This document shows, in pieces, positions 1 to 64,000 of a DNA stretch of 64,000 bases. Numbering within the stretch: position 1 is the stretch's first letter; each line of letters opens with the position of its first letter. A program made the translations under genes and the position numbers. This DNA comes from Patescibacteria group bacterium (GTDB lineage Bacteria > Patescibacteriota > Patescibacteriia > JAHJFT01), in assembly GCA_028710985.1 (NCBI GenBank), contig JAQTTB010000001.1, positions 457,864-521,863 of the forward strand. The letters are read 5' to 3'. The notes under the pieces are model-generated. The model did not search any database, was not told the DNA's origin, and worked only from the letters and a program-made list of their open reading frames with translations.

Positions 1-281
1 AATCGGCGAGGATTAATGCCGACGTCAAGGGCCAGAACGCGGTAATTGCCGGAGAGGTGAACGGCAACATGAAGATTTCGGAAAAGATTGAACTCCTGGC
101 GAGCGCCAAAGTGAACGGCGATATCGAAACCAAGATACTCTCGGTTACTCCCGGCGCCGTAATCAACGGTAAGATAAGCATGGGAACCGAAATGCCAGCC
201 GTGGCTCCGATGGCGCGCGGCAAAAAAGGAGCTCGGGATATTGAAAAAGAAATCACTTCAAGCGAGGATACGGAACTTTAA
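1..281 (+). CDS. Bactofilin-like protein, 5'-partial (frame continues upstream of the window)
   Basis: Repetitive beta-helix-like translation (INADVKGQNAVIAGEVNGNMKISEKIELLASAKVNGDIETKIL...) typical of the bactofilin/DUF583 fold; no stop in frame back to position 3. Confidence 0.5.
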   Translation, partial: SARINADVKGQNAVIAGEVNGNMKISEKIELLASAKVNGDIETKILSVTPGAVINGKISMGTEMPAVAPMARGKKGARDIEKEITSSEDTEL

Positions 282-284
282 AAT

Positions 285-1019
285 ATGTATTATTATGTTT
301 ATGACGAGTTCGTTCAGGCTCGCCGGTATGAAAAGGATTTATTTCAGATCGAGAGTCGCTTGACCGATCTCGGCATTTCTGGGAAGATAGGGCGACTTGC
401 CTTATTTAAAGATGCGTGCGAACTGGTTCGCGATGAAATTCGTCGTGGAGCCAAGACCGTGATTTTTATTGGCAACGACGAGACCGTCAACAAAATCGTA
501 AAAATTTTGCCCGAAGTTAAAGCGACATTCGGAATCATTCCGCTCGGTGAAGAAGGAAACAGTATGGCGAAGATTCTCGGCATGCCCGAAGGCATCGCCG
601 CCTGCGATGTGATTTCCGCGCGCATGGTCAAAGAACTGGATATCGCAAAAGTCAATGACCGCTGTTTTCTCTCGCGCGTTGTGATTCCAGATACGACCAT
701 TGCCCTGCGTTGCGAAGGTAATTACGCGATATCGCCCTCGAGTCGCGGCGACATCGAAATCCGAAATTGGGGAATCATTGATAAAAAAGAAACCGCATTC
801 GGCAATCCGGAAGACGGACTTCTGGATATCGTGATACACGCGAAGCTCGGAAAGAACAAGGAACAGATTACAAATCTGAAACTCAAGAGCGTGGAAATAA
901 AAACCCGCGAACAATTTTCCATCTTCATTGATCACGAACGCATCAACGGCAATAATTTCAAAATTAAATTTGCCCCGCGCCGCGCGCGGTGGATTGTCGG
1001 CAAGGGTCGGCTTTTTTAA
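285..1019 (+). CDS. Diacylglycerol/lipid kinase catalytic-domain (DAGK_cat, YegS-like) protein
   Basis: N-terminal VIFIGNDETVNKIV nucleotide-binding segment and overall DAGK_cat-like layout; ORF is 244 aa. Confidence 0.55.
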   Translation: MYYYVYDEFVQARRYEKDLFQIESRLTDLGISGKIGRLALFKDACELVRDEIRRGAKTVIFIGNDETVNKIVKILPEVKATFGIIPLGEEGNSMAKILGMPEGIAACDVISARMVKELDIAKVNDRCFLSRVVIPDTTIALRCEGNYAISPSSRGDIEIRNWGIIDKKETAFGNPEDGLLDIVIHAKLGKNKEQITNLKLKSVEIKTREQFSIFIDHERINGNNFKIKFAPRRARWIVGKGRLF

Positions 1020-1050
1020 AAAAATATTTTACTTTAAAAACTTATTAAAC

Positions 1051-1136
1051 GCCGGGATGGTGGAATGGTAGACACACTAGCTTGAGGTGCTAGCGGGGGC
1101 AACCCTGTGGGAGTTCGAATCTCCCTCCCGGCACCA
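1051..1136 (+). tRNA. tRNA-Leu (anticodon GAG), class II with long variable arm, CCA encoded
   Basis: Acceptor GCCGGGA/TCCCGGC; anticodon arm CTAGC-TTGAGGT-GCTAG; T arm GGGAG-TTCGAAT-CTCCC; discriminator A plus CCA. Confidence 0.85.
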
Positions 1137-1143
1137 AACTAAA

Positions 1144-1416
1144 ATGTTTTGTGTTTATGCAATTGATAGTTTGAATAGAAACTATATTTATATTGGCATT
1201 ACAAATAACTTGAGCCGCCGACTCCGACAGCATCAGGGCGGTAAAAATAAAACCACAGCGCCCTATCGTCCATTTAAACTGCTGTACAAAGAAGAGTATA
1301 ATACGAGAGCAGGGGCAAGGCAGCATGAAAAATATTTAAAGTCTGGCTGCGGTAAAGAGTGGATAAAGAGTAATTTTAAAAAACGCGCTAGCCTGCCTGC
1401 CGGCAGGCAGGCTTGA
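1144..1416 (+). CDS. GIY-YIG nuclease family protein (small stand-alone YhbQ/UPF0213-like)
   Basis: MFCVYAIDSLNRNYIYIGITNNLSRRLRQHQGG carries the GIY...YIG and R..H..G motifs; ATG is 8 nt after the tRNA-Leu CCA; 3' end reads through the 20-bp palindrome (LPAGRQA*). Confidence 0.8.
   Translation: MFCVYAIDSLNRNYIYIGITNNLSRRLRQHQGGKNKTTAPYRPFKLLYKEEYNTRAGARQHEKYLKSGCGKEWIKSNFKKRASLPAGRQA
1392..1411. repeat. Perfect 20-bp palindrome CCTGCCTGCCGGCAGGCAGG (family copy 1)
   Basis: Read directly; same element at 14710-14729 and as the C>T variant at 43526-43545 and 51744-51763. Confidence 0.9.
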
Positions 1417-1467
1417 GGTGCTAGTGGGGGCAACCCCGTGGAGGTTCAAGTCCTCTCCGCAGCACCA
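1412..1467 (+). pseudogene. tRNA-Leu-like 3' fragment (anticodon loop to CCA), diverged duplicate of 1081-1136
   Basis: CTTGAGGT-GCTAG-TGGGGGCAACCCCGTG-GAGG-TTCAAGT-CCTC-CCGCAGC-A-CCA; the 3' acceptor strand does not pair with any adjacent 5' half; 5' stem CTAG(C) lies immediately upstream of the palindrome. Confidence 0.5.
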
Positions 1468-1470
1468 GAC

Positions 1471-1525
1471 GTATGAATTAGGAATAAGCAAGACCCTGAT
1501 TCCTGATTCATGATTCCTAATTCCC
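1471..1525. repeat. REP-like intergenic repeat (GAATTAGGAAT ... ATTCCTAATTC inverted arms with internal TGATTCCTGATTCATGATTCC)
   Basis: Inverted repeat read directly; related copies at 6541-6608 and 34182-34253. Confidence 0.5.
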
Positions 1526-1579
1526 GCTGCCCATTCGGCATAATCATTTTTTAAAGTATAGCGATTTATAAACAGACAT

Positions 1580-1771
1580 ATGGAACTCAAAATAGACAAA
1601 GAGCTCTGCATCGGTTGCGGGCTTTGCACGTCAATTTGCAAGGATGTTTTCCGTCTGGGAGCCGACGGCAAGTCGGAAATAATTCCGGACGTCGATCTCG
1701 CAAAACACGCCGACCATATTGACCAGGCCGCGGCTTCCTGCCCGGTGAGCGCGATTATATATAAAGAGTAG
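1580..1771 (+). CDS. Ferredoxin (single 4Fe-4S cluster type)
   Basis: CIGCGLC...CP cysteine motif in a 63-aa protein. Confidence 0.65.
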   Translation: MELKIDKELCIGCGLCTSICKDVFRLGADGKSEIIPDVDLAKHADHIDQAAASCPVSAIIYKE

Positions 1772-1772
1772 G

Positions 1773-1849
1773 GGGCGCGTAGCTCAGCTGGTTAGAGCAT
1801 CTCGTTTACACCGAGAGGGTCAGGGGTTCGAGTCCCTTCGCGCCCACCA
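1773..1849 (+). tRNA. tRNA-Val (anticodon TAC), CCA encoded
   Basis: Acceptor GGGCGCG/CGCGCCC; anticodon arm TCTCG-TTTACAC-CGAGA; T arm AGGGG-TTCGAGT-CCCTT. Confidence 0.85.
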
Positions 1850-2007
1850 AATAAACTTTGTTTAAGGCAAGGTTTTTTTATTTGCTCCGTCGGTCGGCAA
1901 TTGACAATCTCGGTAAAATATGTGATTATATTGTGTTGCCGGGATGTTCTCGGCAGGTTTCCCCGCCAGAGGCGGGCAGGCTAAATTCCGGTCTGGAGGA
2001 AAAGCAG

Positions 2008-2337
2008 ATGAACGCAGCCATGAAAAAGCTCCCGGCCCATGAGCTGATTCTGAAGAAAATCGAAGACTATCAATCCGGAGTTCATCGCCGCGCGCTGGAG
2101 CCCAAGAAACCTCAAAGTGATATCGCGGCAATGATGAATTACGCACGCGCAAAGGAAAGAGAAGGGTTATTCAATATTCTCGTGAGCATGACCCTTCCGT
2201 CGGAAGAAGTGCCGAATATTCTCCGCCGTCTGCAGAGTCTTAGAGAGGCGGGGCTTTTCGACGACGATCTCGGTATGCGCACCAAGCTTAACTCAATTAT
2301 CTCAGAACTTTCCGGCGCCCCGGATACGGAAACGTAG
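2008..2337 (+). CDS. Hypothetical protein (109 aa)
   Basis: ATG 8 nt after GGAGG; the listed longer ORF (1858) has no RBS; upstream TTGACA(1901)-N18-ATTATA promoter-like. Confidence 0.4.
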   Translation: MNAAMKKLPAHELILKKIEDYQSGVHRRALEPKKPQSDIAAMMNYARAKEREGLFNILVSMTLPSEEVPNILRRLQSLREAGLFDDDLGMRTKLNSIISELSGAPDTET

Positions 2338-2471
2338 CGTGGATTCATGAATCGCCGCGAATAATCGTTCTTTCTTTCCCGAACTTCGGTTCGGGACATT
2401 TTTTGAGGCCATCCCTGAATTTTGTCGAAGGGGCGGTATTGAAGAATGGACTTTGAAAAAGGAGCAAGCGG

Positions 2472-2771
2472 ATGAGAGAATATTCTTTGCGCTACGAATT
2501 ACTGAAACGTGAGTACGATAAAGTGACGAGTGGCCGGAAATGCGTGGCCTCGTGCCAGCGCATTTATGATTTTACGGCCAAGGGTGATCGGCAAGCCGGG
2601 AACATTGCCAGAGGGTTTCTTGATCGCCTCGTGCATCGGCGCGGCAAGAACGCCGTGGGCAGGGTGCGCTTGGAGCGGCTGGATCCGGATGACGAGATGC
2701 CCAGTTATGCGGTCGCGATTCCATCCGAAGTGCGCCTCAGTATATGTCTGAAAGCGAGGAGGGTTTCATAA
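2472..2771 (+). CDS. Hypothetical protein (99 aa)
   Basis: ATG preceded by AAAGGAG. Confidence 0.35.
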   Translation: MREYSLRYELLKREYDKVTSGRKCVASCQRIYDFTAKGDRQAGNIARGFLDRLVHRRGKNAVGRVRLERLDPDDEMPSYAVAIPSEVRLSICLKARRVS

Positions 2772-2924
2772 ACGCGGGTTTATCCCCGCTGTCTCACCGG
2801 TCATCTTGCATTGGAGGATGTATAGCTGGCCGGATTTTTTTCAGGCAAACATTGACACTGGCCGGGTTTTCTGTTTTAATGCATTGAAAAGTTGATTATA
2901 ATCGTCAGGAAGGAGGAAGAAGGG

Positions 2925-3689
2925 ATGAGAGAGGTAATAAACGACCGGAAAGCGCTCGGCGAAGCGGGAAAGTCTGCCGAGCGTCTCAGGGAAAGGCGTT
3001 TTATTTACCGCAACGCATTCGCGCAATATGCCGCGTTTTGCTATGAATCGTCACTACCCGGTCCGCCGCCGAAGATGGATCCGGCAGCTGCCAAGACGCT
3101 CGAGCGCTGGCTTCGCATTTCGGAAGTCAAGATCGCGCTCGGCGGAGCGACGCTCGCCATGGACGAGATTTTGGCCCCCGGCTACCCACCGGAACGCGCC
3201 GGTTACGCCAAGCTCCTCGAAAAAGTGCTTAACGACTGGCTCAAGCCAGCGGATCCCGAAGGCTGCGCCATGAAGGATTTCTGGCAGAGCTATCTTGTCG
3301 CCGTCGCCACTGGTACAATCAGCGCGCCGGTTTCATACGAAAAACTTATCACTGATGTGATACGGCGTTTTACCGCCGATCAGCGCTCCGAAGTCCGTCC
3401 GGTATGGGATGAAGCCGCGTTTCAGCTGGTCGACCGGGTTCTGAACGAACTTTCCGAGCAGGAACGGAGCGTGATCCGCAAGCACTATGGCATGGATGGA
3501 AAGGCCATGACGCTCGATAGAATCGGCCGCGAATTTTCCATCTCTCGTGAACGCGTGTATCAGATTGAGGTTGCTGCGCTGCACAGGCTCCGCGATCCAA
3601 AGCACAGCCGCCGGCTCAGGCCTCTCGTTCAATCCGTTACGCAACTGCTTACCGACCGGCTCGCGTCAATCAAGCGGATGGTTTCATAG
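2925..3689 (+). CDS. Sigma-70 region-4 (HTH) domain protein; putative atypical sigma/anti-sigma-associated regulator
   Basis: C-terminal ...LSEQERSVIRKHYGMDGKAMTLDRIGREFSISRERVYQIEVAALHRLRDP matches sigma-70 region 4.2; ATG 2925 follows AGGAAGGAGG (ORF-track TTG 2892 rejected); TTGACA(2852)-N17-TTTAAT upstream. Confidence 0.5.
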   Translation: MREVINDRKALGEAGKSAERLRERRFIYRNAFAQYAAFCYESSLPGPPPKMDPAAAKTLERWLRISEVKIALGGATLAMDEILAPGYPPERAGYAKLLEKVLNDWLKPADPEGCAMKDFWQSYLVAVATGTISAPVSYEKLITDVIRRFTADQRSEVRPVWDEAAFQLVDRVLNELSEQERSVIRKHYGMDGKAMTLDRIGREFSISRERVYQIEVAALHRLRDPKHSRRLRPLVQSVTQLLTDRLASIKRMVS

Positions 3690-3792
3690 CCGCCTCTCGC
3701 TGGCAGCGAAACTCTGTTTCGTTGCCGTTTTTTTTATTCACCTCGCCGTTCATTATTGGTATACTGATAGCAACAACAAGGAGGTTCGCACA

Positions 3793-3996
3793 ATGGATAA
3801 GAGAAGACTCAAGAGATTGACCTCTCTCGATGGAGTAAGTGTCGAATATCGCGAGAGCGAGCTCAATCATAGCTTGAGCAAGGAAGAACTCCTGAAAGAG
3901 CTGAACGAGCTGGTCGATGACTATAATTCAGGTCTTGAGAATCCTCAGGTTGCGGAGGCAACCGAGATTCCGAGAGGATGGGAGATTTTCTTCTAA
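3793..3996 (+). CDS. Small hypothetical protein (67 aa)
   Basis: ATG 9 nt after GGAGG; preceded by a TGgTATACT extended -10. Confidence 0.35.
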   Translation: MDKRRLKRLTSLDGVSVEYRESELNHSLSKEELLKELNELVDDYNSGLENPQVAEATEIPRGWEIFF

Positions 3997-4046
3997 TGGC
4001 CGAGCAATAAGCGTAGACGCTCTTTCATAGGCAATCGCCAATCCTT

Positions 4047-4079
4047 GCCGATCAAAAAAAGATCGGCTTTTATTTTTAT
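4047..4079 (+). terminator. Rho-independent terminator
   Basis: GCCGATC-aaaaaaa-GATCGGC followed by TTTTATTTTTAT. Confidence 0.6.
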
Positions 4080-4101
4080 GGTATTTTTAAGGTTGAAAGC
4101 C

Positions 4102-4130
4102 TTGACTTTTTTATTCTTTCGGCGTATAAC
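4102..4130 (+). promoter_or_regulatory. Sigma-70-like promoter TTGACT-N17-TATAAC
   Basis: Read directly; followed by AAGGAGG RBS 8 nt before ATG 4173. Confidence 0.5.
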
Positions 4131-4172
4131 CAAATATCTTGTACTTTAAAATATTTTAAGGAGGTAAAGAAC

Positions 4173-5642
4173 ATGAACGCTAACGATATGACGCATGAGA
4201 ACGAGCGTACTGGTCGGCTTCCCAAATATCCTGTTTCCGAAAGCGCTTTTGATTTGGCAAAGAGGCATGGCGGCATTGCCACAACGCCCGAAGAGGCGCT
4301 CCGCGAGCTCGGCGTGAGGAAAGTCTACTGCGAAACCAGGGCTTTTTACACGCTGGTCGCCGAGAAGGAATATGCCGAGCTTTGTTCAATCAGCCATAAT
4401 CTAATGCGCGAGTATCCCGGTTACATCTTTGCCGATCATCTCGATCGGATGCGCCGGATGATCAATGGTCACGAGCTGCTCACTCGCGGCGAACTGGGGT
4501 TTGTGAAATCCCGCGCCGAGCAATTTATTGCCGCCAAGGTTCCGCCGATATTCAATCCGGATCTTTACGGATATTCCTATTACACGGTTTATCCTCTTGA
4601 TTCCGTGGAAAAGGGCGTGACGATCATGCGGCTTTTTCCTTCGGTTGACTTTATTATCCAGTTCGCGATCGGTATGTTCGAACTGCGCCGAACGGCAATT
4701 GCCGCCCGCCTTAAGAGCAAGGGCGGGTTCTCCCCCTCGGCTTTGCTGATACAGCCGACTACCGTCAGCGACGTATACAGGTTTAGAAGTCGGGCTTTTC
4801 ACAAGCCGAAGCAAATCAATCCGTTTCTGATTCGCGAAACGCTTTCCTACGTCAAGGAGCACTTTAAGTTTCAAGACGGGGATCGCGCGAGTTACGTATC
4901 CGAACGGCAATGGAAAATCTTCCTTCACCTGGAGGAAGCCATGTCCCGGATGCCGTTTGTTCGCGAATACGAGACCTGGAACGGCGACACGGATGTCGTT
5001 CTTGAAAGGTGCTGGTATCTCCGCTTCAAGTCCGCAGACATTCTGAAGATTATCCGCGCGCGCAAGGACGCTATGCCCTTTCCGCCGCGCGACCGGGATC
5101 GGCAGATCTGGAAGCAGTTCAATATGCTGTTTCCGAAAATCTGCCCGGATCTTCAGGATATCGCCGCACGCCAACGCGCCGAACAGATACTTGAATTGGA
5201 GGGTCGTTTTGAGCGCGTCGAGTCGGTTGACGATCTGTGCGGTTTGCCGGACTGGATCTTCACCAAGGAGCCTTGGCGTTCTCGGTTCATGCCAAAGCTC
5301 GTCGGCCTCTTTGAAAGCGCTTGCGAATATCTAGCGCGGGAATCGTCGGAGTCGATTTTTCTCGCAACTACGGAAATTTCCGAGCGCGTCCATATTCCAT
5401 CCGTCGTCCTCTACCGACAGCCATTCAAGCAGGTCTTGAGTGCGGTGCGGCTCCGGACGGTACGCGAGATGGATGACCGGACTTTCATACTTGTTTTCTG
5501 CGGCGAGAGCAACCGACACCGCAAAGCAAGTATTGCCTGCTCCAGGTTCTATGAGTTGGATTCATCTTCGCGCGCCCTGCGCCAATATCTCCGGCACCGA
5601 TCCCAGCAGCTTCATAGTTCTCTCTCTGCTTCTTTCGATTAG
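4173..5642 (+). CDS. Hypothetical protein (489 aa), no recognisable domain
   Basis: Long ORF with strong promoter, RBS and terminator signals. Confidence 0.55.
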   Translation: MNANDMTHENERTGRLPKYPVSESAFDLAKRHGGIATTPEEALRELGVRKVYCETRAFYTLVAEKEYAELCSISHNLMREYPGYIFADHLDRMRRMINGHELLTRGELGFVKSRAEQFIAAKVPPIFNPDLYGYSYYTVYPLDSVEKGVTIMRLFPSVDFIIQFAIGMFELRRTAIAARLKSKGGFSPSALLIQPTTVSDVYRFRSRAFHKPKQINPFLIRETLSYVKEHFKFQDGDRASYVSERQWKIFLHLEEAMSRMPFVREYETWNGDTDVVLERCWYLRFKSADILKIIRARKDAMPFPPRDRDRQIWKQFNMLFPKICPDLQDIAARQRAEQILELEGRFERVESVDDLCGLPDWIFTKEPWRSRFMPKLVGLFESACEYLARESSESIFLATTEISERVHIPSVVLYRQPFKQVLSAVRLRTVREMDDRTFILVFCGESNRHRKASIACSRFYELDSSSRALRQYLRHRSQQLHSSLSASFD

Positions 5643-5649
5643 CCGCTGC

Positions 5650-5680
5650 GCTCCGACCTCGTGTCGGAGCCTTTTTTTAT
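5650..5680 (+). terminator. Rho-independent terminator
   Basis: GCTCCGAC-ctcgt-GTCGGAGC followed by CTTTTTTTATT. Confidence 0.6.
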
Positions 5681-5734
5681 TCAGCCGGCGCTTGCCCATT
5701 TTACGCAAAAATTATATAATAACCGTAGAATTTT

Positions 5735-5977
5735 ATGATTGCACAGATAATCATCGGAATCGTCATTATCCTGGTCGGTGCTTTTATGGTCATTAAAACC
5801 GAAACCTTTTACGGCATCTTCGGACCAATTGCCTGGGCGGACGCCAAATTCGGCGGTACGCGATTTTTTTACAAAGTTCTGGGCATCGTATTCTGCATCA
5901 TCGGATTTATGGTTGTCACCAATATGTGGCAGGGAATTATTACTTGGATTTTCGGATCATTACTTGGAAAAAAATAA
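5735..5977 (+). CDS. Small membrane protein (2 predicted TM helices)
   Basis: Hydrophobic 80-aa ORF. Confidence 0.4.
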   Translation: MIAQIIIGIVIILVGAFMVIKTETFYGIFGPIAWADAKFGGTRFFYKVLGIVFCIIGFMVVTNMWQGIITWIFGSLLGKK

Positions 5978-5990
5978 TTTTTTTATAGAT

Positions 5991-6542
5991 ATGTCAATCA
6001 TCCCATCAACCAGCGAACTTATTAACGCCGCCACTCTTCTTGCCCAGGGTGCGATTCGCCAGGGCATGAAGGTTGCGGATTTAGGTTGCGGCAGCACCGG
6101 CCATTTCGTGTTTGCCGCGTCCGAACTTGTGGGAAAAGACGGAATCGTCTACGCGGTTGATATTCAAAAAGGAGCGCTTGATGGCGTTGAAAGCCGCACG
6201 CGGCTTGAGGGTGCCGAGAATGTCAAAACCGTGTGGTCGGATATTGAAATGTTCGGCGCGACTCGTATCCCGGCGGCGAGTCTTGACCTCGTTCTTCTTG
6301 TCAATAATCTTTTTTTGGCAAAAAACAAAAGCGAACTGGCGCGCGAAATCATCCGCCTGATGGTTCCTGGCGGCCGGCTCATTGTCGCAGACTGGAAGAT
6401 GACGCAGGCGCCGTTTGGCCCGTCCGTGAATGATCGCATTTCGCCCGAAGAAGCAAAGAACGTATTTTCTAAGGCCGGGATGAGGCTGGAAAAAGAATTT
6501 GAAGCCGGCAAATATCATTACGGCTTAGTATTTGTAAAATGA
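5991..6542 (+). CDS. Class I SAM-dependent methyltransferase
   Basis: Motif I VADLGCGSTGHF, motif II IVYAVD, post-I LDLVLLV; start ATG 5991 (upstream part of ORF-track 5778 lacks homology). Confidence 0.7.
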   Translation: MSIIPSTSELINAATLLAQGAIRQGMKVADLGCGSTGHFVFAASELVGKDGIVYAVDIQKGALDGVESRTRLEGAENVKTVWSDIEMFGATRIPAASLDLVLLVNNLFLAKNKSELAREIIRLMVPGGRLIVADWKMTQAPFGPSVNDRISPEEAKNVFSKAGMRLEKEFEAGKYHYGLVFVK

Positions 6543-6608
6543 ATCATGAATCAGGAATCATGAATTAAGAATATCGCGCATCGCACGTCCCTGATTCCCG
6601 ATTCTACG
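6541..6608. repeat. REP-like intergenic repeat GAATCATGAATCAGGAATCATGAAT ... CTGATTCCCGATTC
   Basis: Starts inside the stop codon of the methyltransferase; same family as 1471-1525 and 34182-34253. Confidence 0.5.
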
Positions 6609-6647
6609 CATTGGTAAAAATTTACTATAAAATAAATAACATCCAAT

Positions 6648-7064
6648 ATGTTTGATATCAGCCCTTTATTAAAAATTTCGTATTGGTTTGACCGCCGGCC
6701 GCCGGCGCTTGAGCCGGCCGCCCAGCAGGTATTTTTTTATGTCTTTGCCGGGCTGGTCGCGCTCTCGGTTGTCATTTCCATAATTATAAAAAAGAAAAAA
6801 GAAGAAGATCCGTGGGTTGCCAAAGGGTTTCAAAAAGTTTCATCGTGGTGCCTCACTATGGGCGTGGCCGGCCTGATGATTTTCTTTTTTAGTTTTGAAC
6901 AGGTGCCGATTCTTTCCATGAGAATTTGGTTTGCGGGCTGGGCGGTTTGGGCGGTCATTTGGATGATCTTTATAATCATGTTTTTCGTTAAAACCATTCC
7001 GGCGGAAAAATCCAGGATAAAAGAAAAAGAGCGGCTGGAAAAATATCTGCCCGGGAAAAAGTGA
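6648..7064 (+). CDS. Hypothetical integral membrane protein
   Basis: 138-aa ORF with 3-4 hydrophobic helices. Confidence 0.45.
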   Translation: MFDISPLLKISYWFDRRPPALEPAAQQVFFYVFAGLVALSVVISIIIKKKKEEDPWVAKGFQKVSSWCLTMGVAGLMIFFFSFEQVPILSMRIWFAGWAVWAVIWMIFIIMFFVKTIPAEKSRIKEKERLEKYLPGKK

Positions 7065-7126
7065 GAATGTTGAATAACTATTCAACATTCTCATCCCGAC
7101 CCCGAGCGAAGTCGAGGGGAGGGATC
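7063..7126. repeat. Composite structured element A: AT-rich 14-bp perfect hairpin + ATCCCGA + GC hairpin (CCCC-GAGCGAAGTCGA-GGGG) + AGGGATC
   Basis: GAGAATGTTGAATA/TATTCAACATTCTC hairpin then ATCCCGA...AGGGATC; same architecture at 60275-60338. Confidence 0.5.
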
Positions 7127-7145
7127 CCTTATCTTCCGCAAGAGA

Positions 7146-7544
7146 GTGTTGGTTGATTATAAAAACCACATCAAAAATATGATCAAGCGGCTCGGCGAAT
7201 GGGGGGAGGACATTGCGGCCGCTTTTTTAGTTAAAAAAGGATATACCCTGGTTGAGCAAAACTGGCGCTGTGAACTCGGGGAGATTGACTTGGTCATGAA
7301 ATTCAATGATAAGGGAAATGAGGTTTATGCTTTCATCGAAGTCAAGGCTCGCGCCGATACGGAATTTGGATATCCGGAAGAGGCAGTCACCCGGTCAAAG
7401 CTTAATCATCTCGTCGCCGCCTGCGAGGCATATTCATACGAGCATAATTTAAAATCAATCTGGCAAATCGATATCGTGGCGATTATCGGAACGCCATCGT
7501 ACGGGATTAAAGATATCAGGCATTTTTCTAAGTTGGAGCTATAA
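7146..7544 (+). CDS. YraN-family (UPF0102) endonuclease
   Basis: GEDIAAAFLVKKGYTLVEQNWRCELGEIDLVM...EVKAR matches the YraN/UPF0102 core; the true start may be ATG 7179. Confidence 0.7.
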   Translation: MLVDYKNHIKNMIKRLGEWGEDIAAAFLVKKGYTLVEQNWRCELGEIDLVMKFNDKGNEVYAFIEVKARADTEFGYPEEAVTRSKLNHLVAACEAYSYEHNLKSIWQIDIVAIIGTPSYGIKDIRHFSKLEL

Positions 7545-7598
7545 TTTTGAATTTCTATGGGCCTTGCGTCTATTTTTGCCGCATGCTATACTCAACGC

Positions 7599-7630
7599 AG
7601 ACTAGTCTCAATAGACTAGTTAATTTTTTA
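7599..7630 (+). terminator. Tandem AGACTAGTCT palindromes forming a hairpin followed by TAATTTTTTA; terminator candidate after yraN
   Basis: AGACTAGTCT-caat-AGACTAGT + T-run. Confidence 0.4.
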
Positions 7631-7640
7631 CCAAGAATAT

Positions 7641-7687
7641 GAAATCGTTGATTTTTCAACGATTTCACCCTGAGCGAAGTGAAGGGT
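7641..7687 (+). promoter_or_regulatory. Two adjacent hairpins in the nusA upstream region (11-bp GAAATCGTTGA/TCAACGATTTC, then ACCCT-GAGCGAAGTGA-AGGGT)
   Basis: Read directly; second loop identical to the loop of element A. Confidence 0.3.
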
Positions 7688-7715
7688 CTTATGCCTAAAC
7701 AGAAAGTAAATTGCT

Positions 7716-7724
7716 TGCTATAAT
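7716..7724 (+). promoter_or_regulatory. Extended -10 promoter element TGcTATAAT upstream of nusA
   Basis: TGCTATAAT 35 nt before ATG 7759. Confidence 0.4.
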
Positions 7725-7758
7725 TAGATAAAACTTAGTAATACTTATACCTAAAAAT

Positions 7759-9120
7759 ATGCCATCAGCAATCACCCAGGCGATCAAGCAGATTTGTGAG
7801 GAAAAAAACATTTCCTACGAAGCCGTGCTTGAGACAATTGAGGCGGCCATGGGCGCCGCGTACCGCAAGGATTTCGGCAATAAAATGCAGAATATCCGCG
7901 TTAATTTTGATCCCGAAACCGCCGGGATCAAGGTTTTTGACGTTAAAGAAGTGGTGGAGGATCAGGAAATCGAGGAACTTGAAGAAGGCGAAGCCGAAGC
8001 GGCCGAAGAGCCAAAGGGCAAAGAGGTCAAAGAAAAAGAAGAGGAAAAAGAAAAGCCCGTTGAGCCCAAAGAGGGCGAAGTGGCGGAAGGCGAGGAAGCG
8101 AAATTCAATCCCAAGACCCAGATTATGATTTCCGACGCCAAGGATATTAAAGCCGACGCGAAAATCGGGGACGAGATACGCGTTGAGCTTGAGGTTCCGG
8201 GAGAATTCGGCCGCATGGCCGCGCAGACCGCGAAACAGGTCATCACGCAAAAATTGCGCGAAGCCGAGCGTGAAAATGTTTATAAAGAGTATAAAGATCG
8301 CGAAGGTGAAGTCATCAACGCAGTTGTCCAGCGCCGCGAAGGCCGCATCGTGCTTATTGATCTCGGCCGTATCTCAGGCATCATGAGGCCCGAAGATCAG
8401 GTGCCCAGTGAATTTTATCGCCCGGGCGAGCGCATTAAGGTTTTTGTCGCCAAAGTTGAAATGACCACCAAGGGTCCGGAGATACTTCTTTCGCGTTCGC
8501 ATCCCGAGATGGTACGGCGCCTCTTTGAACTAGAAATTCCGGAGATTGCCTCCGGCGCGGTTGAGATTAAAGCTATCGCCCGCGAAGCCGGATCGCGCAC
8601 CAAAGTCGCGGTAACCACGCGCGAAGAAAATGTTGATCCAATCGGCTCCTGCATCGGTCAGCGCGGCACCCGTATCCAGACAATTATCAGCGAACTCGGC
8701 GGAGAAAAGATTGATATCATTGAATGGAAAGAAGATGCCGAAACATTTATCATGAATTCGCTTTCACCGGCCAAGACCGCCCGGGTTACTTTGGATCAAG
8801 AAGGGCACAGCGCGCTTGTGTCCGTGGCACCGGATCAGCTTTCGCTCGCCATCGGCCGCGGCGGACAAAATGTGCGCCTGGCCGCGCGCCTCACCAGCTG
8901 GAAGATTAATGTTGCCGAAGAAGGTGGTGGCGTGATTGCGGATTCGGAAAAAGGCGAAATCGCGGCTGAAGCCGAAAAGCCGGCCGAAGAAGCCGCGCCG
9001 GTCGCAGAGGTCAAACCCGCCGAGGAAATTGCCCCGGTTGAATCCAAGAAAAAGAAAGAACCAAAAAAGAAGAAAGTGAAAAAAGAGAAAAAAGAAGATA
9101 AAAAAGAAGGCAAAGAATAA
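7759..9120 (+). CDS. nusA: Transcription termination/antitermination factor NusA (with acidic/Lys-rich insertion and K-rich C-terminal tail)
   Basis: S1 and KH regions present: ...VVQRREGRIVLIDLGRISGIMRPEDQVP...PIGSCIGQRGTRIQ...AIGRGGQNVRLAARLTSWKINV. Confidence 0.9.
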   Translation: MPSAITQAIKQICEEKNISYEAVLETIEAAMGAAYRKDFGNKMQNIRVNFDPETAGIKVFDVKEVVEDQEIEELEEGEAEAAEEPKGKEVKEKEEEKEKPVEPKEGEVAEGEEAKFNPKTQIMISDAKDIKADAKIGDEIRVELEVPGEFGRMAAQTAKQVITQKLREAERENVYKEYKDREGEVINAVVQRREGRIVLIDLGRISGIMRPEDQVPSEFYRPGERIKVFVAKVEMTTKGPEILLSRSHPEMVRRLFELEIPEIASGAVEIKAIAREAGSRTKVAVTTREENVDPIGSCIGQRGTRIQTIISELGGEKIDIIEWKEDAETFIMNSLSPAKTARVTLDQEGHSALVSVAPDQLSLAIGRGGQNVRLAARLTSWKINVAEEGGGVIADSEKGEIAAEAEKPAEEAAPVAEVKPAEEIAPVESKKKKEPKKKKVKKEKKEDKKEGKE

Positions 9121-9132
9121 CCAGAAAATTTT

Positions 9133-9894
9133 ATGGAAATTTTTCAGACCATCCTTTATCAGCCAATATTTAATCTTTTGGTTTTGATTTACGATTTTAT
9201 TCCGGGCCACGACATCGGGCTCGTGATAATCGTGCTCACGCTCGCCATCAAGGTTATTCTCTACCCCTTGTCCCGCCAGTCAATAAAATCGCAAAAAGCC
9301 ATGACCGAGCTTCAGCCCAAGATTGACGAGATCAAAGAGAAATATAAAGACAAAAAAGATGAGATGGCCAAGGCCATGATGGAGATGTATTCTAGCCAAA
9401 AGGTGAGTCCGTTTTCTTCGTGTCTGCCACTCATTATTCAGTTGCCGATTATTTACGCCCTTTACCGCGTCATGCGCGACGGTTTGAGCTCGACGCATCT
9501 TGACCTGCTTTACGCCTGGGTGCCGAATCCCGGCCACATCAGTTCAATGTTTTTGGGAGAAATTGACTTGGCCGTGCCGAGTATTTTTCTCGCCGTGCTT
9601 GCCGGCATCGCTCAATTCTGGCAAGCCCGGATGATGAGCGTGCGCCAGCCGCCTAAGTCAATTCGCAAAAAAACCGGAGCCATTGACGAGAACCTGCTCG
9701 CTACCATGAACAAGCAAATGGTTTATTTCATGCCCATCATGACGGTGGTGATCGGCGTGTCTCTTCCCGGCGGCCTTGCGCTTTACTGGTTTATCAATAA
9801 TCTTCTCACCATCGGCCAGCAGTATCTGACTTTTGGCAAGAAAAAAACCGCGGCCGCGATTCCGCCGCCGGCTAATCCAACCCCGACCGTATGA
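9133..9894 (+). CDS. yidC: Membrane protein insertase YidC (short Oxa1-type form)
   Basis: ...MTELQPKIDEIKEKYKDKKDEMAKAMMEMY...LPLIIQLPIIYALYRVM... Confidence 0.85.
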   Translation: MEIFQTILYQPIFNLLVLIYDFIPGHDIGLVIIVLTLAIKVILYPLSRQSIKSQKAMTELQPKIDEIKEKYKDKKDEMAKAMMEMYSSQKVSPFSSCLPLIIQLPIIYALYRVMRDGLSSTHLDLLYAWVPNPGHISSMFLGEIDLAVPSIFLAVLAGIAQFWQARMMSVRQPPKSIRKKTGAIDENLLATMNKQMVYFMPIMTVVIGVSLPGGLALYWFINNLLTIGQQYLTFGKKKTAAAIPPPANPTPTV

Positions 9895-10229
9895 TTATCC
9901 CGTGGGAAAAATTAAAAAATTTACCGGTTGAAACCCAGAGCGGCGAACGGCTCGGCCGGATGAGTGGTTTTGATTTATCGAGCGACGGCCAGGACATTAA
10001 AACCTACCGCGTTAAAAGCCGCGGAATAATCAAGGGATTGATGAATGGGGAACTCCTGATCAGCCGTGAGCAGGTCGTGTCAATCAATGACGAACGTTTG
10101 ATCGTTCCCGACGCCCTGGTCACCGAAAAAAACGCGCTTCGGAGCGAAGTCGCGTCGCGCGTCACGGCCGAAAGCGCGCCCGCCACCCAGAGTCGGATTT
10201 CAAGCTCACAAAATTTAAATAATTCTTAA
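9891..10229 (+). CDS. PRC-barrel-like domain protein, translationally coupled to yidC (ATGA overlap)
   Basis: LGRMSGFDLSSDGQDIKTYRVKSRG...LISREQVVSINDERLIVPDALV resembles the PRC-barrel fold. Confidence 0.4.
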   Translation: MIIPWEKLKNLPVETQSGERLGRMSGFDLSSDGQDIKTYRVKSRGIIKGLMNGELLISREQVVSINDERLIVPDALVTEKNALRSEVASRVTAESAPATQSRISSSQNLNNS

Positions 10230-10239
10230 TTAAAATTTT

Positions 10240-10836
10240 ATGAATCAAGTCTTAAAAATTATCATCGTCGCATTGATCGCCGCAATTATTATCGGGGGTG
10301 GTTATTATTTCTGGCAAAAAAATCAAGCAACTCAGTCAACGGCAGGATTAGGAAACACAGCAGCACCGGCTGGGGAGGAGCTGCCCGATCCACTCTTGTA
10401 TTCAACGGCCGGCCTTCCGGTTTCAGTTTCGAAAAATGCAGTATTGTTTGATTACACAGTCGAGCAATTGGAGGGGATGGCAGGGGAATGTGGTTCTCAA
10501 CACGACCCCGATTATTTTGATGAATTGATTTTAAAGTTCGTCGCTGCGGGTGCGACAAAGCATATTTACAACCTTAAATATTCTGATGCGAGCCAGGAGC
10601 CTGACACTTTCGTCATTACCCTGTTGCCTAATGAAGCGGGATACGCTTCCCTTGATCAGTTCAAAAAAGATTTTGATATATGCGCCGCAGGTGGCGATGC
10701 TTATCCCACCATGCTCAGCGAAAATTGGCTTCTTTTTGTAAATTCATGCGGAAGCGGATTTGATGACGGTTCGGGACGACCGATCGGGTGCGAAAAAGTA
10801 CGAGAAATCGTTGAGCCTACATTGAAGTTGAGATAA
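10240..10836 (+). CDS. Membrane-anchored hypothetical protein
   Basis: N-terminal TM helix, 198 aa. Confidence 0.45.
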   Translation: MNQVLKIIIVALIAAIIIGGGYYFWQKNQATQSTAGLGNTAAPAGEELPDPLLYSTAGLPVSVSKNAVLFDYTVEQLEGMAGECGSQHDPDYFDELILKFVAAGATKHIYNLKYSDASQEPDTFVITLLPNEAGYASLDQFKKDFDICAAGGDAYPTMLSENWLLFVNSCGSGFDDGSGRPIGCEKVREIVEPTLKLR

Positions 10837-10857
10837 AAATCAGCGTGCAAAATTAAA

Positions 10858-10950
10858 CCGAAAAAATTTTTCAAGCCATCTCGAAAACACTGGCGTTGAG
10901 AGCCCGGGAATAAAACCGAAGTCGGTTTCCCCGGGTTTTTTGGCCGGAAA
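10858..10950. repeat. Degenerate, internally deleted duplicate of 13592-13800 (5' region of the gene at 13474-14490)
   Basis: cgaaaaaatttttcaagccatctcgaaaacactggcgtt matches cgaaaatttttcaagcaatcttgaaaacactggcgtt; ...cggtttccccgggttttttggccgg matches cggttttttccggggtttttattttttggccgg. Confidence 0.6.
10903..10941 (+). terminator. Nested hairpin (CCCGGGAA ... AAACCGA-ag-TCGGTTT ... CCCCGGG) + TTTTTT
   Basis: Read directly. Confidence 0.45.
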
Positions 10951-10979
10951 AATTAAAAGATTTATTTCGTATTAATCTA

Positions 10980-11007
10980 TTGACAAAATTGGGGATAGCA
11001 CTATGAT
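10980..11007 (+). promoter_or_regulatory. Sigma-70-like promoter TTGACA-N16-TATGAT upstream of the peptide/radical-SAM cassette
   Basis: Read directly; ~140-nt leader contains a long-range inverted repeat TGCTGCTTTGGGTC ... GGCCCAAAAAGCAGCA. Confidence 0.45.
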
Positions 11008-11147
11008 GATCATAGGTCCTTAACATCTAGCCTCAAGTCCTACTTCTCTTGCATTGCTGCTTTGGGTCAATGAAGTTAAACGAAAATTCATGGTGAATTT
11101 TCGGCCCAAAAAGCAGCAGAAGACTGTAGGCGAGAAAGGAGGAAAAA

Positions 11148-11285
11148 GTGAAAAAGCCGCGGAAAAACACCAAGCCAGTCGTGCTCAAGGCCGATGATCG
11201 CGCGAAGGTTCTGGGAAATATTCCCAAACCTGGTCGCGACGTCGCTGACTGCGTTTGCTACACATCGTGCACGCGCTGCACGTAG
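11148..11285 (+). CDS. Putative RiPP precursor peptide, 45 aa, Cys-rich C-terminus (SCIFF/ranthipeptide-like)
   Basis: GTG start 5 nt after GGAGG; translation VKKPRKNTKPVVLKADDRAKVLGNIPKPGRDVADCVCYTSCTRCT*; not in the ORF track (<60 aa); sits directly upstream of the rSAM/SPASM gene. Confidence 0.5.
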   Translation: MKKPRKNTKPVVLKADDRAKVLGNIPKPGRDVADCVCYTSCTRCT

Positions 11286-11296
11286 CCGCAATTGCA

Positions 11297-11339
11297 GTGG
11301 GGGGTGTGGAAAGTAACTCTTCCCACCCCCGCATTTTTA
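11297..11339 (+). terminator. Imperfect GC hairpin + ATTTTTA between peptide and maturase (partial terminator/attenuator candidate)
   Basis: GTGGGGGGTGTGGAAAG-taact-CTTCCCACCCCCGC then ATTTTTAT. Confidence 0.4.
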
Positions 11340-11358
11340 TAGAGAAGGAGAAAATGCT

Positions 11359-12717
11359 ATGCAACTTTCCCGATGGTGCCACACGTTGCATCAAGATGGC
11401 GTTTCGGCGCTGGTGAACGCACTGACTCTTGGAGTAGTGTACATTTCAACCGAGGAACTGCGCGCTTTTATGGAAGCACTGCCCTCATCAGATAATGTTG
11501 GTGAGGTGGGGCTCATAGAAATTCTTACAGCCCAGGGATTATTAGTTGAAAATCAGACTACCGATGAGTTGGTATTCGCAAGAACGCGCGAACGGCTCAG
11601 ATCGGAGATGTCGCTCGAGCTGCTATATTTGCTTGTCACCGACGGTTGCAACCTGCGATGTACCTATTGCTTCGAAGAAACGCCGTCGCTTACGGCCCCA
11701 TTCCATTCGACGCAGATGACTAAGGAAACGGTTATCAGGGCGCTCGATCTATTCGCGAGGATGACGGCACGACACGGCAACCCGGAAAAAAAGAAGGTGA
11801 TTCATCTTTATGGCGGCGAGCCGTTAGCGAACCGCAAGGCGGTATATGAGGCCGTGTTCTATGTTGACGAACTCAAGTCGCGCGGTATTTTGTCCGACAG
11901 CTGTCAGATCGCAATCGTGACCAACGGAGTACTTCTCAAAGAGGAGGACGCACGGCTCTTCGCGACACACAACGTTACGGTTGGACTCTCGATTGATGGC
12001 CCAGCATCAGTTACCGATTTTTATAGGATTCCAAAACGCCGAGATGTGCGCGTTACGGAACGCATTACTTCTGCATTTCGCCTGCTCAAGCGTCATAATG
12101 TGAGTATCGGGCTGTCGGTAACCTTGACGCCCCAAGCGATTGAACGCTTCGATGAATTCGTCGCCTTCTTCACGGACGGGGAATTTCGCGAGGTGGACGG
12201 TGTTAGTCTGAATTTACTTCATTTTTCGCCCAATCTGATATTGCCTGACGATTATTATCACGCGGCCGTAGAGTGCCAGATAAAATTCTTTAAACGGTTT
12301 CGTGAGGCCGGACTCTACGAGGAGCGGGTGATGCGTAAAGTTCGTGCATTCGTGGATCAAGAACCGATGTACGCAGATTGCGGCGTGGTAGGCCGACAGC
12401 TCGTCGTCGCTCCGGATGGACGCATTGGCGTCTGTCAGGACTTCGTCAAGCCAAGAACTTACTTTCCGCGCTCTGTGTACGACGTGGAACATCACGATCT
12501 CCTTGAGGCGCTCTTCGCGGACTGGCGCGATCGTTCACCGTTTTTCATGCCACAGTGCAGGGATTGTTTAGCCATTAGCATCTGCGGCGGCGGGTGTCCC
12601 GCGAGTGCCGAGCTTAAAACCGGTAGTCGGTATAATCTCGACGAACGCGCTTGCCATCATAGTAAGCAAATACTTGAATGGTTGGTCTGGGATGCGTACG
12701 CAAAGCTCGACGGCTAG
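11359..12717 (+). CDS. Radical SAM/SPASM-domain peptide maturase (N-terminal RRE-like region, CxxxCxxC, C-terminal SPASM cysteines)
   Basis: VTDGCNLRCTYCFEE; C-terminal CGVVGRQLVVAPDGRIGVCQDF...CRDCLAISICGGGCPAS; AAGGAG RBS 8 nt upstream. Confidence 0.85.
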   Translation: MQLSRWCHTLHQDGVSALVNALTLGVVYISTEELRAFMEALPSSDNVGEVGLIEILTAQGLLVENQTTDELVFARTRERLRSEMSLELLYLLVTDGCNLRCTYCFEETPSLTAPFHSTQMTKETVIRALDLFARMTARHGNPEKKKVIHLYGGEPLANRKAVYEAVFYVDELKSRGILSDSCQIAIVTNGVLLKEEDARLFATHNVTVGLSIDGPASVTDFYRIPKRRDVRVTERITSAFRLLKRHNVSIGLSVTLTPQAIERFDEFVAFFTDGEFREVDGVSLNLLHFSPNLILPDDYYHAAVECQIKFFKRFREAGLYEERVMRKVRAFVDQEPMYADCGVVGRQLVVAPDGRIGVCQDFVKPRTYFPRSVYDVEHHDLLEALFADWRDRSPFFMPQCRDCLAISICGGGCPASAELKTGSRYNLDERACHHSKQILEWLVWDAYAKLDG

Positions 12718-12761
12718 CGGCTATCAGGGGGTTGAGAATGCTCAAAATATTTGCTACAATA

Positions 12762-12797
12762 GGGAAGATGAGAAACGCTTATCTTCCCTAATTTTTT
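12762..12797 (+). terminator. Terminator hairpin GGGAAGAT-N11-ATCTTCCC + TAATTTTTTA, overlapped by the TTGAGA-N17-TACAAT promoter of the next gene
   Basis: Read directly. Confidence 0.5.
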
Positions 12798-12799
12798 AT

Positions 12800-13540
12800 A
12801 TGAACTATCCTCACATTACTTTTCGCAAAAGCGCAAAAAAAGATTTTGAAACTTTACGCGCCTTCACGAAAGATGCCGAATATGATAATGGCAGAAATTT
12901 GAATTGGGCAGTATTCAAAAAATATCCCCGTCTAAAAATATATTTTGATAAAGATAAACATTTCAAAATCAAAAATGAAAAAGTATTGAGCAATTTTATT
13001 GATGAAACATATCGTGGTGAACAGATAAATATGAATCGTGCCTTGGCCCAGCACAAAAAACGTTGGGAAAAAATTGCTTTGGATTATTTTTCACTCGTTG
13101 ACGAACTCTTCAGCGGACGCAAGTGGCCGCGGGGTAAATATGTCGCCTTAGGCACGATCTGGGGCATGTATCCGCGTTTTCTGGAAGACAAAACATTCCA
13201 GATTCCATTTCGCCATCGTACCCCCGGGTATATTTCAGTTGTGATTGCGCATGAACTACTCCATTTTATGTTTTATGACTATTTTTACGCTCATTATCCA
13301 AAATATCGTGGTTCCGGAAATAATTTTATTGTCTGGCATATCTCAGAAATTTTTAATACCGTCGTTCAGAACTCACCGGCGTGGCTTAGCCGTTTTAAAA
13401 TAAAATCACTTGGATATCCAGAACACAAAAAAATTGTCGCGCGCATAGGCCGTACCCTGTACTGCAGTAATACATGGGATCTGAACGCGCTGGTGGACAA
13501 AATAATAAAAGAAGTGCAGAATCAGAAAATAAACAAATAG
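12800..13540 (+). CDS. Hypothetical protein with an HExxH motif (AHELLHF); possible zincin-like peptidase
   Basis: 246-aa ORF; AT-rich and K/N/Y/F-rich, unlike the adjacent GC-rich rSAM gene; start ATG 12800 rather than ORF-track 12605. Confidence 0.5.
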   Translation: MNYPHITFRKSAKKDFETLRAFTKDAEYDNGRNLNWAVFKKYPRLKIYFDKDKHFKIKNEKVLSNFIDETYRGEQINMNRALAQHKKRWEKIALDYFSLVDELFSGRKWPRGKYVALGTIWGMYPRFLEDKTFQIPFRHRTPGYISVVIAHELLHFMFYDYFYAHYPKYRGSGNNFIVWHISEIFNTVVQNSPAWLSRFKIKSLGYPEHKKIVARIGRTLYCSNTWDLNALVDKIIKEVQNQKINK

Positions 13541-14490
13541 TCCCGACTGATGTTTTGCTTCGCGAAACAAAAAACTCTGTGCAAAATGATTCCTCGAAAA
13601 TTTTTCAAGCAATCTTGAAAACACTGGCGTTTTTTGACATTTTTGATTATCCGCTCACTTCATTGGAAATCTGGCGGTATCTGTACGCGCCGGGTGAGCA
13701 AAAAATTTCCCTGAATCAAATTATTGAAGCCCTGGGAAATCCGGAACTAAAAGCCAAAATCGGTTTTTTCCGGGGTTTTTATTTTTTGGCCGGCAAGCAG
13801 GATTCGGTTGAACTGCGCCGCGAGCGGAACGCAATTGCCGAAAAAAAATTAATCCGCCTCCGGCCATACGCAAAATATCTCAACCGGCTCGGCGCGGTCT
13901 CCGGAGTCGCGGTGGCTAACACTCTTGCCATAAAACACTCACGGCCCGAATCGGATATTGATTTATTCATCATCGCGCGTCCGCATGCGGTCTGGAGCGC
14001 ACGGTTCTGGGCCATTCTGCCGCTTTATTTTTTCGGCGGACGTCCCCGGCCGGGAAGCATGCGCGATAAATTCTGTTTGAGTTTTCTGGTTGATGAAAAT
14101 CATCTTGATATTCTGCCGTGGAAAATGGAGCAGGATATTTATTATATATACTGGCTCGCGACGCTCATGCCCGTCTCCGGTCCGGAAGTGTTTGCGAATT
14201 TTTTTGAAAAAAATAAATGGATAAATAAATATTTGCCGAATTTTTTCCCGCCCGAGATGAGCGCGCGCGGGGAGCGGCGCCCGGCCTCGCGCCTTCCGTG
14301 TTTCGGCGGACGCATCTTAAAAGCGATTCAGCTTTTTGTGATGCCAGCCGCGCTCAAGGAGGCGGCGGCGCGGCATCACACGGACGTTATAATTTCCGAC
14401 ACTGTTCTCAAATTCCACCTTAATGACCGCCGAAGTGAATATGAAAAATGCTACCAGAAACGAGTTGCGAAAATTATTGATACAGTATAA
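13474..14490 (+). CDS. Hypothetical protein with nucleotidyltransferase-like (GS...SDIDL) segment; start uncertain (TTG 13555 or GTG 13579 possible)
   Basis: ...GAVSGVAVANTLAIKHSRPESDIDLFIIARPH...; the 5' part is duplicated at 10858-10950. Confidence 0.45.
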   Translation: MGSERAGGQNNKRSAESENKQIVPTDVLLRETKNSVQNDSSKIFQAILKTLAFFDIFDYPLTSLEIWRYLYAPGEQKISLNQIIEALGNPELKAKIGFFRGFYFLAGKQDSVELRRERNAIAEKKLIRLRPYAKYLNRLGAVSGVAVANTLAIKHSRPESDIDLFIIARPHAVWSARFWAILPLYFFGGRPRPGSMRDKFCLSFLVDENHLDILPWKMEQDIYYIYWLATLMPVSGPEVFANFFEKNKWINKYLPNFFPPEMSARGERRPASRLPCFGGRILKAIQLFVMPAALKEAAARHHTDVIISDTVLKFHLNDRRSEYEKCYQKRVAKIIDTV

Positions 14491-14709
14491 AGCCCTTCCT
14501 ACAATGTGTTGGGCAATTATAATCGTTTTCTAGCATCACTCTTGTTTGCTTTCAGCAGGACATACTTTTGTAACCAAAAGTATGCAAAAGTTTCGGGGGC
14601 GCAAATTCGCTCTCGAATATAGGTAATGATTTACCGATTTAATCCACGCTCAGTTGCGCCCCCGAACCCCAGGGCACTGGTCAAGACGTTCTTAAAGGGT
14701 TCTCTCCCT

Positions 14710-14729
14710 CCTGCCTGCCGGCAGGCAGG
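14710..14729. repeat. Perfect 20-bp palindrome CCTGCCTGCCGGCAGGCAGG (copy 2), nested in a larger inverted repeat TCTCTCCCTC...GGGAGAGGCAGAGAGGG
   Basis: Read directly. Confidence 0.9.
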
Positions 14730-14796
14730 TTGTAAAGGGAGAGGCAGAGAGGGATTTTACGTCGTCGGTTAGGGCAGGGGTTAGGTAAGAAATAAT

Positions 14797-16122
14797 ATGT
14801 TACAACGCATCGCAAAATATCTCCTCTGGTTCTGGGTTTTTCTCATACCGTGGCAGACGCGGTGGATTATCGTTGATCCGATAATCGGCGGAGCGGCGTG
14901 GGAATATGGGCGGGTTAGCCTTTATGCGGGTGATATTATTTTTATAGCCCTTGCCGTCATTGCGGCATTTTTGGCTAAATCCCAAATCTCTCTGCCCGAG
15001 GCGGATGCGCCTCTGGTGCAAAATCTCAAATCTCAAAAATTTGGATTGAATTATATTTTAATTTTGATTTTTTTTCTGTGGGCCGGGGCGACTTTGATTT
15101 GGGTGGATGACCGGTTGGTCGGATTTTATTATGTTTTGCGTTTTAGCCAGATTGTTGCGCTTTGGTTTATCATAAAAATTATCAAACCAAATTTAAGTTT
15201 ATTTTTGTCCGCGCTGATTGCCTCCGGCGCGGTTCAGGCCGGGCTCGCGATCGCGCAGTTCGGATTTCAGTATTCTCCGGCCGATAAATGGCTCGGACTC
15301 GCCTCGCACGCGCCCTGGGAGCTTGGTCCGGCCGTGGTGGAAAGCGCGGCCGGCCGGTTTCTGCGCGCCTACGGCAGTTTGCCGCATCCCAACATGCTCG
15401 GCGGATTTCTGGTTTTTTGCCTGATCGCGGCCGCGCATTATATCAGCCGCGTTTCCGGACGAGTGGCGCTCTGGCTTGTCCTGCCCGTCCTCGTAATGTC
15501 GCAGGCCCTGGTCTGGAGCTTTTCGCGCTCTGCCTGGCTTGGACTCGCCTTCGGTTTTGCGGTTCTTATTCTAGGTTCGCGCGGCGTAAGAGATACACAG
15601 AAAAAATTCATCGTGATATTTGTTTTAATTTCGTCGGTTTTTCTCGCGAACGCCGCGCTCGCGCCCGATCTCCTGGGCTCGCGGCTCGCGGCCGCCGGCC
15701 GGCTTGAAGCCCAGTCAATTGCCGAGCGGGGAGCGCAGGCCGGACTCGCGCTTGAAGCCGCGAAATCCCATCTTCTGGGCCTCGGCCCGGGAAATTACAC
15801 GGTTTGGCTCATGCAAAAGTTTCCCAATTTGGCGGGCTATGCCTATCAGCCGGCCCACAATCTTTATCTTCTGGCATTGGCCGAACTCGGAATTCCGGGG
15901 GTAATAATTCTTGCCGCCCTGGCCGCCATGTTTTTGAAATTTTGCCGAAAAAATCTGCTTTGCCTTTCCCTGCTTGCGGCCGCCGGCATAATCAGCCTGT
16001 TTGACCACTATTTTTGGTCCAGCTACAGCGGAATTTTGCTCCTCGGCCTTGCCCTCATCCTGCCTGGGGTTAATGGGTTTTCAATTCACGCGCATTCTTG
16101 GTATAATAATCGCGAGGAATAA
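14797..16122 (+). CDS. O-antigen ligase-like (Wzy_C family) polytopic membrane protein
   Basis: Multi-TM protein with the ...SRSAWLGLAFGFAVLILG... segment typical of O-antigen ligase/O-oligosaccharyltransferase families. Confidence 0.55.
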   Translation: MLQRIAKYLLWFWVFLIPWQTRWIIVDPIIGGAAWEYGRVSLYAGDIIFIALAVIAAFLAKSQISLPEADAPLVQNLKSQKFGLNYILILIFFLWAGATLIWVDDRLVGFYYVLRFSQIVALWFIIKIIKPNLSLFLSALIASGAVQAGLAIAQFGFQYSPADKWLGLASHAPWELGPAVVESAAGRFLRAYGSLPHPNMLGGFLVFCLIAAAHYISRVSGRVALWLVLPVLVMSQALVWSFSRSAWLGLAFGFAVLILGSRGVRDTQKKFIVIFVLISSVFLANAALAPDLLGSRLAAAGRLEAQSIAERGAQAGLALEAAKSHLLGLGPGNYTVWLMQKFPNLAGYAYQPAHNLYLLALAELGIPGVIILAALAAMFLKFCRKNLLCLSLLAAAGIISLFDHYFWSSYSGILLLGLALILPGVNGFSIHAHSWYNNREE

Positions 16123-16140
16123 GAATGTTTAAGCCGAAAA

Positions 16141-16743
16141 ATGGATAGCCAAACTCGAAAGCTCTCCAGAGGCGAGAAGTGGAGCTTATTTGTATTAAGC
16201 GCCGCGACTTTGTGTATCGTAATTTTGGCTTCATGGCAGATGAAAAATACGATTTTTTCACCGTTTGTCCAGACGCCAAGTGAGGATACGCGCGCTCTGT
16301 TTGATAATTCACTGCAGCTTGAGGAATTGCGCGGCAAGGACAGCGATAGCGATGGCTTAAGCGACTTTGACGAGCTCTATGTCCACAATACGAGTCCGTA
16401 TCTTCCGGATACTGATTCCGACGGTATGAGCGATTCCGCGGAAATCACTGCCGGTAAAGACCCAAACTGTCCCGAGGGCCAGGAATGCTATATTGACCAG
16501 ACCGGCGGCACCTCGACCGCGGCCGGAGAAACCGAAGAAGTGAATTTGACGGAAAGCGAAAAGGCCGATCTTATGCTCCAGCTTCCGGCCGATGAGATCC
16601 GCGAGCTTCTGAAAAATGCCGGCGTGCCCGAGGAAACGCTCAACCAGCTTACTGACGACGAACTCAAACAGATGGTTGCCGATGTTCTTGCCGAAGAGGG
16701 CGGCTCATTGCCGGCGACCGGCTCAACTTCAACCCAAGAGTAA
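16141..16743 (+). CDS. Membrane-anchored protein with thrombospondin-type-3-like Ca-binding repeats (DSDSDGLSDFDE, DTDSDGMSD)
   Basis: N-terminal TM helix and acidic D-x-D-x-D-G repeats. Confidence 0.5.
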   Translation: MDSQTRKLSRGEKWSLFVLSAATLCIVILASWQMKNTIFSPFVQTPSEDTRALFDNSLQLEELRGKDSDSDGLSDFDELYVHNTSPYLPDTDSDGMSDSAEITAGKDPNCPEGQECYIDQTGGTSTAAGETEEVNLTESEKADLMLQLPADEIRELLKNAGVPEETLNQLTDDELKQMVADVLAEEGGSLPATGSTSTQE

Positions 16744-16747
16744 ATTT

Positions 16748-19700
16748 ATGATGCGTTTAAAACAACAAACAATGCGGACAATCGTTGCGCTTGTTTGTTT
16801 TGTTTTTGTTTGCAATCTCCTGCTCGTGCCGATTCATTACGCGCGCGCTCAACTGGTAGTAACGGATCCGGTTACCGGCCAGGCAGTCACCATAAAAAAT
16901 GTAAAAGATTTTATAAAGACCCTGCTTGTCGGCGTGGCCGGCGTTGCCGTAATTAACGCAGCAAATTATTTCGCACAAAAGCTCGCCTACGACGCCGCCG
17001 TAGCTTTGGTTTCCGGCGGTAAGGGCCAGATGCCGCTTTTTTCCACCAAGGGCTGGGGCGATTATTTTAAAGACGCATCGCTCGGCGCGGTCGGCGAATT
17101 TGTGGGCACTTTGTCCGAAGGATTTGAGGGCCTAGATCTCTGTAATCCCGGTCCGCCCGGCCTTGTGGCAAAACTTCAGACCAGTTTGGTCAAACCATAT
17201 ATTCCGGTGGGCGAAGGCCCGGAGCCAAAATGCGAGTGGAGCAATATTTCCGAAAACTGGACCGAGTTTACCGAAGACTTTACCACCGGCGAGGTTCTTC
17301 AGCGCTCGGGCGTGATGTTTGAACCCGGCCAGTCGCCGCTTTCCATTACCCTTGAAGCCAGCCGCAATCTTTCGGTTCAGGTTTATGAAATGGAAAAATT
17401 AAAAACCCTGGAACGCGAGGAGGGGGAAGGATTTTTGGCCAAGACCGGCATTATTTCCGGCGAGGTCCAGACTCCAGCCCAGGTCATCGCCCAAAAAGCC
17501 AAAGACCTTTCAAAGAGCGGCGAAGAATCCCAGCAAACTAATGTCCAGATGATGGGTTCGGCGCTCGGCGCCGGCGCGACGCAGATTCTCACTTCCGCGC
17601 TTGGCACATTCGTGAATACCCTGGCCGGAAAATTATTGGAAAAAATATTTAACAAGGGTTTAATTAGTTTTCAGAAAAAGGGAAAAAATACCGGCGCACT
17701 CATTAATCCTGAATTTTCGCTCGTCGGCACGCGCGAGGTGGCGCAGGAGATGCAGTCCGATCTGATTACCCCGCCGATTAAAGAGGCCGAGGTTTTTGAT
17801 CAGGTGACTGATTTTTCGGTCTGCCCCTCCCAGTTCGCCAGCCCGAATAACTGCGTAATTGACCAGGGATTTTCCGAAGCCCTGCGGCGGGAACAATCCG
17901 GTACCCCGCTCTCGGTCAAAGAGGCGATTAATCAGGGCCTGCTCCGCGGCGACTGGCCGCTTATTTCCTCGTATGACCGCGCCCGCAACACGGATATTTT
18001 TTGCTACACCTACGGATATTGCTATTCAAATTTAGTCAAACTTCGCAAGGCGCGCATCGTCCCGATCGGTTGGGAAATTGCCGCGCAAAAAAGCGGCGCC
18101 TCGGCTTCGCAGATAACCTTGAGCCAGGCCATGGATGCTTTCTATGACTGCGGAACCGATGCCGATGGCCGGCCGGTTGTGGATTCCGAACATCCGTGGT
18201 GCCACCTCGTCGATCCAAACTGGATTATCAAATATCCGCTTACCCAGTGCCGCGCTTCGGTCTACGGTTCAACCCTGCTCACCGCCGAAAACAGCCTGCG
18301 TTCCGAAACCTGCGTTGATTCGCCGACTTGCATTGCGGTTGATGACGGCGGATCCTGTGTCGGGGGTTGGGGATACTGCACCCGCGAAAAAAATACCTGG
18401 CATTTTGACGGCGACCAGTGTCCGGCGCGTTACGAGTCCTGCATCGCGCTTGAAGACCGGAGCGGCAATCAGGTTTCGTATTTATTAAATACCGTAAATT
18501 ACGGCGCCTGCACTTCGGAAAATGTTGGCTGTCGCTGGTACGCGCGCGAAAAGGCCGGCGACAACTGGACCGCGACCGCAAGTTATAATTCCACGGATAA
18601 AACCATGGTCGCGACCGCGGGCGCCATTTATTTAAACAAAAACGCGGCCGAATGTTCGGCTTCGGACGCCGGCTGCACGGAAATGATCCGTGCCACGGCG
18701 ACCGGAGCGACTTTGAATATTCTGCCCAATCCGAGTTTTGAAACCGCGTCCGCCGAAAATCCGGCCATGCCCGAGAACTGGGTTGCCGCCCGCGATAATT
18801 CCAAATACACCAGCGCGGCAACTACCCTGGACGCCACGGGGGACAAATCTTACGACGGGGTCGCGGCGGTTTCGCCCGGCACCGGCTTAGCCGCCGAAGT
18901 CAAACTCAATGCTTCAAGATTTTACACATTCTCTTTTTACGCGCGGACTTCCAGCCGCGCCACGCTTCTCGCCGGTGTTTCAGTCCTGAAGAGCGATCGT
19001 GTCAAAGCCGATCTCACGCCATATTATTTTTCTGGAACCAATTGCACGCGCGGCACCCAATTTGGCGAAGGCGGGGTAAATGAATCAGTTTATTTTAATC
19101 AGATTGCACCGCCCACCGAATACGCGCGCTATTCCTGCACCTTTACCACTCCGGTTGCCGCGGCTTCGCCCAAGGGATATTTTATCGGCCAGATATTTCT
19201 CTATAGCCAGGACGGCACCTGGATTGACGCCGTCCAGCTTGAAGAATCCGAAACCGTAACCGCGTTTCATGAAGGGATTTCCAGCGGAGCCGGGAGTGTT
19301 TATCTTAAAAAACCGCCCGAATATCTGGGATGCACCGGCGCCTCAACCGATCCGGCCGAATGTTCCAATTATCTGCGCCAATGCCTGGCATCGGATGTCG
19401 GCTGTTCAATGTATTATCCAACAAACGGCGATCCGGCGCTTGCCGCGGTCGCGACCGGCGAGAATATTTGTCCGGCCGAATGCGTCGGCTACGACACCTT
19501 CCGCGAAGAGCCGAGTCAGTGGACCGCCGCGGCCAAATTCCCGCTTTACTTAATTCCGGATACCGCCGAGATGTGTGAAGCGAGTGTCGTGGGCTGCGAT
19601 GAATTTACCAACTTAGATGCCGCTGAAGCTGGTGGGGAATCCAAAAATTATTTCACTTCAATCCGCTCCTGCCAGAAGCCGGCCGCGGACAGCGAAACGT

Positions 19701-22700
19701 TTTATACCTGGGAGGGCTCGGACACCGCCGGCTATCAGCTCAAGACGTGGGTGCTCAAGGCGAGCGACAAGGACGCCGGCCCGTGTACCACGCTCGCGCC
19801 GGGCGGGACCTGTAATGATCCAGCCGTCGGCACCGCGGACTATGACGAGCGCGACTGCTCGGAAGATTTTAAAACCGACGCCAACTGCCGCGAATTTTAC
19901 AATACCGCCGGCGGAATTTTTTATCGCAATTATTCAGATACCATTATTTCCACCGATGAATGCTATCGCTACCGCAAAACCGAAGCAACCGGGGAGGCGG
20001 ATTGCGAATCAACCGGCGGCCAGTGGAGCGCGGCCGGAGAATGCATTTATCTGGGCTATCCGTCCGAGAGCCAGCGCTGCGGCGCCGAATCCGCGGGCTG
20101 CCGCGCCTACACCGGCCCGACGAGCCGCAATGTTGAGGAAGAATTTTTTGACGAATTTGAAAATAACACAACCCAGGATTGGCAGGGCGGGGCCGTGAGC
20201 ACCGAATCCGTCACGCTCGGCGGGCATTCGCTCAAAGCCGCGTCCGGGGCCGCGGTTTCCAAAACCTGGGAATTAACCGCGGGCGAAACTTATATTTTGA
20301 GTTTCTGGGCCAAGGGACAAGGCACGGTGGCCGCGCAAATTGACGGCGAGCCGCTCGGCAGCGTCGCCCTCGGTTCGGAATGGGCAAATTATCAGGTCGG
20401 GCCCCTGCTCATGAGTGAGGCGGGGATAGGTTCAGTGGTTAGCTTCAGCGGATTTGCGGTTGATTCGTATCTGGACAACATCCGGCTCACTCGCGTATCG
20501 GATCATCTTTATTTAATTCGCAACTCCTGGTATACGCCGATGGTGTGCGACATGAATAATCAGGGCGTCTACCTGCCGCGCGCCCAACTCGGTTGCCGCG
20601 CCTACACGGACAGCGAAAATCAGGAAAAATATTTTAAATCATTCGATCGCCTTTGCAGCGAAGGGGCGGTGGGCTGCGAAGCTTTTATTGATACTTACAA
20701 TTCCGCGTCAACCGCGAAACAGATATTCAATCAGGGAGAGGACGGCGCCGAAGTCACGGTGCCCGGCGACACGCTTTCATATTATGTATATGACGAGAAC
20801 ATGGCCTGCGGCGCCGACGCCAAAGGTTGCGAAGCGATGGGTCGCCCGATTTTGGATCAGGATGGTCATACCGTGCTCTCGTACGATGATGTATATCTCG
20901 TGAACGATCCGGAAAATTATTCCAACTCGCTCTGCCTCACCGAAGAAGCCTACTGCGACGAATTCAAGGGCGATACCGGAACTTATTATTTCAAACATCC
21001 GGAAGACAAAACCTGCGAATTTAAGGAAAAGGTGAAAATTGCCGGGCTGGAATATTCGGGTTGGTTCCGCACCGGCACCGAAGACCCGTGCTATGGGTCG
21101 TATCTCGGCGCCGGCAACTCGTACGGTATCTGGAAAAACGGCGACTCGGGCTATGACGCCTGGTACGGCAACTGCCCGGCCGACATGAGCACCTGCACCA
21201 AATTTACCGATCCAGCCGACACTTCGGCCGATGAGCCGCAGGGCAAATCATATTATTATTTGGATAACGACACGCTTGATACTAAGAGCTGCGCTGGTTC
21301 GGCCTCCAAAAGCGCGGGCTGCGCCTTATTTAACAGTACTTCAAAGTCAACCAAGACAGAAAATTCCTGGGCGACTTATCTCACGAGCGAGGACAATAAT
21401 TTCGCCGCTGTTGCCACAATCGATTGCCTCAAAAGCGATAGTCCGTATTGTACCAAGGTTTGCTTTGATAAAGAATTCGGCCCGGAAGCGTTTGTTCCGT
21501 ACCGGTTCGGCCATAACTGTCGCGATGCCGGCGACTGTTCGGGCTACAGGGGTTGCGGTGAGATTTCAAGTTTTGGCAGCAAATGGCGGCACTGGATTCC
21601 GGAACAGAATATTTATCAATACACCGGTTCGTGCGAGGCCGGTTCGGTTTGCGCGGCCGGCAATCCGGGCTGTACCGTCGGCGATCTTTGCGTGGATATG
21701 GCCAAAGAGCTCCTGCGCAATGATTCAAATGAATTATTGAAAGTCCGCCGCGACCGCGAATGCGGCGAGTGGCTGGCGTGCCGCAGTTCGGTTTCGGTCT
21801 GGGACAATGAAACGCAAAAATACAAAAAAATCTGCACCAGCCTCGGGCTTTGCGACGAGTTTGCCCCGGTCGGGGATTCCAGCGAGTGCGTTCATTTTAT
21901 TGAGAGCGAACACGCCGAAGACGTGCTTTCCGAAGCGCTTTACACCGCGCGCGATGTTTCCTGGGAAGGCCAGGATTATTCGGGCTACGCCATTCCGAAT
22001 TATTATTCCATTGACGAGCTTTCGCCCATTGATTTGAGCAGTATTGTCGCCGGTTCAAGCCTGCCGGATTTGCGCGTTGCTTATGTTGAAACCGGCTGCG
22101 GCGCCGGCGTGGCTACTGGCCAGACATGCGGAGACGCGAACGCGCTCGGCAACAAGGGTGTCTGCGTTGCCCAAAAATGCGTTTATGCCATCAACGGCGA
22201 AGCCCTGCCCACGGCCGGAACATCGGCGGAATTATATACGTCGCTTACCGCCGGGGAAAACAAATACCGCGTGGTCGGCCAGTCCTGCCGCGCTTATCCG
22301 GAAGAAGGCGCGCCGTTCCCCTCAAGCGTGGCCGAGTGGGAGAACGGAAAAATGACCACCATTGACCCCAACTTCAAACGCGCCAATATCTGCGAGCAGT
22401 CGATCTGGGAAGATCTGAACAGCGACGGCGTGCGCGATGAAAACGAAATCACGTATCAGGACTGCGAATGCGATTATCAAAAAGTTGAATTTGGAAACGG
22501 CGCGGTCACGAAATTTTATTCCACCAATGAAGTTAATATTCCCAAAGGCATCTGCCTCAATGGCCCGCGTTCCGGGCTTTCGTGCGTGCCGGGCGCGGAA
22601 TACGACGACACCCTGCCGGCCGATTCCGCGGATAATCAAAAAACCTGCGGCGCGATTACTTCGGGCGGCGCCTGCCAGGCGGTTGAGCGCGCCGACAAAT

Positions 22701-25582
22701 TCGTGGGCTGGCTCGGCCAGTGCCTGGAGCGCGATTTGCGCACGCCATTGAACGGCAGCACCGAAGATTTTGCCTGCCTGACCTGGTATCCGTCTTACAT
22801 TCTTTCCGGCGGACAGGATGTTTATAATCTTTTCCCCAATGCCGGATATAATCCGACCAACACCGGCCGCTACTGGTGCGCCGAGGCGCGGGGCATCCGC
22901 AATTCCATTGGACCGACTCGGGCTGGCGAAGATTATGAAGTCATAACGCGCGATAATATTGCCAGTACCACAAAGTGGACAAAAGATCCGCCGGGCGTAT
23001 TATTCCCCGGGGTGCTGTGCACTGGCGCTATTAATTGTCCGGATGCAACGGGCCAGGAAAAGTCCGTGTGCCACGACTTTGGTTCTTACAGCGCCTGTGC
23101 CACGGGTAAATTTTATGGCAGCTATACGGCTTCTGAAGATTCGGCCTGGAATCTTTTGGTCTATACGGCCGACACCAAGGATTATTCAGAAAGATTTTTG
23201 CCGGCAACACAATACGAAAATTATTATCTTGACGAAATCGTTGCCATTGAACTCGCGGTTGACGGCGCGCATAATCCCAAGTTGTGGCCGGATGGCCAAA
23301 ACAGTGATACTGAAGATTTTTACGAAGACGGAAACAATATATTAAGCCGCCAGAATGAAGTTGAATTGAAAAACGGATTCAAAGCCTGGGAAACAAGCTG
23401 GGGCATTCCCGAAGAAACAAAAATTCCGTCAAGCGCTCCGCCGATTCTCACGCAGGCCAATTATGCGTTTTCCGGAGAATATAAATATGAGCATGTAACC
23501 GAAGACGCTTCATGCGAAAATGATTACAGCGATTCAAAGAGCTATTTTGCCATTCGCGCCATCTTTGACGCAAACGGCAAATTCCGCGGATTTTGGACCA
23601 CAACCTGCAATGGCACAAGCAAGCCGCGCGCCTGGGTGAAATTTAAAGTCGTTTTTCACCTTGCGGAAAATTGCGAATCTGTCGCCCAGGTGGTAAAGGC
23701 GAGCGGAGAAAACAAGGCCTATACCGACCGGCTTTATCAGGCAACGAATTTTTTAATGATTGTTGGCAGCGAATATAAATATCCGCAGACTTTCGCGCCC
23801 TTTGGTTCGGCGCAAAGTTACGAGTCGCCGCTTGGCCAAAAATTGCCGTGGATTGTCGGCGATAATCGGAAAGACAAAAATTCTGTCGGTACGCCGGACT
23901 TGAGCCTGATTCCGGAAGATTACACTCTCGCCGGTTCATCCCTTGGTTGTAAGGGCGCATGCGCCAAAGAAGAACTCGATGATTTAAATTTTAATACTTT
24001 AACGCGCGCCCTGGGCAATCTTCAGCAGTTATTTACTGCGGTTTATAAAATATTTGAGTGGGAGCCGGGCTATAAACAGGGCAAATGCGAACCGTCCGGC
24101 GGCTGGTCGGAAGGAACGGGTTTCTATATTCCCTGCAATGGCGAGGGCAACACATGTGATAATGATCCGCCCGGTTCGTGCGTGCAGTCTCTTGAATGCG
24201 ATATCGGTCCGCTCGCCGGCGATCGAAATTGCGCAATAAATGATTATTGCCAGGGCGAGTCCGGATATTGCTATCCAAATCCAGACACCACTGTTTACGG
24301 CGATACCGGCGGCGGACGATATGGGGTGATTGAGGAAGGCGAAGGCATTTGCACCGGCAGCTTGCGCGGCAGCGCGCTGTGCGGCGATATTGAATACCCG
24401 GATGAGGGCACGAATAATTTTCCGTCTCCCGAGGGCACCATCAATTTAACCGTTGACGCCGAACGGGCCGGTGATGAATTCTGTCAGACTTCGGGGGTGT
24501 GTATTGATTGGCATATTAGCGATGGTCAGACAATTTATCAGTGCTATGGCGGGCTAAAACATGGCGAGTCATGCAGCGGACAAAGCGATTGCGGCATTAA
24601 TGCCATGAACGGCTTTTGCGACAGCGGTGTTTGCACGGGCGGCGGCTTTGACAGCATATCGGAAAAAGTTTTCTGTTCCGATAACTCGCAGTGCATAATT
24701 TCAAATGCCATGTGCGCGACAAATGTTTATCGCTGCAGCGACGGACTATTGTCTGGCGCCGAATGTGATCCGGGCTCAAGCATTTGCGGCCAGTCATTTT
24801 CTTGTACAGTAGACGCTGTTCCGGCAGAGCGTGACTTTTACGAAAAGAGCGTTCCGGCCTCTGTCTCCGACACGGCCGAAAGCCAGGGCGTTCCGCCGAC
24901 CGTCGCGGCCATTGATTTTACCAAATGCGATCAATCAACCGGCACCTGCCGCATTGCCAAGCTTAACGGTTTTGATGTGAACAACTGGTATTACGGCACC
25001 ATCACCGGCCAGGAACAGCTCAAGGCAACCATCCGCTTTTATGCCTGGGCCGACCATAATCAGATGCCAATTGTTTCGCGCACCGTGGACTGGGGAGACT
25101 CAAGTCCCAAAGACATGACCTCGGCGAGCAAATACAAAAACTATAAGCCTTATTGCGACAGTGATTCCCTGGAATGTTCGGACGCTCCGGGCATGACCTG
25201 CAAGACATCGAGCGACTGCCCGTCCGGCACCGGCACGTGCCAGCCGGATCTAAGCGGCGTGCCGCACTTTGGCAATGATGACAAAGCCTGCAGCGAGGGA
25301 TTTTTCCAGTTTGAACACACTTATCTTTGCGATGGCGGCGACGAGCTTGGTACTTGTCCGTTCAGCGGTTCGCCGGCTTCGTCAGACAGCATTCCGGCCA
25401 ATGGCTGCAAAACCGCGACTGCCTGTTATTACCGCCCGCGCGTCCAGGTTCAGGATAACTGGGGCTGGTGCAACGGCGACTGCAATGGATTGGGTGAGGG
25501 GTGCTATGAGGATGAATGCTTTATTACAAGGGATGATCCACATTGGACCGAGTTTGATGGCTACATCAAAATAAATAAATAA
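16748..25582 (+). CDS. Giant secreted cysteine-rich protein (2,944 aa), signal peptide, CBM-like NPSFE region
   Basis: Uninterrupted 8.8-kb ORF; start at the ATGATG 5 nt after the upstream stop; N-terminal hydrophobic signal (IVALVCFVFVCNLLLVPIHYARA); very high Cys content. Confidence 0.7.
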   Translation: MMRLKQQTMRTIVALVCFVFVCNLLLVPIHYARAQLVVTDPVTGQAVTIKNVKDFIKTLLVGVAGVAVINAANYFAQKLAYDAAVALVSGGKGQMPLFSTKGWGDYFKDASLGAVGEFVGTLSEGFEGLDLCNPGPPGLVAKLQTSLVKPYIPVGEGPEPKCEWSNISENWTEFTEDFTTGEVLQRSGVMFEPGQSPLSITLEASRNLSVQVYEMEKLKTLEREEGEGFLAKTGIISGEVQTPAQVIAQKAKDLSKSGEESQQTNVQMMGSALGAGATQILTSALGTFVNTLAGKLLEKIFNKGLISFQKKGKNTGALINPEFSLVGTREVAQEMQSDLITPPIKEAEVFDQVTDFSVCPSQFASPNNCVIDQGFSEALRREQSGTPLSVKEAINQGLLRGDWPLISSYDRARNTDIFCYTYGYCYSNLVKLRKARIVPIGWEIAAQKSGASASQITLSQAMDAFYDCGTDADGRPVVDSEHPWCHLVDPNWIIKYPLTQCRASVYGSTLLTAENSLRSETCVDSPTCIAVDDGGSCVGGWGYCTREKNTWHFDGDQCPARYESCIALEDRSGNQVSYLLNTVNYGACTSENVGCRWYAREKAGDNWTATASYNSTDKTMVATAGAIYLNKNAAECSASDAGCTEMIRATATGATLNILPNPSFETASAENPAMPENWVAARDNSKYTSAATTLDATGDKSYDGVAAVSPGTGLAAEVKLNASRFYTFSFYARTSSRATLLAGVSVLKSDRVKADLTPYYFSGTNCTRGTQFGEGGVNESVYFNQIAPPTEYARYSCTFTTPVAAASPKGYFIGQIFLYSQDGTWIDAVQLEESETVTAFHEGISSGAGSVYLKKPPEYLGCTGASTDPAECSNYLRQCLASDVGCSMYYPTNGDPALAAVATGENICPAECVGYDTFREEPSQWTAAAKFPLYLIPDTAEMCEASVVGCDEFTNLDAAEAGGESKNYFTSIRSCQKPAADSETFYTWEGSDTAGYQLKTWVLKASDKDAGPCTTLAPGGTCNDPAVGTADYDERDCSEDFKTDANCREFYNTAGGIFYRNYSDTIISTDECYRYRKTEATGEADCESTGGQWSAAGECIYLGYPSESQRCGAESAGCRAYTGPTSRNVEEEFFDEFENNTTQDWQGGAVSTESVTLGGHSLKAASGAAVSKTWELTAGETYILSFWAKGQGTVAAQIDGEPLGSVALGSEWANYQVGPLLMSEAGIGSVVSFSGFAVDSYLDNIRLTRVSDHLYLIRNSWYTPMVCDMNNQGVYLPRAQLGCRAYTDSENQEKYFKSFDRLCSEGAVGCEAFIDTYNSASTAKQIFNQGEDGAEVTVPGDTLSYYVYDENMACGADAKGCEAMGRPILDQDGHTVLSYDDVYLVNDPENYSNSLCLTEEAYCDEFKGDTGTYYFKHPEDKTCEFKEKVKIAGLEYSGWFRTGTEDPCYGSYLGAGNSYGIWKNGDSGYDAWYGNCPADMSTCTKFTDPADTSADEPQGKSYYYLDNDTLDTKSCAGSASKSAGCALFNSTSKSTKTENSWATYLTSEDNNFAAVATIDCLKSDSPYCTKVCFDKEFGPEAFVPYRFGHNCRDAGDCSGYRGCGEISSFGSKWRHWIPEQNIYQYTGSCEAGSVCAAGNPGCTVGDLCVDMAKELLRNDSNELLKVRRDRECGEWLACRSSVSVWDNETQKYKKICTSLGLCDEFAPVGDSSECVHFIESEHAEDVLSEALYTARDVSWEGQDYSGYAIPNYYSIDELSPIDLSSIVAGSSLPDLRVAYVETGCGAGVATGQTCGDANALGNKGVCVAQKCVYAINGEALPTAGTSAELYTSLTAGENKYRVVGQSCRAYPEEGAPFPSSVAEWENGKMTTIDPNFKRANICEQSIWEDLNSDGVRDENEITYQDCECDYQKVEFGNGAVTKFYSTNEVNIPKGICLNGPRSGLSCVPGAEYDDTLPADSADNQKTCGAITSGGACQAVERADKFVGWLGQCLERDLRTPLNGSTEDFACLTWYPSYILSGGQDVYNLFPNAGYNPTNTGRYWCAEARGIRNSIGPTRAGEDYEVITRDNIASTTKWTKDPPGVLFPGVLCTGAINCPDATGQEKSVCHDFGSYSACATGKFYGSYTASEDSAWNLLVYTADTKDYSERFLPATQYENYYLDEIVAIELAVDGAHNPKLWPDGQNSDTEDFYEDGNNILSRQNEVELKNGFKAWETSWGIPEETKIPSSAPPILTQANYAFSGEYKYEHVTEDASCENDYSDSKSYFAIRAIFDANGKFRGFWTTTCNGTSKPRAWVKFKVVFHLAENCESVAQVVKASGENKAYTDRLYQATNFLMIVGSEYKYPQTFAPFGSAQSYESPLGQKLPWIVGDNRKDKNSVGTPDLSLIPEDYTLAGSSLGCKGACAKEELDDLNFNTLTRALGNLQQLFTAVYKIFEWEPGYKQGKCEPSGGWSEGTGFYIPCNGEGNTCDNDPPGSCVQSLECDIGPLAGDRNCAINDYCQGESGYCYPNPDTTVYGDTGGGRYGVIEEGEGICTGSLRGSALCGDIEYPDEGTNNFPSPEGTINLTVDAERAGDEFCQTSGVCIDWHISDGQTIYQCYGGLKHGESCSGQSDCGINAMNGFCDSGVCTGGGFDSISEKVFCSDNSQCIISNAMCATNVYRCSDGLLSGAECDPGSSICGQSFSCTVDAVPAERDFYEKSVPASVSDTAESQGVPPTVAAIDFTKCDQSTGTCRIAKLNGFDVNNWYYGTITGQEQLKATIRFYAWADHNQMPIVSRTVDWGDSSPKDMTSASKYKNYKPYCDSDSLECSDAPGMTCKTSSDCPSGTGTCQPDLSGVPHFGNDDKACSEGFFQFEHTYLCDGGDELGTCPFSGSPASSDSIPANGCKTATACYYRPRVQVQDNWGWCNGDCNGLGEGCYEDECFITRDDPHWTEFDGYIKINK

Positions 25583-25593
25583 AAAATAATAAA

Positions 25594-25628
25594 TCGTCCT
25601 GATGGATGGTGAGGACGATTTTGTTTTT
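25594..25628 (+). terminator. Rho-independent terminator after the giant gene
   Basis: TCGTCCT-N11-AGGACGA + TTTTGTTTTT. Confidence 0.55.
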
Positions 25629-25664
25629 AAAAAAAAGAGAGCGCCAACAGGGGGTTGGTGCTCT
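25629..25664 (-). terminator. Minus-strand terminator for the PEGA lipoprotein gene
   Basis: AGAGCGCCAAC-aggggg-GTTGGTGCTCT preceded (on +) by AAAAAAAAG. Confidence 0.5.
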
Positions 25665-25694
25665 TGAGGAGGCGACCGAAGGTCAGACCGCGGG

Positions 25695-26276
25695 TCAGAA
25701 GACGCGCGTGTAAGAAAGGTCGTCAGAACCGAACGAGTTGATGATGTGAATTGTGACGTGGTTGTTGTCCGCGACCGTGCCGGTGATGGTTTCGTCCGCA
25801 TCTTCGTAGCGGAGAGAACTTCCCTCCATGTAGAGGAGACTGGCACCGCAGAGACCATTCACCGTACAGCCATCCTGACCTACGTCGCAGATGCTCGTCG
25901 AGACATCCTCCACCCACCGTCCGGTGAGGTCGTAGTCGCAGGTCGGGACCGCCGGGTCCAGGGAAACATCCACGGGCGTGGTTGTTCCGGATGCCACATC
26001 CACTACGCCGGAGTATTCGTCATATCCGGCGAGCGTGATGCGCACCTGGTACTGTCCGGGTGTGAGGTCGGCGATGACCGTGGGCGTTGTGCCCTTGACC
26101 TCTTCGTTGAGGTACAGGGTCGCGCCGGCGGGCGTGGTGTCCACGGAAAGAATTCCGTAGGTTACCGAGTCTGGCGTTGCGTCCGAGTCGGTCGTGGTGT
26201 CGGCCGGGTTGTCGGTGGTTTCGCACGCGAACGCGAACATGGCCGCCAGGGCCAGGATGATGTATTTCCCCTTCAT
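25695..26276 (-). CDS. PEGA-domain lipoprotein
   Basis: Signal + Cys (AAMFAFAC); GILSVDTTPAGATLYLNEEVKGTTP...LTPGQYQVRITLAGYDEY matches PEGA; GC-rich gene; AGGAGG RBS. Confidence 0.6.
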   Translation of the reverse strand: MKGKYIILALAAMFAFACETTDNPADTTTDSDATPDSVTYGILSVDTTPAGATLYLNEEVKGTTPTVIADLTPGQYQVRITLAGYDEYSGVVDVASGTTTPVDVSLDPAVPTCDYDLTGRWVEDVSTSICDVGQDGCTVNGLCGASLLYMEGSSLRYEDADETITGTVADNNHVTIHIINSFGSDDLSYTRVF

Positions 26277-26421
26277 GATCGTTTCCTCCTATGGTCAATT
26301 CGGGGGTGGTTCAAAGGGCAATGGGCCAGGATTGGTCCATTTTTATTATCGCGCAATTATATCACGGATTCAAGGGCTTGTCAAGGGGGAGACGGTGAAT
26401 ATTTGCGTAATATTCGCCAAA

Positions 26422-27009
26422 TTATTTACACGGATCAAGAATGTTTTTCCAATTTTTGGGATTATTTTTGATGTAATTCGTAATGCGTCGTAAATCCCAT
26501 GCGTCGCGGACGATGTGGTCATAATATGAACGTTGCCATTGAAAATATTCATCCTCGTTTTGATTCGCGATTCGGGTAACCGCGGATTTAAATTCATGGA
26601 TAATTTTTGGCAACAACATTTTATCCCGTTGTACGTCGCGTTGTACGTCGCGTTGTAGGGGTCGCATATATGCGACCCCTACGTCCGTCCATTGCCCGCC
26701 ATGCGAATCGTCCACCCCGTCCGTCCATTGCCCGCCGTACGCATTCCGAATAAATATTAATCCATGAAAATGGTCGGGCATAACAATGTATTGCCCCAAA
26801 TCAATATTCGGAAAATGAATTGGTAAATAATTCCAACATCGGTCCGCGATTTCACCAATCGCTGAACGCCGCATTTCATTTTTTACAATATTTCCAAAAA
26901 AACATTTTTTTCCATCGGTACATATTGTTACATAATATATACTCGGGCGGGAATAATCGCGTTTTTGATATCGGTTTCGTTTTCGCGCGCGTTGATTCAT
27001 GTTAATCAT
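26422..27009 (-). CDS. IS200/IS605-family HUH (Y1) transposase / REP-associated tyrosine transposase (RAYT)-like
   Basis: YYVTICT..., HUH motif MPDHFHGLI, C-terminal WQRSYYDHIVRD; gene contains tandem GTTGTACGTCGC repeats and a 28-bp perfect palindrome GTAGGGGTCGCATATATGCGACCCCTAC. Confidence 0.65.
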   Translation of the reverse strand: MINMNQRARKRNRYQKRDYSRPSIYYVTICTDGKKCFFGNIVKNEMRRSAIGEIADRCWNYLPIHFPNIDLGQYIVMPDHFHGLIFIRNAYGGQWTDGVDDSHGGQWTDVGVAYMRPLQRDVQRDVQRDKMLLPKIIHEFKSAVTRIANQNEDEYFQWQRSYYDHIVRDAWDLRRITNYIKNNPKNWKNILDPCK

Positions 27010-27222
27010 ACGTTCATATCATAACATTGAAAATAATCGACATTCAATCCAAAAATATAATTATTCCATGTCACAATTTACCGACACGCACGCGGGATAT
27101 TGCATAAATATATGAATAACGTTAATGCATAAGAAGACGCGCGAATGTAATTAATTATTTTCAACACCTCAAATTTGACCTAGTCTGATATAAAAATTTA
27201 TAATTAATACATAAACAACAAT

Positions 27223-27888
27223 ATGCGAATGAAAACATACATCATCGCCATTCTCGTTCTCGTTATTTTAGCCGTGATTCTTATTGTCATGATATTCTGG
27301 CAGATGCCGGCAAATCGTCTTGTGCCGCCATTGCCGTCCGAGGAATTATCCGCCGTTCCGCCGGTTGAACCGAACGCGGAACGATTATCAATTTTCGCAA
27401 GCGAAAAATTGGGTTTTGAGATTTCTTACCCCGAATATTTATCCGTGTCGCAAGAAATCGCATTTTATGATCTGGCCGGAGCCTATGAAAAATCCGAAGC
27501 CGCCGGCCGTATTGTCTCCGTGGGCATTGTGCGCTTAAGCGGTTCGTCATCTCAGCCGGATGCCGAATGGAACGATATTTCAATCTACGCGGTTCATCCG
27601 CAGGATATGGGCGCCACCGCCGAGGAATCCGCCGCATTCATCCAAAAGTTTGAAAATGATTTTCCGCAATTCAAAGAACCGGGTGAAAAAATTTCCAGCG
27701 CCGAATCAATTACAATTGGCGGGCTGGATTTTAAAAAAAATATTTCAGAAGCCGCTGCGGGCAAACGGATAACATATATTTATAACTCGTCTCCGGATTC
27801 TTTATACATTATTTCCGCCAAAGCGGCGGGCGCCGAGGTCGGCGGCCTGCTCTCCGAAATCGTGCCGACCTTCAAAGTCAAGCAATAA
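27223..27888 (+). CDS. Membrane-anchored hypothetical protein
   Basis: N-terminal TM helix, 221 aa. Confidence 0.45.
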   Translation: MRMKTYIIAILVLVILAVILIVMIFWQMPANRLVPPLPSEELSAVPPVEPNAERLSIFASEKLGFEISYPEYLSVSQEIAFYDLAGAYEKSEAAGRIVSVGIVRLSGSSSQPDAEWNDISIYAVHPQDMGATAEESAAFIQKFENDFPQFKEPGEKISSAESITIGGLDFKKNISEAAAGKRITYIYNSSPDSLYIISAKAAGAEVGGLLSEIVPTFKVKQ

Positions 27889-27961
27889 TTTAGTTATGTG
27901 CCGGCCGGGCATGCGGCAGGTAATTATGCTTGCACTTTGAAAATCCACGAGGAGGTGGAAA

Positions 27962-30004
27962 ATGAAGGTTGTGCATTTCGTCGCGCTCATCGCGGCCATG
28001 ATTCTCATCTGCGGCTGCGAAACCCGCTACGACATGGAGGAGAGTCCATCCGACGAGGGAGGTCCGGCCGGCGAACGCCGTCTGCCCTTCCTTCCGAACA
28101 CCACGGTCACGGTCTCGCAGGGGAATGACCAGGCCGATCCGGCGAGTACGCACTATCGCTTGGGCGCGCTCGCCAAAGCCGTGGACTTTACGGCCGGACC
28201 CGGCTGCGAAGATCGGGGAGTGCCGATTATCGCGGCCGCCGGCGGCACGGTGATTGAAGCGGTTGCCGGCTTAGCCGACCGGTCCGGAACCGGCACCGGC
28301 AATCATGTCTACGTCCGCTACTCCGACGGCCGCGTTGGCCGTTATTTTCATCTTCGCGACGTCATGGTGCGCCGCGGCCAGCCGGTTCTTGAGGGCCAGG
28401 CGCTCGGCACCATGGGCACGAGCGGTTACTCAACCGCGTGCCACCTGCATTATGACGAGGTGGCCGACGGCTCGTCGCAGACCCTGCCGCTGAACTTTCT
28501 GGAATCCGACGGCGTGCCGCAGGAAGGCCGTTCGTACTCATCCCGCAACACCGGTCCGTACGACCGCGCCTACTGGTCAGCCGGCGGCCCCTCCATGCTC
28601 GGCGAGCCGAGCGAAGAGGCGCGCTGGTACGATTCATACGCGCGCTGCGCGGACGATGACGGCGACGCGGATTTGCTCTGCGACAATGAATCCGCGCATC
28701 GCGCCAATATTCACATTCTGCCGTTTGAGGGTGGCCTGGTCGGCCGCGCCGCACTGGTCTACGACGCTCTGCGCGGCGCGCGCGAAGCGGTCATAATTCA
28801 TGGCCGTCTGTACGATTGGTATATGGCGAGCCACGGTCCGGCATCGCCATTCATCGCGCCCCTGAACAACGAATACGTTGATTCGGCCGGCGACACGCGG
28901 CAAGACGGCATCGGAGGATATCTCTCCTGGGACGGCGCGAACGCGAGCTTTCATGCCTGGCCGGATGATGCCGCACCCGGTGAGATTGCCGGGCCATCGG
29001 CGTGGAATCGGCTCGCGAGCTATGCCGTGGTTGAAGCGTATAACGCGCTTGGCCGCGAAACGCTGGCCGGCGAACCGGTTGCTCAATTCGGTAATCCGGC
29101 CGAACTGCATCTCTGGAGCGGATATCGTTATCTAGTGCAGGACTTTAACGGCGGTCCGCACGGCTGGTTCGTGATTTTCTACGATTCCGAGAATTATGCT
29201 TACGGCGGCGCAAATCGCGCCATCTCGGTCATGGACCAGTTCTGGGGATATTACATCACCCATGACGGCGAGCGCCATTTCGGCGCGCCGATCTCGGCCG
29301 CCTACATCGATTCCGCAAGCGGCAAGCGCCGCATGGATTGGGAGAGCGGATTCTGCCTTCTCGCCCAAGGCGAAGCGGTTGAGCAGGGAACAATGTCCGC
29401 GGCTCCGGTGCCCGGATATTTACCCAATGCGAGCATCTGCCAGATTTCCGGCGGCACAACACCGCCTGAACCCGAACCCCATGATCCCGATAACGACGTC
29501 GACGGCTACACCATTGCTGAAGGCGATTGCGATGACACAAATCCGCTCATTAATCCCGACGCGGTTGAGATTTGCGACGACGGCCGCGACAACGACTGTG
29601 TCTGGGGAGTGGACTGCGACGATCCGAATTGCGCCGACGATCCGCATTGCGCGACCCCGCCCATGCCGGTTGATCGTCTTGTGGTGCGCTACACCGCGCC
29701 GGCCGCATTTTCCGGAACCATCATCTACTCCGACTGGAGCGGATACTCGGCCGGCGGCACTCTGCGCGCGCCGTGGGCCGAACGCTGCCGCGCCGCAAGC
29801 GGCTCGTCCCTTGAGTGCGAGCTTGATCAGCCCGCCGGCACCTTTGCGGTTTTCAACATCCAGTACGGTTCATCCTGGGCCTGCGCCAACTGGCCGGCGA
29901 GCACGGGCGGAACGATCAGCCTCACCTGGCGGGGCATCTCTTACTCCGCGATTCCCGAAGCCAATGGTTCAGGCGGCTGCAATTTTCGCGTCAGTCTTTA
30001 CTAG
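27962..30004 (+). CDS. M23-family (LytM-like) peptidase lipoprotein with C-terminal myxobacterial-type Cys-rich metal-binding repeat
   Basis: GNHVYVRYSDGRVGRYFHL...GTSGYSTACHLHYDE (M23 HxxxD/HxH motifs); later DPDNDVDGYTIAEGDCDDTNPLINPDAVEICDDGRDNDC; very GC-rich. Confidence 0.75.
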   Translation: MKVVHFVALIAAMILICGCETRYDMEESPSDEGGPAGERRLPFLPNTTVTVSQGNDQADPASTHYRLGALAKAVDFTAGPGCEDRGVPIIAAAGGTVIEAVAGLADRSGTGTGNHVYVRYSDGRVGRYFHLRDVMVRRGQPVLEGQALGTMGTSGYSTACHLHYDEVADGSSQTLPLNFLESDGVPQEGRSYSSRNTGPYDRAYWSAGGPSMLGEPSEEARWYDSYARCADDDGDADLLCDNESAHRANIHILPFEGGLVGRAALVYDALRGAREAVIIHGRLYDWYMASHGPASPFIAPLNNEYVDSAGDTRQDGIGGYLSWDGANASFHAWPDDAAPGEIAGPSAWNRLASYAVVEAYNALGRETLAGEPVAQFGNPAELHLWSGYRYLVQDFNGGPHGWFVIFYDSENYAYGGANRAISVMDQFWGYYITHDGERHFGAPISAAYIDSASGKRRMDWESGFCLLAQGEAVEQGTMSAAPVPGYLPNASICQISGGTTPPEPEPHDPDNDVDGYTIAEGDCDDTNPLINPDAVEICDDGRDNDCVWGVDCDDPNCADDPHCATPPMPVDRLVVRYTAPAAFSGTIIYSDWSGYSAGGTLRAPWAERCRAASGSSLECELDQPAGTFAVFNIQYGSSWACANWPASTGGTISLTWRGISYSAIPEANGSGGCNFRVSLY

Positions 30005-30010
30005 TCTCTT

Positions 30011-30040
30011 TGAGGCTCCATCCCGGGGCCTCATTTTTTA
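30011..30040 (+). terminator. Rho-independent terminator
   Basis: TGAGGC-N11-GCCTCA + TTTTTT. Confidence 0.55.
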
Positions 30041-30108
30041 TGTATTGACAAATTATTAATCTTATATTAAGTTGGTATGACGCCCTTTGAATATAAAAGG
30101 AGGATATC

Positions 30109-30444
30109 GTGGAGAATCAGAAGGCACTCATTTACAGCACCATTTGCCGTGTCGTGATAAAGCGGAACGGCATCACGCTCGTCAACGATATTTTTAGCTT
30201 CCAGGTCGGCGTGGATCCCAAGACCGCGATGGAGTATACGATTCGCGACCAGCTGGCAAAGAAAAGGATCGATTGCGATCCTCGGACCTTCCTGGTCGAG
30301 ATCAGCGAGGTGAGAAAGCAGGCGGTTAACCCGATTCTCATCTTCGTCCGCTGCTGTCCGAAGCACGGCCTGGCCGATGAGCAGTACAAGTTCTGCGGCC
30401 AGTGCGGCCAGCAGACCGAATGGAAGATCAAGAAAACCGAGTAG
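30109..30444 (+). CDS. Small protein with C-terminal CPxH...CGQCG zinc-ribbon-like motif
   Basis: GTG start 6 nt after AAAGGAGG; CCPKHG...CGQCGQQ. Confidence 0.4.
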   Translation: MENQKALIYSTICRVVIKRNGITLVNDIFSFQVGVDPKTAMEYTIRDQLAKKRIDCDPRTFLVEISEVRKQAVNPILIFVRCCPKHGLADEQYKFCGQCGQQTEWKIKKTE

Positions 30445-30471
30445 TAACTTGCTGTTCCCCGATCCTTTCTT

Positions 30472-30499
30472 GAGGCTAGAAATAGCCTCCATTTTTTTT
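30472..30499 (+). terminator. Rho-independent terminator
   Basis: GAGGCTA-gaaa-TAGCCTC + C-ATTTTTTTT. Confidence 0.55.
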
Positions 30500-30502
30500 A
30501 TT

Positions 30503-30531
30503 TTATCCGCTCTTGACAGCAGGCGCGTTGT
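30503..30531 (+). promoter_or_regulatory. Sigma-70-like promoter TTGACA-N17-TAAAAT for groES-groEL
   Basis: Read directly. Confidence 0.5.
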
Positions 30532-30560
30532 GTATTAAAATCATCTAACGTAAACAAATG

Positions 30561-30581
30561 GCAGTCGGTTTATTTGACTGC
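30561..30581 (+). promoter_or_regulatory. CIRCE-like inverted repeat GCAGTC-N9-GACTGC (variant of TTAGCACTC-N9-GAGTGCTAA) in the groES leader
   Basis: atGGCAGTC-ggtttattt-GACTGCTAA; right half 8/9 to CIRCE, with a compensatory C/G swap. Confidence 0.45.
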
Positions 30582-30609
30582 TAAAATAAGATTAATAATA
30601 ATATAAAAT

Positions 30610-30888
30610 ATGACAATAAAACCATTGGGCGACCGCGTATTGGTTAAGCCAAATCTTGAAGAAGAAGTTACCGAACACGGCATCGTTCTGCCTGACACCG
30701 TGGAGAAAGAAAAAAAGGCCGAAGGCGAAGTCATTGCCATCGGCGCCGGCGAAAAAGTCGCCAAGCTCGGGCTTAAGCCGGGCGATATTGTGATTTTTGA
30801 AAAATGGGGAGGCGAAGAAGTTGAAATCAATAAGGTTCATCACAAGATTCTGGATCACGAGAAAATTCTCGCGATTATTATTAATTAA
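30610..30888 (+). CDS. groES: Co-chaperonin GroES
   Basis: MTIKPLGDRVLVKP...GIVLPDT...GEVIAIG. Confidence 0.9.
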   Translation: MTIKPLGDRVLVKPNLEEEVTEHGIVLPDTVEKEKKAEGEVIAIGAGEKVAKLGLKPGDIVIFEKWGGEEVEINKVHHKILDHEKILAIIIN

Positions 30889-32532
<1,644 letters not shown>

Positions 32533-32558
32533 ATTGAGAGAACGTTTATTAAATCAAA

Positions 32559-32588
32559 GATGAGCTCGGTAAAAGCCGGGCTCATTTT
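32559..32588 (+). terminator. Rho-independent terminator after groEL
   Basis: ATGAGCTCGG-taaaa-GCCGGGCTCAT + TTTA. Confidence 0.55.
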
Positions 32589-32729
32589 AATCATGGAACA
32601 ATCTAAAATCTCAAATCTTAGATCTCAAATCTAAAGATATTAGATATAAGATATATTTTTGAGATTTGAGATTTTATTTATAAGATACTTGTGGTATAAT
32701 ATTTGCGTTTAAGAATTAATATATAAAGT

Positions 32730-33062
32730 ATGGCAGACGAAAAAAAATTTGATCAAAAGGACATTGACGAGAATAAGGTTCTCGCGGCCATTGGCTATCT
32801 CTGCATCTTGTTTTTGGTACCGCTATTCGCGGCAAAATCTAGCCCATTCGCCCAGTTCCATGCCAAGCAGGGTCTGGTTTTGTTTGTTGTCTGGGTAATT
32901 GTTTGGGTCGTCACGCTGATCCCGATCCTCGGTTGGATTATTGGTTTTTTTGGCACGATTCTACTTGCCGTGGTTTCGCTCATCGCCCTCATTAAGGCGC
33001 TTCAGGGCGAGGCCTGGGAAATTCCGTTTGTGGCCGATTTTGCCAAACAGCTCAAAATATAA
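32730..33062 (+). CDS. Small membrane protein (DUF4870-like, 2-3 TM)
   Basis: KVLAAIGYLCILFLVPLFAAK...; TGtGGTATAAT extended -10 upstream. Confidence 0.45.
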   Translation: MADEKKFDQKDIDENKVLAAIGYLCILFLVPLFAAKSSPFAQFHAKQGLVLFVVWVIVWVVTLIPILGWIIGFFGTILLAVVSLIALIKALQGEAWEIPFVADFAKQLKI

Positions 33063-33065
33063 TTT

Positions 33066-34197
33066 ATGAAAGAGCTTATCCGCGAACTTGAAGATTTCAC
33101 TGCGCAAATCTCCAAGACATGGGGGTTACTTTGACCTCGACCGCCTGAAATCAGAAATCAAGGCGTTAGAGTCCGAGGCGAGCCAGCCGGATTTTTGGGC
33201 TGATCCGGGGCACGCCAAAGCGGTTTCGCAAAAGCTCAACAGCCTCAAAGAAGAGGTTGAGACTTGGGATAAAATAGAGAAAGAAGCGCGCGAGCTTCTT
33301 TCTCTTTGTAATTTAGCGGAAAGCCAGGGGGATGAAAGTTTGTCCGCTGAAGCGTCGGGAAAATTTGCTGAACTCAAAAAACGCTACGAGCGATTAGAAT
33401 TTTATCTTCTTTTCGGTGGAAAGTACGATCGCGCGAACGCCATTGTGGCCATTCATGCCGGCACTGGCGGCCGCGAGGCTCAGGACTGGGCAGATATGCT
33501 GCTCCGCATGTTTTCGCGTTTCTGTGAGCGTCGCCGCTGGGGAGCGCGCATCCTTGATGAATCGCGCGGCGTTGAGGGTGGTCTCAAGAGCATTACCCTC
33601 GCCGTCGAGGGCGCCTGGGCTTACGGATATTTAAAATCCGAAGCCGGCGTCCATCGTCTGGTGCGCATTTCGCCGTTTGACGCCGAAAAGATGCGCCACA
33701 CTTCGTTCGCTCTGGTTGAAGTTTTGCCCGAGCTTCCGGAAGGTGTGGAGATCGCGATTGATCCGAGCGATTTGCGCATTGATACATTCTGCGCGTCCGG
33801 GCACGGCGGTCAGTCGGTCAATACGACCTACTCTGCCGTGCGCATCACGCATCTGCCGACCAAGATTTCGGTTTCATGTCAGAACGAACGATCCCAGCAG
33901 CAGAATCGCGAAACCGCCATGAAAATTCTCAAAGCAAAGCTCCATCAACTCGAAGAAGAAAAAATGCGCCGCGAGAAAGCCGAAATCCGCGGCGAATACG
34001 CGGCCGCCGAGTGGGGCAATCAGATTCGGAGCTATGTGCTTCAGCCGTACCATCTAGTCAAAGACCACCGCACCAAATATGAGACCGCGGATACCGAAGC
34101 CGTGCTCAACGGAGAATTGGAGCAGTTTATGGAGGCCTATTTGCGACATTTGGCTAGAAAGAGAGATTTACGCGCAAGAGCGAATCAGGAATTATGA
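33066..34197 (+). CDS. prfB: Peptide chain release factor 2 with programmed +1 frameshift (frame-0 ATG 33066, shift at CTT-TGA-C 33129-33135)
   Basis: Frame 0: MKELIRELEDFTAQISKTWGLL*; +1 frame continues DLDRLKSEIKAL...; internal SD-like GGGGG 3 nt upstream of CTTTGAC; SPF/GGQ regions (GHGGQSVNTT) downstream. Confidence 0.9.
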
Positions 34198-34253
34198 ATC
34201 AGGAATCATGAATCTTTTTAATACCCTAATTCCTGATTCCTAATTCTTGATTC
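34182..34253. repeat. REP-like inverted repeat GAATCAGGAATTATGAATCAGGAATCATGAATC ... GATTCCTAATTCTTGATTC
   Basis: Starts within the prfB stop codon; same family as 1471-1525 and 6541-6608. Confidence 0.5.
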
Positions 34254-34308
34254 AACTTAGTGGCAAATACATTTAATTTTTTTAATAAGCATTAATAGAA
34301 ATAATAAT

Positions 34309-35310
34309 ATGTCCAAAAAAGCAATCGTTACCGGCGGCGCCGGATTTATCGGTTCGCACATGGCGGATCGTTTATTGCGTGAGGGATTTCAAGTTGTTGT
34401 AATAGACAGCTTAATTGCCGGAAAGCGCGAAAACGTTCCGTTGAAAGCCAGGTTTTATAAGTGCGATATCAAGGACATTAAAAAAATAATGAATATATTC
34501 AAACGAGAAAAACCTGATTATGTTTTCCATTTTGCCGCGCAGATAAATCCTCGTTTTTCGGTTGAAAATCCATGGGCCGATGCCGAAGAAAATATCGTCG
34601 GCGGTCTTAACGTCATTGAAGCAAGTCGGCGCATTCGTGTGAAAAAATTTATTTTTTCCTCATCCGGCGGTGCAATTTATGGCGGCGCTCAGGAATTGCC
34701 AACACCCGAATCTTATCTTCCCCATCCCTATTCGCCCTATGGAGTTTCAAAATTAAGCGTTGAGGAATATCTGCATTGTTTTAGACACATAGAGAAAAAT
34801 CCGCTGACGTCGATTTGTATGCGATATGCCAATGTCTATGGTCCGCGGCAGGATAGTTCCGCCGAAGCCGGTGCCATTGCGATTTTTGTCAAAAAACTTC
34901 TGGTCGGCGAGCGGCCAACGATATTTGGCGACGGAAAGAATACAAGAGATTGGGTGTATGTTGGCGATGTCGTGGAAGCGAATATGCTTGCCCTTAAAGT
35001 AGATAACCCTCATCATAAAATTTTCAATGTCGGTACAGGAAAAGAAACTTCGGTAAATGAAATGTTCCAAAAACTTAAGGAAATATTAAAAAGCAACATA
35101 AAGCCCATTCATGGTCAAGCCAAACCCGGGGAAGAGCGTCGGAGCGTGCTCGACTGCTGTCGCGCGCATCGAGAATTAAATTGGCGGCCAAAAGTCAGTT
35201 TTGATGATGGTCTTGTCCAGACAGTGCAGTGGTATAATCAATATGAGCCAAGGCTCAGTGAAAAAATAAAGAAATTATTCAAGGGCAAAGGGAGAATTAG
35301 AAAAAGTTAA
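34309..35310 (+). CDS. NAD-dependent epimerase/dehydratase (UDP-glucose 4-epimerase-like, extended SDR)
   Basis: AIVTGGAGFIGSHMADRLL...YSPYGVSKL (YxxxK). Confidence 0.8.
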   Translation: MSKKAIVTGGAGFIGSHMADRLLREGFQVVVIDSLIAGKRENVPLKARFYKCDIKDIKKIMNIFKREKPDYVFHFAAQINPRFSVENPWADAEENIVGGLNVIEASRRIRVKKFIFSSSGGAIYGGAQELPTPESYLPHPYSPYGVSKLSVEEYLHCFRHIEKNPLTSICMRYANVYGPRQDSSAEAGAIAIFVKKLLVGERPTIFGDGKNTRDWVYVGDVVEANMLALKVDNPHHKIFNVGTGKETSVNEMFQKLKEILKSNIKPIHGQAKPGEERRSVLDCCRAHRELNWRPKVSFDDGLVQTVQWYNQYEPRLSEKIKKLFKGKGRIRKS

Positions 35311-35325
35311 TGCATTAATATAATA

Positions 35326-36174
35326 ATGAGTTTTGACACCCCAGCTAAAATAAAACAGGTTTTATCCAAATACAACCTTCGTCCAATCCACGGCCGGGGG
35401 CAAAATTTTTTGGCTGACAAAAATATCGTGGATAAAATTATGGCCGTCGCGGAAATCGGCAAAAAGGATTGCGTTTTGGAAATCGGACCGGGTCTCGGCA
35501 TTCTCACCGACCGGCTTGCGACGGCAAAAAGAGTTCTTTCCGTGGAAATTGACAAAAAAATTGTCGGTCTGCTCGCCTCCGAGTATGTTTGGCCCAATGT
35601 TACGGTTCTCACTTCCGACATTTTGCGCGTTTCGAACGCAGAAGTCGTAAAAATTCTCGGCTGTCCGCGTTATTCGCTGGTCGCCAATCTGCCGTACCAG
35701 ATTACTTCGGCGGTGATTGAAAAATTTTTAACCACCGAGCCCGTGCCGGACCGGATTATCATCATGGTTCAGCGTGAGGTTGCCGACCGCCTGCTCGCCT
35801 TGGATGGCTACGAGAACCTCCTGTCGCTGCTTGTGAAATTGCACGGTCGCGCCAAGAAACTTTTCAATGTTTCGCGCGGAAGTTTTTTGCCGAGCCCGAA
35901 AGTTGACTCCGCGGTTGTGGAAATTACGCCGTTCTCCGGGCCTGAATCAAAAAAAGTCCTCAATGGCGCGCGGATCGCGGCGGTTCGGAGCCTGATTCGC
36001 GCCGGTTTTCACTCGCCCCGCAAGATGGCAATTTCTAATCTGGCAAAGTACACGAATCTACCTAAAACTACGCTAATTTCGGCATTCCAGGACCTTGGGT
36101 TAGACCCCAAAATTCGCGCCGAAAAATTTGCCATTTCCGACTGGGTAAATCTGGCCCGAACTGTGAATTGTTGA
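35326..36174 (+). CDS. rsmA: 16S rRNA (adenine1518/1519-N6)-dimethyltransferase RsmA/KsgA
   Basis: GQNFLADKNIVDKIM...VLEIGPGLGILTDRLA. Confidence 0.9.
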   Translation: MSFDTPAKIKQVLSKYNLRPIHGRGQNFLADKNIVDKIMAVAEIGKKDCVLEIGPGLGILTDRLATAKRVLSVEIDKKIVGLLASEYVWPNVTVLTSDILRVSNAEVVKILGCPRYSLVANLPYQITSAVIEKFLTTEPVPDRIIIMVQREVADRLLALDGYENLLSLLVKLHGRAKKLFNVSRGSFLPSPKVDSAVVEITPFSGPESKKVLNGARIAAVRSLIRAGFHSPRKMAISNLAKYTNLPKTTLISAFQDLGLDPKIRAEKFAISDWVNLARTVNC

Positions 36175-36185
36175 TGCACCTATTT

Positions 36186-36196
36186 TGTGGTATACT
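36186..36196 (+). promoter_or_regulatory. Extended -10 promoter TGtGGTATACT for the T4SS-like operon
   Basis: TTGTGGTATACT 40 nt before ATG 36236. Confidence 0.4.
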
Positions 36197-36235
36197 AATA
36201 ATGTAAAATTTGACTAAATCTGCGACATTTTTACA

Positions 36236-38698
36236 ATGATTACCGCTTTTAAAAATAAGGTGGTAGATTTGGCGTCAAGGTGGAGGCGGACGGCTTTTGT
36301 TTTGTCCGTTTTTTTGTTTAGCGGTTTGGGAATGGCCGCCGCGCGTCCGGCATACGCGGCCGCCGAAGCGCTTGCCGACATGATTTCATATATTTTGATA
36401 AACTGGGTGATCGCCACCATCGGTAAAATCATTCTTTTGCTTTTTAATCTCGTGGTCGGCTGGCTCGCGCCGTATAACAATTTTATCGATTCCGCTGCTG
36501 TGGTTACCGGCTGGGTTCTGACGCGCGACATGGCTAATATGTTTTTTATCCTTGTGCTTCTGGCCATCGCATTCGGCACAATTTTGAAAATAGAACAGTT
36601 GAATTATCAGCGCATCCTGCCCAAGCTTTTAATTATGGCCGTGGTTATTAATTTCAGCAAAACACTCTGCGGTCTCGTGATTGATTTTGGCCAAGTGGTG
36701 ATGCTTACGTTTGTGAATGCGTTTATGTCCGCGGCCGGCGGAAATTTTCTGAACGCCCTTGGACTTACCAAGCTCATGCAGCTAAGTCAGAACACTACGC
36801 TTGATTTCGGATCGTGGGAGGTGGCCGCGGCTGCTCTTTTTGGCACCATTATGATGGGTGTGACGCTTATGGTAGTTGTGGTTTATGTCATCGTGCTCGC
36901 GTATCGTATTGTCATGCTCTGGATACTCGTGATTCTTTCGCCGCTCGCGTTTTTGGCCGGCGGTTTTCCGATCGGTAAGGCGAGCGCAGCCTATGGCCAG
37001 TGGTGGGACAATTTTGTCGGCGCCGTTCTCATCGGTCCGGTACTTGCGTTTTTCTTATGGCTCGCGCTTCTTACGGCCGGCGGCGGCACCCTGGGCCAAG
37101 ATTTTATCAATACGCAGTACACGGCCCCGACATCCGAAGAACAAATCAGCGGCAGCCTGACTGAGAATTACTTTATTACCGAAGGCGGGACCAGCGAATC
37201 AACCGTGGGATTTATCATCGCCATCGCCCTGCTTCTTGCCGGGCTTGCGGTTGCCCAGCAGGTGGGCGGCGAGCTTGGCGGCGTGGCCGGCCAGTGGGCC
37301 GGTAAAACAAAAGGATTTATGGCCGGCGCCTTGACCGGCGCGGCCGTCGGCGCAAGCAAACTCGGCGTTGGTGCGGCCCGCAAAACCGCGGGCTGGACCG
37401 ACCGCCAGCTCGGAGTCCGGGAAAAGCTCTATGGCGGAATGGCCAAGGTGCCGGGCCTAAAACAGCTTGGTTACACCCAGCTTGCTAAAACCCGCCACGA
37501 ACGCGCGCAGAAGACCGGCGAATTGGCCAAGGTTGTTTCTAGCCTCGCGCCCGCGGAAGTGGAGAATTTGCTCAAGGGTCGGGCGATGACTGCCGATCAG
37601 AAAGAACTGCAGATGCTCGGGCATAAGCAGGCGCTTAGCTCCGGGCATGCCGGCTTTCTTGCGAAACAGGGCAAGAGCAAGCCGGAAATTTTGGCTGAGC
37701 AGGCCAAACATCTGGATGTGTTTACCAGCATGGCCAAAGAACGCGGTGATGTTGAAATGATGAAATTTGCCGGCGAGTATAAAGATAAAAATCCGCACCT
37801 TATTTTGGATTCAAAAGCAAAAGCCAATGCCTATAAAGACGCTTCTTCCGAAGATAGAAAAAAATGGTCATCTGACGCGTGGCGCGATACCGAAGGCTTG
37901 GCCGCGCTTGCCGAAAAAGAACGGCAGACCCCGGGGATTATATCCGAAGTTTTGAACAAGGCAGGGGGCGAGCCATCCAAACTTTTCAATAAGTTTATGG
38001 ATGATTATCCGGCCGGAGCCGCTATGCCGGGAGCCGGCATATTCACAATGGACAAAGGCTTTCAGCCCGCGGTCTTAACCGGAGCTCAGGCTTTTGGCGC
38101 CAAAGCCGCCGGCGTGATTCTTGAAGACTTGATGAAGGCGCGTGATTCAAAACTAAATTTCATCGCCAGAGAAGGCTATAACCCGGCTACCAATGTTTTC
38201 AACCCTGATGTTTTGCGCAGTAGCATGAAGATTCAGGCCGAAGGCGGGAACGCGGAGCAGGCTTTTGGCGCGGACCGGAAAACCGGCCAGTTTATTAACG
38301 ATCAGTTTGGTGCAAGTTTTGGCGCCGCGTTATTGGAGGCGAAAGCCGATACTATCGGTTCGATTGGAGAGTTTCAAACGCTTTCCGAAGCGCAAGTCGC
38401 CGGAGGTAAATTTATACTGGGCATCGATGATCAGGCTTTAAAAGTCAAGGACGGTGATTATCGCGAAAAAGTTATTAATAATATTGATGTGGATAATTTA
38501 GTTACTGCAACCGAAGTGGCAGAGAGGGAAAATATACCCGGAGGCATGGAAAAAATTAAGAGCCTGCTCAAAGAATTTCAATCCGAGGCTCAAACCATCA
38601 GATCTTCGGGTAGTGTAAGCGACAAAGAACAGATTATCCTGGACAAGATTGACAAGATGACGAACAACGACACCCTCCGCCGGGCGATGGGTAAATAA
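36236..38698 (+). CDS. TrbL/VirB6-like polytopic membrane protein with large soluble C-terminal extension
   Basis: About 7 TM helices in the first 330 aa with a Gly/Ala-rich inter-helix pattern, then a 450-aa soluble region; first gene of the VirB4-containing operon. Confidence 0.5.
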   Translation: MITAFKNKVVDLASRWRRTAFVLSVFLFSGLGMAAARPAYAAAEALADMISYILINWVIATIGKIILLLFNLVVGWLAPYNNFIDSAAVVTGWVLTRDMANMFFILVLLAIAFGTILKIEQLNYQRILPKLLIMAVVINFSKTLCGLVIDFGQVVMLTFVNAFMSAAGGNFLNALGLTKLMQLSQNTTLDFGSWEVAAAALFGTIMMGVTLMVVVVYVIVLAYRIVMLWILVILSPLAFLAGGFPIGKASAAYGQWWDNFVGAVLIGPVLAFFLWLALLTAGGGTLGQDFINTQYTAPTSEEQISGSLTENYFITEGGTSESTVGFIIAIALLLAGLAVAQQVGGELGGVAGQWAGKTKGFMAGALTGAAVGASKLGVGAARKTAGWTDRQLGVREKLYGGMAKVPGLKQLGYTQLAKTRHERAQKTGELAKVVSSLAPAEVENLLKGRAMTADQKELQMLGHKQALSSGHAGFLAKQGKSKPEILAEQAKHLDVFTSMAKERGDVEMMKFAGEYKDKNPHLILDSKAKANAYKDASSEDRKKWSSDAWRDTEGLAALAEKERQTPGIISEVLNKAGGEPSKLFNKFMDDYPAGAAMPGAGIFTMDKGFQPAVLTGAQAFGAKAAGVILEDLMKARDSKLNFIAREGYNPATNVFNPDVLRSSMKIQAEGGNAEQAFGADRKTGQFINDQFGASFGAALLEAKADTIGSIGEFQTLSEAQVAGGKFILGIDDQALKVKDGDYREKVINNIDVDNLVTATEVAERENIPGGMEKIKSLLKEFQSEAQTIRSSGSVSDKEQIILDKIDKMTNNDTLRRAMGK

Positions 38699-38709
38699 AA
38701 GAATTTTCT

Positions 38710-40521
38710 ATGGACGCACTGACCACAACCCGCTATCTTCCGAGATCGGTAAAAACATATTTGGGTTCGGCTGAAGTGACGGATATCAATATTGATATCA
38801 AAAAAAAGTTTGATTTGCGGGAAAGGGAACTTGATATTCTCTTTGAACTCACCTGGGATATTCTGGAAGGTCGCCGCGCGCCGCGCGCCCTGGCTTACGA
38901 GCTCAAGGCGCAGATAAAATGGCAGGAAAAAAAAGCCGCTGAAGTTGCGCTGGAAATCCTTGGACGAAAACTTTTGCCCCTTTCCAATCTTATCCCCGGC
39001 ATTCCGGAAGCGATTAAAGATCTCGGCGCTGATCCGGCCAAGTATCCGCAGAAAAAAATCACGTCCGATCAGACGACCCTGCCGGTTTTTGTGGATGAGA
39101 TGATCCGCGATCTCGGCATCCAGCTCGCCGACAAATTTTTGAAACACCGGCTTGAGAATGTTGCCGAAGCAAAAATCAAAGGAGTGCGTGATGATTTTGA
39201 AACAAAAGAAAGAATGGTCCGTGGAATAAAAATCGGTGGGCTCGAGCTCGCCCCGACACAGGCTGACCAAATTATCGCCTACATCGAATCTGCGAAGAAA
39301 ACCATACAAATCGTTGACCGCCCATCCGCTCCGACAGCGGTTGGGGGAACGGCTCCAGCCGTAGCGATTCCGCTGTCAAGGATGCCGGCCGAGTCCGAAG
39401 TGCCGGAAGAAATCACGAGACATGAAACCGGAACCGCCGCGCCTTTCGCCATGCGCCCCGAGGATGTCGCTGAAATCCACGCCGAGCGGGGCCGGGAAAT
39501 CTCGGATGCCGTTTTGCCGGAGTACGAACGAGTAGATAAAGATATTATAAAAGATTCAGGATTCAGTTTTTCCGATCCGGATATGCAAAAGCGTTTTGAA
39601 AACACGGTTCGCGCGCGCGTGCGTGATGTGCGCGACGAACTGGAGACAAAAAATATACTGACCCGCGGGCCCAAAGAGGGCGGACTCGGCTTGCCTAAAG
39701 AAAAATCCGACCGCCTCATCGCTCTCATCAATCAAAAAGTCGGACCCCTTCGCCTGAAACTCGCGAAAATCGAAGAGCAAAAAAAGGCTGAACATCTCGT
39801 GAGAGAAAAACGAAATCGGGAAATCGGCCGCGAGAGGGAAGAGGAGAACTTGAATCGCCGCTACGCCAAACTTACCGGACGAATGCCGAGCTCGATGCCC
39901 AGTGAAGAAAAAAAACCGGAACGAACCCTGCCCTTAAAAGACCATATTATTAAGCCGAGCGCTCCGGTGATAAAACCGGTCGCCCAAGTTTCGGTCGTGA
40001 CAGCCGTGATTCCGCAAGAGCCGGGATTACCGATGACGATTGTGCCGGTCCCGATCGCGATCGGGACGCCGGTCCGCCCGGCATCTCGTCCGGAATCGCT
40101 AAAGCCCAAGGTTCGCGTCTCGCCGCCGAGTATTCCGGCGCAGACGTCGCAAACCGGCCGGCCGCGCGTTGAAGAAATAAAGTTTTCGCGCAGGCTGTTC
40201 GGGCCGATTGAGGAATTGCGCGAAATGAAGTTTGAAGATTTTCGCCGCCTGTCGCGCGAACCGCGGGAACGCGCCATTAAGATAAAGGACAAGATAGATC
40301 TCCTGGGCGAAGAATCATTTGAGAAAAAAATGCAGGGCATCGCCGCGTGGCAAGAGAGCCCGATTAATAAACTGTATCTGAATTTAATACAGGAAGCGTT
40401 CCAGACCGGCAAGAACATTGAGACAATTACGCGCGAACGTGAAGCCGCCGGCCGTTCGACGCTTTCATGGGACGAATTCCAGTCAATTATTGAGCTAAAT
40501 CAAAATTTAGGTAAAATTTAA
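38710..40521 (+). CDS. Hypothetical charged/helical protein (603 aa) within the T4SS-like operon
   Basis: No TM; K/E/R-rich. Confidence 0.45.
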   Translation: MDALTTTRYLPRSVKTYLGSAEVTDINIDIKKKFDLRERELDILFELTWDILEGRRAPRALAYELKAQIKWQEKKAAEVALEILGRKLLPLSNLIPGIPEAIKDLGADPAKYPQKKITSDQTTLPVFVDEMIRDLGIQLADKFLKHRLENVAEAKIKGVRDDFETKERMVRGIKIGGLELAPTQADQIIAYIESAKKTIQIVDRPSAPTAVGGTAPAVAIPLSRMPAESEVPEEITRHETGTAAPFAMRPEDVAEIHAERGREISDAVLPEYERVDKDIIKDSGFSFSDPDMQKRFENTVRARVRDVRDELETKNILTRGPKEGGLGLPKEKSDRLIALINQKVGPLRLKLAKIEEQKKAEHLVREKRNREIGREREEENLNRRYAKLTGRMPSSMPSEEKKPERTLPLKDHIIKPSAPVIKPVAQVSVVTAVIPQEPGLPMTIVPVPIAIGTPVRPASRPESLKPKVRVSPPSIPAQTSQTGRPRVEEIKFSRRLFGPIEELREMKFEDFRRLSREPRERAIKIKDKIDLLGEESFEKKMQGIAAWQESPINKLYLNLIQEAFQTGKNIETITREREAAGRSTLSWDEFQSIIELNQNLGKI

Positions 40522-40961
40522 TGCCGGAAAAATTTGTAGTGCCGCAATTCATTGACGTGGAAGATAAGATATTTGGGCCGATCACGACTCGCCAGTTTGT
40601 AATTTTGCTCGTGGATGGATTGTTCGTTTTTATCGCGTTTAAATTATTGGAGAAGATTTTATTCATTCCGGCGGCTATTTTGCTCCTCGGAGCCGGCGGC
40701 TTGCTTGCTTTTATAAAAGTGAACGGCATGCCATTTCATTTTTTTCTTCTGAACATCATTCAGACAATGAAGCGTCCGTCTCTCCGCGTTTGGGATAAAA
40801 CGCCTAGCAACACCGAACTGCGCGCGTACATCAGCAAGCCTGAAGTCAAAGCCGCGCCCGTTCCTCCCAAGAAAGAGCCATTAACAACAAGCCGCCTGTC
40901 CGAACTTTCGCTCATCGTTAATACAGGCGGTTTATACAAACCCGAAGAATATGAGCACTAA
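40521..40961 (+). CDS. PrgI/VirB3-like small membrane protein
   Basis: MPEKFVVPQFIDVEDKIFGPITTRQFVILLVDGLFVFIAF... matches the PrgI-family N-terminal pattern; sits immediately upstream of VirB4. Confidence 0.45.
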   Translation: MPEKFVVPQFIDVEDKIFGPITTRQFVILLVDGLFVFIAFKLLEKILFIPAAILLLGAGGLLAFIKVNGMPFHFFLLNIIQTMKRPSLRVWDKTPSNTELRAYISKPEVKAAPVPPKKEPLTTSRLSELSLIVNTGGLYKPEEYEH

Positions 40962-41622
40962 AAAAATTGTCAGACCCGGCCAACCAACTCAGCGTTACAT
41001 GGACATCGCAGAAATCCGCGAGGATGTGGTGATAATGAAGGACGGCACACTGCGCGCCGTTATTCTGGTCTCAAGTATCAATTTCGCGCTGAAGTCGGTG
41101 GATGAGCAGGAGGCGATTATTTCCGCCTACATGCAGCTTTTGAATTCGCTAGAACATCCTTTGCAGATTGTAATTCAGTCGCGTCGTATGAATATTGAAA
41201 AATATCTTGACGCCCTGAAGGAAGAGGAAAAAAATCAGAAAAACGATCTTTTGAGCGCGCAGATTTCCGATTATCGCAGTTTTATCAACCAGTTGGTTGA
41301 GCTTGGCGAGATCATGAGCAAGAAATTTTTTGTTACCGTGCCGTACGACCCAATGTCGGATAAGCAGAGAGGTTTTTTCTCGCGGATAAAAGAAATTTTT
41401 TCACCAGCCGTAAGTCTCAAATTGAGCGGCCAGAAATTTATTGAGCGCCGCAAGGAGTTGATGATGCGGGTGGAGCATATCATAGGCGCCCTACAGAGTA
41501 TCGGGCTCACCACCGCGCTTCTTGATACCCAGAGTTTGATTGAACTTTATTACAGTGTTTACAATCCCGAAGTTTACGAAAGCCAGAAGGTCAAGGATTT
41601 AAGCAAAATACAAATAGAATAA
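40951..41622 (+). CDS. VirB4/TraC-family ATPase, N-terminal segment encoded as a separate ORF
   Basis: QRYMDIAEIREDVVIMKDGTLRAVILVSSINFALKSVDEQEAIISAYMQLLNSL aligns by pattern with the VirB4 N-terminus (LPY...VLLEDGS...DGV.FEL); ends with a TAATAA double stop. Confidence 0.6.
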   Translation: MSTKKIVRPGQPTQRYMDIAEIREDVVIMKDGTLRAVILVSSINFALKSVDEQEAIISAYMQLLNSLEHPLQIVIQSRRMNIEKYLDALKEEEKNQKNDLLSAQISDYRSFINQLVELGEIMSKKFFVTVPYDPMSDKQRGFFSRIKEIFSPAVSLKLSGQKFIERRKELMMRVEHIIGALQSIGLTTALLDTQSLIELYYSVYNPEVYESQKVKDLSKIQIE

Positions 41623-41626
41623 TAAT

Positions 41627-43579
41627 ATGCCATTCCGACCAAAAGAAGCCGTTGCTCCTGAAGCCAAAACCGGCGCGGTTGCGCCGACCGGCCGCATCGT
41701 GCGGCGCGAGGCCGAGGCGCGCGCCGAGGCCGAGCGAGAACGCATCGTACTTGAAGAAGAGCGCATTTATCGCCGCGGTGTTGTTTCCATCCGCGACCTG
41801 ATCGCGCCGGCCGCTTTTGAAGTAAAACCGAACTATCTCCGGCTCGGCGACAGCTTTTGCCGCACGATTTTTATTGTCACTTATCCGCGCTATGTTTCGG
41901 TTGGATGGGCGACGCCGGTTATCAACTATAATCACACCCTGGATATCGCCATGTTTTTCTATCCAGTCAAGGCGCCGATAATTTTAAAACAGCTCAAGAA
42001 TAAAGTCGGCGTTCTGGAGGCCCAGATCATGGCCGATTCGGAAAAAGGCGCTCCTCGCGATCCGATTCGCGAAACCGCACTCCGCGACATTGAACAGCTT
42101 CGCGACGACCTGACGCAGGGGATTGAGCATTTTTTTCAATTCGCTTTGTACATTACGATTTACGCGAAAGATGTTACGGAACTGGATAAGATATCAACCG
42201 ATATCGAAACCATCTTCGGTTCAAAATTGATTTATTCCAAGCGCGTTCTTTATCAGTCCGAGCAGGGCTTTAATTCCACTGTGCCGCTCGCGAACGACGA
42301 GCTCATGATTACCTTCAATATGAACACCTCGCCGATTGCTTCGTCGTTCCCGTTCACTTCGGCCGAGCTTACTTCGGACAACGGCATACTCTACGGAATA
42401 AACCGCCACAACAACAGCCTGATTCTCTTTGACCGTTTCTCCATGCCGAACGCCAACATGGTTGTTTTTGCCACTTCCGGCGCCGGCAAGAGTTATGCCG
42501 TAAAACTGGAAATCTTGCGCAGCCTGATGCTTGGCACGGATGTTCTCGTCATTGATCCGGAAATGGAATACAAGCACCTTTCCGACGCGGTCGGCGGCAC
42601 CTACATCAATATTTCCCTGGCTTCGGAAAGCAAGATTAATCCGTTCGATCTGCCGCGGCCCATGGGCGAGGATATCAGCACCGAGGATATTATCCGGAGC
42701 GCCGTAATTACTCTCAAGGGTTTGCTCCGCATCATGCTCGGCAAGCTCACTACGGCCGAGGATTCGCTTTTGGATCGCGCGCTTCTTGAAACCTATGCTA
42801 AGCGCGATATTACGCCAAGTTCCGATCTTTCTACCGTCGAGCCGCCGATTATGCAGGATTTGCAGGAAGTGCTCGAGGGCATGGAAGGTACCGGCGATTT
42901 GGTTGTCCGGCTCAAGAAATTCACTGACGGCACATTTGCCGGTCTCTTGAACTCGCCGACCACGGTCACTATGAAAGCCCAGCTCGTGGTCTTCAGCGTG
43001 CGCGATCTTGAGGACGAGCTCCGTCCGATTGCTATCTATACCATCATCAACTACATTTGGAATGTCGTGCGCTCGGAGAGCAAAAAACGCATTCTCACGA
43101 TTGACGAAGCCTGGTGGCTGATGATGCACGAGGACAGCGCAAAATTTATTTTCGCCTTGGTCAAACGCTGCCGGAAATACTATCTCGGCATTACCACCAT
43201 CACGCAGGATGTTAACGATTTTTTGTCCAATCCGTACGGCCGCTCTATTGTCACTAACTCCTCAATGCAGATTCTGATGAAACAGTCGCCGGCCGCGGTT
43301 GATTTGGTGCAAAAAACTTTTCTTCTCACCGAGGGGGAGAAATATCTTCTTCTTGAGTCCGCGGTCGGAGAGGGGATTTTCTTCGCCGGCACAAAGCACG
43401 CGGCGATCAAGGTGGTTGCTTCGTATACCGAGGACCAGCTCATTACCACCGACCCGCGCCAGCTCTTGGAAATAGAAGAATCAAAAAAGCAATTCGCCGA
43501 AGAGGTGCTCGGTCAGTCCGAAGCCCTGCCTGCCGGTAGGCAGGGCGCTTCCGGGGAACCCCCAGCAATAAATATCTAA
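41627..43579 (+). CDS. VirB4/TraC-family type IV secretion ATPase (middle and ATPase domains)
   Basis: IAPAAFEVKPNYLRLGDSFCRTIFIVTYPRYVSVGW; Walker A FATSGAGKS; Walker B ILTIDEAWWLM; C-terminus carries the palindrome insert (EALPAGRQGAS). Confidence 0.8.
   Translation: MPFRPKEAVAPEAKTGAVAPTGRIVRREAEARAEAERERIVLEEERIYRRGVVSIRDLIAPAAFEVKPNYLRLGDSFCRTIFIVTYPRYVSVGWATPVINYNHTLDIAMFFYPVKAPIILKQLKNKVGVLEAQIMADSEKGAPRDPIRETALRDIEQLRDDLTQGIEHFFQFALYITIYAKDVTELDKISTDIETIFGSKLIYSKRVLYQSEQGFNSTVPLANDELMITFNMNTSPIASSFPFTSAELTSDNGILYGINRHNNSLILFDRFSMPNANMVVFATSGAGKSYAVKLEILRSLMLGTDVLVIDPEMEYKHLSDAVGGTYINISLASESKINPFDLPRPMGEDISTEDIIRSAVITLKGLLRIMLGKLTTAEDSLLDRALLETYAKRDITPSSDLSTVEPPIMQDLQEVLEGMEGTGDLVVRLKKFTDGTFAGLLNSPTTVTMKAQLVVFSVRDLEDELRPIAIYTIINYIWNVVRSESKKRILTIDEAWWLMMHEDSAKFIFALVKRCRKYYLGITTITQDVNDFLSNPYGRSIVTNSSMQILMKQSPAAVDLVQKTFLLTEGEKYLLLESAVGEGIFFAGTKHAAIKVVASYTEDQLITTDPRQLLEIEESKKQFAEEVLGQSEALPAGRQGASGEPPAINI
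43526..43545. repeat. Palindrome-family copy 3, CCTGCCTGCCGGTAGGCAGG, in-frame inside the VirB4 CDS
   Basis: Read directly; the same 24-mer is present in the clpC-like gene in the same gene-relative orientation. Confidence 0.9.
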
Positions 43580-44194
43580 ATGACAAAAACGATAAAAATT
43601 ATTTTAATCGCGCTCGCTGGGGTGATGTTGCTTGCCGGCATAATGTTTTTGATTTGGGCACTCATGACGCGGCCGGCCGTAATTTTCAAACCCGCGCCGG
43701 CTCAGCCTGCCGCCGAAACTACGGAGCCCCTGCCGACCGGCGGTTCGGTTATGGTTCCAGTGAGTACGACAACGCAAGAGGTTTCCGGAATTCCGTTTGA
43801 AGTCAGTACTTCGGCCGAAGCGGAAAAACAGGCCGCCAAAAATCTTTGCATTCTTTTCGCCGAGCGGTTCGGAAGTTTCTCGAACCAGGGAAGCTACGAA
43901 AACATCACGGATTTGTTGTCGGTCATGACGCCGTCCATGCGCGTCTGGGCCGAAAATTATGTTTCCAAGAATGCGTCCGCGGCTCCGGCTGAATACTACG
44001 GAGTAAGCACCAAGGTTGTTGCCAATACTTTTAATAGCTATGATGCGGCGCAGGGCAACGCCGTGATGACTCTCGATACCCAGCGCCGCGAAATGCGCGC
44101 TTCGGTCGAAGATCGGATTTATTATCAGGCCATCAGAATTTCGCTTAAGAAAATTGACGGCGCGTGGCTCGTCGACAGCGCATCATGGCAATAA
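43580..44194 (+). CDS. Membrane-anchored hypothetical protein
   Basis: N-terminal TM helix, 204 aa. Confidence 0.45.
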   Translation: MTKTIKIILIALAGVMLLAGIMFLIWALMTRPAVIFKPAPAQPAAETTEPLPTGGSVMVPVSTTTQEVSGIPFEVSTSAEAEKQAAKNLCILFAERFGSFSNQGSYENITDLLSVMTPSMRVWAENYVSKNASAAPAEYYGVSTKVVANTFNSYDAAQGNAVMTLDTQRREMRASVEDRIYYQAIRISLKKIDGAWLVDSASWQ

Positions 44195-44844
44195 AAGATT
44201 TTTTACTCGATTTAATATTTCCAAAGTTCTGCCTGCAGTGCGGGCGGGAAGGCACCATGCTTTGCGCCGAGTGCGTTTCGGCGATTGATCCGCAATGGGA
44301 TCCCCTTGATTTTGAAAATCAAAAGGAGGTATTAATAGGTCGTTTAATCAGCCTTGGGTACTACCGCGAAAAAATTTGGCAGCGTATTATTCAAAATCTA
44401 AAATATCAATACGTAACTGAGCTTGAAAGCGCGCTGGAAAATCTCGTCGGCCGGTTTATACAAAAATATCCTGAATCTATCGGCGTGCCCTATGATTATC
44501 TTGTTCCCGTGCCGTTGCACCGTAAAAGACTGCTTGAACGCGGATTTAATCAGGCGGAAATAATTGCCCGCTTAATTGGAAAAAATACCGGTTGGCCGCT
44601 TGAAAGCGAAAATCTATACCGAAAAAAGAACACCGCGCCGCAGGCCCAGCTCGAAGATGAAAAAAGAAAGGCGAATTTAGTCGGCGCATTCGGCGTCCGG
44701 AATCCGGAGCGGTTTGAAAATAAGAAAATTTTGCTTATTGATGATGTATATACCACGGGTTCAACTATAAAAGAATGCGCCAGTACCCTTCTCGCCGCCG
44801 GCGCGGCCGAAGTCGGAGCCTGGGTCGTCGCCCGCCGCACTTAG
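44164..44844 (+). CDS. ComF-family protein (double zinc ribbon + phosphoribosyltransferase domain)
   Basis: CLQCGREGTMLCAECV...; C-terminal LLIDDVYTTGSTIKECASTLLAAGA PRTase motif. Confidence 0.7.
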   Translation: MARRQRIMAIKDFLLDLIFPKFCLQCGREGTMLCAECVSAIDPQWDPLDFENQKEVLIGRLISLGYYREKIWQRIIQNLKYQYVTELESALENLVGRFIQKYPESIGVPYDYLVPVPLHRKRLLERGFNQAEIIARLIGKNTGWPLESENLYRKKNTAPQAQLEDEKRKANLVGAFGVRNPERFENKKILLIDDVYTTGSTIKECASTLLAAGAAEVGAWVVARRT

Positions 44845-44909
44845 CCTTTAAGCGGGTCGGATCTTGAAAAAAATGCCGATTTCTGGTAGGATAGAGGAAA
44901 TCTTTTCAG

Positions 44910-44999
44910 GGAAGGGTGGCAGAGCGGACGATTGCACCGGTCTTGAAAACCGGAGTCCCTTCACGGGGACCGTGAGTTCGAATCTCACCCCTTCCGCCA
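44910..44999 (+). tRNA. tRNA-Ser (anticodon TGA), class II, CCA encoded
   Basis: Acceptor GGAAGGG/CCCTTCC; anticodon arm CCGGT-CTTGAAA-ACCGG; long variable arm; T arm GTGAG-TTCGAAT-CTCAC. Confidence 0.85.
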
Positions 45000-45014
45000 T
45001 TCTGTAGACTATTC

Positions 45015-45110
45015 GGAGAGGTGGCCGAGAGGCTGAAGGCGGCGGTTTGCTAAACCGTTATACGTGGTTTTTGCCGCGTATCGAGGGTTCGAATCCCTCC
45101 CTCTCCGCCA
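45015..45110 (+). tRNA. tRNA-Ser (anticodon GCT), class II, CCA encoded
   Basis: Acceptor GGAGAGG/CCTCTCC; anticodon loop TTGCTAA; long variable arm; T arm GAGGG-TTCGAAT-CCCTC. Confidence 0.85.
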
Positions 45111-45136
45111 ATTTATAAAATTCAAATCCAGACAAT

Positions 45137-45610
45137 ATGCCGGAAATTACTAAAATCACCCACGAAGTGCCGGAATTTATCAAACACGAAAGATCGCTTC
45201 TTTGGTATATTGTTGCATTTCTGATTGCCGGCGGGCTGGTCACTTATGCTATTCTCAGCGGGAACTTTTTATTCGCCGTTATTGTTGTTCTCATCGGCGT
45301 GATTATTGTCTTGACTTCGTTCCGCGAACCGCGTAAGCTGAGTTTCGAGATCGATCCAATGGGAGTGGCTGTCGGAGGCAAGAGATATAAATTTACGGAT
45401 TTTAAGGATTTTTCCATCATTTACAATCCGCCGGAAACCAATACGCTGTATCTAGAATTTCGCATGCCTCTGCGCGAGCGGCTTTCGGTGCAGCTCGGTG
45501 ATATGGATCCGAACGAAGTGCGGGAATATTTAATGAATTTTTTGAAAGAAGATCTGGAACGTGAGCAGGAATCACTGAGTGATATCTTAAGCCGTTTATT
45601 GAAATTTTAA
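45137..45610 (+). CDS. Hypothetical membrane protein (2 TM) between tRNA genes
   Basis: 157-aa ORF. Confidence 0.4.
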   Translation: MPEITKITHEVPEFIKHERSLLWYIVAFLIAGGLVTYAILSGNFLFAVIVVLIGVIIVLTSFREPRKLSFEIDPMGVAVGGKRYKFTDFKDFSIIYNPPETNTLYLEFRMPLRERLSVQLGDMDPNEVREYLMNFLKEDLEREQESLSDILSRLLKF

Positions 45611-45611
45611 T

Positions 45612-45689
45612 GCGCCCGTAGCTCAGCTTGGATAGAGCGCAACCCTGCGGAGGTTGAGGCCAGACGTTCAAATCGTCTCGGGCGCACCA
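45612..45689 (+). tRNA. tRNA-Arg (anticodon GCG), CCA encoded
   Basis: Acceptor GCGCCCG/CGGGCGC; anticodon arm CAACC-CTGCGGA-GGTTG; T arm AGACG-TTCAAAT-CGTCT. Confidence 0.85.
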
Positions 45690-45699
45690 TGATAATTAG

Positions 45700-47760
45700 A
45701 TGTACAGTTTGGATGCACCAATTAAAGAATTGGCGCGCGCTGGAAGAGTAAGGGAGGGGCAGATGGCGCGTTTGGGTATTGAGACCGTTCAGGATCTCAT
45801 TTTTTATTTTCCAAAAAGATACGAAGATCTGTCGCGGTTACAAAAAATCGACGAACTCGCGATTGGCGAAAACGCGACCATTCATGCCCGGCTTGAGCAG
45901 ATAAAAAGTTTTCGCAGTCCGAGAAAACACATGATAATTACTGAGGCCCTGGTCGCCGACGAGACCGGCAAGCTGCGTATCGTTTGGTTTAACCAAGCCC
46001 ATCTTTCCAGGGCCATGAAGCCCGGTTCTTTTTATTATTTTTCTGGCAAGGTTGACGACAAATATCATTTTGAAATGCTGAGTCCGGCTTGGGAGCTCGC
46101 TCATGCCGGCGGGGAGCAGATTCACACGAACCGCATCGTGCCGCTTTACGCGCTCACCGAGGGGGTGACGCAGAAACAGCTCCGCTGGCTCATTAAGCTC
46201 GCCCTGCCGTCGGTTGAGGGTTTGGATGAGTGGTTTCCGGAATACATTACCGAGCGGGAATCGTTTCCTTCAATTCGCGACGCGCTTCGCGTGATACATT
46301 TTCCGGATGATCTGGATTCCGCGGCCGCGGCTTTAAAACGTTTTAAATTTGGCGAACTTTTTTTGCTTCAGCTCTTGGCAGCCAAAAACCGCCAGGGTTT
46401 AAAAGAGCTGCCGGCTCCGCGCATCACGCTCCGGCCCGAAGTATTAAACCGCTCTTTCGAGCGCCTGCCGTTTAAATTAACCAGTGATCAACAGGTCTCG
46501 CTACAGGAGATTCTCCTTGATCTCTCTGGCGAACATCCCATGAACCGCCTTCTTGAGGGGGATGTGGGTTCGGGCAAGACGATTGTTACCGCCCTGGCCG
46601 CCGGACAGGTGGTGGCGAATGGTTATCAGGTTGTTCTCATGGCTCCGACATCAATTCTCGCGCGCCAGCATTATGAAAGTTTGCTTAAATATTTTAAAAC
46701 GAGCGGCATTTCCGTCGGCCTCTTAACGCGCACCGACGCGTCAGTCGGCGGCGAGAGCGTCAAGGCCCGCGAATTCGTGGACGCGCTCTCGGTCGGCAGC
46801 CTCAACTTTGTCATCGGCACGCATGCCATTCTTGAGGAAAAAATAAAATTTAAAAATCTCGGGCTCGCGATAATCGATGAACAGCACCGTTTTGGCGTGC
46901 GCCAGCGCCAGGCGCTTCGCGAGCGCAATCAGGGTGAATACTGGCCTCATCTCCTTTCTCTCACCGCGACGCCGATTCCGCGCTCGCTCGCACTTACTCT
47001 TTACGGCGATCTCAACCTCTCCATCATCCAGACCATGCCGCCGGGCCGCAAGCCGGTGATCACCGACATCGTGAGTGAAACCGGCCGGGCTTCGGCGTAC
47101 GGCTTTATTAAAGAAGAACTCAAACGCGGCCGCCAGGCTTTCGTGGTCTGTCCGCTGATTGAAGAGTCGGACAAGCTCGGCGTCAAGTCCGTAACCGCGG
47201 AATACGAAAAATTAATTCAGGTTTTTCCGGGATTCCGCATCGGCCTGCTTCACGGCAAGCAGAAACTCGCGGACAAAGACGCCATCATGGCGGATTTTAA
47301 ATCCGGCGGCATTCATCTCCTCGTCTCCACTACCGTAATTGAGGTCGGAATCGATATTCCGAACGCCAGCATTATTATCATCGAAGGCGCCGAGCGTTTC
47401 GGCCTGGCCCAGCTCCATCAATTGCGCGGCCGCGTCGGCCGGAGCGGGGAACAGGGTTATTGCATGCTTTTTACGGAAAGCGCGAATCAAAAAACCCTGG
47501 ACCGGCTCAATGTCTTCCGCGGCTCAACTAACGGCTTTGAGCTCGCCGAGGCGGACCTTGAAATCCGCGGCCCGGGCGATATCTACGGCTGGGAGCAGTC
47601 CGGCTTTCCGCGCCTGCGCTTCGCGAGCTTCTCGGACAAGGGCCTGATCAAGAAAGCGCAAAAATACGCCCAGGAAATTCTGGACTCTTCCGGTCTCAAG
47701 AAATTCCCCGCGCTCGCCAAGCGGCTTCAACAGTTTGAGCGCAGCATTCATTTTGAATAA
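45700..47760 (+). CDS. recG: ATP-dependent DNA helicase RecG
   Basis: Wedge/OB N-terminus, GDVGSGKTIVTALAA, DEQHRFGV, QLHQLRGRVGR. Confidence 0.9.
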   Translation: MYSLDAPIKELARAGRVREGQMARLGIETVQDLIFYFPKRYEDLSRLQKIDELAIGENATIHARLEQIKSFRSPRKHMIITEALVADETGKLRIVWFNQAHLSRAMKPGSFYYFSGKVDDKYHFEMLSPAWELAHAGGEQIHTNRIVPLYALTEGVTQKQLRWLIKLALPSVEGLDEWFPEYITERESFPSIRDALRVIHFPDDLDSAAAALKRFKFGELFLLQLLAAKNRQGLKELPAPRITLRPEVLNRSFERLPFKLTSDQQVSLQEILLDLSGEHPMNRLLEGDVGSGKTIVTALAAGQVVANGYQVVLMAPTSILARQHYESLLKYFKTSGISVGLLTRTDASVGGESVKAREFVDALSVGSLNFVIGTHAILEEKIKFKNLGLAIIDEQHRFGVRQRQALRERNQGEYWPHLLSLTATPIPRSLALTLYGDLNLSIIQTMPPGRKPVITDIVSETGRASAYGFIKEELKRGRQAFVVCPLIEESDKLGVKSVTAEYEKLIQVFPGFRIGLLHGKQKLADKDAIMADFKSGGIHLLVSTTVIEVGIDIPNASIIIIEGAERFGLAQLHQLRGRVGRSGEQGYCMLFTESANQKTLDRLNVFRGSTNGFELAEADLEIRGPGDIYGWEQSGFPRLRFASFSDKGLIKKAQKYAQEILDSSGLKKFPALAKRLQQFERSIHFE

Positions 47761-47775
47761 ATTAAAATAAAAAAA

Positions 47776-47798
47776 CGGCGAGTGCGCCGGTTTTTTTT
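47776..47798. terminator. Bidirectional terminator between convergent recG and the minus-strand operon
   Basis: AAAAAA-CGGCG-agtg-CGCCG-G-TTTTTTTT. Confidence 0.6.
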
Positions 47799-47806
47799 AT
47801 TTGTTT

Positions 47807-49276
47807 TTATCGATATAAATCCGGGTTCGCCAGGATTTCGTGCGCGTAAACCGGACAATTTTTTACCCAGCCGGATTTTAGATAGCCGATAAGAGATGAC
47901 TTGACCCTGACCGAACGGGCGGTATGATTATTCACCGTGATTGCCGGCGGGCCCCCGCCCATTTCGATGATCTCCTTGCCGGAAATTCCGGTATAATTTA
48001 TCGCATGTCCACAATTGCCATCCAGCCAGATAAAAGTTCCGGCGCTCAACGAAATTTTTTTATTTTCAAGGTCGTTCGCCATATCCTCGGCGCGAGAATA
48101 ATAATATTTTGCCTTTGACTGGTTAGTCTTATCGGGCAGGGGGTTAATATCAGCAATGCACTTATACAGAGTGCGGGTGAATGTTAAACAATCGCCGCAA
48201 TAAATGCTGCCCAGGCTTTGGGCCCAGCTGCGATAGGCGTCTATATCGCCGTTCCATTCTTCAAAGCCATTCTTCGCTAGTTTTTTATTATAATAATTGT
48301 CCGCCGCCGGTGCGGTGCAGGCGCCGGATTTCATGGTGCCGCCGCCGACATAGACAACTTTTTTTGGCAGCGCCGAGGACCAGGCATCAATAACTTTTTT
48401 TAAATTCGCGGCGTAATTTGCTGGATAGCTCTTGTCTTCCGGACATGCCTTCATCATATCGGCGTAAGAAACAAATCCGCCAGCCGCCGGAATTGCTGCA
48501 ATCGTTGCGTCATAGGACGACGAGTCATCTGCTCCGCCGAAGTATCCTTCGTCAAATGTTATCTCTTCGCGACCGATGATTGCGAGCCTCAGTGAATTAA
48601 AACTCACCAGATCTGGGTTTATTAGATTCAAAAGCGTGTATGAGCCGAGCGCAAGCACTAGCCCCATTGCCGCGCCGATAATAGATTTTTTGGCTTCGCT
48701 GATTTTTCCGGAATCGCCGGCCGCCGTCACCCAGCGGAATCCGCCGTACATGATCATTGTAATCGCAAGAATTGTCGCCACGCCGACCATATATCGATAT
48801 ACAGCGGCAATGTATTCGGCAAGCCAAGGGACGGAGACGAATTTTTGTCCGCCGACGTCGCTCACCATGAGTTTGCTAAATTGGATATTGAAGTCCGGAA
48901 TCTGCAGGGACGGTTCAATCGCCGAAAACGGAACGCCCTGGGTGATGCTTCCGCCAGTGCCGAACGCGCCGCTCGTTCCCGTTACTCCATAGCATTCGTC
49001 GCCCGGTTTTTCGTTCCAGTCAATATAACCGTCATCGCAATGCACCGCTTTCCAGGAAACGCTCGAAGTGGTGCGAGAAGCGCAGTAGATGTCGCATTGA
49101 GTTTTAGTCTCGACGTCTTCACCTGTCGTTTCGTCTTCTTCGGTATGATGTTCGCAGACATTGTTTGACCCAAGGCACCAGCAATGATCGCAGTCTACGG
49201 CTAAAACCGTCGACGGCATGAAAACAAAAATAAGCAGAAATAAAACTGCAGTTATTTTTTTATTCATGCGCATCAT
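47807..49276 (-). CDS. Secreted protein with Cys-rich N-domain, central two-helix hydrophobic (VirB2/TrbC-pilin-like) core and C-terminal papain-like (CHAP/NlpC-P60-like Cys...His) region
   Basis: Signal peptide; CDHCWC...; VGVATILAITMIMYGGFRWVTAAGDSGKISEAKKSIIGAAMGLVLALGSY; later IYCGDC ... GNCGHAINYTG. Confidence 0.45.
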   Translation of the reverse strand: MMRMNKKITAVLFLLIFVFMPSTVLAVDCDHCWCLGSNNVCEHHTEEDETTGEDVETKTQCDIYCASRTTSSVSWKAVHCDDGYIDWNEKPGDECYGVTGTSGAFGTGGSITQGVPFSAIEPSLQIPDFNIQFSKLMVSDVGGQKFVSVPWLAEYIAAVYRYMVGVATILAITMIMYGGFRWVTAAGDSGKISEAKKSIIGAAMGLVLALGSYTLLNLINPDLVSFNSLRLAIIGREEITFDEGYFGGADDSSSYDATIAAIPAAGGFVSYADMMKACPEDKSYPANYAANLKKVIDAWSSALPKKVVYVGGGTMKSGACTAPAADNYYNKKLAKNGFEEWNGDIDAYRSWAQSLGSIYCGDCLTFTRTLYKCIADINPLPDKTNQSKAKYYYSRAEDMANDLENKKISLSAGTFIWLDGNCGHAINYTGISGKEIIEMGGGPPAITVNNHTARSVRVKSSLIGYLKSGWVKNCPVYAHEILANPDLYR

Positions 49277-50494
49277 TTATTTTAGTCTCATCTTATTCAG
49301 ACGGCTGGTTGCCTGGTCAACGTAGAACAGATATTTGCCGTCTGAAGAAAGTGTAATCTGTTTTATGGTTGAAGCGTCTTCCGGCTTGCCCACGGTTGTT
49401 TTGCGGCCCGAGGCAAGGTCGATTTTATAAATCGTATCCGGAATGCCGTTCGCGAGGTCGCGCTGGAGTCCAGCGCCTTCAGGAAGATAGTCCGGCACCG
49501 CGCAGTATGCCGTGGAATTGTCGGCGAAAGTGCATTTATCCGCCCAGGTATTGACTTTCAGGGATTTTCGGTTCGCGCCGATATTCTCTCCGGAAGCGTC
49601 AACGACCCAAAGCACGGGATTATAATTGCTGTCCATATTGTACGCGTTGTACACCATTCGTTCGCCGGTTGGAGACCATTCATAGTCAAACCCCCAGCCT
49701 TCAATCACGAGCCCTGGAAAATTTTCATTATTTTTTCCGACCAGGAGCACCTGCTGGCGGTTGATGCCCATGGCTTCGCCAGTTCGCGAGGTAGCGATGA
49801 TTTGGTTATTTGGCGACCACTTTACCTGTACCTTGTCGCCGTTATTGCCGAGCGGTTCAATGGCTTCGGCGTCGGAGCCGTCCTTATTTGCCACGATGAG
49901 CCAGCGATTTTCCTCATCCAGGCCCATGCTTTTCGCCACGATTTTGTCTCCCTGCGGAGAAAAATCAAAATCCTCCCAGTGCTTGGGCAGGGTGATCTGT
50001 TTCTTGCTCTGAAGATCGTAAAGAATATTTGAGCCGTCCGGATATTCCAGAATCGCGCTCGCGCTGTCGCCGGACCAGTTCACTTTTTCCACATTATAAA
50101 AAGTCTGGGAGGAAAGCGACTGTACCGTGCCGTCGGGGAGCACTTTATTAAGCCGTCCGTTCGTCGGATCGTAGAAATTCATTCCCTGTCCGTCGCCGGA
50201 GAGCGCGGCGCTGGAGACGCTGACTGTTGGTGTGAGATTCTCAACCTGCGTGATTCCGCCGGAAGCAATTGGGGAGGCGGTTGGCAAAACCGGCGTCACT
50301 CCTTCAGTAACTTCGGTAGTCGGAGTTCCGAGGCCGGCTTCAGGAAGCTCGCTGGTCGGCGTCACTTCTTCTACGGTGGTAATTTCCAGAGTTTCGGCTG
50401 GCTTAAAGAAAAAATAATAAACTCCATATCCGGCCGCCGCGGCCGCGGCGATGAAAAGAATTATTATCAATATTTTTTTTAAATCAAATCGCAT
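49277..50494 (-). CDS. TolB-like beta-propeller (PD40-repeat) protein, N-terminal membrane anchor
   Basis: Repeated ...SPDG/SPTG...IVA/MVY... propeller-blade pattern. Confidence 0.5.
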   Translation of the reverse strand: MRFDLKKILIIILFIAAAAAAGYGVYYFFFKPAETLEITTVEEVTPTSELPEAGLGTPTTEVTEGVTPVLPTASPIASGGITQVENLTPTVSVSSAALSGDGQGMNFYDPTNGRLNKVLPDGTVQSLSSQTFYNVEKVNWSGDSASAILEYPDGSNILYDLQSKKQITLPKHWEDFDFSPQGDKIVAKSMGLDEENRWLIVANKDGSDAEAIEPLGNNGDKVQVKWSPNNQIIATSRTGEAMGINRQQVLLVGKNNENFPGLVIEGWGFDYEWSPTGERMVYNAYNMDSNYNPVLWVVDASGENIGANRKSLKVNTWADKCTFADNSTAYCAVPDYLPEGAGLQRDLANGIPDTIYKIDLASGRKTTVGKPEDASTIKQITLSSDGKYLFYVDQATSRLNKMRLK

Positions 50495-50529
50495 AATTTC
50501 TAAAAATAATTTTTTATTCCGGCGCTCCG

Positions 50530-51585
50530 TTAGCCGCCGAAGGCGCTTTTGATCGGATCAACGATGTCCGGACCCAAAAGCTTTACCAGGTCGCTGATCA
50601 TTGCGACCGCGTCGCCCGGAGCGGCGATTGCGAAAATAATAAATCCGATTATCGTGAGCGGCAGGCCCCATTGGATAAACCAGTTTATAAACAAATTGCC
50701 GATCACCGCGAAAAGAATCAGCACTTCGGGAAACGAAAGAGGAGTGACCTGATAGCCAAAAAATTTTGTTTTCTTGTTTGAAACGATGCCGCTCGGATCG
50801 CCGTTGCCGATAATATTCCCGAGAATATAATCTTTGATATATGAAAGCAGGGTATAAAAAATTCCGATAATCGCCCCGGCGGCACCGCCGCGCAGCAAGT
50901 CTTTAAATTTTTTGGCGGTATCCAGAGCGCGCTTGGCCTGCGCCATCGCGACATCCGCTTTTTCCGGAGTGACGGCCTTGGCAAGCGCTGATTGCATGCG
51001 TCCGGCGGCAAATTTCTGAACCCTTCCCATTACATCGCCGCCCGCGCCGCCGCCACCAATTTTGCCAAGCTCTCCGCCCAGCCCGCCGATTGCTTTTTCG
51101 GTTTGCTGGAGCGTGCTGCCAAGAGAGGAGAGCTGCCCGCCGCCCTTTTTGGCCACTCGTCCGCCGGCCGCGGCTGCTTTGCCTCCGGCCTGCGCCGCGA
51201 TTCCGGCGCCTTCGGCCGCGGCTCCGCCGCCGACCATAAGTCCGCCGGCCGCCATCATGGGCACGCCCGCTAATGCGCCGAGCCCGGTTGAGCTGGCAGC
51301 GGCGCCGGCCCTCGCGATTCCCATGCCCGTGGTGCGCGCCGCTTCTCCGCCGGCTTGCAATGCCTTGCCGCCGGCCTGGGCCGCCTGGCCGCCAACCTCG
51401 GCCGCGGTTCCAGCCGCTTGGATGCCTTTTCCGGCAACTTTTGCTCCGCCAGCCGCGACTTTGGCGACTCGTTCGGCTTTTTGAATTTTTTCCGCCGGGC
51501 TTTCCTGCCTCATTCTTGCCCGGCTGCGCGCCGCGGCAAACTGCATTGCCATTTCCTCTTGTTCCGGCGTTAATTCCTCCGCCAT
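50530..51585 (-). CDS. Gly/Ala-rich repetitive protein with C-terminal multi-TM region
   Basis: AGGKA/AQAGG-type repeats through the first ~230 aa, then a hydrophobic C-terminus; GC-rich repetitive DNA. Confidence 0.4.
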   Translation of the reverse strand: MAEELTPEQEEMAMQFAAARSRARMRQESPAEKIQKAERVAKVAAGGAKVAGKGIQAAGTAAEVGGQAAQAGGKALQAGGEAARTTGMGIARAGAAASSTGLGALAGVPMMAAGGLMVGGGAAAEGAGIAAQAGGKAAAAGGRVAKKGGGQLSSLGSTLQQTEKAIGGLGGELGKIGGGGAGGDVMGRVQKFAAGRMQSALAKAVTPEKADVAMAQAKRALDTAKKFKDLLRGGAAGAIIGIFYTLLSYIKDYILGNIIGNGDPSGIVSNKKTKFFGYQVTPLSFPEVLILFAVIGNLFINWFIQWGLPLTIIGFIIFAIAAPGDAVAMISDLVKLLGPDIVDPIKSAFGG

Positions 51586-51594
51586 ATTATTGGA

Positions 51595-54162
51595 TTAATC
51601 GCTTATGCTTGCGGAAAAACTGAACTTTCCCCGCGATAAGCTGACTTTAACCGTATCTCCTTTGTTTATTTTACCATTTAAAACCATTTCGGACAAAGGA
51701 TTTTCCACCAAGTTTAGCAGAGTTTTCCGGACGGCGCGCGCGCCCTGCCTACCGGCAGGCAGGCCGTCGCCGGCGTCAATGCAGCGGTCCGCGAGCGCCG
51801 GCACGATATTGAAGTTAAATTTAATACGCACGCCGCGGCTTTCCGCGCCAACGGCGATTTGATTAAGTTCTTTCTTTATGATGCTTTCAAGCGCCGTTCG
51901 ATCCAGGGAATTAAAGTAAATAATTGCGTCGAGCCGGTTTAGCAGTTCGGGCCGGATGCAGTCCTTGAGCCGGGCGTCCAAATCCTTTTTCAGATCGTCG
52001 AATTTCATCATTTCCCCATCTGGCCCGCTAAAGCCGATGCGGCCGGTTCCGGCGTCATAGCCAGCGTTTGAAGTAAGGATGATGACAGTATTTTTGAAAT
52101 TGATTTTCCGGCCGCTCGCATCGGTAATTTCGCCTCGGTCAAGAATCTGGAGCAGGAGAGCCTGCACATCGGCGTGGGCTTTATCAAATTCGTCAAAAAG
52201 AACCACGGCATAGGGTTTTTTCCTGACCTCGTCGGTGAATTTATTCCTTTCCTTGTATCCGATATAGCCGGCCGGCGAGCCCAGGAGCTTGGATGCCGAA
52301 TAGGATTCTTTGTATTCTGACATATTAATAAGCACGAGCGCGTCTTCGCGCGGATATATTTTTGCCGCGAGCGTGCGCGCGAGCTCGGTCTTGCCCACGC
52401 CGGTCGGTCCGACAAATAGAAAAGAGGCGAGTGGCCGCGTCGGATCCGAAAATCCGGCCTTGGCGCGGGAAAGCGCGGCGACAAGCTCGTCAATCGCCCG
52501 GTCCTGGCCGATGATGGTCTGGCTAAGCGCGTTTTTTAATTCAAAAAACTTCTGATCGCCGCTCGTGAGTTCCTGAGCCGGAATGCCAAGCTGCCGGGAT
52601 ATTACTTCCATAATGTGGCGGTCGGTGAGCTTGCCGTAGGATAGATTATTGCCTTCAGCCTCCTGCCGCGCGGTAATTACCGCGCGTTCAAGTTCTTTTT
52701 CTTTTGTCTTGAGGTCAATCGCTTCGGAATAGCGCTCGTCCAAAACCGCCCGCTGTTTAAGTTCGCGGACTTTATTAAATTCGTTTTCCAGCGCGCGGAT
52801 GCGGACAAGCCGCGGGTCAGCCGGCTGGGAAATTTTTATTCCGGACGCCGCTTCGTCAACGAGATCAATCGCTTTATCCGGCAAAAATTTATCGGAGAGA
52901 TAGCGCGTTGAAAGTTCAACTGCCGCGCGGATTGCTTGGTTGCTGATTTTAATTCGGTGAAATTTTTCATAATTCGGTCGGATTCCTTCAAGGATGTGCA
53001 CGGTCTCTTCCTTGCTCGGTTCGCGCACCACGATAGTTTGAAAACGTCGTTCAAGCGCCGGGTCGGATTCAATATGTTTTTTATATTCATCCAGTGTGGT
53101 CGCGCCGATGCACCGCAGTTCGCCGCGCGCGAGGGCCGGTTTCAGAATATTGGCCGCGTCAAGCGAGCCGGCGGTTGAGCCCGCGCCGATGATATTGTGC
53201 ACCTCGTCAATAAAAACAATCAGATTCTTATCGTTGCGGATTTCCTCAATAATCTGTTTGAGTCGCGATTCAAATTCGCCGCGGTACATGGTGCCGGCGA
53301 CGATGAGCGAAAGATCCAGGGCCAGAATTTTTTTGTCGGCAAGTTCGTCCGGCACTTCACCGAGCGTGATTCGTTTCGCGAGTCCCTCAACAATCGCGGT
53401 CTTGCCCACGCCCGGCTCGCCGATCAAAAGAGGATTATTCTTGTGTCTCCGGCAGAGAATCTGCATCAGCCGGACAATCTCATCCTGGCGTCCGATTAGG
53501 GGATCGATTTTTTTCTGCATTTCCGGAGATGTGAGATCAATGGAAAAAAAATCAAGCGCCGGAGTTTTTGATTTATCGGTTTGCCGGTAGGCAGAGTGCG
53601 CGTCCAGTCCGAGTTCTTCATCCACGACTTCCGCGTCAATCGGTTCGGCGGGCAATGCGCCGATGCCCGGCGCTTCGCCGCGGTCCGCAATTTCGGTAAA
53701 GCGGGACGCCATTTTCAGAATATTCTCAATCTGGTTTTTCAGTTTCGCAAGATCGACATGCTGCGCTTTGAGTTCGCGGATTATTGCCGCATCCCGGATC
53801 TCCATGAGACCGAAAAGAAGATGCTCGGTGCCCACGTACTTGTGCGAGAAAAGATTTGCCGCCAGCACCGCTTTTTCAATCGCTCGTTTTGCGTCCGGCG
53901 AAAGAGTCGGCGTGGGATTTTTTATTTTGGTTGCCGTGTCGCCCGGATTTTCGGAAGAAATATTTTTCCGTTGTCCGGCCGAGGGCCTGAAGTTCGTTTT
54001 GTTGATGATTTCATGAGCGATTGATCCGCGCTGTCCGGCAAGCGCGTTCATGAGCCCGAGCGGTTCAATATTTTTTTGATAATTCAAAATCGCGGCCTCC
54101 ATCGCTCGCGCGAGAACCTGTTTCAAATTTGTAGAAAATTTATCCAAGATGTCAATTTCCAT
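51595..54162 (-). CDS. Clp/Hsp100-family ATPase, ClpC-like (two Clp_N repeats, two AAA+ modules, short UVR-like middle region)
   Basis: LIGEPGVGKTAIVEGLA (Walker A1), LIVFIDEVH, FLFVGPTGVGKTELARTLA (Walker A2); about 330 aa between the two Walker A motifs; C-terminus carries the palindrome insert (GLPAGRQGARA). Confidence 0.85.
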   Translation of the reverse strand: MEIDILDKFSTNLKQVLARAMEAAILNYQKNIEPLGLMNALAGQRGSIAHEIINKTNFRPSAGQRKNISSENPGDTATKIKNPTPTLSPDAKRAIEKAVLAANLFSHKYVGTEHLLFGLMEIRDAAIIRELKAQHVDLAKLKNQIENILKMASRFTEIADRGEAPGIGALPAEPIDAEVVDEELGLDAHSAYRQTDKSKTPALDFFSIDLTSPEMQKKIDPLIGRQDEIVRLMQILCRRHKNNPLLIGEPGVGKTAIVEGLAKRITLGEVPDELADKKILALDLSLIVAGTMYRGEFESRLKQIIEEIRNDKNLIVFIDEVHNIIGAGSTAGSLDAANILKPALARGELRCIGATTLDEYKKHIESDPALERRFQTIVVREPSKEETVHILEGIRPNYEKFHRIKISNQAIRAAVELSTRYLSDKFLPDKAIDLVDEAASGIKISQPADPRLVRIRALENEFNKVRELKQRAVLDERYSEAIDLKTKEKELERAVITARQEAEGNNLSYGKLTDRHIMEVISRQLGIPAQELTSGDQKFFELKNALSQTIIGQDRAIDELVAALSRAKAGFSDPTRPLASFLFVGPTGVGKTELARTLAAKIYPREDALVLINMSEYKESYSASKLLGSPAGYIGYKERNKFTDEVRKKPYAVVLFDEFDKAHADVQALLLQILDRGEITDASGRKINFKNTVIILTSNAGYDAGTGRIGFSGPDGEMMKFDDLKKDLDARLKDCIRPELLNRLDAIIYFNSLDRTALESIIKKELNQIAVGAESRGVRIKFNFNIVPALADRCIDAGDGLPAGRQGARAVRKTLLNLVENPLSEMVLNGKINKGDTVKVSLSRGKFSFSASISD
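51744..51763. repeat. Palindrome-family copy 4, CCTGCCTACCGGCAGGCAGG on + (CCTGCCTGCCGGTAGGCAGG in gene sense), in-frame inside the clpC-like CDS
   Basis: Read directly. Confidence 0.9.
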
Positions 54163-54180
54163 ATTCGGCTGGAGATATAA

Positions 54181-54208
54181 TAAGGGTAGAAGAATTCTCC
54201 TACCCTTA
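54181..54208. terminator. Hairpin TAAGGGTAG-N10-CTACCCTTA between lemA (upstream on the minus strand) and the clpC-like start
   Basis: Read directly; loop contains GAATTC. Confidence 0.4.
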
Positions 54209-54225
54209 TTGTTGGTTTTGAAATG

Positions 54226-54777
54226 TTAAAATTTCACTTCCGGAGTTTCACGCTCCATGGCTTCAATCTCAAAGAATTGGTAATTCTTGAAGCCCAGCAT
54301 CCCAGCAATCATGTTAGTCGGAAATACTTGGATCTTGGTGTTGAAGTCGCGGACATTGCCGTTATAAAAGCGGCGCGATGCCTGCACTTTGTTTTCCGTG
54401 TCCGTGAGGTCTTCCTGCAGTTTGGTAAAATTTTCCGAAGCGCGGAGCTGGGGATAGTTTTCCGCCACGGCGAACAATGTTTTCAAGGTCGCGGAGAGCG
54501 CATTTTCCGCCTTGGCCGCCTCTTCCGGGGTCTTGGCGCCCATTGCCGCGCTGCGAGCAGCTGTTACATTTTCAAAAAGCTGTTTTTCATGGCCCGCGTA
54601 GCCCTTTACGGTTTCCACCAGGTTGGGGATAAGGTCGTGCCGGCGTTTGAGCTGGACATCGATGTCCGACCAGGCTTCATCTGTGCGATTTTTGAGCGTA
54701 ATCAGGCCATTATAGGTGCCGATGAACCACAGGGCGACGACCGCAAGTACGCCAAGCAGAATGTAGACTATAATCAT
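54226..54777 (-). CDS. lemA: LemA-family protein
   Basis: N-terminal TM helix; LITLKNRTDEAWSDIDVQLKRRHDLIPNLVETVKGYAGHEKQLFENV. Confidence 0.8.
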   Translation of the reverse strand: MIIVYILLGVLAVVALWFIGTYNGLITLKNRTDEAWSDIDVQLKRRHDLIPNLVETVKGYAGHEKQLFENVTAARSAAMGAKTPEEAAKAENALSATLKTLFAVAENYPQLRASENFTKLQEDLTDTENKVQASRRFYNGNVRDFNTKIQVFPTNMIAGMLGFKNYQFFEIEAMERETPEVKF

Positions 54778-54793
54778 AATTTTGCTTATTTTA

Positions 54794-54816
54794 GCGAATA
54801 TTTTTAAGATATATTC
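54794..54816. promoter_or_regulatory. Inverted repeat GCGAATAT-N7-ATATTCGC in the divergent lemA/PGM-PMM promoter region
   Basis: Read directly. Confidence 0.3.
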
Positions 54817-54896
54817 GCCGGTTTGTATTATTTATTAATAAATTATACAATTAGATTGTAGATAAAATTTGCTAATTTGTAAAGGAATTTTTTTGT

Positions 54897-56249
54897 ATGG
54901 GCAAGATAAATGAAGGAATTTTCAAGGCTTATGACATCCGCGGCGTTTTTGGGCAGGATTTTGACACTGAAACCGCAAAACGCGTTGGCCGGGCAATGGT
55001 TAAATTCACCGGCGCCAAAACCGTGGTTGTCGGCCGGGATATGCGCAAGTCCAGCCCGGAACTTTGTCGGGCGGTGATTGACGGCATTATCTCATCCGGC
55101 GCGGATGTGGTTAATATCGGCGAATGCTCAACCCCGACTTTTAATTTTGCCCTGGCCGAATATGATCTCCACGATGCCGGCATCATGATCACCGCTTCCC
55201 ACAATCCGGCGAAATATAACGGATTCAAGCTTTGTTACGGCGATTCTCTGCCCATCGGCAAGGGTTCGGGCATGGATGAAATTAAAGAACTTGTCATGCG
55301 CGGCGGGTTTGAGGACCAGCCGGCCGGAAATGTCGTTGAATCGCCGATTACCGAGGAATATATTAAAAAGATATTTTCGTTCGTCAATGTTGATAAAATC
55401 AAACCTTTGAAAATCGTGATTGACGCGGGCAACGGCATGGCTGGGCCGATTCTTAAAAAAATTTTTAAACGCCTGCCGCAGGTTGAAGTGACGCCAATGT
55501 TTTTTGAACCGGACGGAACATTTCCCAATCATGAAGCAAATCCGATCAAAGAGGAAAATCTTCGCGACCTCAAAGAGAAGGTGAAAGAAATCGCACCCGA
55601 TCTCGGCATTGCCTTTGACGGCGATTGCGACCGCGTCGGATTCGTGGACGAACGCGGTGAAACCATATCCGGTGATTTTATCACCGCGCTTCTCGCCAAA
55701 GAAATTCTAAAAAAATATCCGGGCGCCATTATACATTATGATCTCCGTTCAAGCTGGGCCGTCCGGGATACGATTTTGGAAAACGGCGGCAAGCCGGAGA
55801 TGTGCATGGTCGGCCACGCGTTAATCAAAAAACTCATGCGCCAGACCGGCGCGGTTTTCGCGGGCGAGCTCTCCAGCCATTTTTATTTTAAAGATTTTTA
55901 CGGCGTGGAATCCGGCGATCTTACGATGCTCTATATTCTGACTTTGCTTTCAGGAGAGGGTAAAAATATATCCGAACTCGTTGCGCCGCTTAAAAAATAT
56001 TTTCATTCCGGAGAAATAAATTTTGAAGTGGATGACAAAGAGGGCAGGATGCGCGAACTGGAAGAAAAATATTCGTCCGAGGCCAAAGATGTTTCTCACA
56101 TTGACGGCATCCGTCTTGAATTTGAAGACTGGTGGTTCAATGTCCGCGCTTCCAACACCGAGCCCCTTCTGCGCCTCAATCTTGAGGCCAAGACAAAAGA
56201 GCTTATGGAAGAGAAGCGGGATGAGATAAGCAAAATTCTGAATTCTTAA
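54897..56249 (+). CDS. Phosphoglucomutase/phosphomannomutase family protein (alpha-D-phosphohexomutase)
   Basis: Active-site TASHNPAKYNGFK; metal-binding DGDCDR; GELSSH sugar-binding loop. Confidence 0.85.
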   Translation: MGKINEGIFKAYDIRGVFGQDFDTETAKRVGRAMVKFTGAKTVVVGRDMRKSSPELCRAVIDGIISSGADVVNIGECSTPTFNFALAEYDLHDAGIMITASHNPAKYNGFKLCYGDSLPIGKGSGMDEIKELVMRGGFEDQPAGNVVESPITEEYIKKIFSFVNVDKIKPLKIVIDAGNGMAGPILKKIFKRLPQVEVTPMFFEPDGTFPNHEANPIKEENLRDLKEKVKEIAPDLGIAFDGDCDRVGFVDERGETISGDFITALLAKEILKKYPGAIIHYDLRSSWAVRDTILENGGKPEMCMVGHALIKKLMRQTGAVFAGELSSHFYFKDFYGVESGDLTMLYILTLLSGEGKNISELVAPLKKYFHSGEINFEVDDKEGRMRELEEKYSSEAKDVSHIDGIRLEFEDWWFNVRASNTEPLLRLNLEAKTKELMEEKRDEISKILNS

Positions 56250-56309
56250 TTCAGGAAAGGCGAATAATTTAGACATTTTAAGGATATTATTGTAGGATAC
56301 ATTTATATT

Positions 56310-58169
56310 ATGGAAGGAAAATTTGGTGAACAATTTTTGCATCAAAGAGAACCCCAGCTCCACACCTCCAGGTTCGTGGAGCATGAAAAGAAACGAAAAA
56401 AGCTCAAGGGTGAAAAAGTATCTCAAAAACCGGCGGAAAAAATCGCCGATTGGTTTAAGGTTATTGAAAAAACCCACATGGGCCACCGCGATGACCCAAG
56501 GGTCTTGGAGCGCATCAAGCGTCAGTATCATAAAGAATACGTGATAAAACCCGATGACATTCCCGAAAGCTATTATGAAAACCAAAGGCGGCTTGCCCGC
56601 GAACAGGGCCACGGCGACATTGAAATAACCCATGAAATGAAAGACCAGCTCTCCGAAGTAATCGTCGCGGACCAGGAATCAACCCTGGACAACTGGGTGG
56701 ATTATCTTTCTTCCGAAGACTCGGACAGCTTTCCAACCTGGGCAAAATACTGGGCTTTTCGCGGCATGGTCAAGCTCTCAACCTATGACAAGGAAAAGCA
56801 CACTTTTGCCAAAAGAAAAAAAGACACGGTCGCGCCGTTCCCCGACTTAAACCGCGAAGCATTAGCTTATGTGGTTGACGCAATCGTTAAAAATGTAAAT
56901 CAGGAGCATGTCCCGGCCGAAGCCGAAAACCCGGAATTTCAAAAACTTTTACAAGGCGCGAACTTTGGCAGGCTCTATGCCTGGGCAATTGAAAAAGTCA
57001 CCCCGGCCGAAGAAAGAGAGCTTTTAACCACCGCCGGCCAGTGGATTAAATACGACCGAGGCTCTGACCACATGCCTCTTGTTGAATCTCTTCAGGGCCA
57101 TGGTACCGGCTGGTGCACGGCCGTTGAAGAAACTGCCAAATCCCAAATAGCGGGTGGCGACTTTCACGTATATTATTCATTTGACAAAGACGGAAAGCCC
57201 ACTGTCCCAAGAATCGCCATGCGCATGGCAGGCAATAGTATTGCCGAAGTGCGCGGCATTGCGCATGAACAAAACCTTGACCCCAATATCGCCGAAACCA
57301 AGATTTTGGACGATAAACTCAAAGAATTTTCTGACGGAGAAAACTACAAAAAAAAGGTGACGGATATGAAGCGCTTGACCGAAATTGAAAAGCGTTGGAA
57401 AAAGGCGCAGGATCTCACCAGGGATGATTTGCGCTTTTTGTATGAGATGGATTCCAGAATTGAAGGATTTGGCTACGATGATGACCCCAGGGTTGTAGAG
57501 CTTAGAAGCCAAAGAAACCCGGAAGCCGACATGCCCGTTGTTTTTGACTGCGCGCCCGGCGAAATCGCGCGCCATATTAAAGAAATAAATGAAAACACCA
57601 AGGTTTTTGTCGGCAAGCTTGAGCCTGGCATATTTGATCAAACGCAAAAATACGGCATTGAGCACCTTTATACCGAATTCCCCGAAAAAAAAATCAGAAA
57701 ATATGAAATCAAAATCGGCGCAAAAACCCGGGAAGAGCTTGAGCAAGAACTAAAAGAAAAAAACATCTATGTCAGCGATTGGGCAAAATCATTATTAGAG
57801 AGCAAAGACTTTCAAGCATCAAAAAACATTGAAAAAGAAAAATTAGCCAGATTAACGGTCAAAGACCTTGGCTTTCCCCGAGGCGCGACCACGGATGAAA
57901 TCTACAAACGCGGCCAAGAGCTCGGCTTAGAGCTTTGCCCGGCAGAAACCGCCCCGCATCTTAGACTGCAGTATTCGGGCAAAGAATGGCTTATGATTGC
58001 CATGAAACAAATTTTTAACCGCGACGGCGGCCTCTTCTTGGCATTCCGCCTGTCCTGGGACGGCGACCAGCTGAAGCTTCGTGGCAATCGTGCTGAGCCT
58101 TCTGACAGGTGGTTTTCGAGGCACGAGTTTGTTTTCCGCCTCCGCAAGTTTGAAACTGGGAAACATTGA
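56310..58169 (+). CDS. Hypothetical protein (619 aa), K/E-rich, no recognisable domain
   Basis: Long ORF, AT-richer than its neighbours. Confidence 0.5.
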   Translation: MEGKFGEQFLHQREPQLHTSRFVEHEKKRKKLKGEKVSQKPAEKIADWFKVIEKTHMGHRDDPRVLERIKRQYHKEYVIKPDDIPESYYENQRRLAREQGHGDIEITHEMKDQLSEVIVADQESTLDNWVDYLSSEDSDSFPTWAKYWAFRGMVKLSTYDKEKHTFAKRKKDTVAPFPDLNREALAYVVDAIVKNVNQEHVPAEAENPEFQKLLQGANFGRLYAWAIEKVTPAEERELLTTAGQWIKYDRGSDHMPLVESLQGHGTGWCTAVEETAKSQIAGGDFHVYYSFDKDGKPTVPRIAMRMAGNSIAEVRGIAHEQNLDPNIAETKILDDKLKEFSDGENYKKKVTDMKRLTEIEKRWKKAQDLTRDDLRFLYEMDSRIEGFGYDDDPRVVELRSQRNPEADMPVVFDCAPGEIARHIKEINENTKVFVGKLEPGIFDQTQKYGIEHLYTEFPEKKIRKYEIKIGAKTREELEQELKEKNIYVSDWAKSLLESKDFQASKNIEKEKLARLTVKDLGFPRGATTDEIYKRGQELGLELCPAETAPHLRLQYSGKEWLMIAMKQIFNRDGGLFLAFRLSWDGDQLKLRGNRAEPSDRWFSRHEFVFRLRKFETGKH

Positions 58170-58245
58170 AGCTTTGTTCGCTTTTGAATCCTTATTTGTT
58201 TAAATTTTTCCTACAACCTAATTCCTACAAGCTACCACCTCGTCT

Positions 58246-59028
58246 ATGATTGGCATTTTTGATTCCGGCATCGGCGGCCTGACCGTGGCGCGCGAACTAA
58301 TGCGGCAGATTCCCGAAGCCGGCATTATATATTTTGGCGATACGGCGCGCTACCCGTACGGCAATAAAAGCAAACAGACAATCGAACGCTACGCGCTCCA
58401 GGACGCGCATTTTTTAATTTCCCAGGGCGCGAAAATTATCGTCGTGGCCTGCAACACCGCGTCCGCGCTCGCGATTGACGCGCTGCAAGCCGAAATCAGC
58501 CTGCCGCTTTTTGAAGTGATTACCCCGGCCGTGGAAAAAGCGGTCCGCGTTACCGCAAGTAAAAATGTCGGCGTCATCGGCACGCGCGGTACGGTCAATA
58601 GCAGTATTTACGCCTCAAAGATCCACGACATTGATCCGCAGATAAAAGTCGCGAGCCAGGCCTGCCCGCTTTTTGTGCCGCTCGTGGAAGAAGGCTGGCT
58701 GCGCCGTCCGGAAACCAAAAAAATTGTCCGCGCCTATCTCGCGCCTCTCAAGGCGCAGGGGATCGATACGCTAATTCTGGGTTGTACTCACTATCCATTG
58801 CTCAAATCCCAGATTCAGGAAAAAATCGGCCGGCGCGTGAAGCTCGTGGATTCAGCCGAAGAGGTGGTCAGCCGGATTGTCGAATATATTAAGAATAATC
58901 CGGCTATTAAGAATCAAATTACCGGGCAGAGCCGCTTTTACTTAAGCGATGTCTCATCCCATACCGAAGGGATCGCCTCAAAATGGCTGGGAAGGGCGGT
59001 TAAGTTTGAGCAGGCGGTGGTGGAGTAA
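58246..59028 (+). CDS. murI: Glutamate racemase MurI
   Basis: IGIFDSGIGGLTV...VVACNTASA...LGCTHYPLL. Confidence 0.9.
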   Translation: MIGIFDSGIGGLTVARELMRQIPEAGIIYFGDTARYPYGNKSKQTIERYALQDAHFLISQGAKIIVVACNTASALAIDALQAEISLPLFEVITPAVEKAVRVTASKNVGVIGTRGTVNSSIYASKIHDIDPQIKVASQACPLFVPLVEEGWLRRPETKKIVRAYLAPLKAQGIDTLILGCTHYPLLKSQIQEKIGRRVKLVDSAEEVVSRIVEYIKNNPAIKNQITGQSRFYLSDVSSHTEGIASKWLGRAVKFEQAVVE

Positions 59029-59132
59029 AATTTGCTAAATCTAACCAAATTTGACAAGCTCTGCCCATCTGGTATTCTGTTATAGAATGAGAAAAAAGTT
59101 TACGCCAATCAAAAAATTATTTCTTGGGACAA

Positions 59133-59162
59133 AATTCCTCCCCGGCTGGGAGGAATTTTTTT
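59133..59162 (+). terminator. Rho-independent terminator (AATTCCTCCC-cggct-GGGAGGAATT + T7)
   Basis: Read directly. Confidence 0.5.
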
Positions 59163-59172
59163 ATCAGCCTTT

Positions 59173-59204
59173 CGGCCCCGGTCCCCCCGGGGCCGATTTT
59201 TTTT
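59173..59204 (+). terminator. Second tandem terminator (CGGCCCCGG-tcccc-CCGGGGCCG + T8)
   Basis: Read directly. Confidence 0.5.
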
Positions 59205-59224
59205 ACTAACATAATAAAAATAAT

Positions 59225-60235
59225 ATGACCAAAGACAAAAACATTATCCGGCTCTTTCACCAAATCATCCGGTCGGTCCGAGGCGGGCTTGAAGAGCGGG
59301 GATATACCGAAGTGGTTGTGCCGCGGCTCGTGCGCGCGTCCGGCGCTTGCGAAAACATCAATACGCTTTTCGAGGTCTCGGTGGAAGAAGATAAAAATTG
59401 GTTTCAGGGCCGCCGGGGATACCTTGCCCAGACCGGCCAGCTTTATCTCGAGGCTTTTGTTCCGTCGTTAAAAAAAGTGTTCTGTCTGGGCCCGAGTTTC
59501 CGCGCTGAACCGAGCGTTGACGGCCGGCATCTCACCGAGTTCACCATGGCGGAAATTGAATTCGCCGGCGGATTTGACGAGCTTCTCGCCGAGATTAGCG
59601 AAATCATTTGGAGGATCGCTCAGCATTTTGTGCAAAATAAGCCTCTCGCCGCGAGCCTCGGCCTTTCGGCCGAACAGATGGAGAGGCTCAGCCGCGTTCC
59701 GCGCAGATTCAAACAGATTACTTACGATGACGCAATTCATCATCTAATCCGCGCGGGCGAGGATATTGAATGGGGAGATGATATCGGCTCGGCGCAGGAG
59801 AAGAAATTAGTCAGTGATTTTGGCGGCGAGCCTCTTTTCATCACCCGTTTTCCGGATCCCATGTGGGATTTTAAAAAAAAGATTGAAGTTGAGAAATTTT
59901 TCAACATGATACCCGATCCCGAACATCCGGGCCGCGTGCTTTCCTGCGATCTGATTTTGCCCCACGGCGGCGAGGCGGTCGGTGCGGCCGCCCGGATTCA
60001 TGACCATGCAACCCTGGTTAAAAGACTCAAAAATTCGCGCATGTTCAAACGCCTGATTGACCGCGGCGGCAGCCTGAATGACTTTGAATGGTATATTGAA
60101 GCGGTTAAAAACGAGGGGTCCGTGCCCCACGCCGGCTGCGGCTTCGGTCTGGCCCGAATTGCCCAATTTATCCTCGGCAAAGAGGATATCCGCGAATGCG
60201 TGCCCTTTGTCGCCAACCGGCAGAATATCATCTAA
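59225..60235 (+). CDS. Class II aaRS catalytic-core protein without anticodon-binding domain (AsnRS/AspRS-core-like; candidate archaeal-type AsnA aspartate-ammonia ligase)
   Basis: Motif 2-like GPSFRAEPS...RHLTEFTMAEIEFA; motif 3-like GCGFGLARI; 336 aa. Confidence 0.5.
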   Translation: MTKDKNIIRLFHQIIRSVRGGLEERGYTEVVVPRLVRASGACENINTLFEVSVEEDKNWFQGRRGYLAQTGQLYLEAFVPSLKKVFCLGPSFRAEPSVDGRHLTEFTMAEIEFAGGFDELLAEISEIIWRIAQHFVQNKPLAASLGLSAEQMERLSRVPRRFKQITYDDAIHHLIRAGEDIEWGDDIGSAQEKKLVSDFGGEPLFITRFPDPMWDFKKKIEVEKFFNMIPDPEHPGRVLSCDLILPHGGEAVGAAARIHDHATLVKRLKNSRMFKRLIDRGGSLNDFEWYIEAVKNEGSVPHAGCGFGLARIAQFILGKEDIRECVPFVANRQNII

Positions 60236-60274
60236 ATACCGGCTTGCCCGCCTTCCACAAAAATGATACTATAT

Positions 60275-60338
60275 GAGAGCATTAAATATTTTTTAATGCT
60301 CTCATCCCGAGTCCCCCGCAGTGCGGGGGCGAGGGATC
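60275..60338. repeat. Composite structured element B: 12-bp AT hairpin (GAGAGCATTAAA/TTTAATGCTCTC) + ATCCCGA + GC hairpin (CCCCCGC-agt-GCGGGGG) + GAGGGATC
   Basis: Same architecture and conserved spacers as element A (7063-7126); ends 8 nt before the rseP ATG. Confidence 0.5.
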
Positions 60339-60345
60339 TCTCATT

Positions 60346-61515
60346 ATGCTTCTCACGATTATTATTTTCATCGCGGTTCTCTCCCTGCTGGTCTTTGCCC
60401 ATGAGCTCGGCCATTTTTGGGTTTCGCGGCTCTTCGGCGTCAAAGCCGAGGAGTTTGGTTTTGGTTTGCCGCCGCGGATTGTCGGCGTGGTCAAGGATGA
60501 TGCCGGAAAATGGCGCGTCGTCGGCGGAAAAGATGAAGCCGTTTTTAAGCGGACAATCTATTCGCTGAACTGGATCCCGGTCGGCGGATTTGTAAAAATC
60601 AAAGGTGAAAGCGGCGAGGCGCAGGGCGATAACGACAGTTTTTCCACCCGAAAAATCTGGCAGAGGGCCTTAATGCTTTCCGCCGGCGTGATTATGAATG
60701 TGGTTCTGGCGGCCGGCATTCTTTCGCTCGGTTTTATGCTTGGCCTGCCGTCGGTGGTTGATGATGAACCTCCGACCGGCGCGATCGTGCGCGACCGCGA
60801 GATACAGATTCTTTCCGTTCTTAAGGATTCACCCGCCGCCGCGGCTGGACTTGCCTCCGGCGATGTTATTCAAAAAATTGACGGCCGGGATTTTACCACC
60901 ACCGCTGAAGTGCAGGAATATGTCAGCGGCCGCGAGAATCAGGAAACCGAATTTATTTTCAACCGCCAGGGGACTGAGCTTGTAAAAAAAATCACCCCCG
61001 TGAAGCTTGCTGAAACCCCGCATGGCGGGGGCATCGGCATCGGCCTCGCCGACGTGGGCCTGGTTTCGTATCCGTTCCATGTCGCGATTTGGCGCGGCAC
61101 CCAGTCGGCCGTTTTTCTCACCGGCGAAGTTATTATTGCTTTCGGCGAACTCATCAAAAATCTTGTGGTGAAACAGGAAGTTGCCGTGGATCTCTCCGGA
61201 CCGGTCGGCATCGCGGTGCTTACCGGACGCGCGGTGCGCATGGGCATTACCTATCTTTTGCAATTTACCGCTTTTCTTTCAATCAATCTCGCGGTGGTGA
61301 ATTTTCTGCCCTTCCCGGCGCTGGACGGCGGCCGCGTGTTTTTCCTTATCTTAGAAAAAATTCGGCGCCGCCCGGTGAGCGTCAGGCTTGAGAGCCTGAT
61401 ACACAATATCGGTTTTGCCCTGCTTATGGTTCTGGTCGTGCTCATTACTTACCGCGACCTGGTGCGCGCAAGCGGCCAGATTATCGGCGGATTAAAGAAA
61501 CTAATCGGAGTTTAA
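60346..61515 (+). CDS. rseP: RIP metalloprotease RseP (site-2 protease, M50 family, with PDZ domain)
   Basis: HELGHFWVSRLFGV (HExxH); PDZ region; C-terminal ...NLAVVNFLPFPALDGG. Confidence 0.85.
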   Translation: MLLTIIIFIAVLSLLVFAHELGHFWVSRLFGVKAEEFGFGLPPRIVGVVKDDAGKWRVVGGKDEAVFKRTIYSLNWIPVGGFVKIKGESGEAQGDNDSFSTRKIWQRALMLSAGVIMNVVLAAGILSLGFMLGLPSVVDDEPPTGAIVRDREIQILSVLKDSPAAAAGLASGDVIQKIDGRDFTTTAEVQEYVSGRENQETEFIFNRQGTELVKKITPVKLAETPHGGGIGIGLADVGLVSYPFHVAIWRGTQSAVFLTGEVIIAFGELIKNLVVKQEVAVDLSGPVGIAVLTGRAVRMGITYLLQFTAFLSINLAVVNFLPFPALDGGRVFFLILEKIRRRPVSVRLESLIHNIGFALLMVLVVLITYRDLVRASGQIIGGLKKLIGV

Positions 61516-61519
61516 ATTT

Positions 61520-62542
61520 ATGGACGCGCAGCTGGAAGGTTTATCAAAAAAATTTAATCAGGAAATCGCCGCCGCAAGAGACAGCAGGACGGCCGGGGAT
61601 ATTGAAATTAAATATTTGGGACGCCGCGGTGAATTGACGCGGATTTTACGCGGTCTGGACCGGCTGCCCATGGAGCGTCGGCGCGCCCTTGGAAGCGAAG
61701 CCAATGCGCTCAAGGTTCAGCTTGAAAAAATTATTAAAGAAAAAATTAAAACTTTTTCCGCCGCGGAATTCAGGGGACTCGGGCAGAAAGAACGGGTTGA
61801 TATCACCGCGCCGGCGCGCCGCCGGGTCGGCCATCTTCATCCGGTTTCCATAATTCAGCGCGAGCTCGAAGACCTGTTCCGCGGTATGGGTTTCATTGTT
61901 GCCGCCGGTCCGGAGCTTGAATCGGATTATTATAATTTTGAAGCCCTGAATATTCCGCCGCACCATCCGGCCCGCGATATGCAGGATACATTCTATATAG
62001 AAGGCCGGGATGATTTGGTTCTGCGCACCCAGACATCGCCGATTCAGATACGCGCGATGCAAAAATACGGCGTTCCGCTCCGCATGATCGGGCCGGGCCG
62101 TTGTTTTCGGAATGAAGCGACCGACGTGCGCCATGAGCACACGTTTTATCAGCTTGAGGGGGTCGTAATAAGCGAGGATACGAGTTTCGCCGATATGAAG
62201 GGGGTGCTGGAAATTGTCGCGCGGCATCTTTACGGACAAAAAACCGAAGTGCGCTTGCGTCCGAAATTTTTCCCGTTTGTCGAGCCCGGTGTGAACGGCG
62301 AGGTCACCTGTTTCTTGTGCCGCGGCAAGGGCTGCCGCCTGTGCAAGGGGAGCGGCTGGCTTGAGATATTCGGCGCCGGCATGATTCATCCGAACGTTCT
62401 CTCGGTTGGCGGCGCTGATCCCAAAAAATATCAGGGATTTGCCTTTGGTTTCGGGCTGACGCGGCTCGTGATGCTTAAATATAACATTGACGATATCCGC
62501 CATTTCCTAAGTGGCGACCTGAGGTTTATCCAGCAATTTTAG
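61520..62542 (+). CDS. pheS: Phenylalanine--tRNA ligase alpha subunit
   Basis: HPARDMQDTFY...FRNE...GSGWLEIFGAGMIHPNV...GFAFGFGLTRL. Confidence 0.9.
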   Translation: MDAQLEGLSKKFNQEIAAARDSRTAGDIEIKYLGRRGELTRILRGLDRLPMERRRALGSEANALKVQLEKIIKEKIKTFSAAEFRGLGQKERVDITAPARRRVGHLHPVSIIQRELEDLFRGMGFIVAAGPELESDYYNFEALNIPPHHPARDMQDTFYIEGRDDLVLRTQTSPIQIRAMQKYGVPLRMIGPGRCFRNEATDVRHEHTFYQLEGVVISEDTSFADMKGVLEIVARHLYGQKTEVRLRPKFFPFVEPGVNGEVTCFLCRGKGCRLCKGSGWLEIFGAGMIHPNVLSVGGADPKKYQGFAFGFGLTRLVMLKYNIDDIRHFLSGDLRFIQQF

Positions 62543-62547
62543 TCAAA

Positions 62548-62650
62548 AGTTAAAAATCAAAAGTTAAAAGTTGAGTTAAAAGTTTACAAGTTAATTTATA
62601 ATGGACTTATTGATTTTTGACTTGACTTTAGACTTTTAACTTTAGACTAA
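62548..62650. repeat. Long imperfect inverted repeat built from AAAAGTTAAAAG / CTTTTAACTTT units between pheS and pheT
   Basis: Left arm GTCAAAAGTTAAAAATCAAAAGTTAAAAGTTGAG..., right arm ...GACTTTAGACTTTTAACTTTAGAC. Confidence 0.35.
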
Positions 62651-62653
62651 GTT

Positions 62654-64000
62654 ATGCTTGTTTCCAGAAACTGGCTAAACGAATATTGCGCCATACCCAA
62701 GAGTCTTTCTGACAAAGACCTGGCTTTGAAATTATCTCTTACCGTGGTGGAAGTTGAGGGCTGGCAGGAAGAGGGCAAAAACCTTGATAAAGTCGTGGTC
62801 GGAAAAATTTTAAAAGTTTCAAAACATCCGAACGCCGATAAGCTCAAAATTTGCGTCGTTGATGTGGGAACGGAAAAGCTTTCCATCGTCTGCGGCGGAG
62901 CCAATGTAGCCGAGGGCATGCTGGTCGCGGTTGCGCGTGTCGGCGCCCGCGTTCGCTGGCACGGCGAAGGCGAACTCCAGGAGCTCGCGCCGGCAAAGAT
63001 CCGCGGCATTGAATCGCGCGGCATGATTTGCGCGGCCGAAGAGCTCGGCCTTTCCGAAAAATTAAATCCCGAGCACGGTATCCTGGATATCACCGGAACC
63101 CGGGCCAAACCGGGCGCCCCGTTTGCCAGGGCTCTCGGCCTGACCGACACGATTTTTGAAGTTGACAACAAGTCGCTCACGCACCGGCCCGACCTCTGGG
63201 GTCATTACGGCATGGCGCGCGAATTATCCGCAATTTACGGCGGAAAATTAAAACCCGTAGATTTGCAGAAAATCAAATCGCCCAAAAAGGGGACAGCCAA
63301 AAAATTAAAAGTAAAAATCCTGGACAGCGCCCTCTGCCCGCGTTATATGGGGCTCGTGATTGATAATATTAAAATCGCCGCGTCGCCGGTCGTCCTGCAG
63401 AAAAGGCTCGCCGCGCTCAATGTCCGGCCGATCAATAATATAGTTGACGCGACAAATTATATTCTTCTTGAGCTCGGGCAGCCCTTGCACGCGTTTGATT
63501 ATTCCCTGATTCCGGGCGGCGAAATCATGGTCCGCCGGGCCGCGAGGGGCGAGAAGATTACAACGATTGACGAAATTCCGAGGAATCTTGATTCCGAAAT
63601 GCTTGTTATCGCGAACGCCAAAGGGCCGGTCGCGGTTGCCGGCATCATGGGCGGCCGCGACAGTGGAATCAGCGGCGCAACGAAAACAATCGTCATTGAA
63701 TCCGCGAATTTTGAGCCGTATTCAATCCGCAAGACTTCAACCAGACTCGGACTCCGGACCGAATCATCAATTCGGTTCGAAAAAAGTCTTGATCCCAATC
63801 TTGCGGAAACCGCGATTCTCCGCGCCGCCAAGCTCATTATGGAAATGTGCCCCGAGGCGCGCATCGCCTCGCCGCTTGTCGACGCGGCCAAATTTTCCCT
63901 GAAGCAGGGGCCGATCAAACTCAGTTTAAAATCATTTGAAAGCAAAGTCGGCCTCAAGCTTCCGCGCGCCCGGGTGGCCTCAATATTAAAAAGTCTGGGT
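62654..64000 (+). CDS. pheT: Phenylalanine--tRNA ligase beta subunit, 3'-partial (continues beyond the window)
   Basis: N-terminal tRNA-binding domain VGKILKVSKHPNADKLKICVVDVG...SRGMICAAEELGL; B3/4 region follows; no stop before the window end. Confidence 0.85.
   Translation, partial: MLVSRNWLNEYCAIPKSLSDKDLALKLSLTVVEVEGWQEEGKNLDKVVVGKILKVSKHPNADKLKICVVDVGTEKLSIVCGGANVAEGMLVAVARVGARVRWHGEGELQELAPAKIRGIESRGMICAAEELGLSEKLNPEHGILDITGTRAKPGAPFARALGLTDTIFEVDNKSLTHRPDLWGHYGMARELSAIYGGKLKPVDLQKIKSPKKGTAKKLKVKILDSALCPRYMGLVIDNIKIAASPVVLQKRLAALNVRPINNIVDATNYILLELGQPLHAFDYSLIPGGEIMVRRAARGEKITTIDEIPRNLDSEMLVIANAKGPVAVAGIMGGRDSGISGATKTIVIESANFEPYSIRKTSTRLGLRTESSIRFEKSLDPNLAETAILRAAKLIMEMCPEARIASPLVDAAKFSLKQGPIKLSLKSFESKVGLKLPRARVASILKSLG

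Follow-up and report, generated by a model that had tools for sequence, protein, structure and literature searches.

In the window (the whole 64,000-nt stretch of Patescibacteria DNA that was analyzed), a small gene cassette of the peptide-antibiotic type lies between two copies of the same gene 5′ end, one intact and one degenerate, and the features listed here from 9891 to 16122 are on the forward strand. A PRC-barrel gene (9891–10229; Pfam PRC, 1.5e-4) is followed by p198 (10240–10836), which encodes a 198-aa membrane-anchored protein of unassigned function, by the degenerate copy, by the cassette, by a conserved gene that we refer to as DUF (13579–14490), and by a Wzy_C/O-antigen-ligase-like gene (14797–16122; Pfam match). 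The left end of the cassette (10975–11007) carries a promoter-like site, TTGACA-16-TATGAT at 10980–11007, with 11 of 12 matches in a promoter scan, and conservation among the window and loci L013, L014, L016, and L019 starts at its −35 box. The 140-nt 5′ UTR that follows contains a conserved two-tier stem (11061–11110), for which RNAalifold on eight loci gives 16 pairs, 11 with compensatory changes, and leads into an ORF for a 45-aa Cys-rich precursor peptide (11148–11285) whose leader is conserved and whose core reads C...CYTSCTRC; C35, C37, C41, and C44 are invariant across an alignment of 11 homologs. The second gene (11359–12717) encodes a radical SAM (rSAM)/SPASM-type peptide maturase (Pfam Radical_SAM, 1.7e-17). 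Among NCBIfam models it matches FibroRumin rSAM maturase (TIGR04136) best and PapB, SCIFF, and others more weakly; FibroRumin is the closest family, but at 226.6 bits against a cutoff of 400 we rejected membership. A terminator-like hairpin (12760–12790), overlapped by a promoter-like site (12732–12760), separates this gene from the third (12803–13540), which adjoins the rSAM gene in all cassette loci and encodes an HExxH protein, a putative zinc peptidase; the window protein matches DUF3267 weakly, and its homolog P0226 matches DUF5700 (putative Zn peptidase) at 1.3e-5. A conserved palindromic hairpin and tail (TGTTTTGCTTCGCGAAACAAAAAACTCT, 13552–13578) close the cassette, whose homology to L014, L006, and L019 ends at 13578 ± 2. 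With an rSAM enzyme adjoining a conserved short Cys-rich precursor that co-occurs in every complete cassette locus, the predicted products qualify the cassette as a radical SAM/SPASM RiPP system in the general sense. The peptide, rSAM, and HExxH genes always travel together. The original prediction had read the GC contrast between the latter two as a compositional mosaic. That claim fails, and the contrast is not evidence of mixed origin, because AT-richness marks the HExxH gene in all hosts: its GC lies 3 to 17 points under that of its rSAM partner in all 17 loci at any host GC (at least 8 points in 16 of them), and the rSAM gene has the GC of its flanks.

DUF is conserved in Patescibacteria, with 930 homologs, none of which has a Pfam domain. 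Some sources label these homologs as predicted nucleotidyltransferases. Judged from homologs, its true start is the GTG at 13579 and not the ATG at 13474 from which the gene had first been drawn to 14490: homolog N termini read VSQHDSK... or VQNHDSK..., the GTG comes straight after the PRC stop codon in all four relatives (L002–L005), and the ATG falls within the HExxH gene. Alignment with the homologs and with the degenerate copy places the intact copy of the duplicated segment at 13579–13796 (codons 1–73) and identifies it as the genuine conserved 5′ end of DUF. In the relatives, gene order is NusA-YidC-PRC-DUF-Wzy_C, the PRC homolog ends 2 to 28 nt before the DUF GTG, DUF is single-copy, and both the cassette and any p198 homolog are absent between PRC and DUF (4 of 4). 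The adjacency proposed earlier, 10240–10836 abutting a DUF homolog, was not found; it is the PRC-barrel gene that abuts DUF, and p198 is variable, with homologs of 60–65% identity in unrelated contexts (L078–L081). Comparison of these gene orders shows a reconstructed ancestral arrangement in which the PRC-barrel gene was directly followed by DUF, and a PRC|DUF junction that behaves as an insertion hotspot, free of cargo in L002–L005 and occupied here by both p198 and the cassette, variable units that each occur elsewhere as well.

The similarity between the two copies falls into two blocks, collinear and in the same orientation. Block 1 pairs 10845–10897 with 13579–13631 over 53 nt without gaps (45 of 53 identical, 84.9%; BLAST E = 4e-12 against the whole 64-kb window). 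Block 2 pairs 10904–10950 with 13741–13796 (40 of 46 aligned positions identical, three indels) at a local score of 22.5, compared with maxima of 15 in 2000 shuffles and 17 against 414 other window slices. The intervening 109 nt of the downstream copy (13632–13740) are represented by only 6 nt upstream. At E < 1e-4 the window has only three repeat pairs, of which the DUF pair is the strongest. The same sequence, 100% identical across 5615–14566, is present in an independent Logan assembly (L001), so the repeat is not an assembly artifact. The similarity is thus confirmed as real and far beyond chance. The original prediction, which had described 10858–10950 as a diverged, internally deleted copy of 13592–13800, was right about the duplicate and its internal deletion, and its coordinates require correction: the duplicated segment begins at the GTG start codon (10845 and 13579) and ends at 10950 and 13796. 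An extension leftward to 10830 and 13564 was rejected as A-rich chance similarity because 13564–13578 is conserved cassette sequence.

The upstream copy is, by its TAA at codon 4, a dead and nonfunctional relic. Block 1 (orphaned DUF codons 1–17) retains the GTG 8 nt past the p198 stop, in a junction (TAAAAAT..GTG) that resembles native PRC-DUF junctions in the relatives, and the reading register from the start codon is kept. Block 2 (codons ~55–73), together with 10898–10903, forms a compact hairpin (10897–10941) followed by T6, and the fold of 10895–10950 has a predicted energy of −23.3 kcal/mol (z −2.56). With this hairpin and T6, the segment resembles a terminator placed between p198 and the promoter of the cassette, and it probably now ends p198 transcription; transcripts of DUF probably arise by read-through from the HExxH gene. 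The two DUF copies are each other's closest relatives, with derived states in common when compared to distant relatives, and the polarizable differences between them all lie on the relic. GC3 of the first 218 nt of DUF is 0.43 versus 0.55 for the rest, a difference of ~2 SE, the two copies being very similar and the relic decayed.

Outside the window, the trio of peptide, rSAM, and HExxH genes is present in 13 more independent contexts whose flanks could be used, and also on several truncated or duplicate contigs; neither DUF, p198, nor PRC lies beside it in any of the 13. These contexts show the three genes to be a self-contained unit that moves horizontally and brings its own promoter, a structured 5′ UTR, and a 3′ hairpin. 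Together with the four empty-site relatives, they bear out the earlier claim that the ~2.6-kb block is an inserted cassette. Locus-specific direct repeats flank it in 7 of 14 loci, the window included, where shifted positions would give 0.04. The repeats are 31 to 348 nt long, vary by locus, come from neighboring gene ends, and are unrelated in sequence between most loci. Their sources include a His-kinase 3′ end present in three copies in the L087 array, where similarity to the kinase gene is highest in the most distant relic, the 5′ region of a SpoU methylase (L019), and the last 20 codons of a gene plus half a terminator (L088); in several loci other than the window (L019, L088) the copies are 97–98% identical. 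The same pattern accompanies other cargo: the 5′ end of a methyltransferase gene is repeated at L010, and single genes at L006 and L082 are flanked by repeats. The repeat boundary lies within 1 nt of the start codon at L010 and within 2 nt in the window. Cassette ends are ragged between loci and include bits of earlier flanks. The cassette contains no recombinase gene, only those for the peptide, rSAM, and HExxH proteins, and no tyrosine recombinase was found in the 64-kb window by tblastn with two tyrosine recombinase queries, from L019 and L024; nor was a recombinase present within ~6 kb of five other repeat-positive loci. Only at L019 and L024 does the cassette have a tyrosine recombinase gene as its immediate neighbor, so in some genomes site-specific recombination plays a part; the gene in L019 is co-oriented with the SpoU 5′ relic and overlaps its start. 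Searches for a plasmid, phage, or virus carrying the cassette turned up none.

A second site in the window carries a comparable pairing. An orphan tRNA-Leu 3′ half (1411–1470) follows a GIY-YIG gene, and its T-arm and acceptor strand are those found in tRNA-Leu of the relatives. The working tRNA-Leu (1051–1136), beside the GIY-YIG gene, is a different, self-consistent allele, and its 5′ half is foreign too. Comparison of these alleles shows the working tRNA to be, by its sequence affinities, the incoming foreign copy and the orphan half to be the native relic, a direct precedent within the window for a repeat made up in this way.

That the segment upstream of the cassette is a recombination scar seems to us nearly certain, and 10845–10950 is likely what remains, orphaned and decaying, of a second copy of DUF's first 218 nt, left as the cassette came between p198 and DUF. 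As to how the scar arose, displacement-type recombination is the leading candidate, at about even odds. Two haplotypes, one ending in p198-DUF and the other in cassette-DUF, would have recombined through one homologous crossover, within DUF or a conserved flank, and one illegitimate join between DUF position +218 and the left end of the cassette. Such homology-facilitated illegitimate recombination (HFIR), as in naturally transformable bacteria, would place the two cargos in tandem with one intact DUF and a scrap of gene end between them, and the scrap would then have decayed by the stop at codon 4, the 109-nt deletion, and small indels. The parental haplotypes are hypothetical because cassette-DUF adjacency without the relic was seen in 0 of 22 cassette loci and p198-DUF adjacency in none of those 22 loci or four p198 contexts. 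The original prediction had offered insertion with partial target duplication or a recombination scar; the scar stands, and on-the-spot target-site duplication is not the best-supported route because the tRNA-Leu case pairs an incoming allele with a native relic.

The duplication could nevertheless have formed in place, if a cassette fragment joined a staggered break or entered by replication template switching, so that 218 nt were duplicated de novo and the upstream copy decayed. We consider this rather unlikely. The lineage-specific states common to the two DUF copies, with all polarizable changes on the relic, fit in situ duplication equally well; the 97–98% identical repeat pairs at L019 and L088 are also compatible with it, and the variable length and local origin of the repeats, the ragged cassette ends, and the lack of a recombinase are all as it would predict. 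It does not account for the tRNA-Leu copies, which are distinct native and foreign alleles and not local duplicates, nor for the order of similarity in the L087 array, and boundaries so close to start codons in the window and L010 are unexpected for random staggered breaks but are what a simple intergenic insertion in one parent would give. It is improbable that a tyrosine recombinase acted in trans on the cassette as a recombinase-less, cis-mobilizable islet carrying a surrogate target 5′ end, the relic being attL and the intact copy attR. The recombinase genes adjoining the cassette in L019 and L024, the first overlapping the SpoU relic, are in its favor, gene-end targeting with gene restoration is classic for such islands (PMC4482086), and the microcin H47 islet is mobile without a recombinase of its own (PMC3191183). 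Against it, recombinases are missing from the window and from the surroundings of the five other repeat-positive loci searched, at least six different targets would require six attachment sites on one small cassette, the cassette ends are not precise, and att-type integration does not yield a tRNA-Leu whose 5′ half is also foreign. Slightly less probable again is a tandem duplication of the whole DUF gene, after which the cassette took the place of most of the first copy, or a Campbell-type single crossover of a circle bearing the cassette and a DUF 5′ fragment. The close kinship of the two DUF copies suits both, and the Campbell product would have exactly the observed topology, but the relatives have one DUF gene, the tandem route needs two events and a coincidentally exact start-codon junction, the circle must already join cassette to DUF, and no plasmid, phage, or viral carrier came to light. 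Convergence on a low-complexity or regulatory motif not descended from DUF, suggested by the A/T-richness and the hairpin and T-run features of both segments and named in the original prediction as what would overturn it, is effectively refuted by the collinear blocks, the block 1 E value, a block 2 score reached in 0 of 2000 shuffles, the preserved register from the start codon, the relatives' lack of such an element, and a 34-nt core of block 1 with exactly two matches in the window at ≤3 mismatches and none in 100 shuffles.

We speculate, with considerable doubt, that Patescibacteria have a general mechanism that places gene cassettes at conserved gene ends without a recombinase and leaves duplicates of 30 to 350 nt. 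If so, the RiPP cassette would be among the most successful passengers of a general gene-end addition process, whose basis could be DNA uptake and one-sided homologous recombination, frequent enough to mobilize small promoter-bearing units, or alternatively an undescribed insertion mechanism with long, variable target duplications.

The cassette shares with ranthipeptides/SCIFF, sactipeptides, and FibroRumin a short Cys-rich precursor beside a radical SAM maturase, but its rSAM protein scores under every family's curated cutoff, and an obligatory HExxH partner and a structured 5′ UTR are not known as features of these families. Among known mobile units, a transposon or IS target-site duplication was rejected on the variable 31- to 348-nt duplications, the ragged ends, and a content limited to the peptide, rSAM, and HExxH genes, and an integron gene cassette on repeats that are local gene-end copies, the lack of an integrase, and the cassette's own promoter. 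An integrase-mediated island was also set aside: flanking repeats and an intact target are present, but the two-query tblastn found no adjoining tyrosine recombinase in the window. Islands at dusA 5′ ends (PMC4482086) and at tRNA genes likewise insert at a gene end, leave a partial duplicate on the far side, and keep the gene intact; they encode a tyrosine recombinase and are specific to a single target, whereas for the cassette no such gene was found in the 64 kb and the targets are many. The microcin H47 islet of E. coli is likewise a small chromosomal island for a ribosomally made peptide, with extensive imperfect direct repeats and no recombinase of its own, and its excision and integration, demonstrated by experiment, are RecA-independent, with repeats that serve as attachment sites common to strains (PMC3191183). 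In contrast, the repeats described here come from the target, vary from locus to locus, and are degenerate. Close parallels are Rhs/CDI toxin tips and Vibrio T6SS effector-immunity arrays, in which new cargo likewise arrives at a fixed locus with homology on one side in a conserved gene, the displaced gene end persists as a fragment repeating that gene, and successive events build arrays, as at L087, with no dedicated recombinase. Orphan gene-end arrays in that literature are attributed to HFIR (PMC5361080, citing de Vries & Wackernagel 2002 and Prudhomme et al. 2002). Here too, orphan fragments repeat an intact anchor gene, in the window and at L087 with its three kinase 3′ ends, and relatives have different or no cargo at the locus, as in the empty sites of L002–L005. 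The present case differs from those arrays in its cargo, a RiPP cassette or a single unrelated gene instead of another tip for the anchor; in its anchors, ordinary housekeeping-type genes that change from locus to locus; in the 5′ end that is the orphan in the window; and in the host phylum, Patescibacteria.

The peptide gene (11148-11285), the radical SAM (rSAM) gene (11359-12717) and the HExxH gene (12803-13540), which together form a RiPP-type cassette, are bracketed by two copies of the start of DUF, the conserved Patescibacteria gene at 13579-14490. The upstream copy lies in the intergenic stretch 3′ of the gene for a 198-aa protein (p198, 10240-10836) and consists of two collinear blocks, both matching the start of DUF. 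Block 1 pairs 10845-10897 with 13579-13631 over 53 nt without gaps (84.9% identity, E 4e-12 in a whole-window search), and block 2 pairs 10904-10950 with 13741-13796 (identity 40/46, 3 indels) at a score of 22.5, above the maximum of 15 in 2000 shuffles and of 17 among 414 other window slices. The original prediction, that the upstream segment is a diverged copy of the 5′ region of the downstream gene, is thus borne out, with the left edge of the repeat shifted to the start codon (10845 and 13579). Similarity reaching farther upstream, at 10830-10844, is due to chance, its counterpart at 13564-13578 being conserved cassette 3′ sequence. A chance or low-complexity motif, the alternative raised with the prediction, is ruled out by the E value, by the scores from shuffles and slices, all below that of block 2, and by a 34-nt core that occurs exactly twice in the 64-kb window. 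An assembly artefact is ruled out by a Logan contig from SRR22315509 that is 100% identical across the repeat region and by the degeneracy of the copies. Only three repeat pairs in the window have E<1e-4, and this one is the strongest; the third and last is inverted, 30 nt long and 93% complementary (43519-43548 and 51740-51769, arms 8 kb apart). Rfam searches of the repeat segments of nine loci and of window positions 9000-15000 gave no match, and hence no tRNA or known ncRNA target there.

The upstream copy is a dead relic of DUF. It opens with a GTG at 10845, 8 nt past the p198 stop, reads GTG CAA AAT TAA, and relative to DUF has lost 109 nt and acquired small indels. Where differences can be polarised against relatives, DUF holds the conserved state and the change is on the relic; the two also have common states that are absent from the distant relatives. 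The 930 homologues of DUF all come from Patescibacteria-type sources, and none has a Pfam domain. Their N-termini align to VQNDSSKIFQAILKTLAFFDIFDYPLT (several begin VSQHDSK... or VQNHDSK...), and in four relatives the GTG start directly follows the stop of the preceding gene, which argues for GTG 13579 as the true start and corrects the annotation. The ATG at 13474 originally taken as the gene start lies inside the HExxH gene. Other start calls across 13474-13615 conflict, the longest ORF beginning at ATG 13474 and the deposited 291-aa protein (P0001) at TTG 13615. Block 2 of the relic and the six bases bridging it to block 1 form a compact hairpin (-23.3 kcal/mol, z -2.56) with T6 behind it, placed directly 5′ of the cassette promoter; the corresponding coding sequence of intact DUF has a less distinctive fold (z -0.63). 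The relic hairpin is a plausible terminator for p198.

The site into which the cassette was placed can be read from relatives. On the contigs of the closest available homologues (50-55% identity), the gene order is methyltransferase - UPF0102 - NusA - YidC - PRC-barrel - DUF - Wzy_C - ~196 aa - giant protein, with a gap of 2-28 nt between the end of the PRC-barrel gene (PRC) and DUF. The window has the same backbone, broken by 3.35 kb between the PRC stop at 10229 and DUF at 13579 that are occupied by p198, the relic and the three cassette genes. Downstream of Wzy_C, a 2988-aa Cys-rich secreted-type protein (16616-25582) is syntenic in 4/4 relatives (2900-3020 aa). The arrangement expected at the outset, p198 abutting DUF where the cassette is missing, was searched for and not found; p198 homologues (60-65% identity) sit in unrelated neighbourhoods, which makes p198 a second variable gene at this junction rather than an ancestral neighbour. 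The PRC|DUF junction is thereby identified as an insertion hotspot.

The cassette itself is a unit, and a mobile one. Scans with the rSAM protein found the trio in 13 other independent contexts where the flanks could be used, as well as on several truncated or duplicate contigs, at 45-83% identity for the peptide, 44-82% for rSAM and 33-76% for HExxH (HExxH homologues at 70-76% are common), and DUF, p198 or PRC adjoined it in none of the further contexts. Together with the empty sites in relatives, this upholds the view of the block as an acquired cassette. The argument from compositional mosaicism, by which the two larger genes would have had separate origins, fails because in 17/17 loci the HExxH gene has a lower GC content than its rSAM partner, by 3-17 points (at least 8 in 16/17), in hosts ranging from ~33% to 60% GC, and because the rSAM gene, at 52%, is on a par with the flanks in the window (51%). 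The HExxH gene proves to be a genuine part of the RiPP cluster. Its product is remotely zincin-like, the leader of the precursor peptide is conserved and its core reads C..CYTSCTRC, and the rSAM protein is nearest to the FibroRumin maturase family, with a score under every curated cutoff. No cassette homologues were present in IMG/VR contigs, INPHARED phages or PLSDB plasmids (IMG/VR gave only distant rSAMs, at 33% or less), and this absence speaks against a phage or plasmid carrier.

Conserved cassette DNA begins at the -35 box, at ~10975. The peptide gene has a 140-nt 5′ UTR with a covarying two-tier stem at 11061-11110 (TTTGGGT...GCCCAAA around CGAAAATTCA...TGAATTTTCG), in which 11/16 pairs show compensatory changes across 8 loci; the stem matches no Rfam family and is a possible regulatory leader for the RiPP operon. 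At the 3′ end, conservation closes with a hairpin and tail (13552-13578). In other loci the conserved 3′ flank extends (AACTTTTAATTACATCCG...); the window version is cut after AACTCT and that of L007, another cassette locus, within the last HExxH codons, so that the ends of the cassette are ragged. The rSAM-HExxH gap (12732-12790) contains a strong terminator-like hairpin of 13 pairs that overlaps a promoter-like site with an extended -10, and peptide and rSAM may thus be transcribed separately from HExxH, with or without DUF. Since DUF follows the HExxH gene by 38 nt and nothing but a hairpin without a T-run intervenes, the two are probably co-transcribed.

The same scar recurs. A direct repeat (E<1e-4) brackets the cassette in 7/14 independent loci with adequate flanks, where 0.04 would be expected by chance from a pseudo-cassette slid along the same loci, and the repeats vary by locus and are of local sequence origin. 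They derive from an intergenic region in L007 (87-93 nt, 90-97%), a stretch within the 5′ region of a SpoU methylase gene in L019 (98 nt, 97%, the relic keeping its own N-terminus), the last 20 codons of a small gene and half its terminator in L088 (98 nt, 98%) and the 3′ end of a histidine-kinase gene in L087 (three copies); the repeat of L014 (348 nt, 89%) is located in a 390-nt intergenic region. At L087 (5436-9441) two cargos are stacked in a two-component operon, in the order histidine kinase - cassette - relic - BRO-N gene - relic - response regulator; behind each cargo stands a duplicate of the final ~100-140 nt of the kinase gene. Cargo other than the cassette has left scars of this kind too. 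At L010 a 181-nt methyltransferase 5′ end, starting 1 nt before the start codon, is duplicated 6 kb upstream (1686-1866 and 7834-8014). That repeat boundaries always coincide with gene termini is true for the window, L010 and L087 and false for L019 and L088. Repeats also bracket an HD gene in L006 and a Ham1-like gene in L082; we dropped L082 as a bracketed cassette, which there sits in one copy of the repeat around the neighbouring Ham1-like gene. Other rearrangements are visible at these loci. In L010 (355-729 and 3864-5240) the ORF preceding HExxH corresponds to the C-terminal part of an rSAM gene and is chimeric, since segment 407-636 has 95% identity to another, distantly related rSAM gene of that contig. 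Successive gene units are separated by copies of a ~120-nt element (…TATCYGGTTACGGCTTTT.T.CAAAAGCCTCCACCCA.ATTT…), three in L014 (200-400, 2983-3160, 3880-4070) and three in L006 (6170-6360, 6880-7020, 7766-7920), at 85-92% identity between the two loci; a portion of the element also lies 3′ of the L019 cassette, and its initial bases lie 3′ of the window cassette.

A second case lies in the window itself. The second-strongest repeat (1080-1139 and 1411-1470) brackets a 90-aa GIY-YIG gene (1144-1416), its upstream copy lying within a complete tRNA-Leu(GAG) at 1051-1136 (acceptor GCCGGGA/TCCCGGC, T-stem GGGAG/CTCCC) and its downstream copy being an orphan tRNA-Leu 3′ half. In its T-arm and acceptor strand the orphan is identical to the tRNA-Leu(GAG) of relative L003, and compensated changes set it apart from the working tRNA, a different and self-consistent allele. 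The orphan is therefore the native allele; the working tRNA came in along with the GIY-YIG gene and took the place of the native 5′ half, and the repeat here pairs an incoming homologue with a native relic and did not arise by duplication in place. The site has no recombinase. A further rearrangement is seen at 1470-1849, where a small ferredoxin gene (1580-1771) lies between the orphan and tRNA-Val(TAC), tRNA-Leu and tRNA-Val being 1 nt apart in the relatives L002 and L003.

The best fit to these scars is displacement by one homologous crossover and one illegitimate join, to which we give roughly even odds, on the grounds of local repeats of variable length, cargo ends that are ragged and retain bits of former flanks, the lack of a recombinase at most loci, the relic arrays, and the native and foreign tRNA pair. 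In the window, a PRC-p198-DUF haplotype would have recombined with a PRC-cassette-DUF haplotype, the illegitimate join falling at DUF +218; one parent would carry a simple intergenic insertion, placing one repeat boundary exactly at the start codon. Such an event would account for that boundary, for the arbitrary position of the other and for the native-type junction of the relic. We infer this mechanism from the scars, since neither parental haplotype turned up and the DUF copies are too alike to be polarised. An event of this kind is homology-facilitated illegitimate recombination, which has been put forward to explain the orphan arrays of T6SS and Rhs loci (PMC5361080); transformation-driven duplication is documented experimentally in pneumococcus (PMC3784515). 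De novo long duplication, by a staggered break or template switch, would make the second copy in place, as the local origin of the repeats allows and the two tRNA-Leu alleles do not; we consider it improbable. Campbell or tandem-duplication variants take up what likelihood is left. Site-specific recombination acting in trans is very unlikely: recombinases are missing at most loci, and tblastn with two tyrosine recombinases as queries found no integrase in the window. In its favour, tyrosine recombinase genes directly adjoin the right side of the cassette in L019 (3174-3673, overlapping the start of the orphaned SpoU 5′ fragment) and L024 (2863-3837 and 6062-6757, two paralogues separated by 3 kb that include a nucleotidyltransferase/HEPN-like pair).

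To our knowledge, Patescibacteria are largely without classical mobile elements. The scar dates and locates the horizontal transfer of a cassette for peptide biosynthesis into an uncultured bacterium with a reduced genome, and its recurrence around the cassette and unrelated single genes is a pointer to gene-content turnover in Patescibacteria. If this pattern extends across whole genomes, orphaned gene ends could be a simple sequence signature of recently acquired genes and could give the order of acquisition in these genomes. Literature searches on this cassette, and on patescibacterial insertions flanked by direct repeats, gave no direct match. Gene-end orphans are already known from Rhs/T6SS arrays, and the microcin H47 islet (PMC3191183) and dusA islands (PMC4482086) are precedents for such orphans or for recombinase-less islets with imperfect repeats. 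What is new is the combination of a small RiPP cassette, a patescibacterial host, many different targets and target-derived repeats at half of them, and with it the same scar around unrelated single genes, one of them in the same window.

Follow-up and report, generated by a model that had tools for sequence, protein, structure and literature searches.

The locus examined here belongs to a Patescibacteria MAG and lies within a stretch of 64,000 nucleotides (the window). It holds three genes on the + strand, as are all features below unless stated: a precursor peptide gene of 45 codons (11148..11285), a gene for a radical SAM/SPASM peptide maturase of 452 aa (11359..12717) and a gene for a zincin-fold HExxH protein of 246 aa that is a candidate leader peptidase (12800..13540). 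The precursor frame opens with a GTG at 11148, which stands 5 nt past the Shine-Dalgarno sequence GGAGG (11138..11142, read from the sequence) and downstream of an in-frame TAG at 11127-11129, and its stop codon ends at 11285. The translation taken from the window sequence and the ORF list is VKKPRKNTKPVVLKADDRAKVLGNIPKPGRDVADCVCYTSCTRCT*, identical to that given in the original prediction, of which two details have to be amended: the ORF was called unannotated, but GenBank already has an identical 45-aa protein, 'hypothetical protein PHW53_02300 [Patescibacteria group bacterium]', and the gap from the peptide stop to the maturase start, put at 70 nt, is 73 nt. The antisense ORFs described as overlapping the precursor are indeed present, and nothing supports them as genes. 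All four Cys of the peptide fall within its last 11 residues. The leader (approximately residues 1-34) is basic and carries the motif V-L-x...R-x-K-V-L-G, with an invariant Arg18 and the KVLG element, and is followed by the core C35-V-C37-Y-T39-S-C41-T-R43-C44-T. Pfam and NCBIfam scans of the window peptide returned zero matches, even at E<=10.

The 45-codon ORF is a real gene for the precursor of a small Cys-rich modified peptide. Across Patescibacteria genomes and metagenomes, at loci whose enzyme homologues share 37-85% identity, a same-strand Cys-rich ORF was found ahead of the enzyme at all 19 genome loci and at 56 of the 59 metagenome loci (75/78 together); the small ORF thus accompanies the maturase, the opposite of the lack of conservation that had been named as grounds for giving up the proposal. 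The 84 distinct peptides gathered have the family core C(x)C-[Y/F]-T-x-C-x-R-C, in which the Cys positions are essentially invariant (the last is kept in 83/84), Thr and Arg are each present in 81/84, and the aromatic residue is Tyr, Phe or Trp in 80 peptides and His, Gln or Asn in the other four. The position of Thr39 is taken by Ser in two peptides and by Ala in one. Exact CCYTSCTRC occurs in 34/84 distinct peptides, even though identity between the enzymes falls to 37%. Arg18 and Val21 are the conserved leader positions in the peptide alignment, conservation of the core lies at the C-terminus, and relatives keep AAGGAGG ahead of the peptide start, a strong and conserved Shine-Dalgarno sequence. 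The codons used at invariant residues include all four for Thr, TCN and AGC for Ser, CGN and AGR for Arg and both for Cys, and this synonymous turnover indicates that selection acts at the protein level. Homologues at 29-32% identity from Elusimicrobiota (L021), Nonomuraea (L022) and Bryobacteraceae (L023) have no comparable peptide nearby, and these non-CPR sequences are for that reason uninformative on function. At three other loci (L024, L025 and L091) the maturase is reduced to 3' fragments and the peptide is absent.

The 452-aa enzyme has the build that was originally read from its sequence. Its RRE occupies residues 7-82 (11377-11604) and is followed by the CxxxCxxC motif (C97, C101 and C104; 11647-11670) and by a C-terminal array of SPASM Cys from C341 to C432 (12379-12654). 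The three Cys of CxxxCxxC are invariant in 36/36 sequences and the Pfam Radical_SAM profile (PF04055) matches at 64.6 bits; of the seven SPASM Cys, C341, C359, C400, C403, C409 and C413 are found in 36/36 sequences and C432 in 35/36, and PF13186 is recorded for two maturase homologues. The AlphaFold2 model (pLDDT 92.7) agrees with the order RRE, radical SAM, SPASM and has an N-terminal beta3-alpha3 domain, in which the predicted RRE is composed of strands 7-12, 15-20 and 26-30 and helices 31-40, 50-58 and 66-82. When this model was submitted to Foldseek the top match was the RRE-bearing CteB (5wgg), aligned over its full length with TM scores of 0.74/0.76. The CteB 'catalytic proximity' positions map to F105, Y151, V187, S211, Q360 and D361 of the maturase, giving F/Y/V/S/Q/D here versus F/F/T/S/H/Q in CteB, of which only three of six are identical or similar. 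CxxxCxxC, a seven-Cys SPASM array for two auxiliary clusters, an N-terminal RRE and an adjacent conserved precursor are the features of a generic radical SAM/SPASM RiPP maturase, and the proposal of a RiPP precursor adjoining such an enzyme is supported by the conserved pair, the motifs and the domain model.

On sequence grounds this is a RiPP precursor/maturase pair that lies outside every curated family searched. The NCBIfam profile search of the maturase gave 59 matches; the 25 listed are all radical SAM/SPASM maturases (22 peptide maturases, two anaerobic sulfatase maturases and QhpD), and among these 25 of 59 there is no curated maturase model whose cut-off the enzyme reaches. It scores highest with FibroRumin TIGR04136 (226.6 bits, E = 5.5e-67), to which maturase residues 3-447 align over model positions 1-454 of 458, but the score is below the equivalog cut-off of 400 bits and the peptide matches no NCBIfam precursor model. 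A literature search on the FibroRumin system found no paper, and because none was found on its chemistry the likeness is uninformative on mechanism. Second-best among the matches listed is the PapB model NF047865, at 119.2 bits against a cut-off of 340. PapB (freyrasin), QhpD, StsB and RumMC resemble the maturase in being radical SAM/SPASM enzymes, and join a Cys sulfur to the carbon of another residue; the core here differs in the absence of CxxxD repeats, and all scores are far below the cut-offs, the sactisynthase models included (RumMC 65.8 vs 720; StsB 61 vs 625). In a ranthipeptide the thioether is made to a non-alpha carbon of the acceptor, whilst in a sactipeptide the Cys sulfur is joined to an alpha-carbon. 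Either label is a hypothesis for this locus, because both are defined by thioether chemistry, which is unreadable from sequence.

The original prediction had pointed to SCIFF in particular. As in SCIFF/thermocellin (CteA, CteB), a precursor of approximately 45 aa, whose leader is basic and whose C-terminal core is rich in Cys, is encoded directly 5' of an enzyme with RRE, radical SAM and SPASM domains, the local pattern C-x-T-S-C-T, which spans the SCIFF cross-link site (Cys32 to Thr34/Thr37), is common to both, and the core is very highly conserved throughout a bacterial lineage. The label did not, however, survive the HMM check: the window peptide and two relatives were unmatched at E<=10 by the SCIFF precursor model TIGR03973 (cut-off 50 bits), with which a SCIFF sequence run as a positive control scores 88.8 bits, the peptide carries four Cys where SCIFF has six, and the enzyme reaches 92.7 bits with the SCIFF maturase model TIGR03974 against a cut-off of 425. 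SCIFF identity was rejected on these three counts. Other differences are that the leader is not the same, that the SCIFF hosts are Clostridia rather than Patescibacteria, and that an HExxH partner gene is found here, whereas the SCIFF description used consists of a precursor plus a maturase.

A third conserved gene and the RNA features of the operon had been overlooked. The third gene is syntenic in 23/25 genome loci, and an HExxHF motif is encoded downstream in 60/64 metagenome loci. Its HExxH motif (H151-E152-x-x-H155; 13250-13264) and a downstream Glu (E183; 13346-13348), located 28 residues further on in the next helix, are invariant in the family, and the AlphaFold2 model has a zincin fold closest to M1 peptidases. 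HExxH on one helix, Glu on the next and a zincin fold are the marks of a gluzincin, and are shared with the catalytic domain of M1 aminopeptidases and with thermolysin, although the third-gene product is small, with a single domain and 246 aa. Faint matches to a zincin-peptidase Pfam family, PF11667, were seen for 18 of 35 HExxH family members; beyond these, the third gene matched no curated peptidase family. None of the 35 members matched a peptide-hydroxylase model of NCBIfam, and the third gene does not match the sequence model of the alpha-ketoglutarate-dependent HExxH oxygenases (IPR026337, which we take to be the same as TIGR04267), the group of ChlH and PflC, with which it shares genetic coupling to a RiPP pathway. 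A sequence search of solved structures with the HExxH protein gave only chance ferritin matches (E>0.3). The AlphaFold2 models of the maturase and the HExxH protein are both compact and globular (pTM 0.90), with no transmembrane segment in either.

The precursor transcript is predicted to arise from a sigma-70-type promoter, TTGACA-16 nt-TATGAT (10980..11007), which agrees with the consensus at 11/12 positions, better than any other site in the region; the closest relatives keep the promoter sequence CTTGACAAAAT. Downstream lies a structured 5' leader (11037..11131), in which 33 pairs make up a long, imperfect stem-loop with an apical hairpin at 11081-11103, and whose single-sequence fold is -42.8 kcal/mol (z = -3.1). 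Across six close relatives, 93% of cells are paired and compensatory changes occur at 11 pairs, a level of covariation reached by 0/500 shuffles and compared with 1-4 pairs in slid controls. Rfam, run on 10700-11500, gave no match to this leader; a nuoG match on the opposite strand of the same interval was sub-threshold and was discarded. Between the peptide and maturase genes is a GC-rich hairpin followed by a U-tract (11296..11340; -23.1 kcal/mol, z = -2.5). The same gap is filled by a stable GC-rich hairpin of varying sequence in approximately 18/20 loci, as read by eye from the fold outputs, and this element is probably a leaky terminator or an mRNA stabiliser. A terminator-like hairpin with a 13-pair stem and a T-run, ATTTTTTATA, lies 3' of the maturase (12760..12799), overlapped by a promoter-like site, TTGAGA-17-TACAAT (12732-12760; 10/12 positions). 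With a promoter, an intercistronic hairpin and a terminator in place, the operon signals fit a cassette.

From what was observed of the genes (conservation and synteny included), the domain architecture, cofactor-binding motifs, folds and RNA structures, we propose, with a probability of roughly 70%, that the locus is a three-gene RiPP cassette encoding a precursor, a thioether-forming maturase and a leader-removing zincin. The strong promoter would produce a transcript in which the structured 5' leader is followed by the precursor gene of 45 codons, and the hairpin with its U-tract, if it acts as an attenuator, would probably let precursor mRNA outnumber maturase mRNA. The basic precursor leader, with its V-L-x...R-x-K-V-L-G motif and invariant Arg18, may dock on the N-terminal RRE of the maturase, where SAM would be cleaved by the [4Fe-4S] cluster of CxxxCxxC and the resulting 5'-deoxyadenosyl radical would take a hydrogen from the core C(x)C-Y-T-S-C-T-R-C. 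A core Cys that occupies the open iron site of an auxiliary SPASM cluster, in the manner of CteB, could then trap the carbon radical, presumably yielding one or more intramolecular thioether rings. The likeliest acceptor would be the near-invariant Thr39, which lies two residues past Cys37, as Thr34 lies two past Cys32 in the CteA Cys32-Thr34 link; the replacement of Thr39 by Ser or Ala in three of 84 peptides means that a Thr C-gamma acceptor is not universal. Finally, the cytoplasmic gluzincin-like HExxH protein would remove the leader, releasing a cross-linked peptide of approximately 10-12 residues. A thioether cross-link is judged the likeliest modification chemistry. It counts against this reading that the maturase is below the curated cut-off of each thioether-synthase model listed, that half of the CteB 'catalytic proximity' residues differ, that TigE is about as similar to the enzyme as CteB, and that the flanks hold no conserved exporter or immunity gene.

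Three other readings have to be set against this one. A chance origin of the small ORF, with a protein (as for an anaerobic sulfatase maturase or QhpD) or a small molecule as the substrate of the radical SAM enzyme, has next to no probability, and the conservation data have already refuted it. Although the ORF is short and has antisense ORFs across it, synonymous turnover at invariant residues, a conserved Shine-Dalgarno sequence, recurrence at nearly all loci and an enzyme with an RRE domain all speak for a precursor. The partial scores of the maturase with the anaerobic sulfatase maturase model TIGR03942 (90.7 bits) and with QhpD (TIGR03906, 94 bits) are far under the cut-offs of 349 and 453, and no sulfatase or QhpC family was matched among the ten proteins scanned at 7759-16743, approximately 3-4 kb either side; a sulfatase maturase with its sulfatase nearby, the reading that was to displace the original prediction, is thus not what is found. 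A less remote but still improbable reading keeps the cassette and changes its chemistry to a non-thioether modification, such as a C-C or C-O cross-link involving Tyr38 and Arg43, epimerisation or Cys oxidation. The HExxH protein would then be no hydrolytic leader peptidase but, like ChlH and PflC, an oxygenase dependent on alpha-ketoglutarate and Fe(II), by which the peptide is hydroxylated or cleaved oxidatively. In a comparison of the family profile with solved structures, TigE (PDB 8vpo), a C-C bond former, was top at 109 bits and CteB followed at 108, and homology alone does not fix the reaction, because this methyl-cyclopropylglycine synthase is about as similar as CteB. The ChlB (cyclophane) and DynA models also match the maturase, and the core keeps its aromatic residue and its Arg in most peptides. 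The TigE/TvgB cyclopropylglycine synthases do share the full-length RRE, radical SAM and SPASM architecture, but the TigE paper describes a GYW motif, whose Tyr ligates auxiliary cluster I, as unique to all cyclopropyl synthases; the G-[LIV]-Y-E found in the aligned segment here and the absence of a repeated Val/Ile motif from the precursor core make TigE/TvgB identity unlikely. A three-residue cyclophane (triceptide) maturase is unlikely too, as the aromatic is not obligatory whilst the Cys are essentially invariant; the cyclophane models GrrM (67.7), FxsB (58.8), YhhB (77) and AmcB lie at 58-77 bits against cut-offs of 310-445, and the first three are below PapB. The oxygenase is opposed by the lack of any peptide-hydroxylase match among the 35 family members, 18 of which faintly match a zincin-peptidase family, and by the invariant Glu in its gluzincin arrangement.

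The remaining reading concerns the product rather than the chemistry. With the same three genes, the cassette could make a conserved intracellular or cell-associated molecule and no secreted antimicrobial, which we hold to be possible, though rather unlikely. Examples would be a thiol peptide that binds a metal or a cluster, the precursor of a redox cofactor, as PqqA and MftA are, or a signal that serves the episymbiotic lifestyle. The near-invariant nonapeptide core is reminiscent of SCIFF, PqqA and MftA and unlike fast-evolving bacteriocins, which suggests that a conserved target or role is likelier than an arms-race toxin. Beyond the three cassette genes, the flanks of the compared loci share no transporter, immunity or regulator gene, both protein models are devoid of transmembrane segments, and genomes of <1 Mb (contigs of 744 kb and 839 kb) have retained the cassette. 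For SCIFF, a review likewise takes the wide spread in Clostridia to argue against an antimicrobial role, and gives quorum sensing as the function. On the other side, the cassette has decayed at L024, L025 and L091, and is dispensable, since some lineages keep only 3' maturase fragments and no peptide; the flanking genes vary from genome to genome, no cofactor-utilising enzyme is linked downstream, and a strict pattern scan of 185,579 species genomes matched just 25 with the cassette.

The precursor family, the maturase subfamily and the HExxH partner family are all, as judged by profile searches, outside curated models, and the three-gene cassette favoured here offers a new family of zincins with a link to RiPP maturation and, with three genes and a 9-residue core, a small and easily testable system for new radical SAM chemistry. 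Its product is also a candidate for a part in the interactions of these episymbionts, which are poorly understood. Its boldest version, which we put forward tentatively and do not expect to hold, is that a cross-linked, Cys-rich nonapeptide, nearly invariant throughout the lineage, is the product of the cassette, that the new zincin family processes it within the cell with no dedicated exporter, and that this is a physiological molecule and no antibiotic. If true, it would be a conserved molecule of Parcubacteria-type Patescibacteria, perhaps a peptide that binds metal or Fe-S, a cofactor in redox reactions or a signal for host-cell attachment or communication, and the type of radical SAM cross-link may also be previously undescribed. 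[quoted passage not shown] No biosynthetic gene clusters turned up in the Patescibacteria MAGs of one survey, and a literature search for ranthipeptides, SPASM or radical SAM in Patescibacteria/CPR found no paper on the present system. Close relatives occur at the Hainich and Rifle sites, among others. The cassette is conserved in many ultra-small Patescibacteria, across the Parcubacteria-type lineages Azambacteria, Liptonbacteria, Portnoybacteria, Moranbacteria, Paceibacterota, Nealsonbacteria and Wolfebacteria.

The best-supported reading of this region is a three-gene RiPP cassette on the forward strand, made up of a precursor peptide gene, a radical SAM/SPASM maturase gene and a gene for a HExxH protein. 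The precursor ORF (11148-11285, +) runs from a GTG at 11148 to a stop codon whose last base is 11285 and encodes 45 aa (VKKPRKNTKPVVLKADDRAKVLGNIPKPGRDVADCVCYTSCTRCT*); a Shine-Dalgarno sequence, GGAGG, is read at 11138-11142 (+) and an in-frame TAG at 11127-11129 (+). Start, ribosome-binding site, upstream stop and translation are all correct in the original prediction, as is the position of the small ORF upstream of a 452-aa radical SAM enzyme (11359-12717, +), from which it is separated by 73 nt. The ORF had also been called unannotated, and it is indeed absent from the 60-aa ORF track, but an identical 45-aa protein from a Patescibacteria MAG has been deposited as hypothetical protein PHW53_02300. 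The enzyme is deposited too, as ‘radical SAM protein’, and the gene that follows it as ‘hypothetical protein PHW53_02310’ (744-kb contig). Three antisense ORFs in the ORF list overlap the small ORF, and nothing was found that points to gene status for them.

An alignment of 36 enzyme homologues was used to fetch 25 loci from species-representative genomes and 80 from metagenomes, with enzyme identities to the window copy running from 85% down to 37%. A small same-strand ORF precedes the enzyme gene in 19/19 Patescibacteria genome loci with upstream DNA, where it ends 55-134 nt before that gene and carries the terminal pattern CC[Y/F]T.C.[R/Y]C. Of the 59 metagenome loci that extend 150 nt or more upstream, 56 likewise have such an ORF, 47 with the strict pattern and nine with variants (CCQTSCTRC, CCNTSCTRC, CCHTACTRC, CCHSSCTRC, CCFAVCTRC and one divergent peptide). 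The peptide is conserved where the maturase is present, as the original prediction required. Across 20 loci the invariant residues are written with all four Thr codons, with TCN and AGC for Ser, CGN and AGR for Arg, and both Cys codons; because synonymous codons vary in this way, conservation acts at the protein level. A strong AAGGAGG lies ahead of the peptide start in the relatives, and a profile search recovered 40 deposited peptides of the family, every one labelled ‘hypothetical’.

Pooling all sources gave 84 distinct precursor peptides, 34 of which contain the core CCYTSCTRC. Of the 84, 81 have the core Thr, 81 the core Arg and 83 the last Cys, and 80 have an aromatic residue; a one-residue insert separates the first two Cys in 12/84, among which the CVC of the window peptide is unique. 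The core lies at the C-terminus or one residue short of it in 63/84, the remaining peptides continuing beyond the core for as many as 21 residues. Of the leader positions, Arg18 never varies and Val21 hardly does. Judged from these sequences, a core so nearly invariant appears more like those of SCIFF (the six-cysteine ranthipeptide system) or cofactor precursors, and unlike those of fast-evolving bacteriocins.

The enzyme matches Radical_SAM and Fer4_12 in Pfam, and the best 25 of its 59 NCBIfam matches are all radical SAM/SPASM maturases, mostly peptide maturases, each scoring under its model's cut-off. FibroRumin (TIGR04136) ranks first with an end-to-end alignment (226.6 bits, cut-off 400), and other scores include PapB (119/340), the nif11-type maturase (103), DynA (101), QhpD (94/453) and the SCIFF maturase (92.7/425). 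The layout of RRE, radical SAM domain and SPASM domain that had been proposed is borne out: at the N-terminus of the AlphaFold2 model (pLDDT 92.7), residues 7-82 fold into three strands and three helices, the architecture of an RRE, the radical SAM cluster cysteines C97, C101 and C104 are invariant, and six SPASM cysteines occur in 36/36 sequences with a seventh, C432, in 35/36. The only other frequent Cys of the SPASM region is C306 (30/36). With seven Cys for two clusters, one iron site would remain open, as it does in the SCIFF maturase CteB.

All-against-all comparison of the ORFs in the loci revealed a single further conserved neighbour, the gene directly downstream of the enzyme, which the original prediction had missed. 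It is present in 23/25 genome loci, and an HExxHF motif lies downstream of the enzyme in 60/64 metagenome loci with sufficient downstream DNA. In the window this syntenic third member occupies 12800-13540 (+, 246 aa); the ORF list instead gives 311 aa from a GTG at 12605, an artefactual extension. Its 228 homologues are all unnamed and lack a Pfam domain; 18/35 family members give faint matches to PF11667, ‘putative zincin peptidase’. H151, E152 and H155 of the HExxH motif and E183 are invariant, and in the AlphaFold2 model (pLDDT 93.9) the motif lies on helix 144-165 with E183 on the next helix. The gluzincin features readable from sequence and model are present. At 38-42% GC, the gene is lower than its radical SAM neighbour and most of the DNA around it (50-53%); amino-acid composition (much Lys, Phe, Tyr, Asn and Ile) or a history of its own may be the reason.

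In the proposed mechanism, the precursor leader would bind the RRE of the enzyme, the radical SAM cluster would create a radical at a carbon of the C(x)C-Y-T-S-C-T-R-C core, a thioether would form from a cysteine held at the open iron of the auxiliary cluster, and the leader would then be removed by the zincin. Thioether chemistry is proposed because no core residues are better conserved than the Cys, CteB is the closest relative in structure (Foldseek places it first, 5wgg, TM 0.74/0.76, ahead of TigE, anaerobic sulfatase maturase, ChlB and SuiB), thioether synthases are among the higher-scoring NCBIfam matches, and the core shares a C-x-T-S-C-T pattern with SCIFF, in which Cys32 is cross-linked to Thr34 or Thr37. 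However, the Thr position is sometimes Ser or Ala, and the enzyme is equally similar to a C-C bond former, TigE: the family profile gives 109 bits for TigE and 108 bits for CteB, the single enzyme sequence preferring CteB. TigE is a methyl-cyclopropylglycine synthase, and the paper on it gives a GYW motif as a feature unique to all cyclopropyl synthases; a TigE-type function is rejected because the aligned segment reads G-[LIV]-Y-E and the precursor lacks Val/Ile repeats. An obligatory cross-link at the aromatic core residue is argued against by the Gln, Asn and His variants at that position.

The cassette may work like SCIFF/CteB, but the SCIFF label suggested originally does not hold, because the peptide does not qualify under TIGR03973 nor the enzyme under TIGR03974, and the Cys number differs; a SCIFF control sequence with C-K-T-S-C-T reached 88.8 bits against TIGR03973. 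The six residues of ‘catalytic proximity’ in CteB correspond to F105, Y151, V187, S211, Q360 and D361 here and match only in part. Nor does the enzyme fit the definitions of FibroRumin, PapB, sactisynthase, cyclophane or cyclopropyl synthase, or of anaerobic sulfatase maturase (90.7 bits, cut-off 349), an identity that had been named as one that would refute the prediction. Every feature of a generic radical SAM/SPASM RiPP maturase with a cognate precursor is present, and the broader pairing originally predicted is upheld.

Several RNA-level elements accompany the cassette. A promoter, TTGACA-16-TATGAT (10980-11007, +), matches 11/12 consensus positions, and between it and the Shine-Dalgarno sequence the precursor 5' untranslated region contains a long stem-loop of 33 pairs (11037-11131, +). 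This is common to the window and the five closest relatives that align (six sequences, 93% of cells paired), with compensatory changes at 11 pairs, a number reached by 0/500 shuffles, slid controls having 1-4 such pairs; no Rfam family matched over it. It could act as an mRNA stabiliser or regulatory element. The stem-loop stops just short of the Shine-Dalgarno sequence, which stays unpaired. The peptide-enzyme gap is occupied by a GC-rich hairpin with a U-tract (11296-11340, +, -23 kcal/mol), and a comparable hairpin of unrelated sequence was read from fold outputs in about 18/20 loci. RiPP operons commonly have a hairpin behind the structural gene, and this one may be a leaky terminator or stabiliser. 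Between the enzyme and HExxH genes lie a promoter-like site (12732-12760, +) and a terminator-like hairpin (12760-12790, +) followed by a T-run.

Cassette record titles name Azambacteria, Liptonbacteria, Portnoybacteria, Moraniibacteriota, Paceibacterota, Parcubacteria, Nealsonbacteria and Wolfebacteria; a few MAG labels, ‘Gammaproteobacteria’ (one an 839-kb contig), ‘Saccharibacteria’ and ‘Bacteroidota’, look doubtful. Contig names suggest that some metagenome samples came from groundwater. Three loci, L024 (3001-4124), L025 (3001-3939) and L091 (2133-3014), are decayed and have lost all of the radical SAM gene except its 3' end (enzyme residues 348-450, 405-451 and 156-450, respectively), so that some lineages can do without the system. 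The L024 and L025 fragments lie against unrelated genes, with no precursor peptide and an intact HExxH gene. No paper describing the system was found in a literature search, and one survey of Patescibacteria MAGs reported no biosynthetic clusters. Radical SAM/SPASM RiPPs are already well known as a kind; the precursor family, maturase subfamily, dedicated zincin family and restriction to CPR are new.

In the locus L098 (2230-2435), the radical SAM homologue is more distant (33% identity) and has a different Cys-rich peptide (…LRCACHCQCVCNCPSTCANCKAH…) ahead of it; a scan of 1.3 kb downstream showed no HExxHF motif, and this is probably a sister RiPP family. In L023, from a Bryobacteraceae MAG, a 497-aa HExxH protein (HEIAGH, 1185-2678) lies directly upstream of a distant homologue (29% identity), which hints that this radical SAM clade may be paired with HExxH proteins outside CPR as well. 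No transporter, immunity or regulator gene is conserved beside the cassette in the ORF comparison, and flanks vary between genomes. The window ORFs on either side, 10240-10836 (198 aa) and 13474-14490 (338 aa), are not conserved beside the cassette in other loci and have no significant Pfam or NCBIfam match, the sole match of the former being PF13190 PDGLE (E = 0.14). Further downstream, an O-antigen-ligase-like membrane protein (14797-16122) and a TSP3-repeat protein (16141-16743) precede a giant ORF of 2988 aa (16616-25582), which suggests a cell-surface gene neighbourhood.

Follow-up and report, generated by a model that had tools for sequence, protein, structure and literature searches.

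The window, a stretch of 64,000 nucleotides of Patescibacteria DNA (contig JAQTTB010000001.1, positions 457,864 to 521,863), encodes a giant cysteine-rich protein from a family that spans over a thousand CPR/Patescibacteria lineages. The giant gene and the gene of a small TSP3-type protein directly upstream of it form an invariant two-gene operon that is probably translationally coupled. Giant surface proteins of ultrasmall symbionts are already recognised; no paper describing the giant family, its fixed architecture, its cysteine motif, its TSP3 partner or its position relative to a secretion cluster was found in the literature. The TSP3-giant complex of ABY1-type Patescibacteria (Uhrbacteria/Falkowbacteria-like) may serve to touch or adhere to a host or other partner cell, a proposal with about an even chance of being correct.

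The giant gene and its family

16748 to 25582, plus strand: giant gene; 2,944 codons and a stop, product exported and Cys-rich
16748 to 16849, plus strand: signal peptide (aa 1-34), predicted cleavage between ARA and Q; n-h-c layout read from the sequence, hydrophobic aa 6-34

The gene of ~8.8 kb lies in a single unbroken open reading frame on the plus strand (16616 to 25582). The first in-frame ATG of this frame falls inside the upstream gene, so that the two genes would overlap. The supported start is ATG 16748, which is located 4 nt past the TAA of the upstream TSP3 gene, a gap that fits the spacing of 2-16 nt in the orthologues. The protein read from the next in-frame Met, 8 codons in (P0001, 2,936 aa), is identical in three independent assemblies, the orthologues are intact at 2.6-3.4 kaa, and the giant gene is split in only 3 of 87 related loci. 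Together these results rule out an assembly artefact. The initial annotation had described an uninterrupted 8.8-kb frame of 2,944 aa; this description stands with ATG 16748 as the start. Long antisense ORFs within the orthologues of the giant gene were discarded as spurious, and a second giant gene downstream in one locus (L007, 2,713 aa) is not homologous to the giant gene of the window.

At least 226 homologues were scored, the best 120 of them at more than 1,000 bits each. All homologues with a named source come from Patescibacteria (Uhrbacteria, Falkowbacteria, and Parcubacteria), and every one of them is named 'hypothetical protein'. Relatives are encoded in at least 567 GTDB species genomes. 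A query consisting of aa 340-660 matched 1,133 clusters at 50% identity; the matches to this core query are always located at ~aa 340-690 of proteins of ~3 kaa, which reveals one fixed architecture, and the shorter ones resemble contig-end fragments. The earlier description of a secreted Cys-rich giant from a small-genome lineage, here Patescibacteria/CPR, is supported.

Export signal, cysteines and anchoring

The signal peptide features a basic n-region (MMRLKQQTMR) followed by TIVALVCFVFVCNLLLVPI and then by HYARA, with the predicted cut before the next residue, Q. The hydrophobic core is 19 residues long, and the cleavage-site consensus P..A.AQ is kept across the family. The giant protein is a predicted Sec-exported protein with an AxA-type cleavage site, and both the n-h-c architecture and the family consensus support the signal peptide reported initially.

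Cysteine makes up 4.55% of the giant protein (134 residues), versus 0.95% of the 39 other ORFs in the window. This count falls short of the hundreds of cysteines first claimed, and the CxxC, CxxxxC and CDxxNxxG patterns that had been described as numerous occur 0, 4 and 0 times, respectively. The commonest spacings are C-x6-C (22) and C-x5-C (17). The unit C-x(4-9)-G-C-x-x-[YFMWL] is found eight times, whereas 500 shuffled sequences gave 0.6 on average and never more than 4. It forms part of a mini-module in which an aromatic/aliphatic strand (e.g. YYLxN) is followed, after 5-9 residues, by C-x5-6-G-C-x-x-[YF]. All cysteines of the eightfold mini-module are invariant across the family, and 89 of the 134 cysteines are kept in at least 80% of 120 aligned homologues, most of those in 100%. 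BLAST self-comparison found no internal repeats in the protein; the short Cys-loop motif alone recurs.

The protein lacks an LPXTG motif, ends in ...FDGYIKINK, and features no hydrophobic segment beyond aa 1238. Pfam detected no SLH/CWB or sortase-type anchoring domains. The Myxococcus-type Cys-rich repeat is likewise absent, with no CDxxNxxG pattern and no match to an NCBIfam or Pfam repeat model. Judged from its sequence, the giant protein is outside the Myxococcus Cys-rich repeat, PrgB, and sortase- and SLH-anchored families, whose defining features it does not carry.

Domain architecture

16850 to 17794, plus strand: N-terminal Cys-poor region, aa 35-349; long helices in a low-confidence AF2 model
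17795 to 18727, plus strand: Cys-rich core block, aa 350-660, the best conserved; contains the motif YCYSNLVKLRKARIIPIGWELAA
18728 to 19282, plus strand: first CBM4/16/22-like beta-sandwich, aa 661-845; starts with NPSFE
19283 to 20134, plus strand: core block rich in Cys, aa 846-1129; its disulfide loops are invariant (conservation and model)
20135 to 20497, plus strand: second CBM4/22-like beta-sandwich, aa 1130-1250 (fold)
20498 to 22897, plus strand: Cys-rich conserved core, aa 1251-2050, with invariant Cys and other residues and no recognised fold
22898 to 24847, plus strand: hypervariable, indel-rich region, aa 2051-2700; 8-47% identity
24848 to 25579, plus strand: conserved C-terminal domain, aa 2701-2944; motifs VDWGD, HxY and DNWGWC
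aa 350-660, 846-1129, 1251-1560 and 1651-2050: conservation blocks of the Cys-rich core, best conserved
aa 661-845 and 1130-1250: conservation blocks of the two inserted modules, higher variability

The core blocks are 46-70% identical in near relatives and 35-54% identical in distant ones, and in addition to the cysteines they keep many invariant Arg, Asp and Trp residues. The Cys-poor N-terminal region carries a conserved hydrophobic motif, KLAYDAAV..ASGG.GQ.PLF. Two structural models were predicted, and both are weak overall (mean pLDDT 65 and 55); the prediction was run on 28 input sequences, which probably lowered model quality. A small alpha-rich domain at ~aa 350-495, which bears the near-invariant core motif, and a beta-rich domain at ~aa 940-1120 are modelled confidently, and within aa 1251-2050 the AF2 model is confident for ~aa 1750-2010 only. 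The fold search with the first model returned jelly-roll matches only, and since these swamp the list, the folds of aa 350-495 and aa 940-1120 are left unclassified. Foldseek with the second model, which covers the region of aa 1251-2050, gave no match with E < 0.01.

The assignment of aa 661-845 and 1130-1250 to the CBM_4_9/CBM22/CBM16 modules is based on a beta-jelly-roll fold and a Pfam match. The two modules are only 16-22% identical to known members of CBM4, CBM16 and CBM22 (Pfam CBM_4_9; PDB 4xup, 2zew, 1gui) and, in contrast to them, have no attached glycoside hydrolase. At E up to 1, Pfam found nothing but CBM_4_9, both with the entire protein as input and with nine overlapping 400-aa pieces of it; NCBIfam gave no match, and the whole-family profile matched CBM entries alone among PDB sequences at E up to 1. 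The core block at aa 350-660 has no Pfam or PDB relative. The domain scan and structure prediction that had been suggested for this protein thus yielded the CBM-type modules, and the rest of the protein is without a Pfam, NCBIfam or PDB relative. About 75% of the giant protein has no recognisable fold, and given this and the weak models a catalytic domain could be hidden in it, for example at aa 350-495.

The same modules bring in the possibility that the giant protein is a released toxin or lytic effector, which would attack the host cell and whose CBM-like modules would recognise a receptor in the way known from the Cry, Vip3 and CDTb/iota toxins. This is very improbable. The matches to these toxins come via the common jelly-roll modules only, with a whole-query TM of ~0.1; no pore-forming or enzymatic domain was found by the Pfam, NCBIfam, PDB profile and fold searches; and the obligate membrane-anchored TSP3 partner argues for surface retention.

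The hypervariable region at aa 2051-2700 features large indels even among relatives that are 57-63% identical, and the blocks that flank it are 60-70% identical. The C-terminal domain resembles PKD at the level of motifs only (VDWGD, HxY, DNWG), and no PKD model of Pfam matched it at E up to 1. One homologue, P0022, carries PKD domains. A C-terminal cassette of the Rhs/CdiA type was considered and rejected, as orphan fragments of the C-terminal domain are found downstream in L006 and L089 only and there are none in the window.

The TSP3 partner

16141 to 16743, plus strand: TSP3-type partner protein, 200 aa, with an N-terminal TM anchor (aa 11-35) and two Ca loops

The partner agrees with the membrane-anchored protein with D-x-D-x-D-G repeats described in the initial annotation, in that it features one N-terminal TM helix and two such loops; it also has a disulfide loop of the form CPxGxxC, and its C-terminal region is helical. 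A total of 87 loci with giant orthologues, gathered through their proteins and through a scan of a genome collection, were compared. In all 85 loci that have upstream DNA (85/85), a TSP3 homologue directly precedes the giant gene in the same orientation. The gap between the two genes ranges from -46 to +150 nt and is mostly 2-16 nt (4 nt in the window), with one exception of 549 nt in L009. The residues D67/D69/D71/D75/E78 and D90/D92/D94/D98/E101 of the two loops and C110/C116 of the disulfide loop are invariant in 71 TSP3 orthologues. The TSP3_bac model (PF18884) scores the window copy at 24.9 bits, borderline against a cut-off of 25, and matches 50 of the 71 orthologues with a best E of 1.5e-13.

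The two loops of the form D-x-D-x-D-G-x-x-D-x-x-E are shared with the TSP3_bac proteins CglD and MtsD of Myxococcus, and NCBIfam gave weak matches of the partner to MtsD and CglD through the TSP3 repeats. The window partner differs from these proteins in being only ~200 aa long and in having a single TM helix, just two repeats and a short tail of helix. Its score of 22 bits, against equivalog cut-offs of 800, is far too low for an orthologue of CglD or MtsD.

The Wzy_C gene and a swap of gene blocks

13474 to 14490, plus strand: unannotated protein that travels with Wzy_C; no Pfam match
14797 to 16122, plus strand: Wzy_C (O-antigen-ligase-like) polytopic membrane protein, 441 aa; Pfam PF04932
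16078 to 16107, plus strand: promoter-like site TTTTCA-18-TATAAT with extended TG; consensus scan only

The initial annotation had placed a polytopic protein of the Wzy_C/O-antigen-ligase family upstream of the pair, and this identification is sound: the Wzy_C score is 55.7 bits over aa 231-372 (cut-off 31.7), and the protein has at least 10 hydrophobic segments. The annotation had further proposed a three-gene surface module. Its TSP3-giant part is upheld by the 85 loci above and its Wzy_C part is not, as the adjacency of Wzy_C to the pair is not conserved. The order Wzy_C-TSP3-giant is found only in the window and in its closest relatives, L001/L002 and L008 (57-58% identity). Wzy_C is located 6-9 kb upstream of the pair in ~30 further loci, where groES, groEL, DUF4870, prfA, an epimerase gene, sua5 and ksgA intervene. 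The remaining loci, about half of the total, lack Wzy_C in the 10-kb flank. The constant companion of Wzy_C is the unannotated protein at 13474 to 14490, a homologue of which is directly upstream of Wzy_C in 23 loci.

The ancestral order is Wzy_C, [groES ... ksgA], [TSP3, giant, PEGA ... M23], secretion cluster, and the order in the window is Wzy_C, [TSP3, giant ... M23], [groES ... ksgA], secretion cluster. The lineage of the window has swapped two adjacent gene blocks, and Wzy_C is a bystander and not a conserved partner. From this comparison of gene orders, the adjacency of Wzy_C is derived and lineage-specific.

These gene orders bear on the idea that Wzy_C, TSP3 and the giant form a surface-glycoprotein module in which Wzy_C, as an O-oligosaccharyltransferase of the PglL/PilO type, glycosylates the giant protein. 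That Wzy_C is a true member of its family and directly precedes the pair, both in the window and in L001/L002 and L008, is consistent with this idea, as is its presence within 10 kb in ~33 loci, in the same syntenic block as an NAD-dependent sugar epimerase/dehydratase. The ligase-like gene was not found in a clear LPS cluster. Against the glycosylation idea stand the ~30 loci in which 6-9 kb of housekeeping genes (groES/EL, prfA, ksgA) intervene, the half of the loci without Wzy_C inside 10 kb, and the companionship of Wzy_C with the 13474 to 14490 protein instead of the giant. The Wzy_C protein matched no NCBIfam model at E up to 0.01, PglL/PilO-specific ones included, and Pfam assigned Wzy_C only. 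A predicted promoter-like site also lies between the two genes, within the 3' end of the Wzy_C gene and 34 nt upstream of the TSP3 start. The glycosylation link, offered initially as speculation, is unsupported by this adjacency and these searches, and such a module is highly unlikely.

Downstream neighbours and the type IV secretion cluster

25695 to 26276, minus strand: PEGA-domain protein, convergent with the giant gene; Pfam PEGA 57.7 bits
27962 to 30004, plus strand: M23 peptidase with a MopE-like Cys motif (Pfam/NCBIfam matches)
36236 to 43579, plus strand: type IV secretion cluster of the monoderm type, with 820-aa, 603-aa, PrgI, 223-aa and VirB4-like products
40521 to 40961, plus strand: PrgI; Pfam PrgI 44 bits
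41627 to 43579, plus strand: VirB4-like ATPase; Pfam TraG P-loop 100 bits

The PEGA gene is loosely conserved. An iterated HMM search found it downstream of the giant gene in 5 loci, in addition to L089, and found the gene of a 221-aa protein in 1 locus, so neither was retained as a conserved partner. In 17 loci the M23 peptidase gene lies beyond the 3' end of the giant gene, and in L003, L027, L032, L045, L050 and L088 the homologue of the 820-aa gene comes right after M23.

The 820-aa and 603-aa products of the secretion cluster are membrane proteins. Neither Pfam nor PDB contains a relative of the 820-aa protein, whose gene opens the cluster, and a VirB6-like label for it would be drawn from position and hydrophobicity alone. 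A comF-like gene and then recG follow the cluster in the window, and the same arrangement of secretion genes has been reported for Patescibacteria of the ABY1 class (PMC12102498). In the window the cluster lies 10.65 kb downstream of the giant gene, with housekeeping genes between. In most relatives the cluster begins 0.2-7 kb downstream of the giant gene; the 820-aa homologue starts 0.2-6.6 kb past the giant stop, often right after M23. An independent metagenome scan was seeded with the 820-aa family, and its loci were filtered by the length of upstream DNA. Where 8 kb or more of upstream DNA is present, the giant gene is located upstream on the same strand in 25 of 31 loci; where 9.9 kb or more is present, it is in 21 of 27. 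The gene ksgA is directly upstream of the TSP3-giant pair in 56 of 71 loci. Because the linkage of ksgA is equally tight, linkage to the secretion genes alone is no proof of shared function, and the region is a conserved syntenic block.

Proposed function of the TSP3-giant pair

In the reading of the pair as a contact or adhesion complex, the giant protein would leave the cell via Sec, and its signal peptide would be cleaved between ARA and Q. The 89 conserved cysteines and the eightfold C-x5-6-G-C loop suggest that outside the cell it folds as a chain of small modules clamped by invariant disulfides, which would form a rigid stalk. The giant protein itself carries no anchor, neither an LPXTG motif nor a TM segment at the C-terminus; as gene adjacency suggests, its Cys-poor helical N-terminus (aa 35-349) may be held at the membrane by the co-translated TSP3 partner. 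The two CBM4/16/22-type beta-sandwiches, whose fold was identified above, would bind polysaccharide on the wall of another cell or of the same cell. Lineage-specific specificity may come from the hypervariable region at aa 2051-2700, and the CBM modules and the variable region together would bind surface glycans of another cell. CBM-like sandwiches also act as protein-binding modules in toxins, which counts against this reading.

The pair could instead be a structural housekeeping scaffold of the envelope, S-layer-like or wall-organising, and not a device for cell contact. The strongly conserved core, in which cysteines and numerous Arg, Asp and Trp residues are invariant, would suit a scaffold, as would the identical architecture across the 1,133 clusters and the position of the gene, apparently in a single copy per locus, in the conserved block that also contains ksgA, prfA and groEL. 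The neighbouring PEGA, M23 peptidase and Wzy_C products are envelope proteins as well. However, known S-layer proteins are generally Cys-poor, no SLH or wall-anchoring domain was found in the giant protein, and a hypervariable region of 650 aa is more typical of specificity determinants. A scaffold is unlikely, if less so than the toxin and glycoprotein readings.

A contact function is in line with a proposal that large extracellular Cys-rich proteins of CPR bacteria serve attachment (PMC4736985). The Peribacteria proteins described there by Anantharaman et al. in 2016 are similar to the giant protein in having a signal peptide, a length of more than 1,500 aa, several per cent Cys and no functional annotation, and they too belong to CPR bacteria with small genomes. 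They were described as the products of a cluster of several genes that varies between strains, with FG-GAP annotations and a weak likeness to the Myxococcus Cys-rich repeat. The giant protein differs from them, as far as their description goes, in its single fixed architecture, its CBM modules, its C-x5-6-G-C motif and its obligate TSP3 partner.

A narrower form of the contact reading ties the pair to the secretion cluster. The TSP3 protein and the giant would be the missing surface-contact module (adhesin, mating-pair or host-docking) of the ABY1 monoderm-type secretion system, a suggestion that is tentative and rather less probable than contact as such. The ancestral locus would in that case read ksgA, TSP3, giant, (PEGA), M23 wall hydrolase and 820-aa membrane protein, followed by the 603-aa protein, PrgI/VirB3, VirB4, comF and recG. 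With its lectin modules, the giant protein would fasten the ultrasmall cell to a glycan of the host wall and so let a secretion or DNA-uptake channel engage. In function it would be an analogue of PrgB, with folds that are unrelated and mostly novel. PrgB, the aggregation substance of pCF10, is likewise a large surface protein encoded upstream and on the same strand of PrgI/VirB3-like and VirB4-like genes. The giant protein differs from PrgB in that it has no sequence or domain similarity to it and no LPXTG, is 2-3 times larger, and is disulfide-rich. A survey of type IV secretion systems in Patescibacteria found no PrgB-like adhesin (PMC12102498).

Significance

The giant lectin-bearing surface protein, encoded at the head of the locus, is an obvious candidate for the adhesin that the survey did not find for the secretion systems of Patescibacteria. 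Patescibacteria genomes may be only ~1 Mb, and the giant gene costs ~9 kb of such small genomes. Most of the length of the protein that it encodes is without a detectable known fold. To our knowledge, the type IV pili of Saccharibacteria are nearly all that is known of the means by which Patescibacteria make contact with their hosts. On account of its large and unannotated family, its invariant partner and its position beside a secretion cluster in most relatives, the giant protein is a concrete candidate for the apparatus with which a major CPR class contacts other cells.

Genes around the giant-gene orthologues

The giant gene encodes an exported Cys-rich protein, and its orthologues in four relatives (loci numbered with the prefix L) are accompanied by the other long reading frames listed here.

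L034, 3394..10107, - strand: very long ORF antisense to the orthologue
L013, 10685..15007, - strand: very long ORF antisense to the orthologue
L069, 12389..16315, - strand: very long ORF antisense to the orthologue
L007, 18720..26861, + strand: additional giant gene, 2,713 aa, without a Pfam match
L007, 27770 onward: additional giant gene, >1,715 aa, with DUF2341 and LamG domains

The antisense ORFs span 1,300-2,200 codons and were considered as genes, but are probably rather stop-poor reverse frames of biased coding sequence. The two additional giant genes in L007 follow the orthologue, neither is homologous to it, and the run of giant genes would form a surface-protein island. In two relatives, homologues of the giant protein's conserved C-terminal domain (...CCVFKPRVQLKDNWGWCNGSC...) occur as short ORFs or fragments 1-2 kb downstream of the full giant gene, and are possibly orphan C-terminal remnants; the window has none.

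L006, 19536..19925: C-terminal-domain fragment
L089, 20414..20584: C-terminal-domain fragment

A transposase-like gene is also present near the giant gene.

26422..27009, - strand: gene resembling REP-associated tyrosine transposases (Y1_Tnp; NCBIfam score of 46 bits, under the cut-off of 80)

It is flanked by the PEGA gene and a 221-aa gene in the window, and none is present at the corresponding position in L001. In L088 a transposase-like homologue directly follows the giant gene.

Secretion cluster and M23 peptidase

The type IV secretion genes lie downstream of the giant gene. After them the window has a comF-like gene, then three tRNA genes and recG; a T4SS_pilin-domain protein is encoded on the strand opposite to the cluster.

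27962..30004, + strand: M23 peptidase carrying a Cys-rich, MopE-like metal-binding motif
36236..43579, + strand: type IV secretion cluster of the monoderm type, with two unannotated membrane proteins (820 aa and 603 aa), PrgI, and a VirB4-like ATPase
44164..44844, + strand: comF-like gene
45700..47760, + strand: recG
47807..49276, - strand: T4SS_pilin-domain protein

The ABY1-class gene arrangement in a survey of Patescibacteria systems (PMC12102498) agrees with this cluster and its flanks. Because the first gene of the cluster directly follows the M23 peptidase gene in relatives, the peptidase may be the wall hydrolase of the secretion system, a VirB1 analogue.

Genes upstream of the giant gene

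11148..11285, + strand: 45-aa ORF with a Cys-rich C-terminus, MKKPRKNTKPVVLKADDRAKVLGNIPKPGRDVADCVCYTSCTRCT
11359..12717, + strand: radical SAM/SPASM peptide maturase (226 bits as FibroRumin-like, 119 bits as PapB/ranthipeptide-like)
13474..14490, + strand: unannotated protein, companion of Wzy_C

The maturase gene begins 74 nt downstream of the 45-aa ORF, and the two are a candidate RiPP precursor/maturase pair. Locus comparison revealed that the block 10240..13540 is missing from the syntenic relative L001. Homologues of the unannotated protein are always found with the O-antigen-ligase-like protein Wzy_C; in 23 loci their gene immediately precedes that of Wzy_C. This constant pairing suggests that the two genes form a linked two-gene unit in these wall-bearing monoderms.
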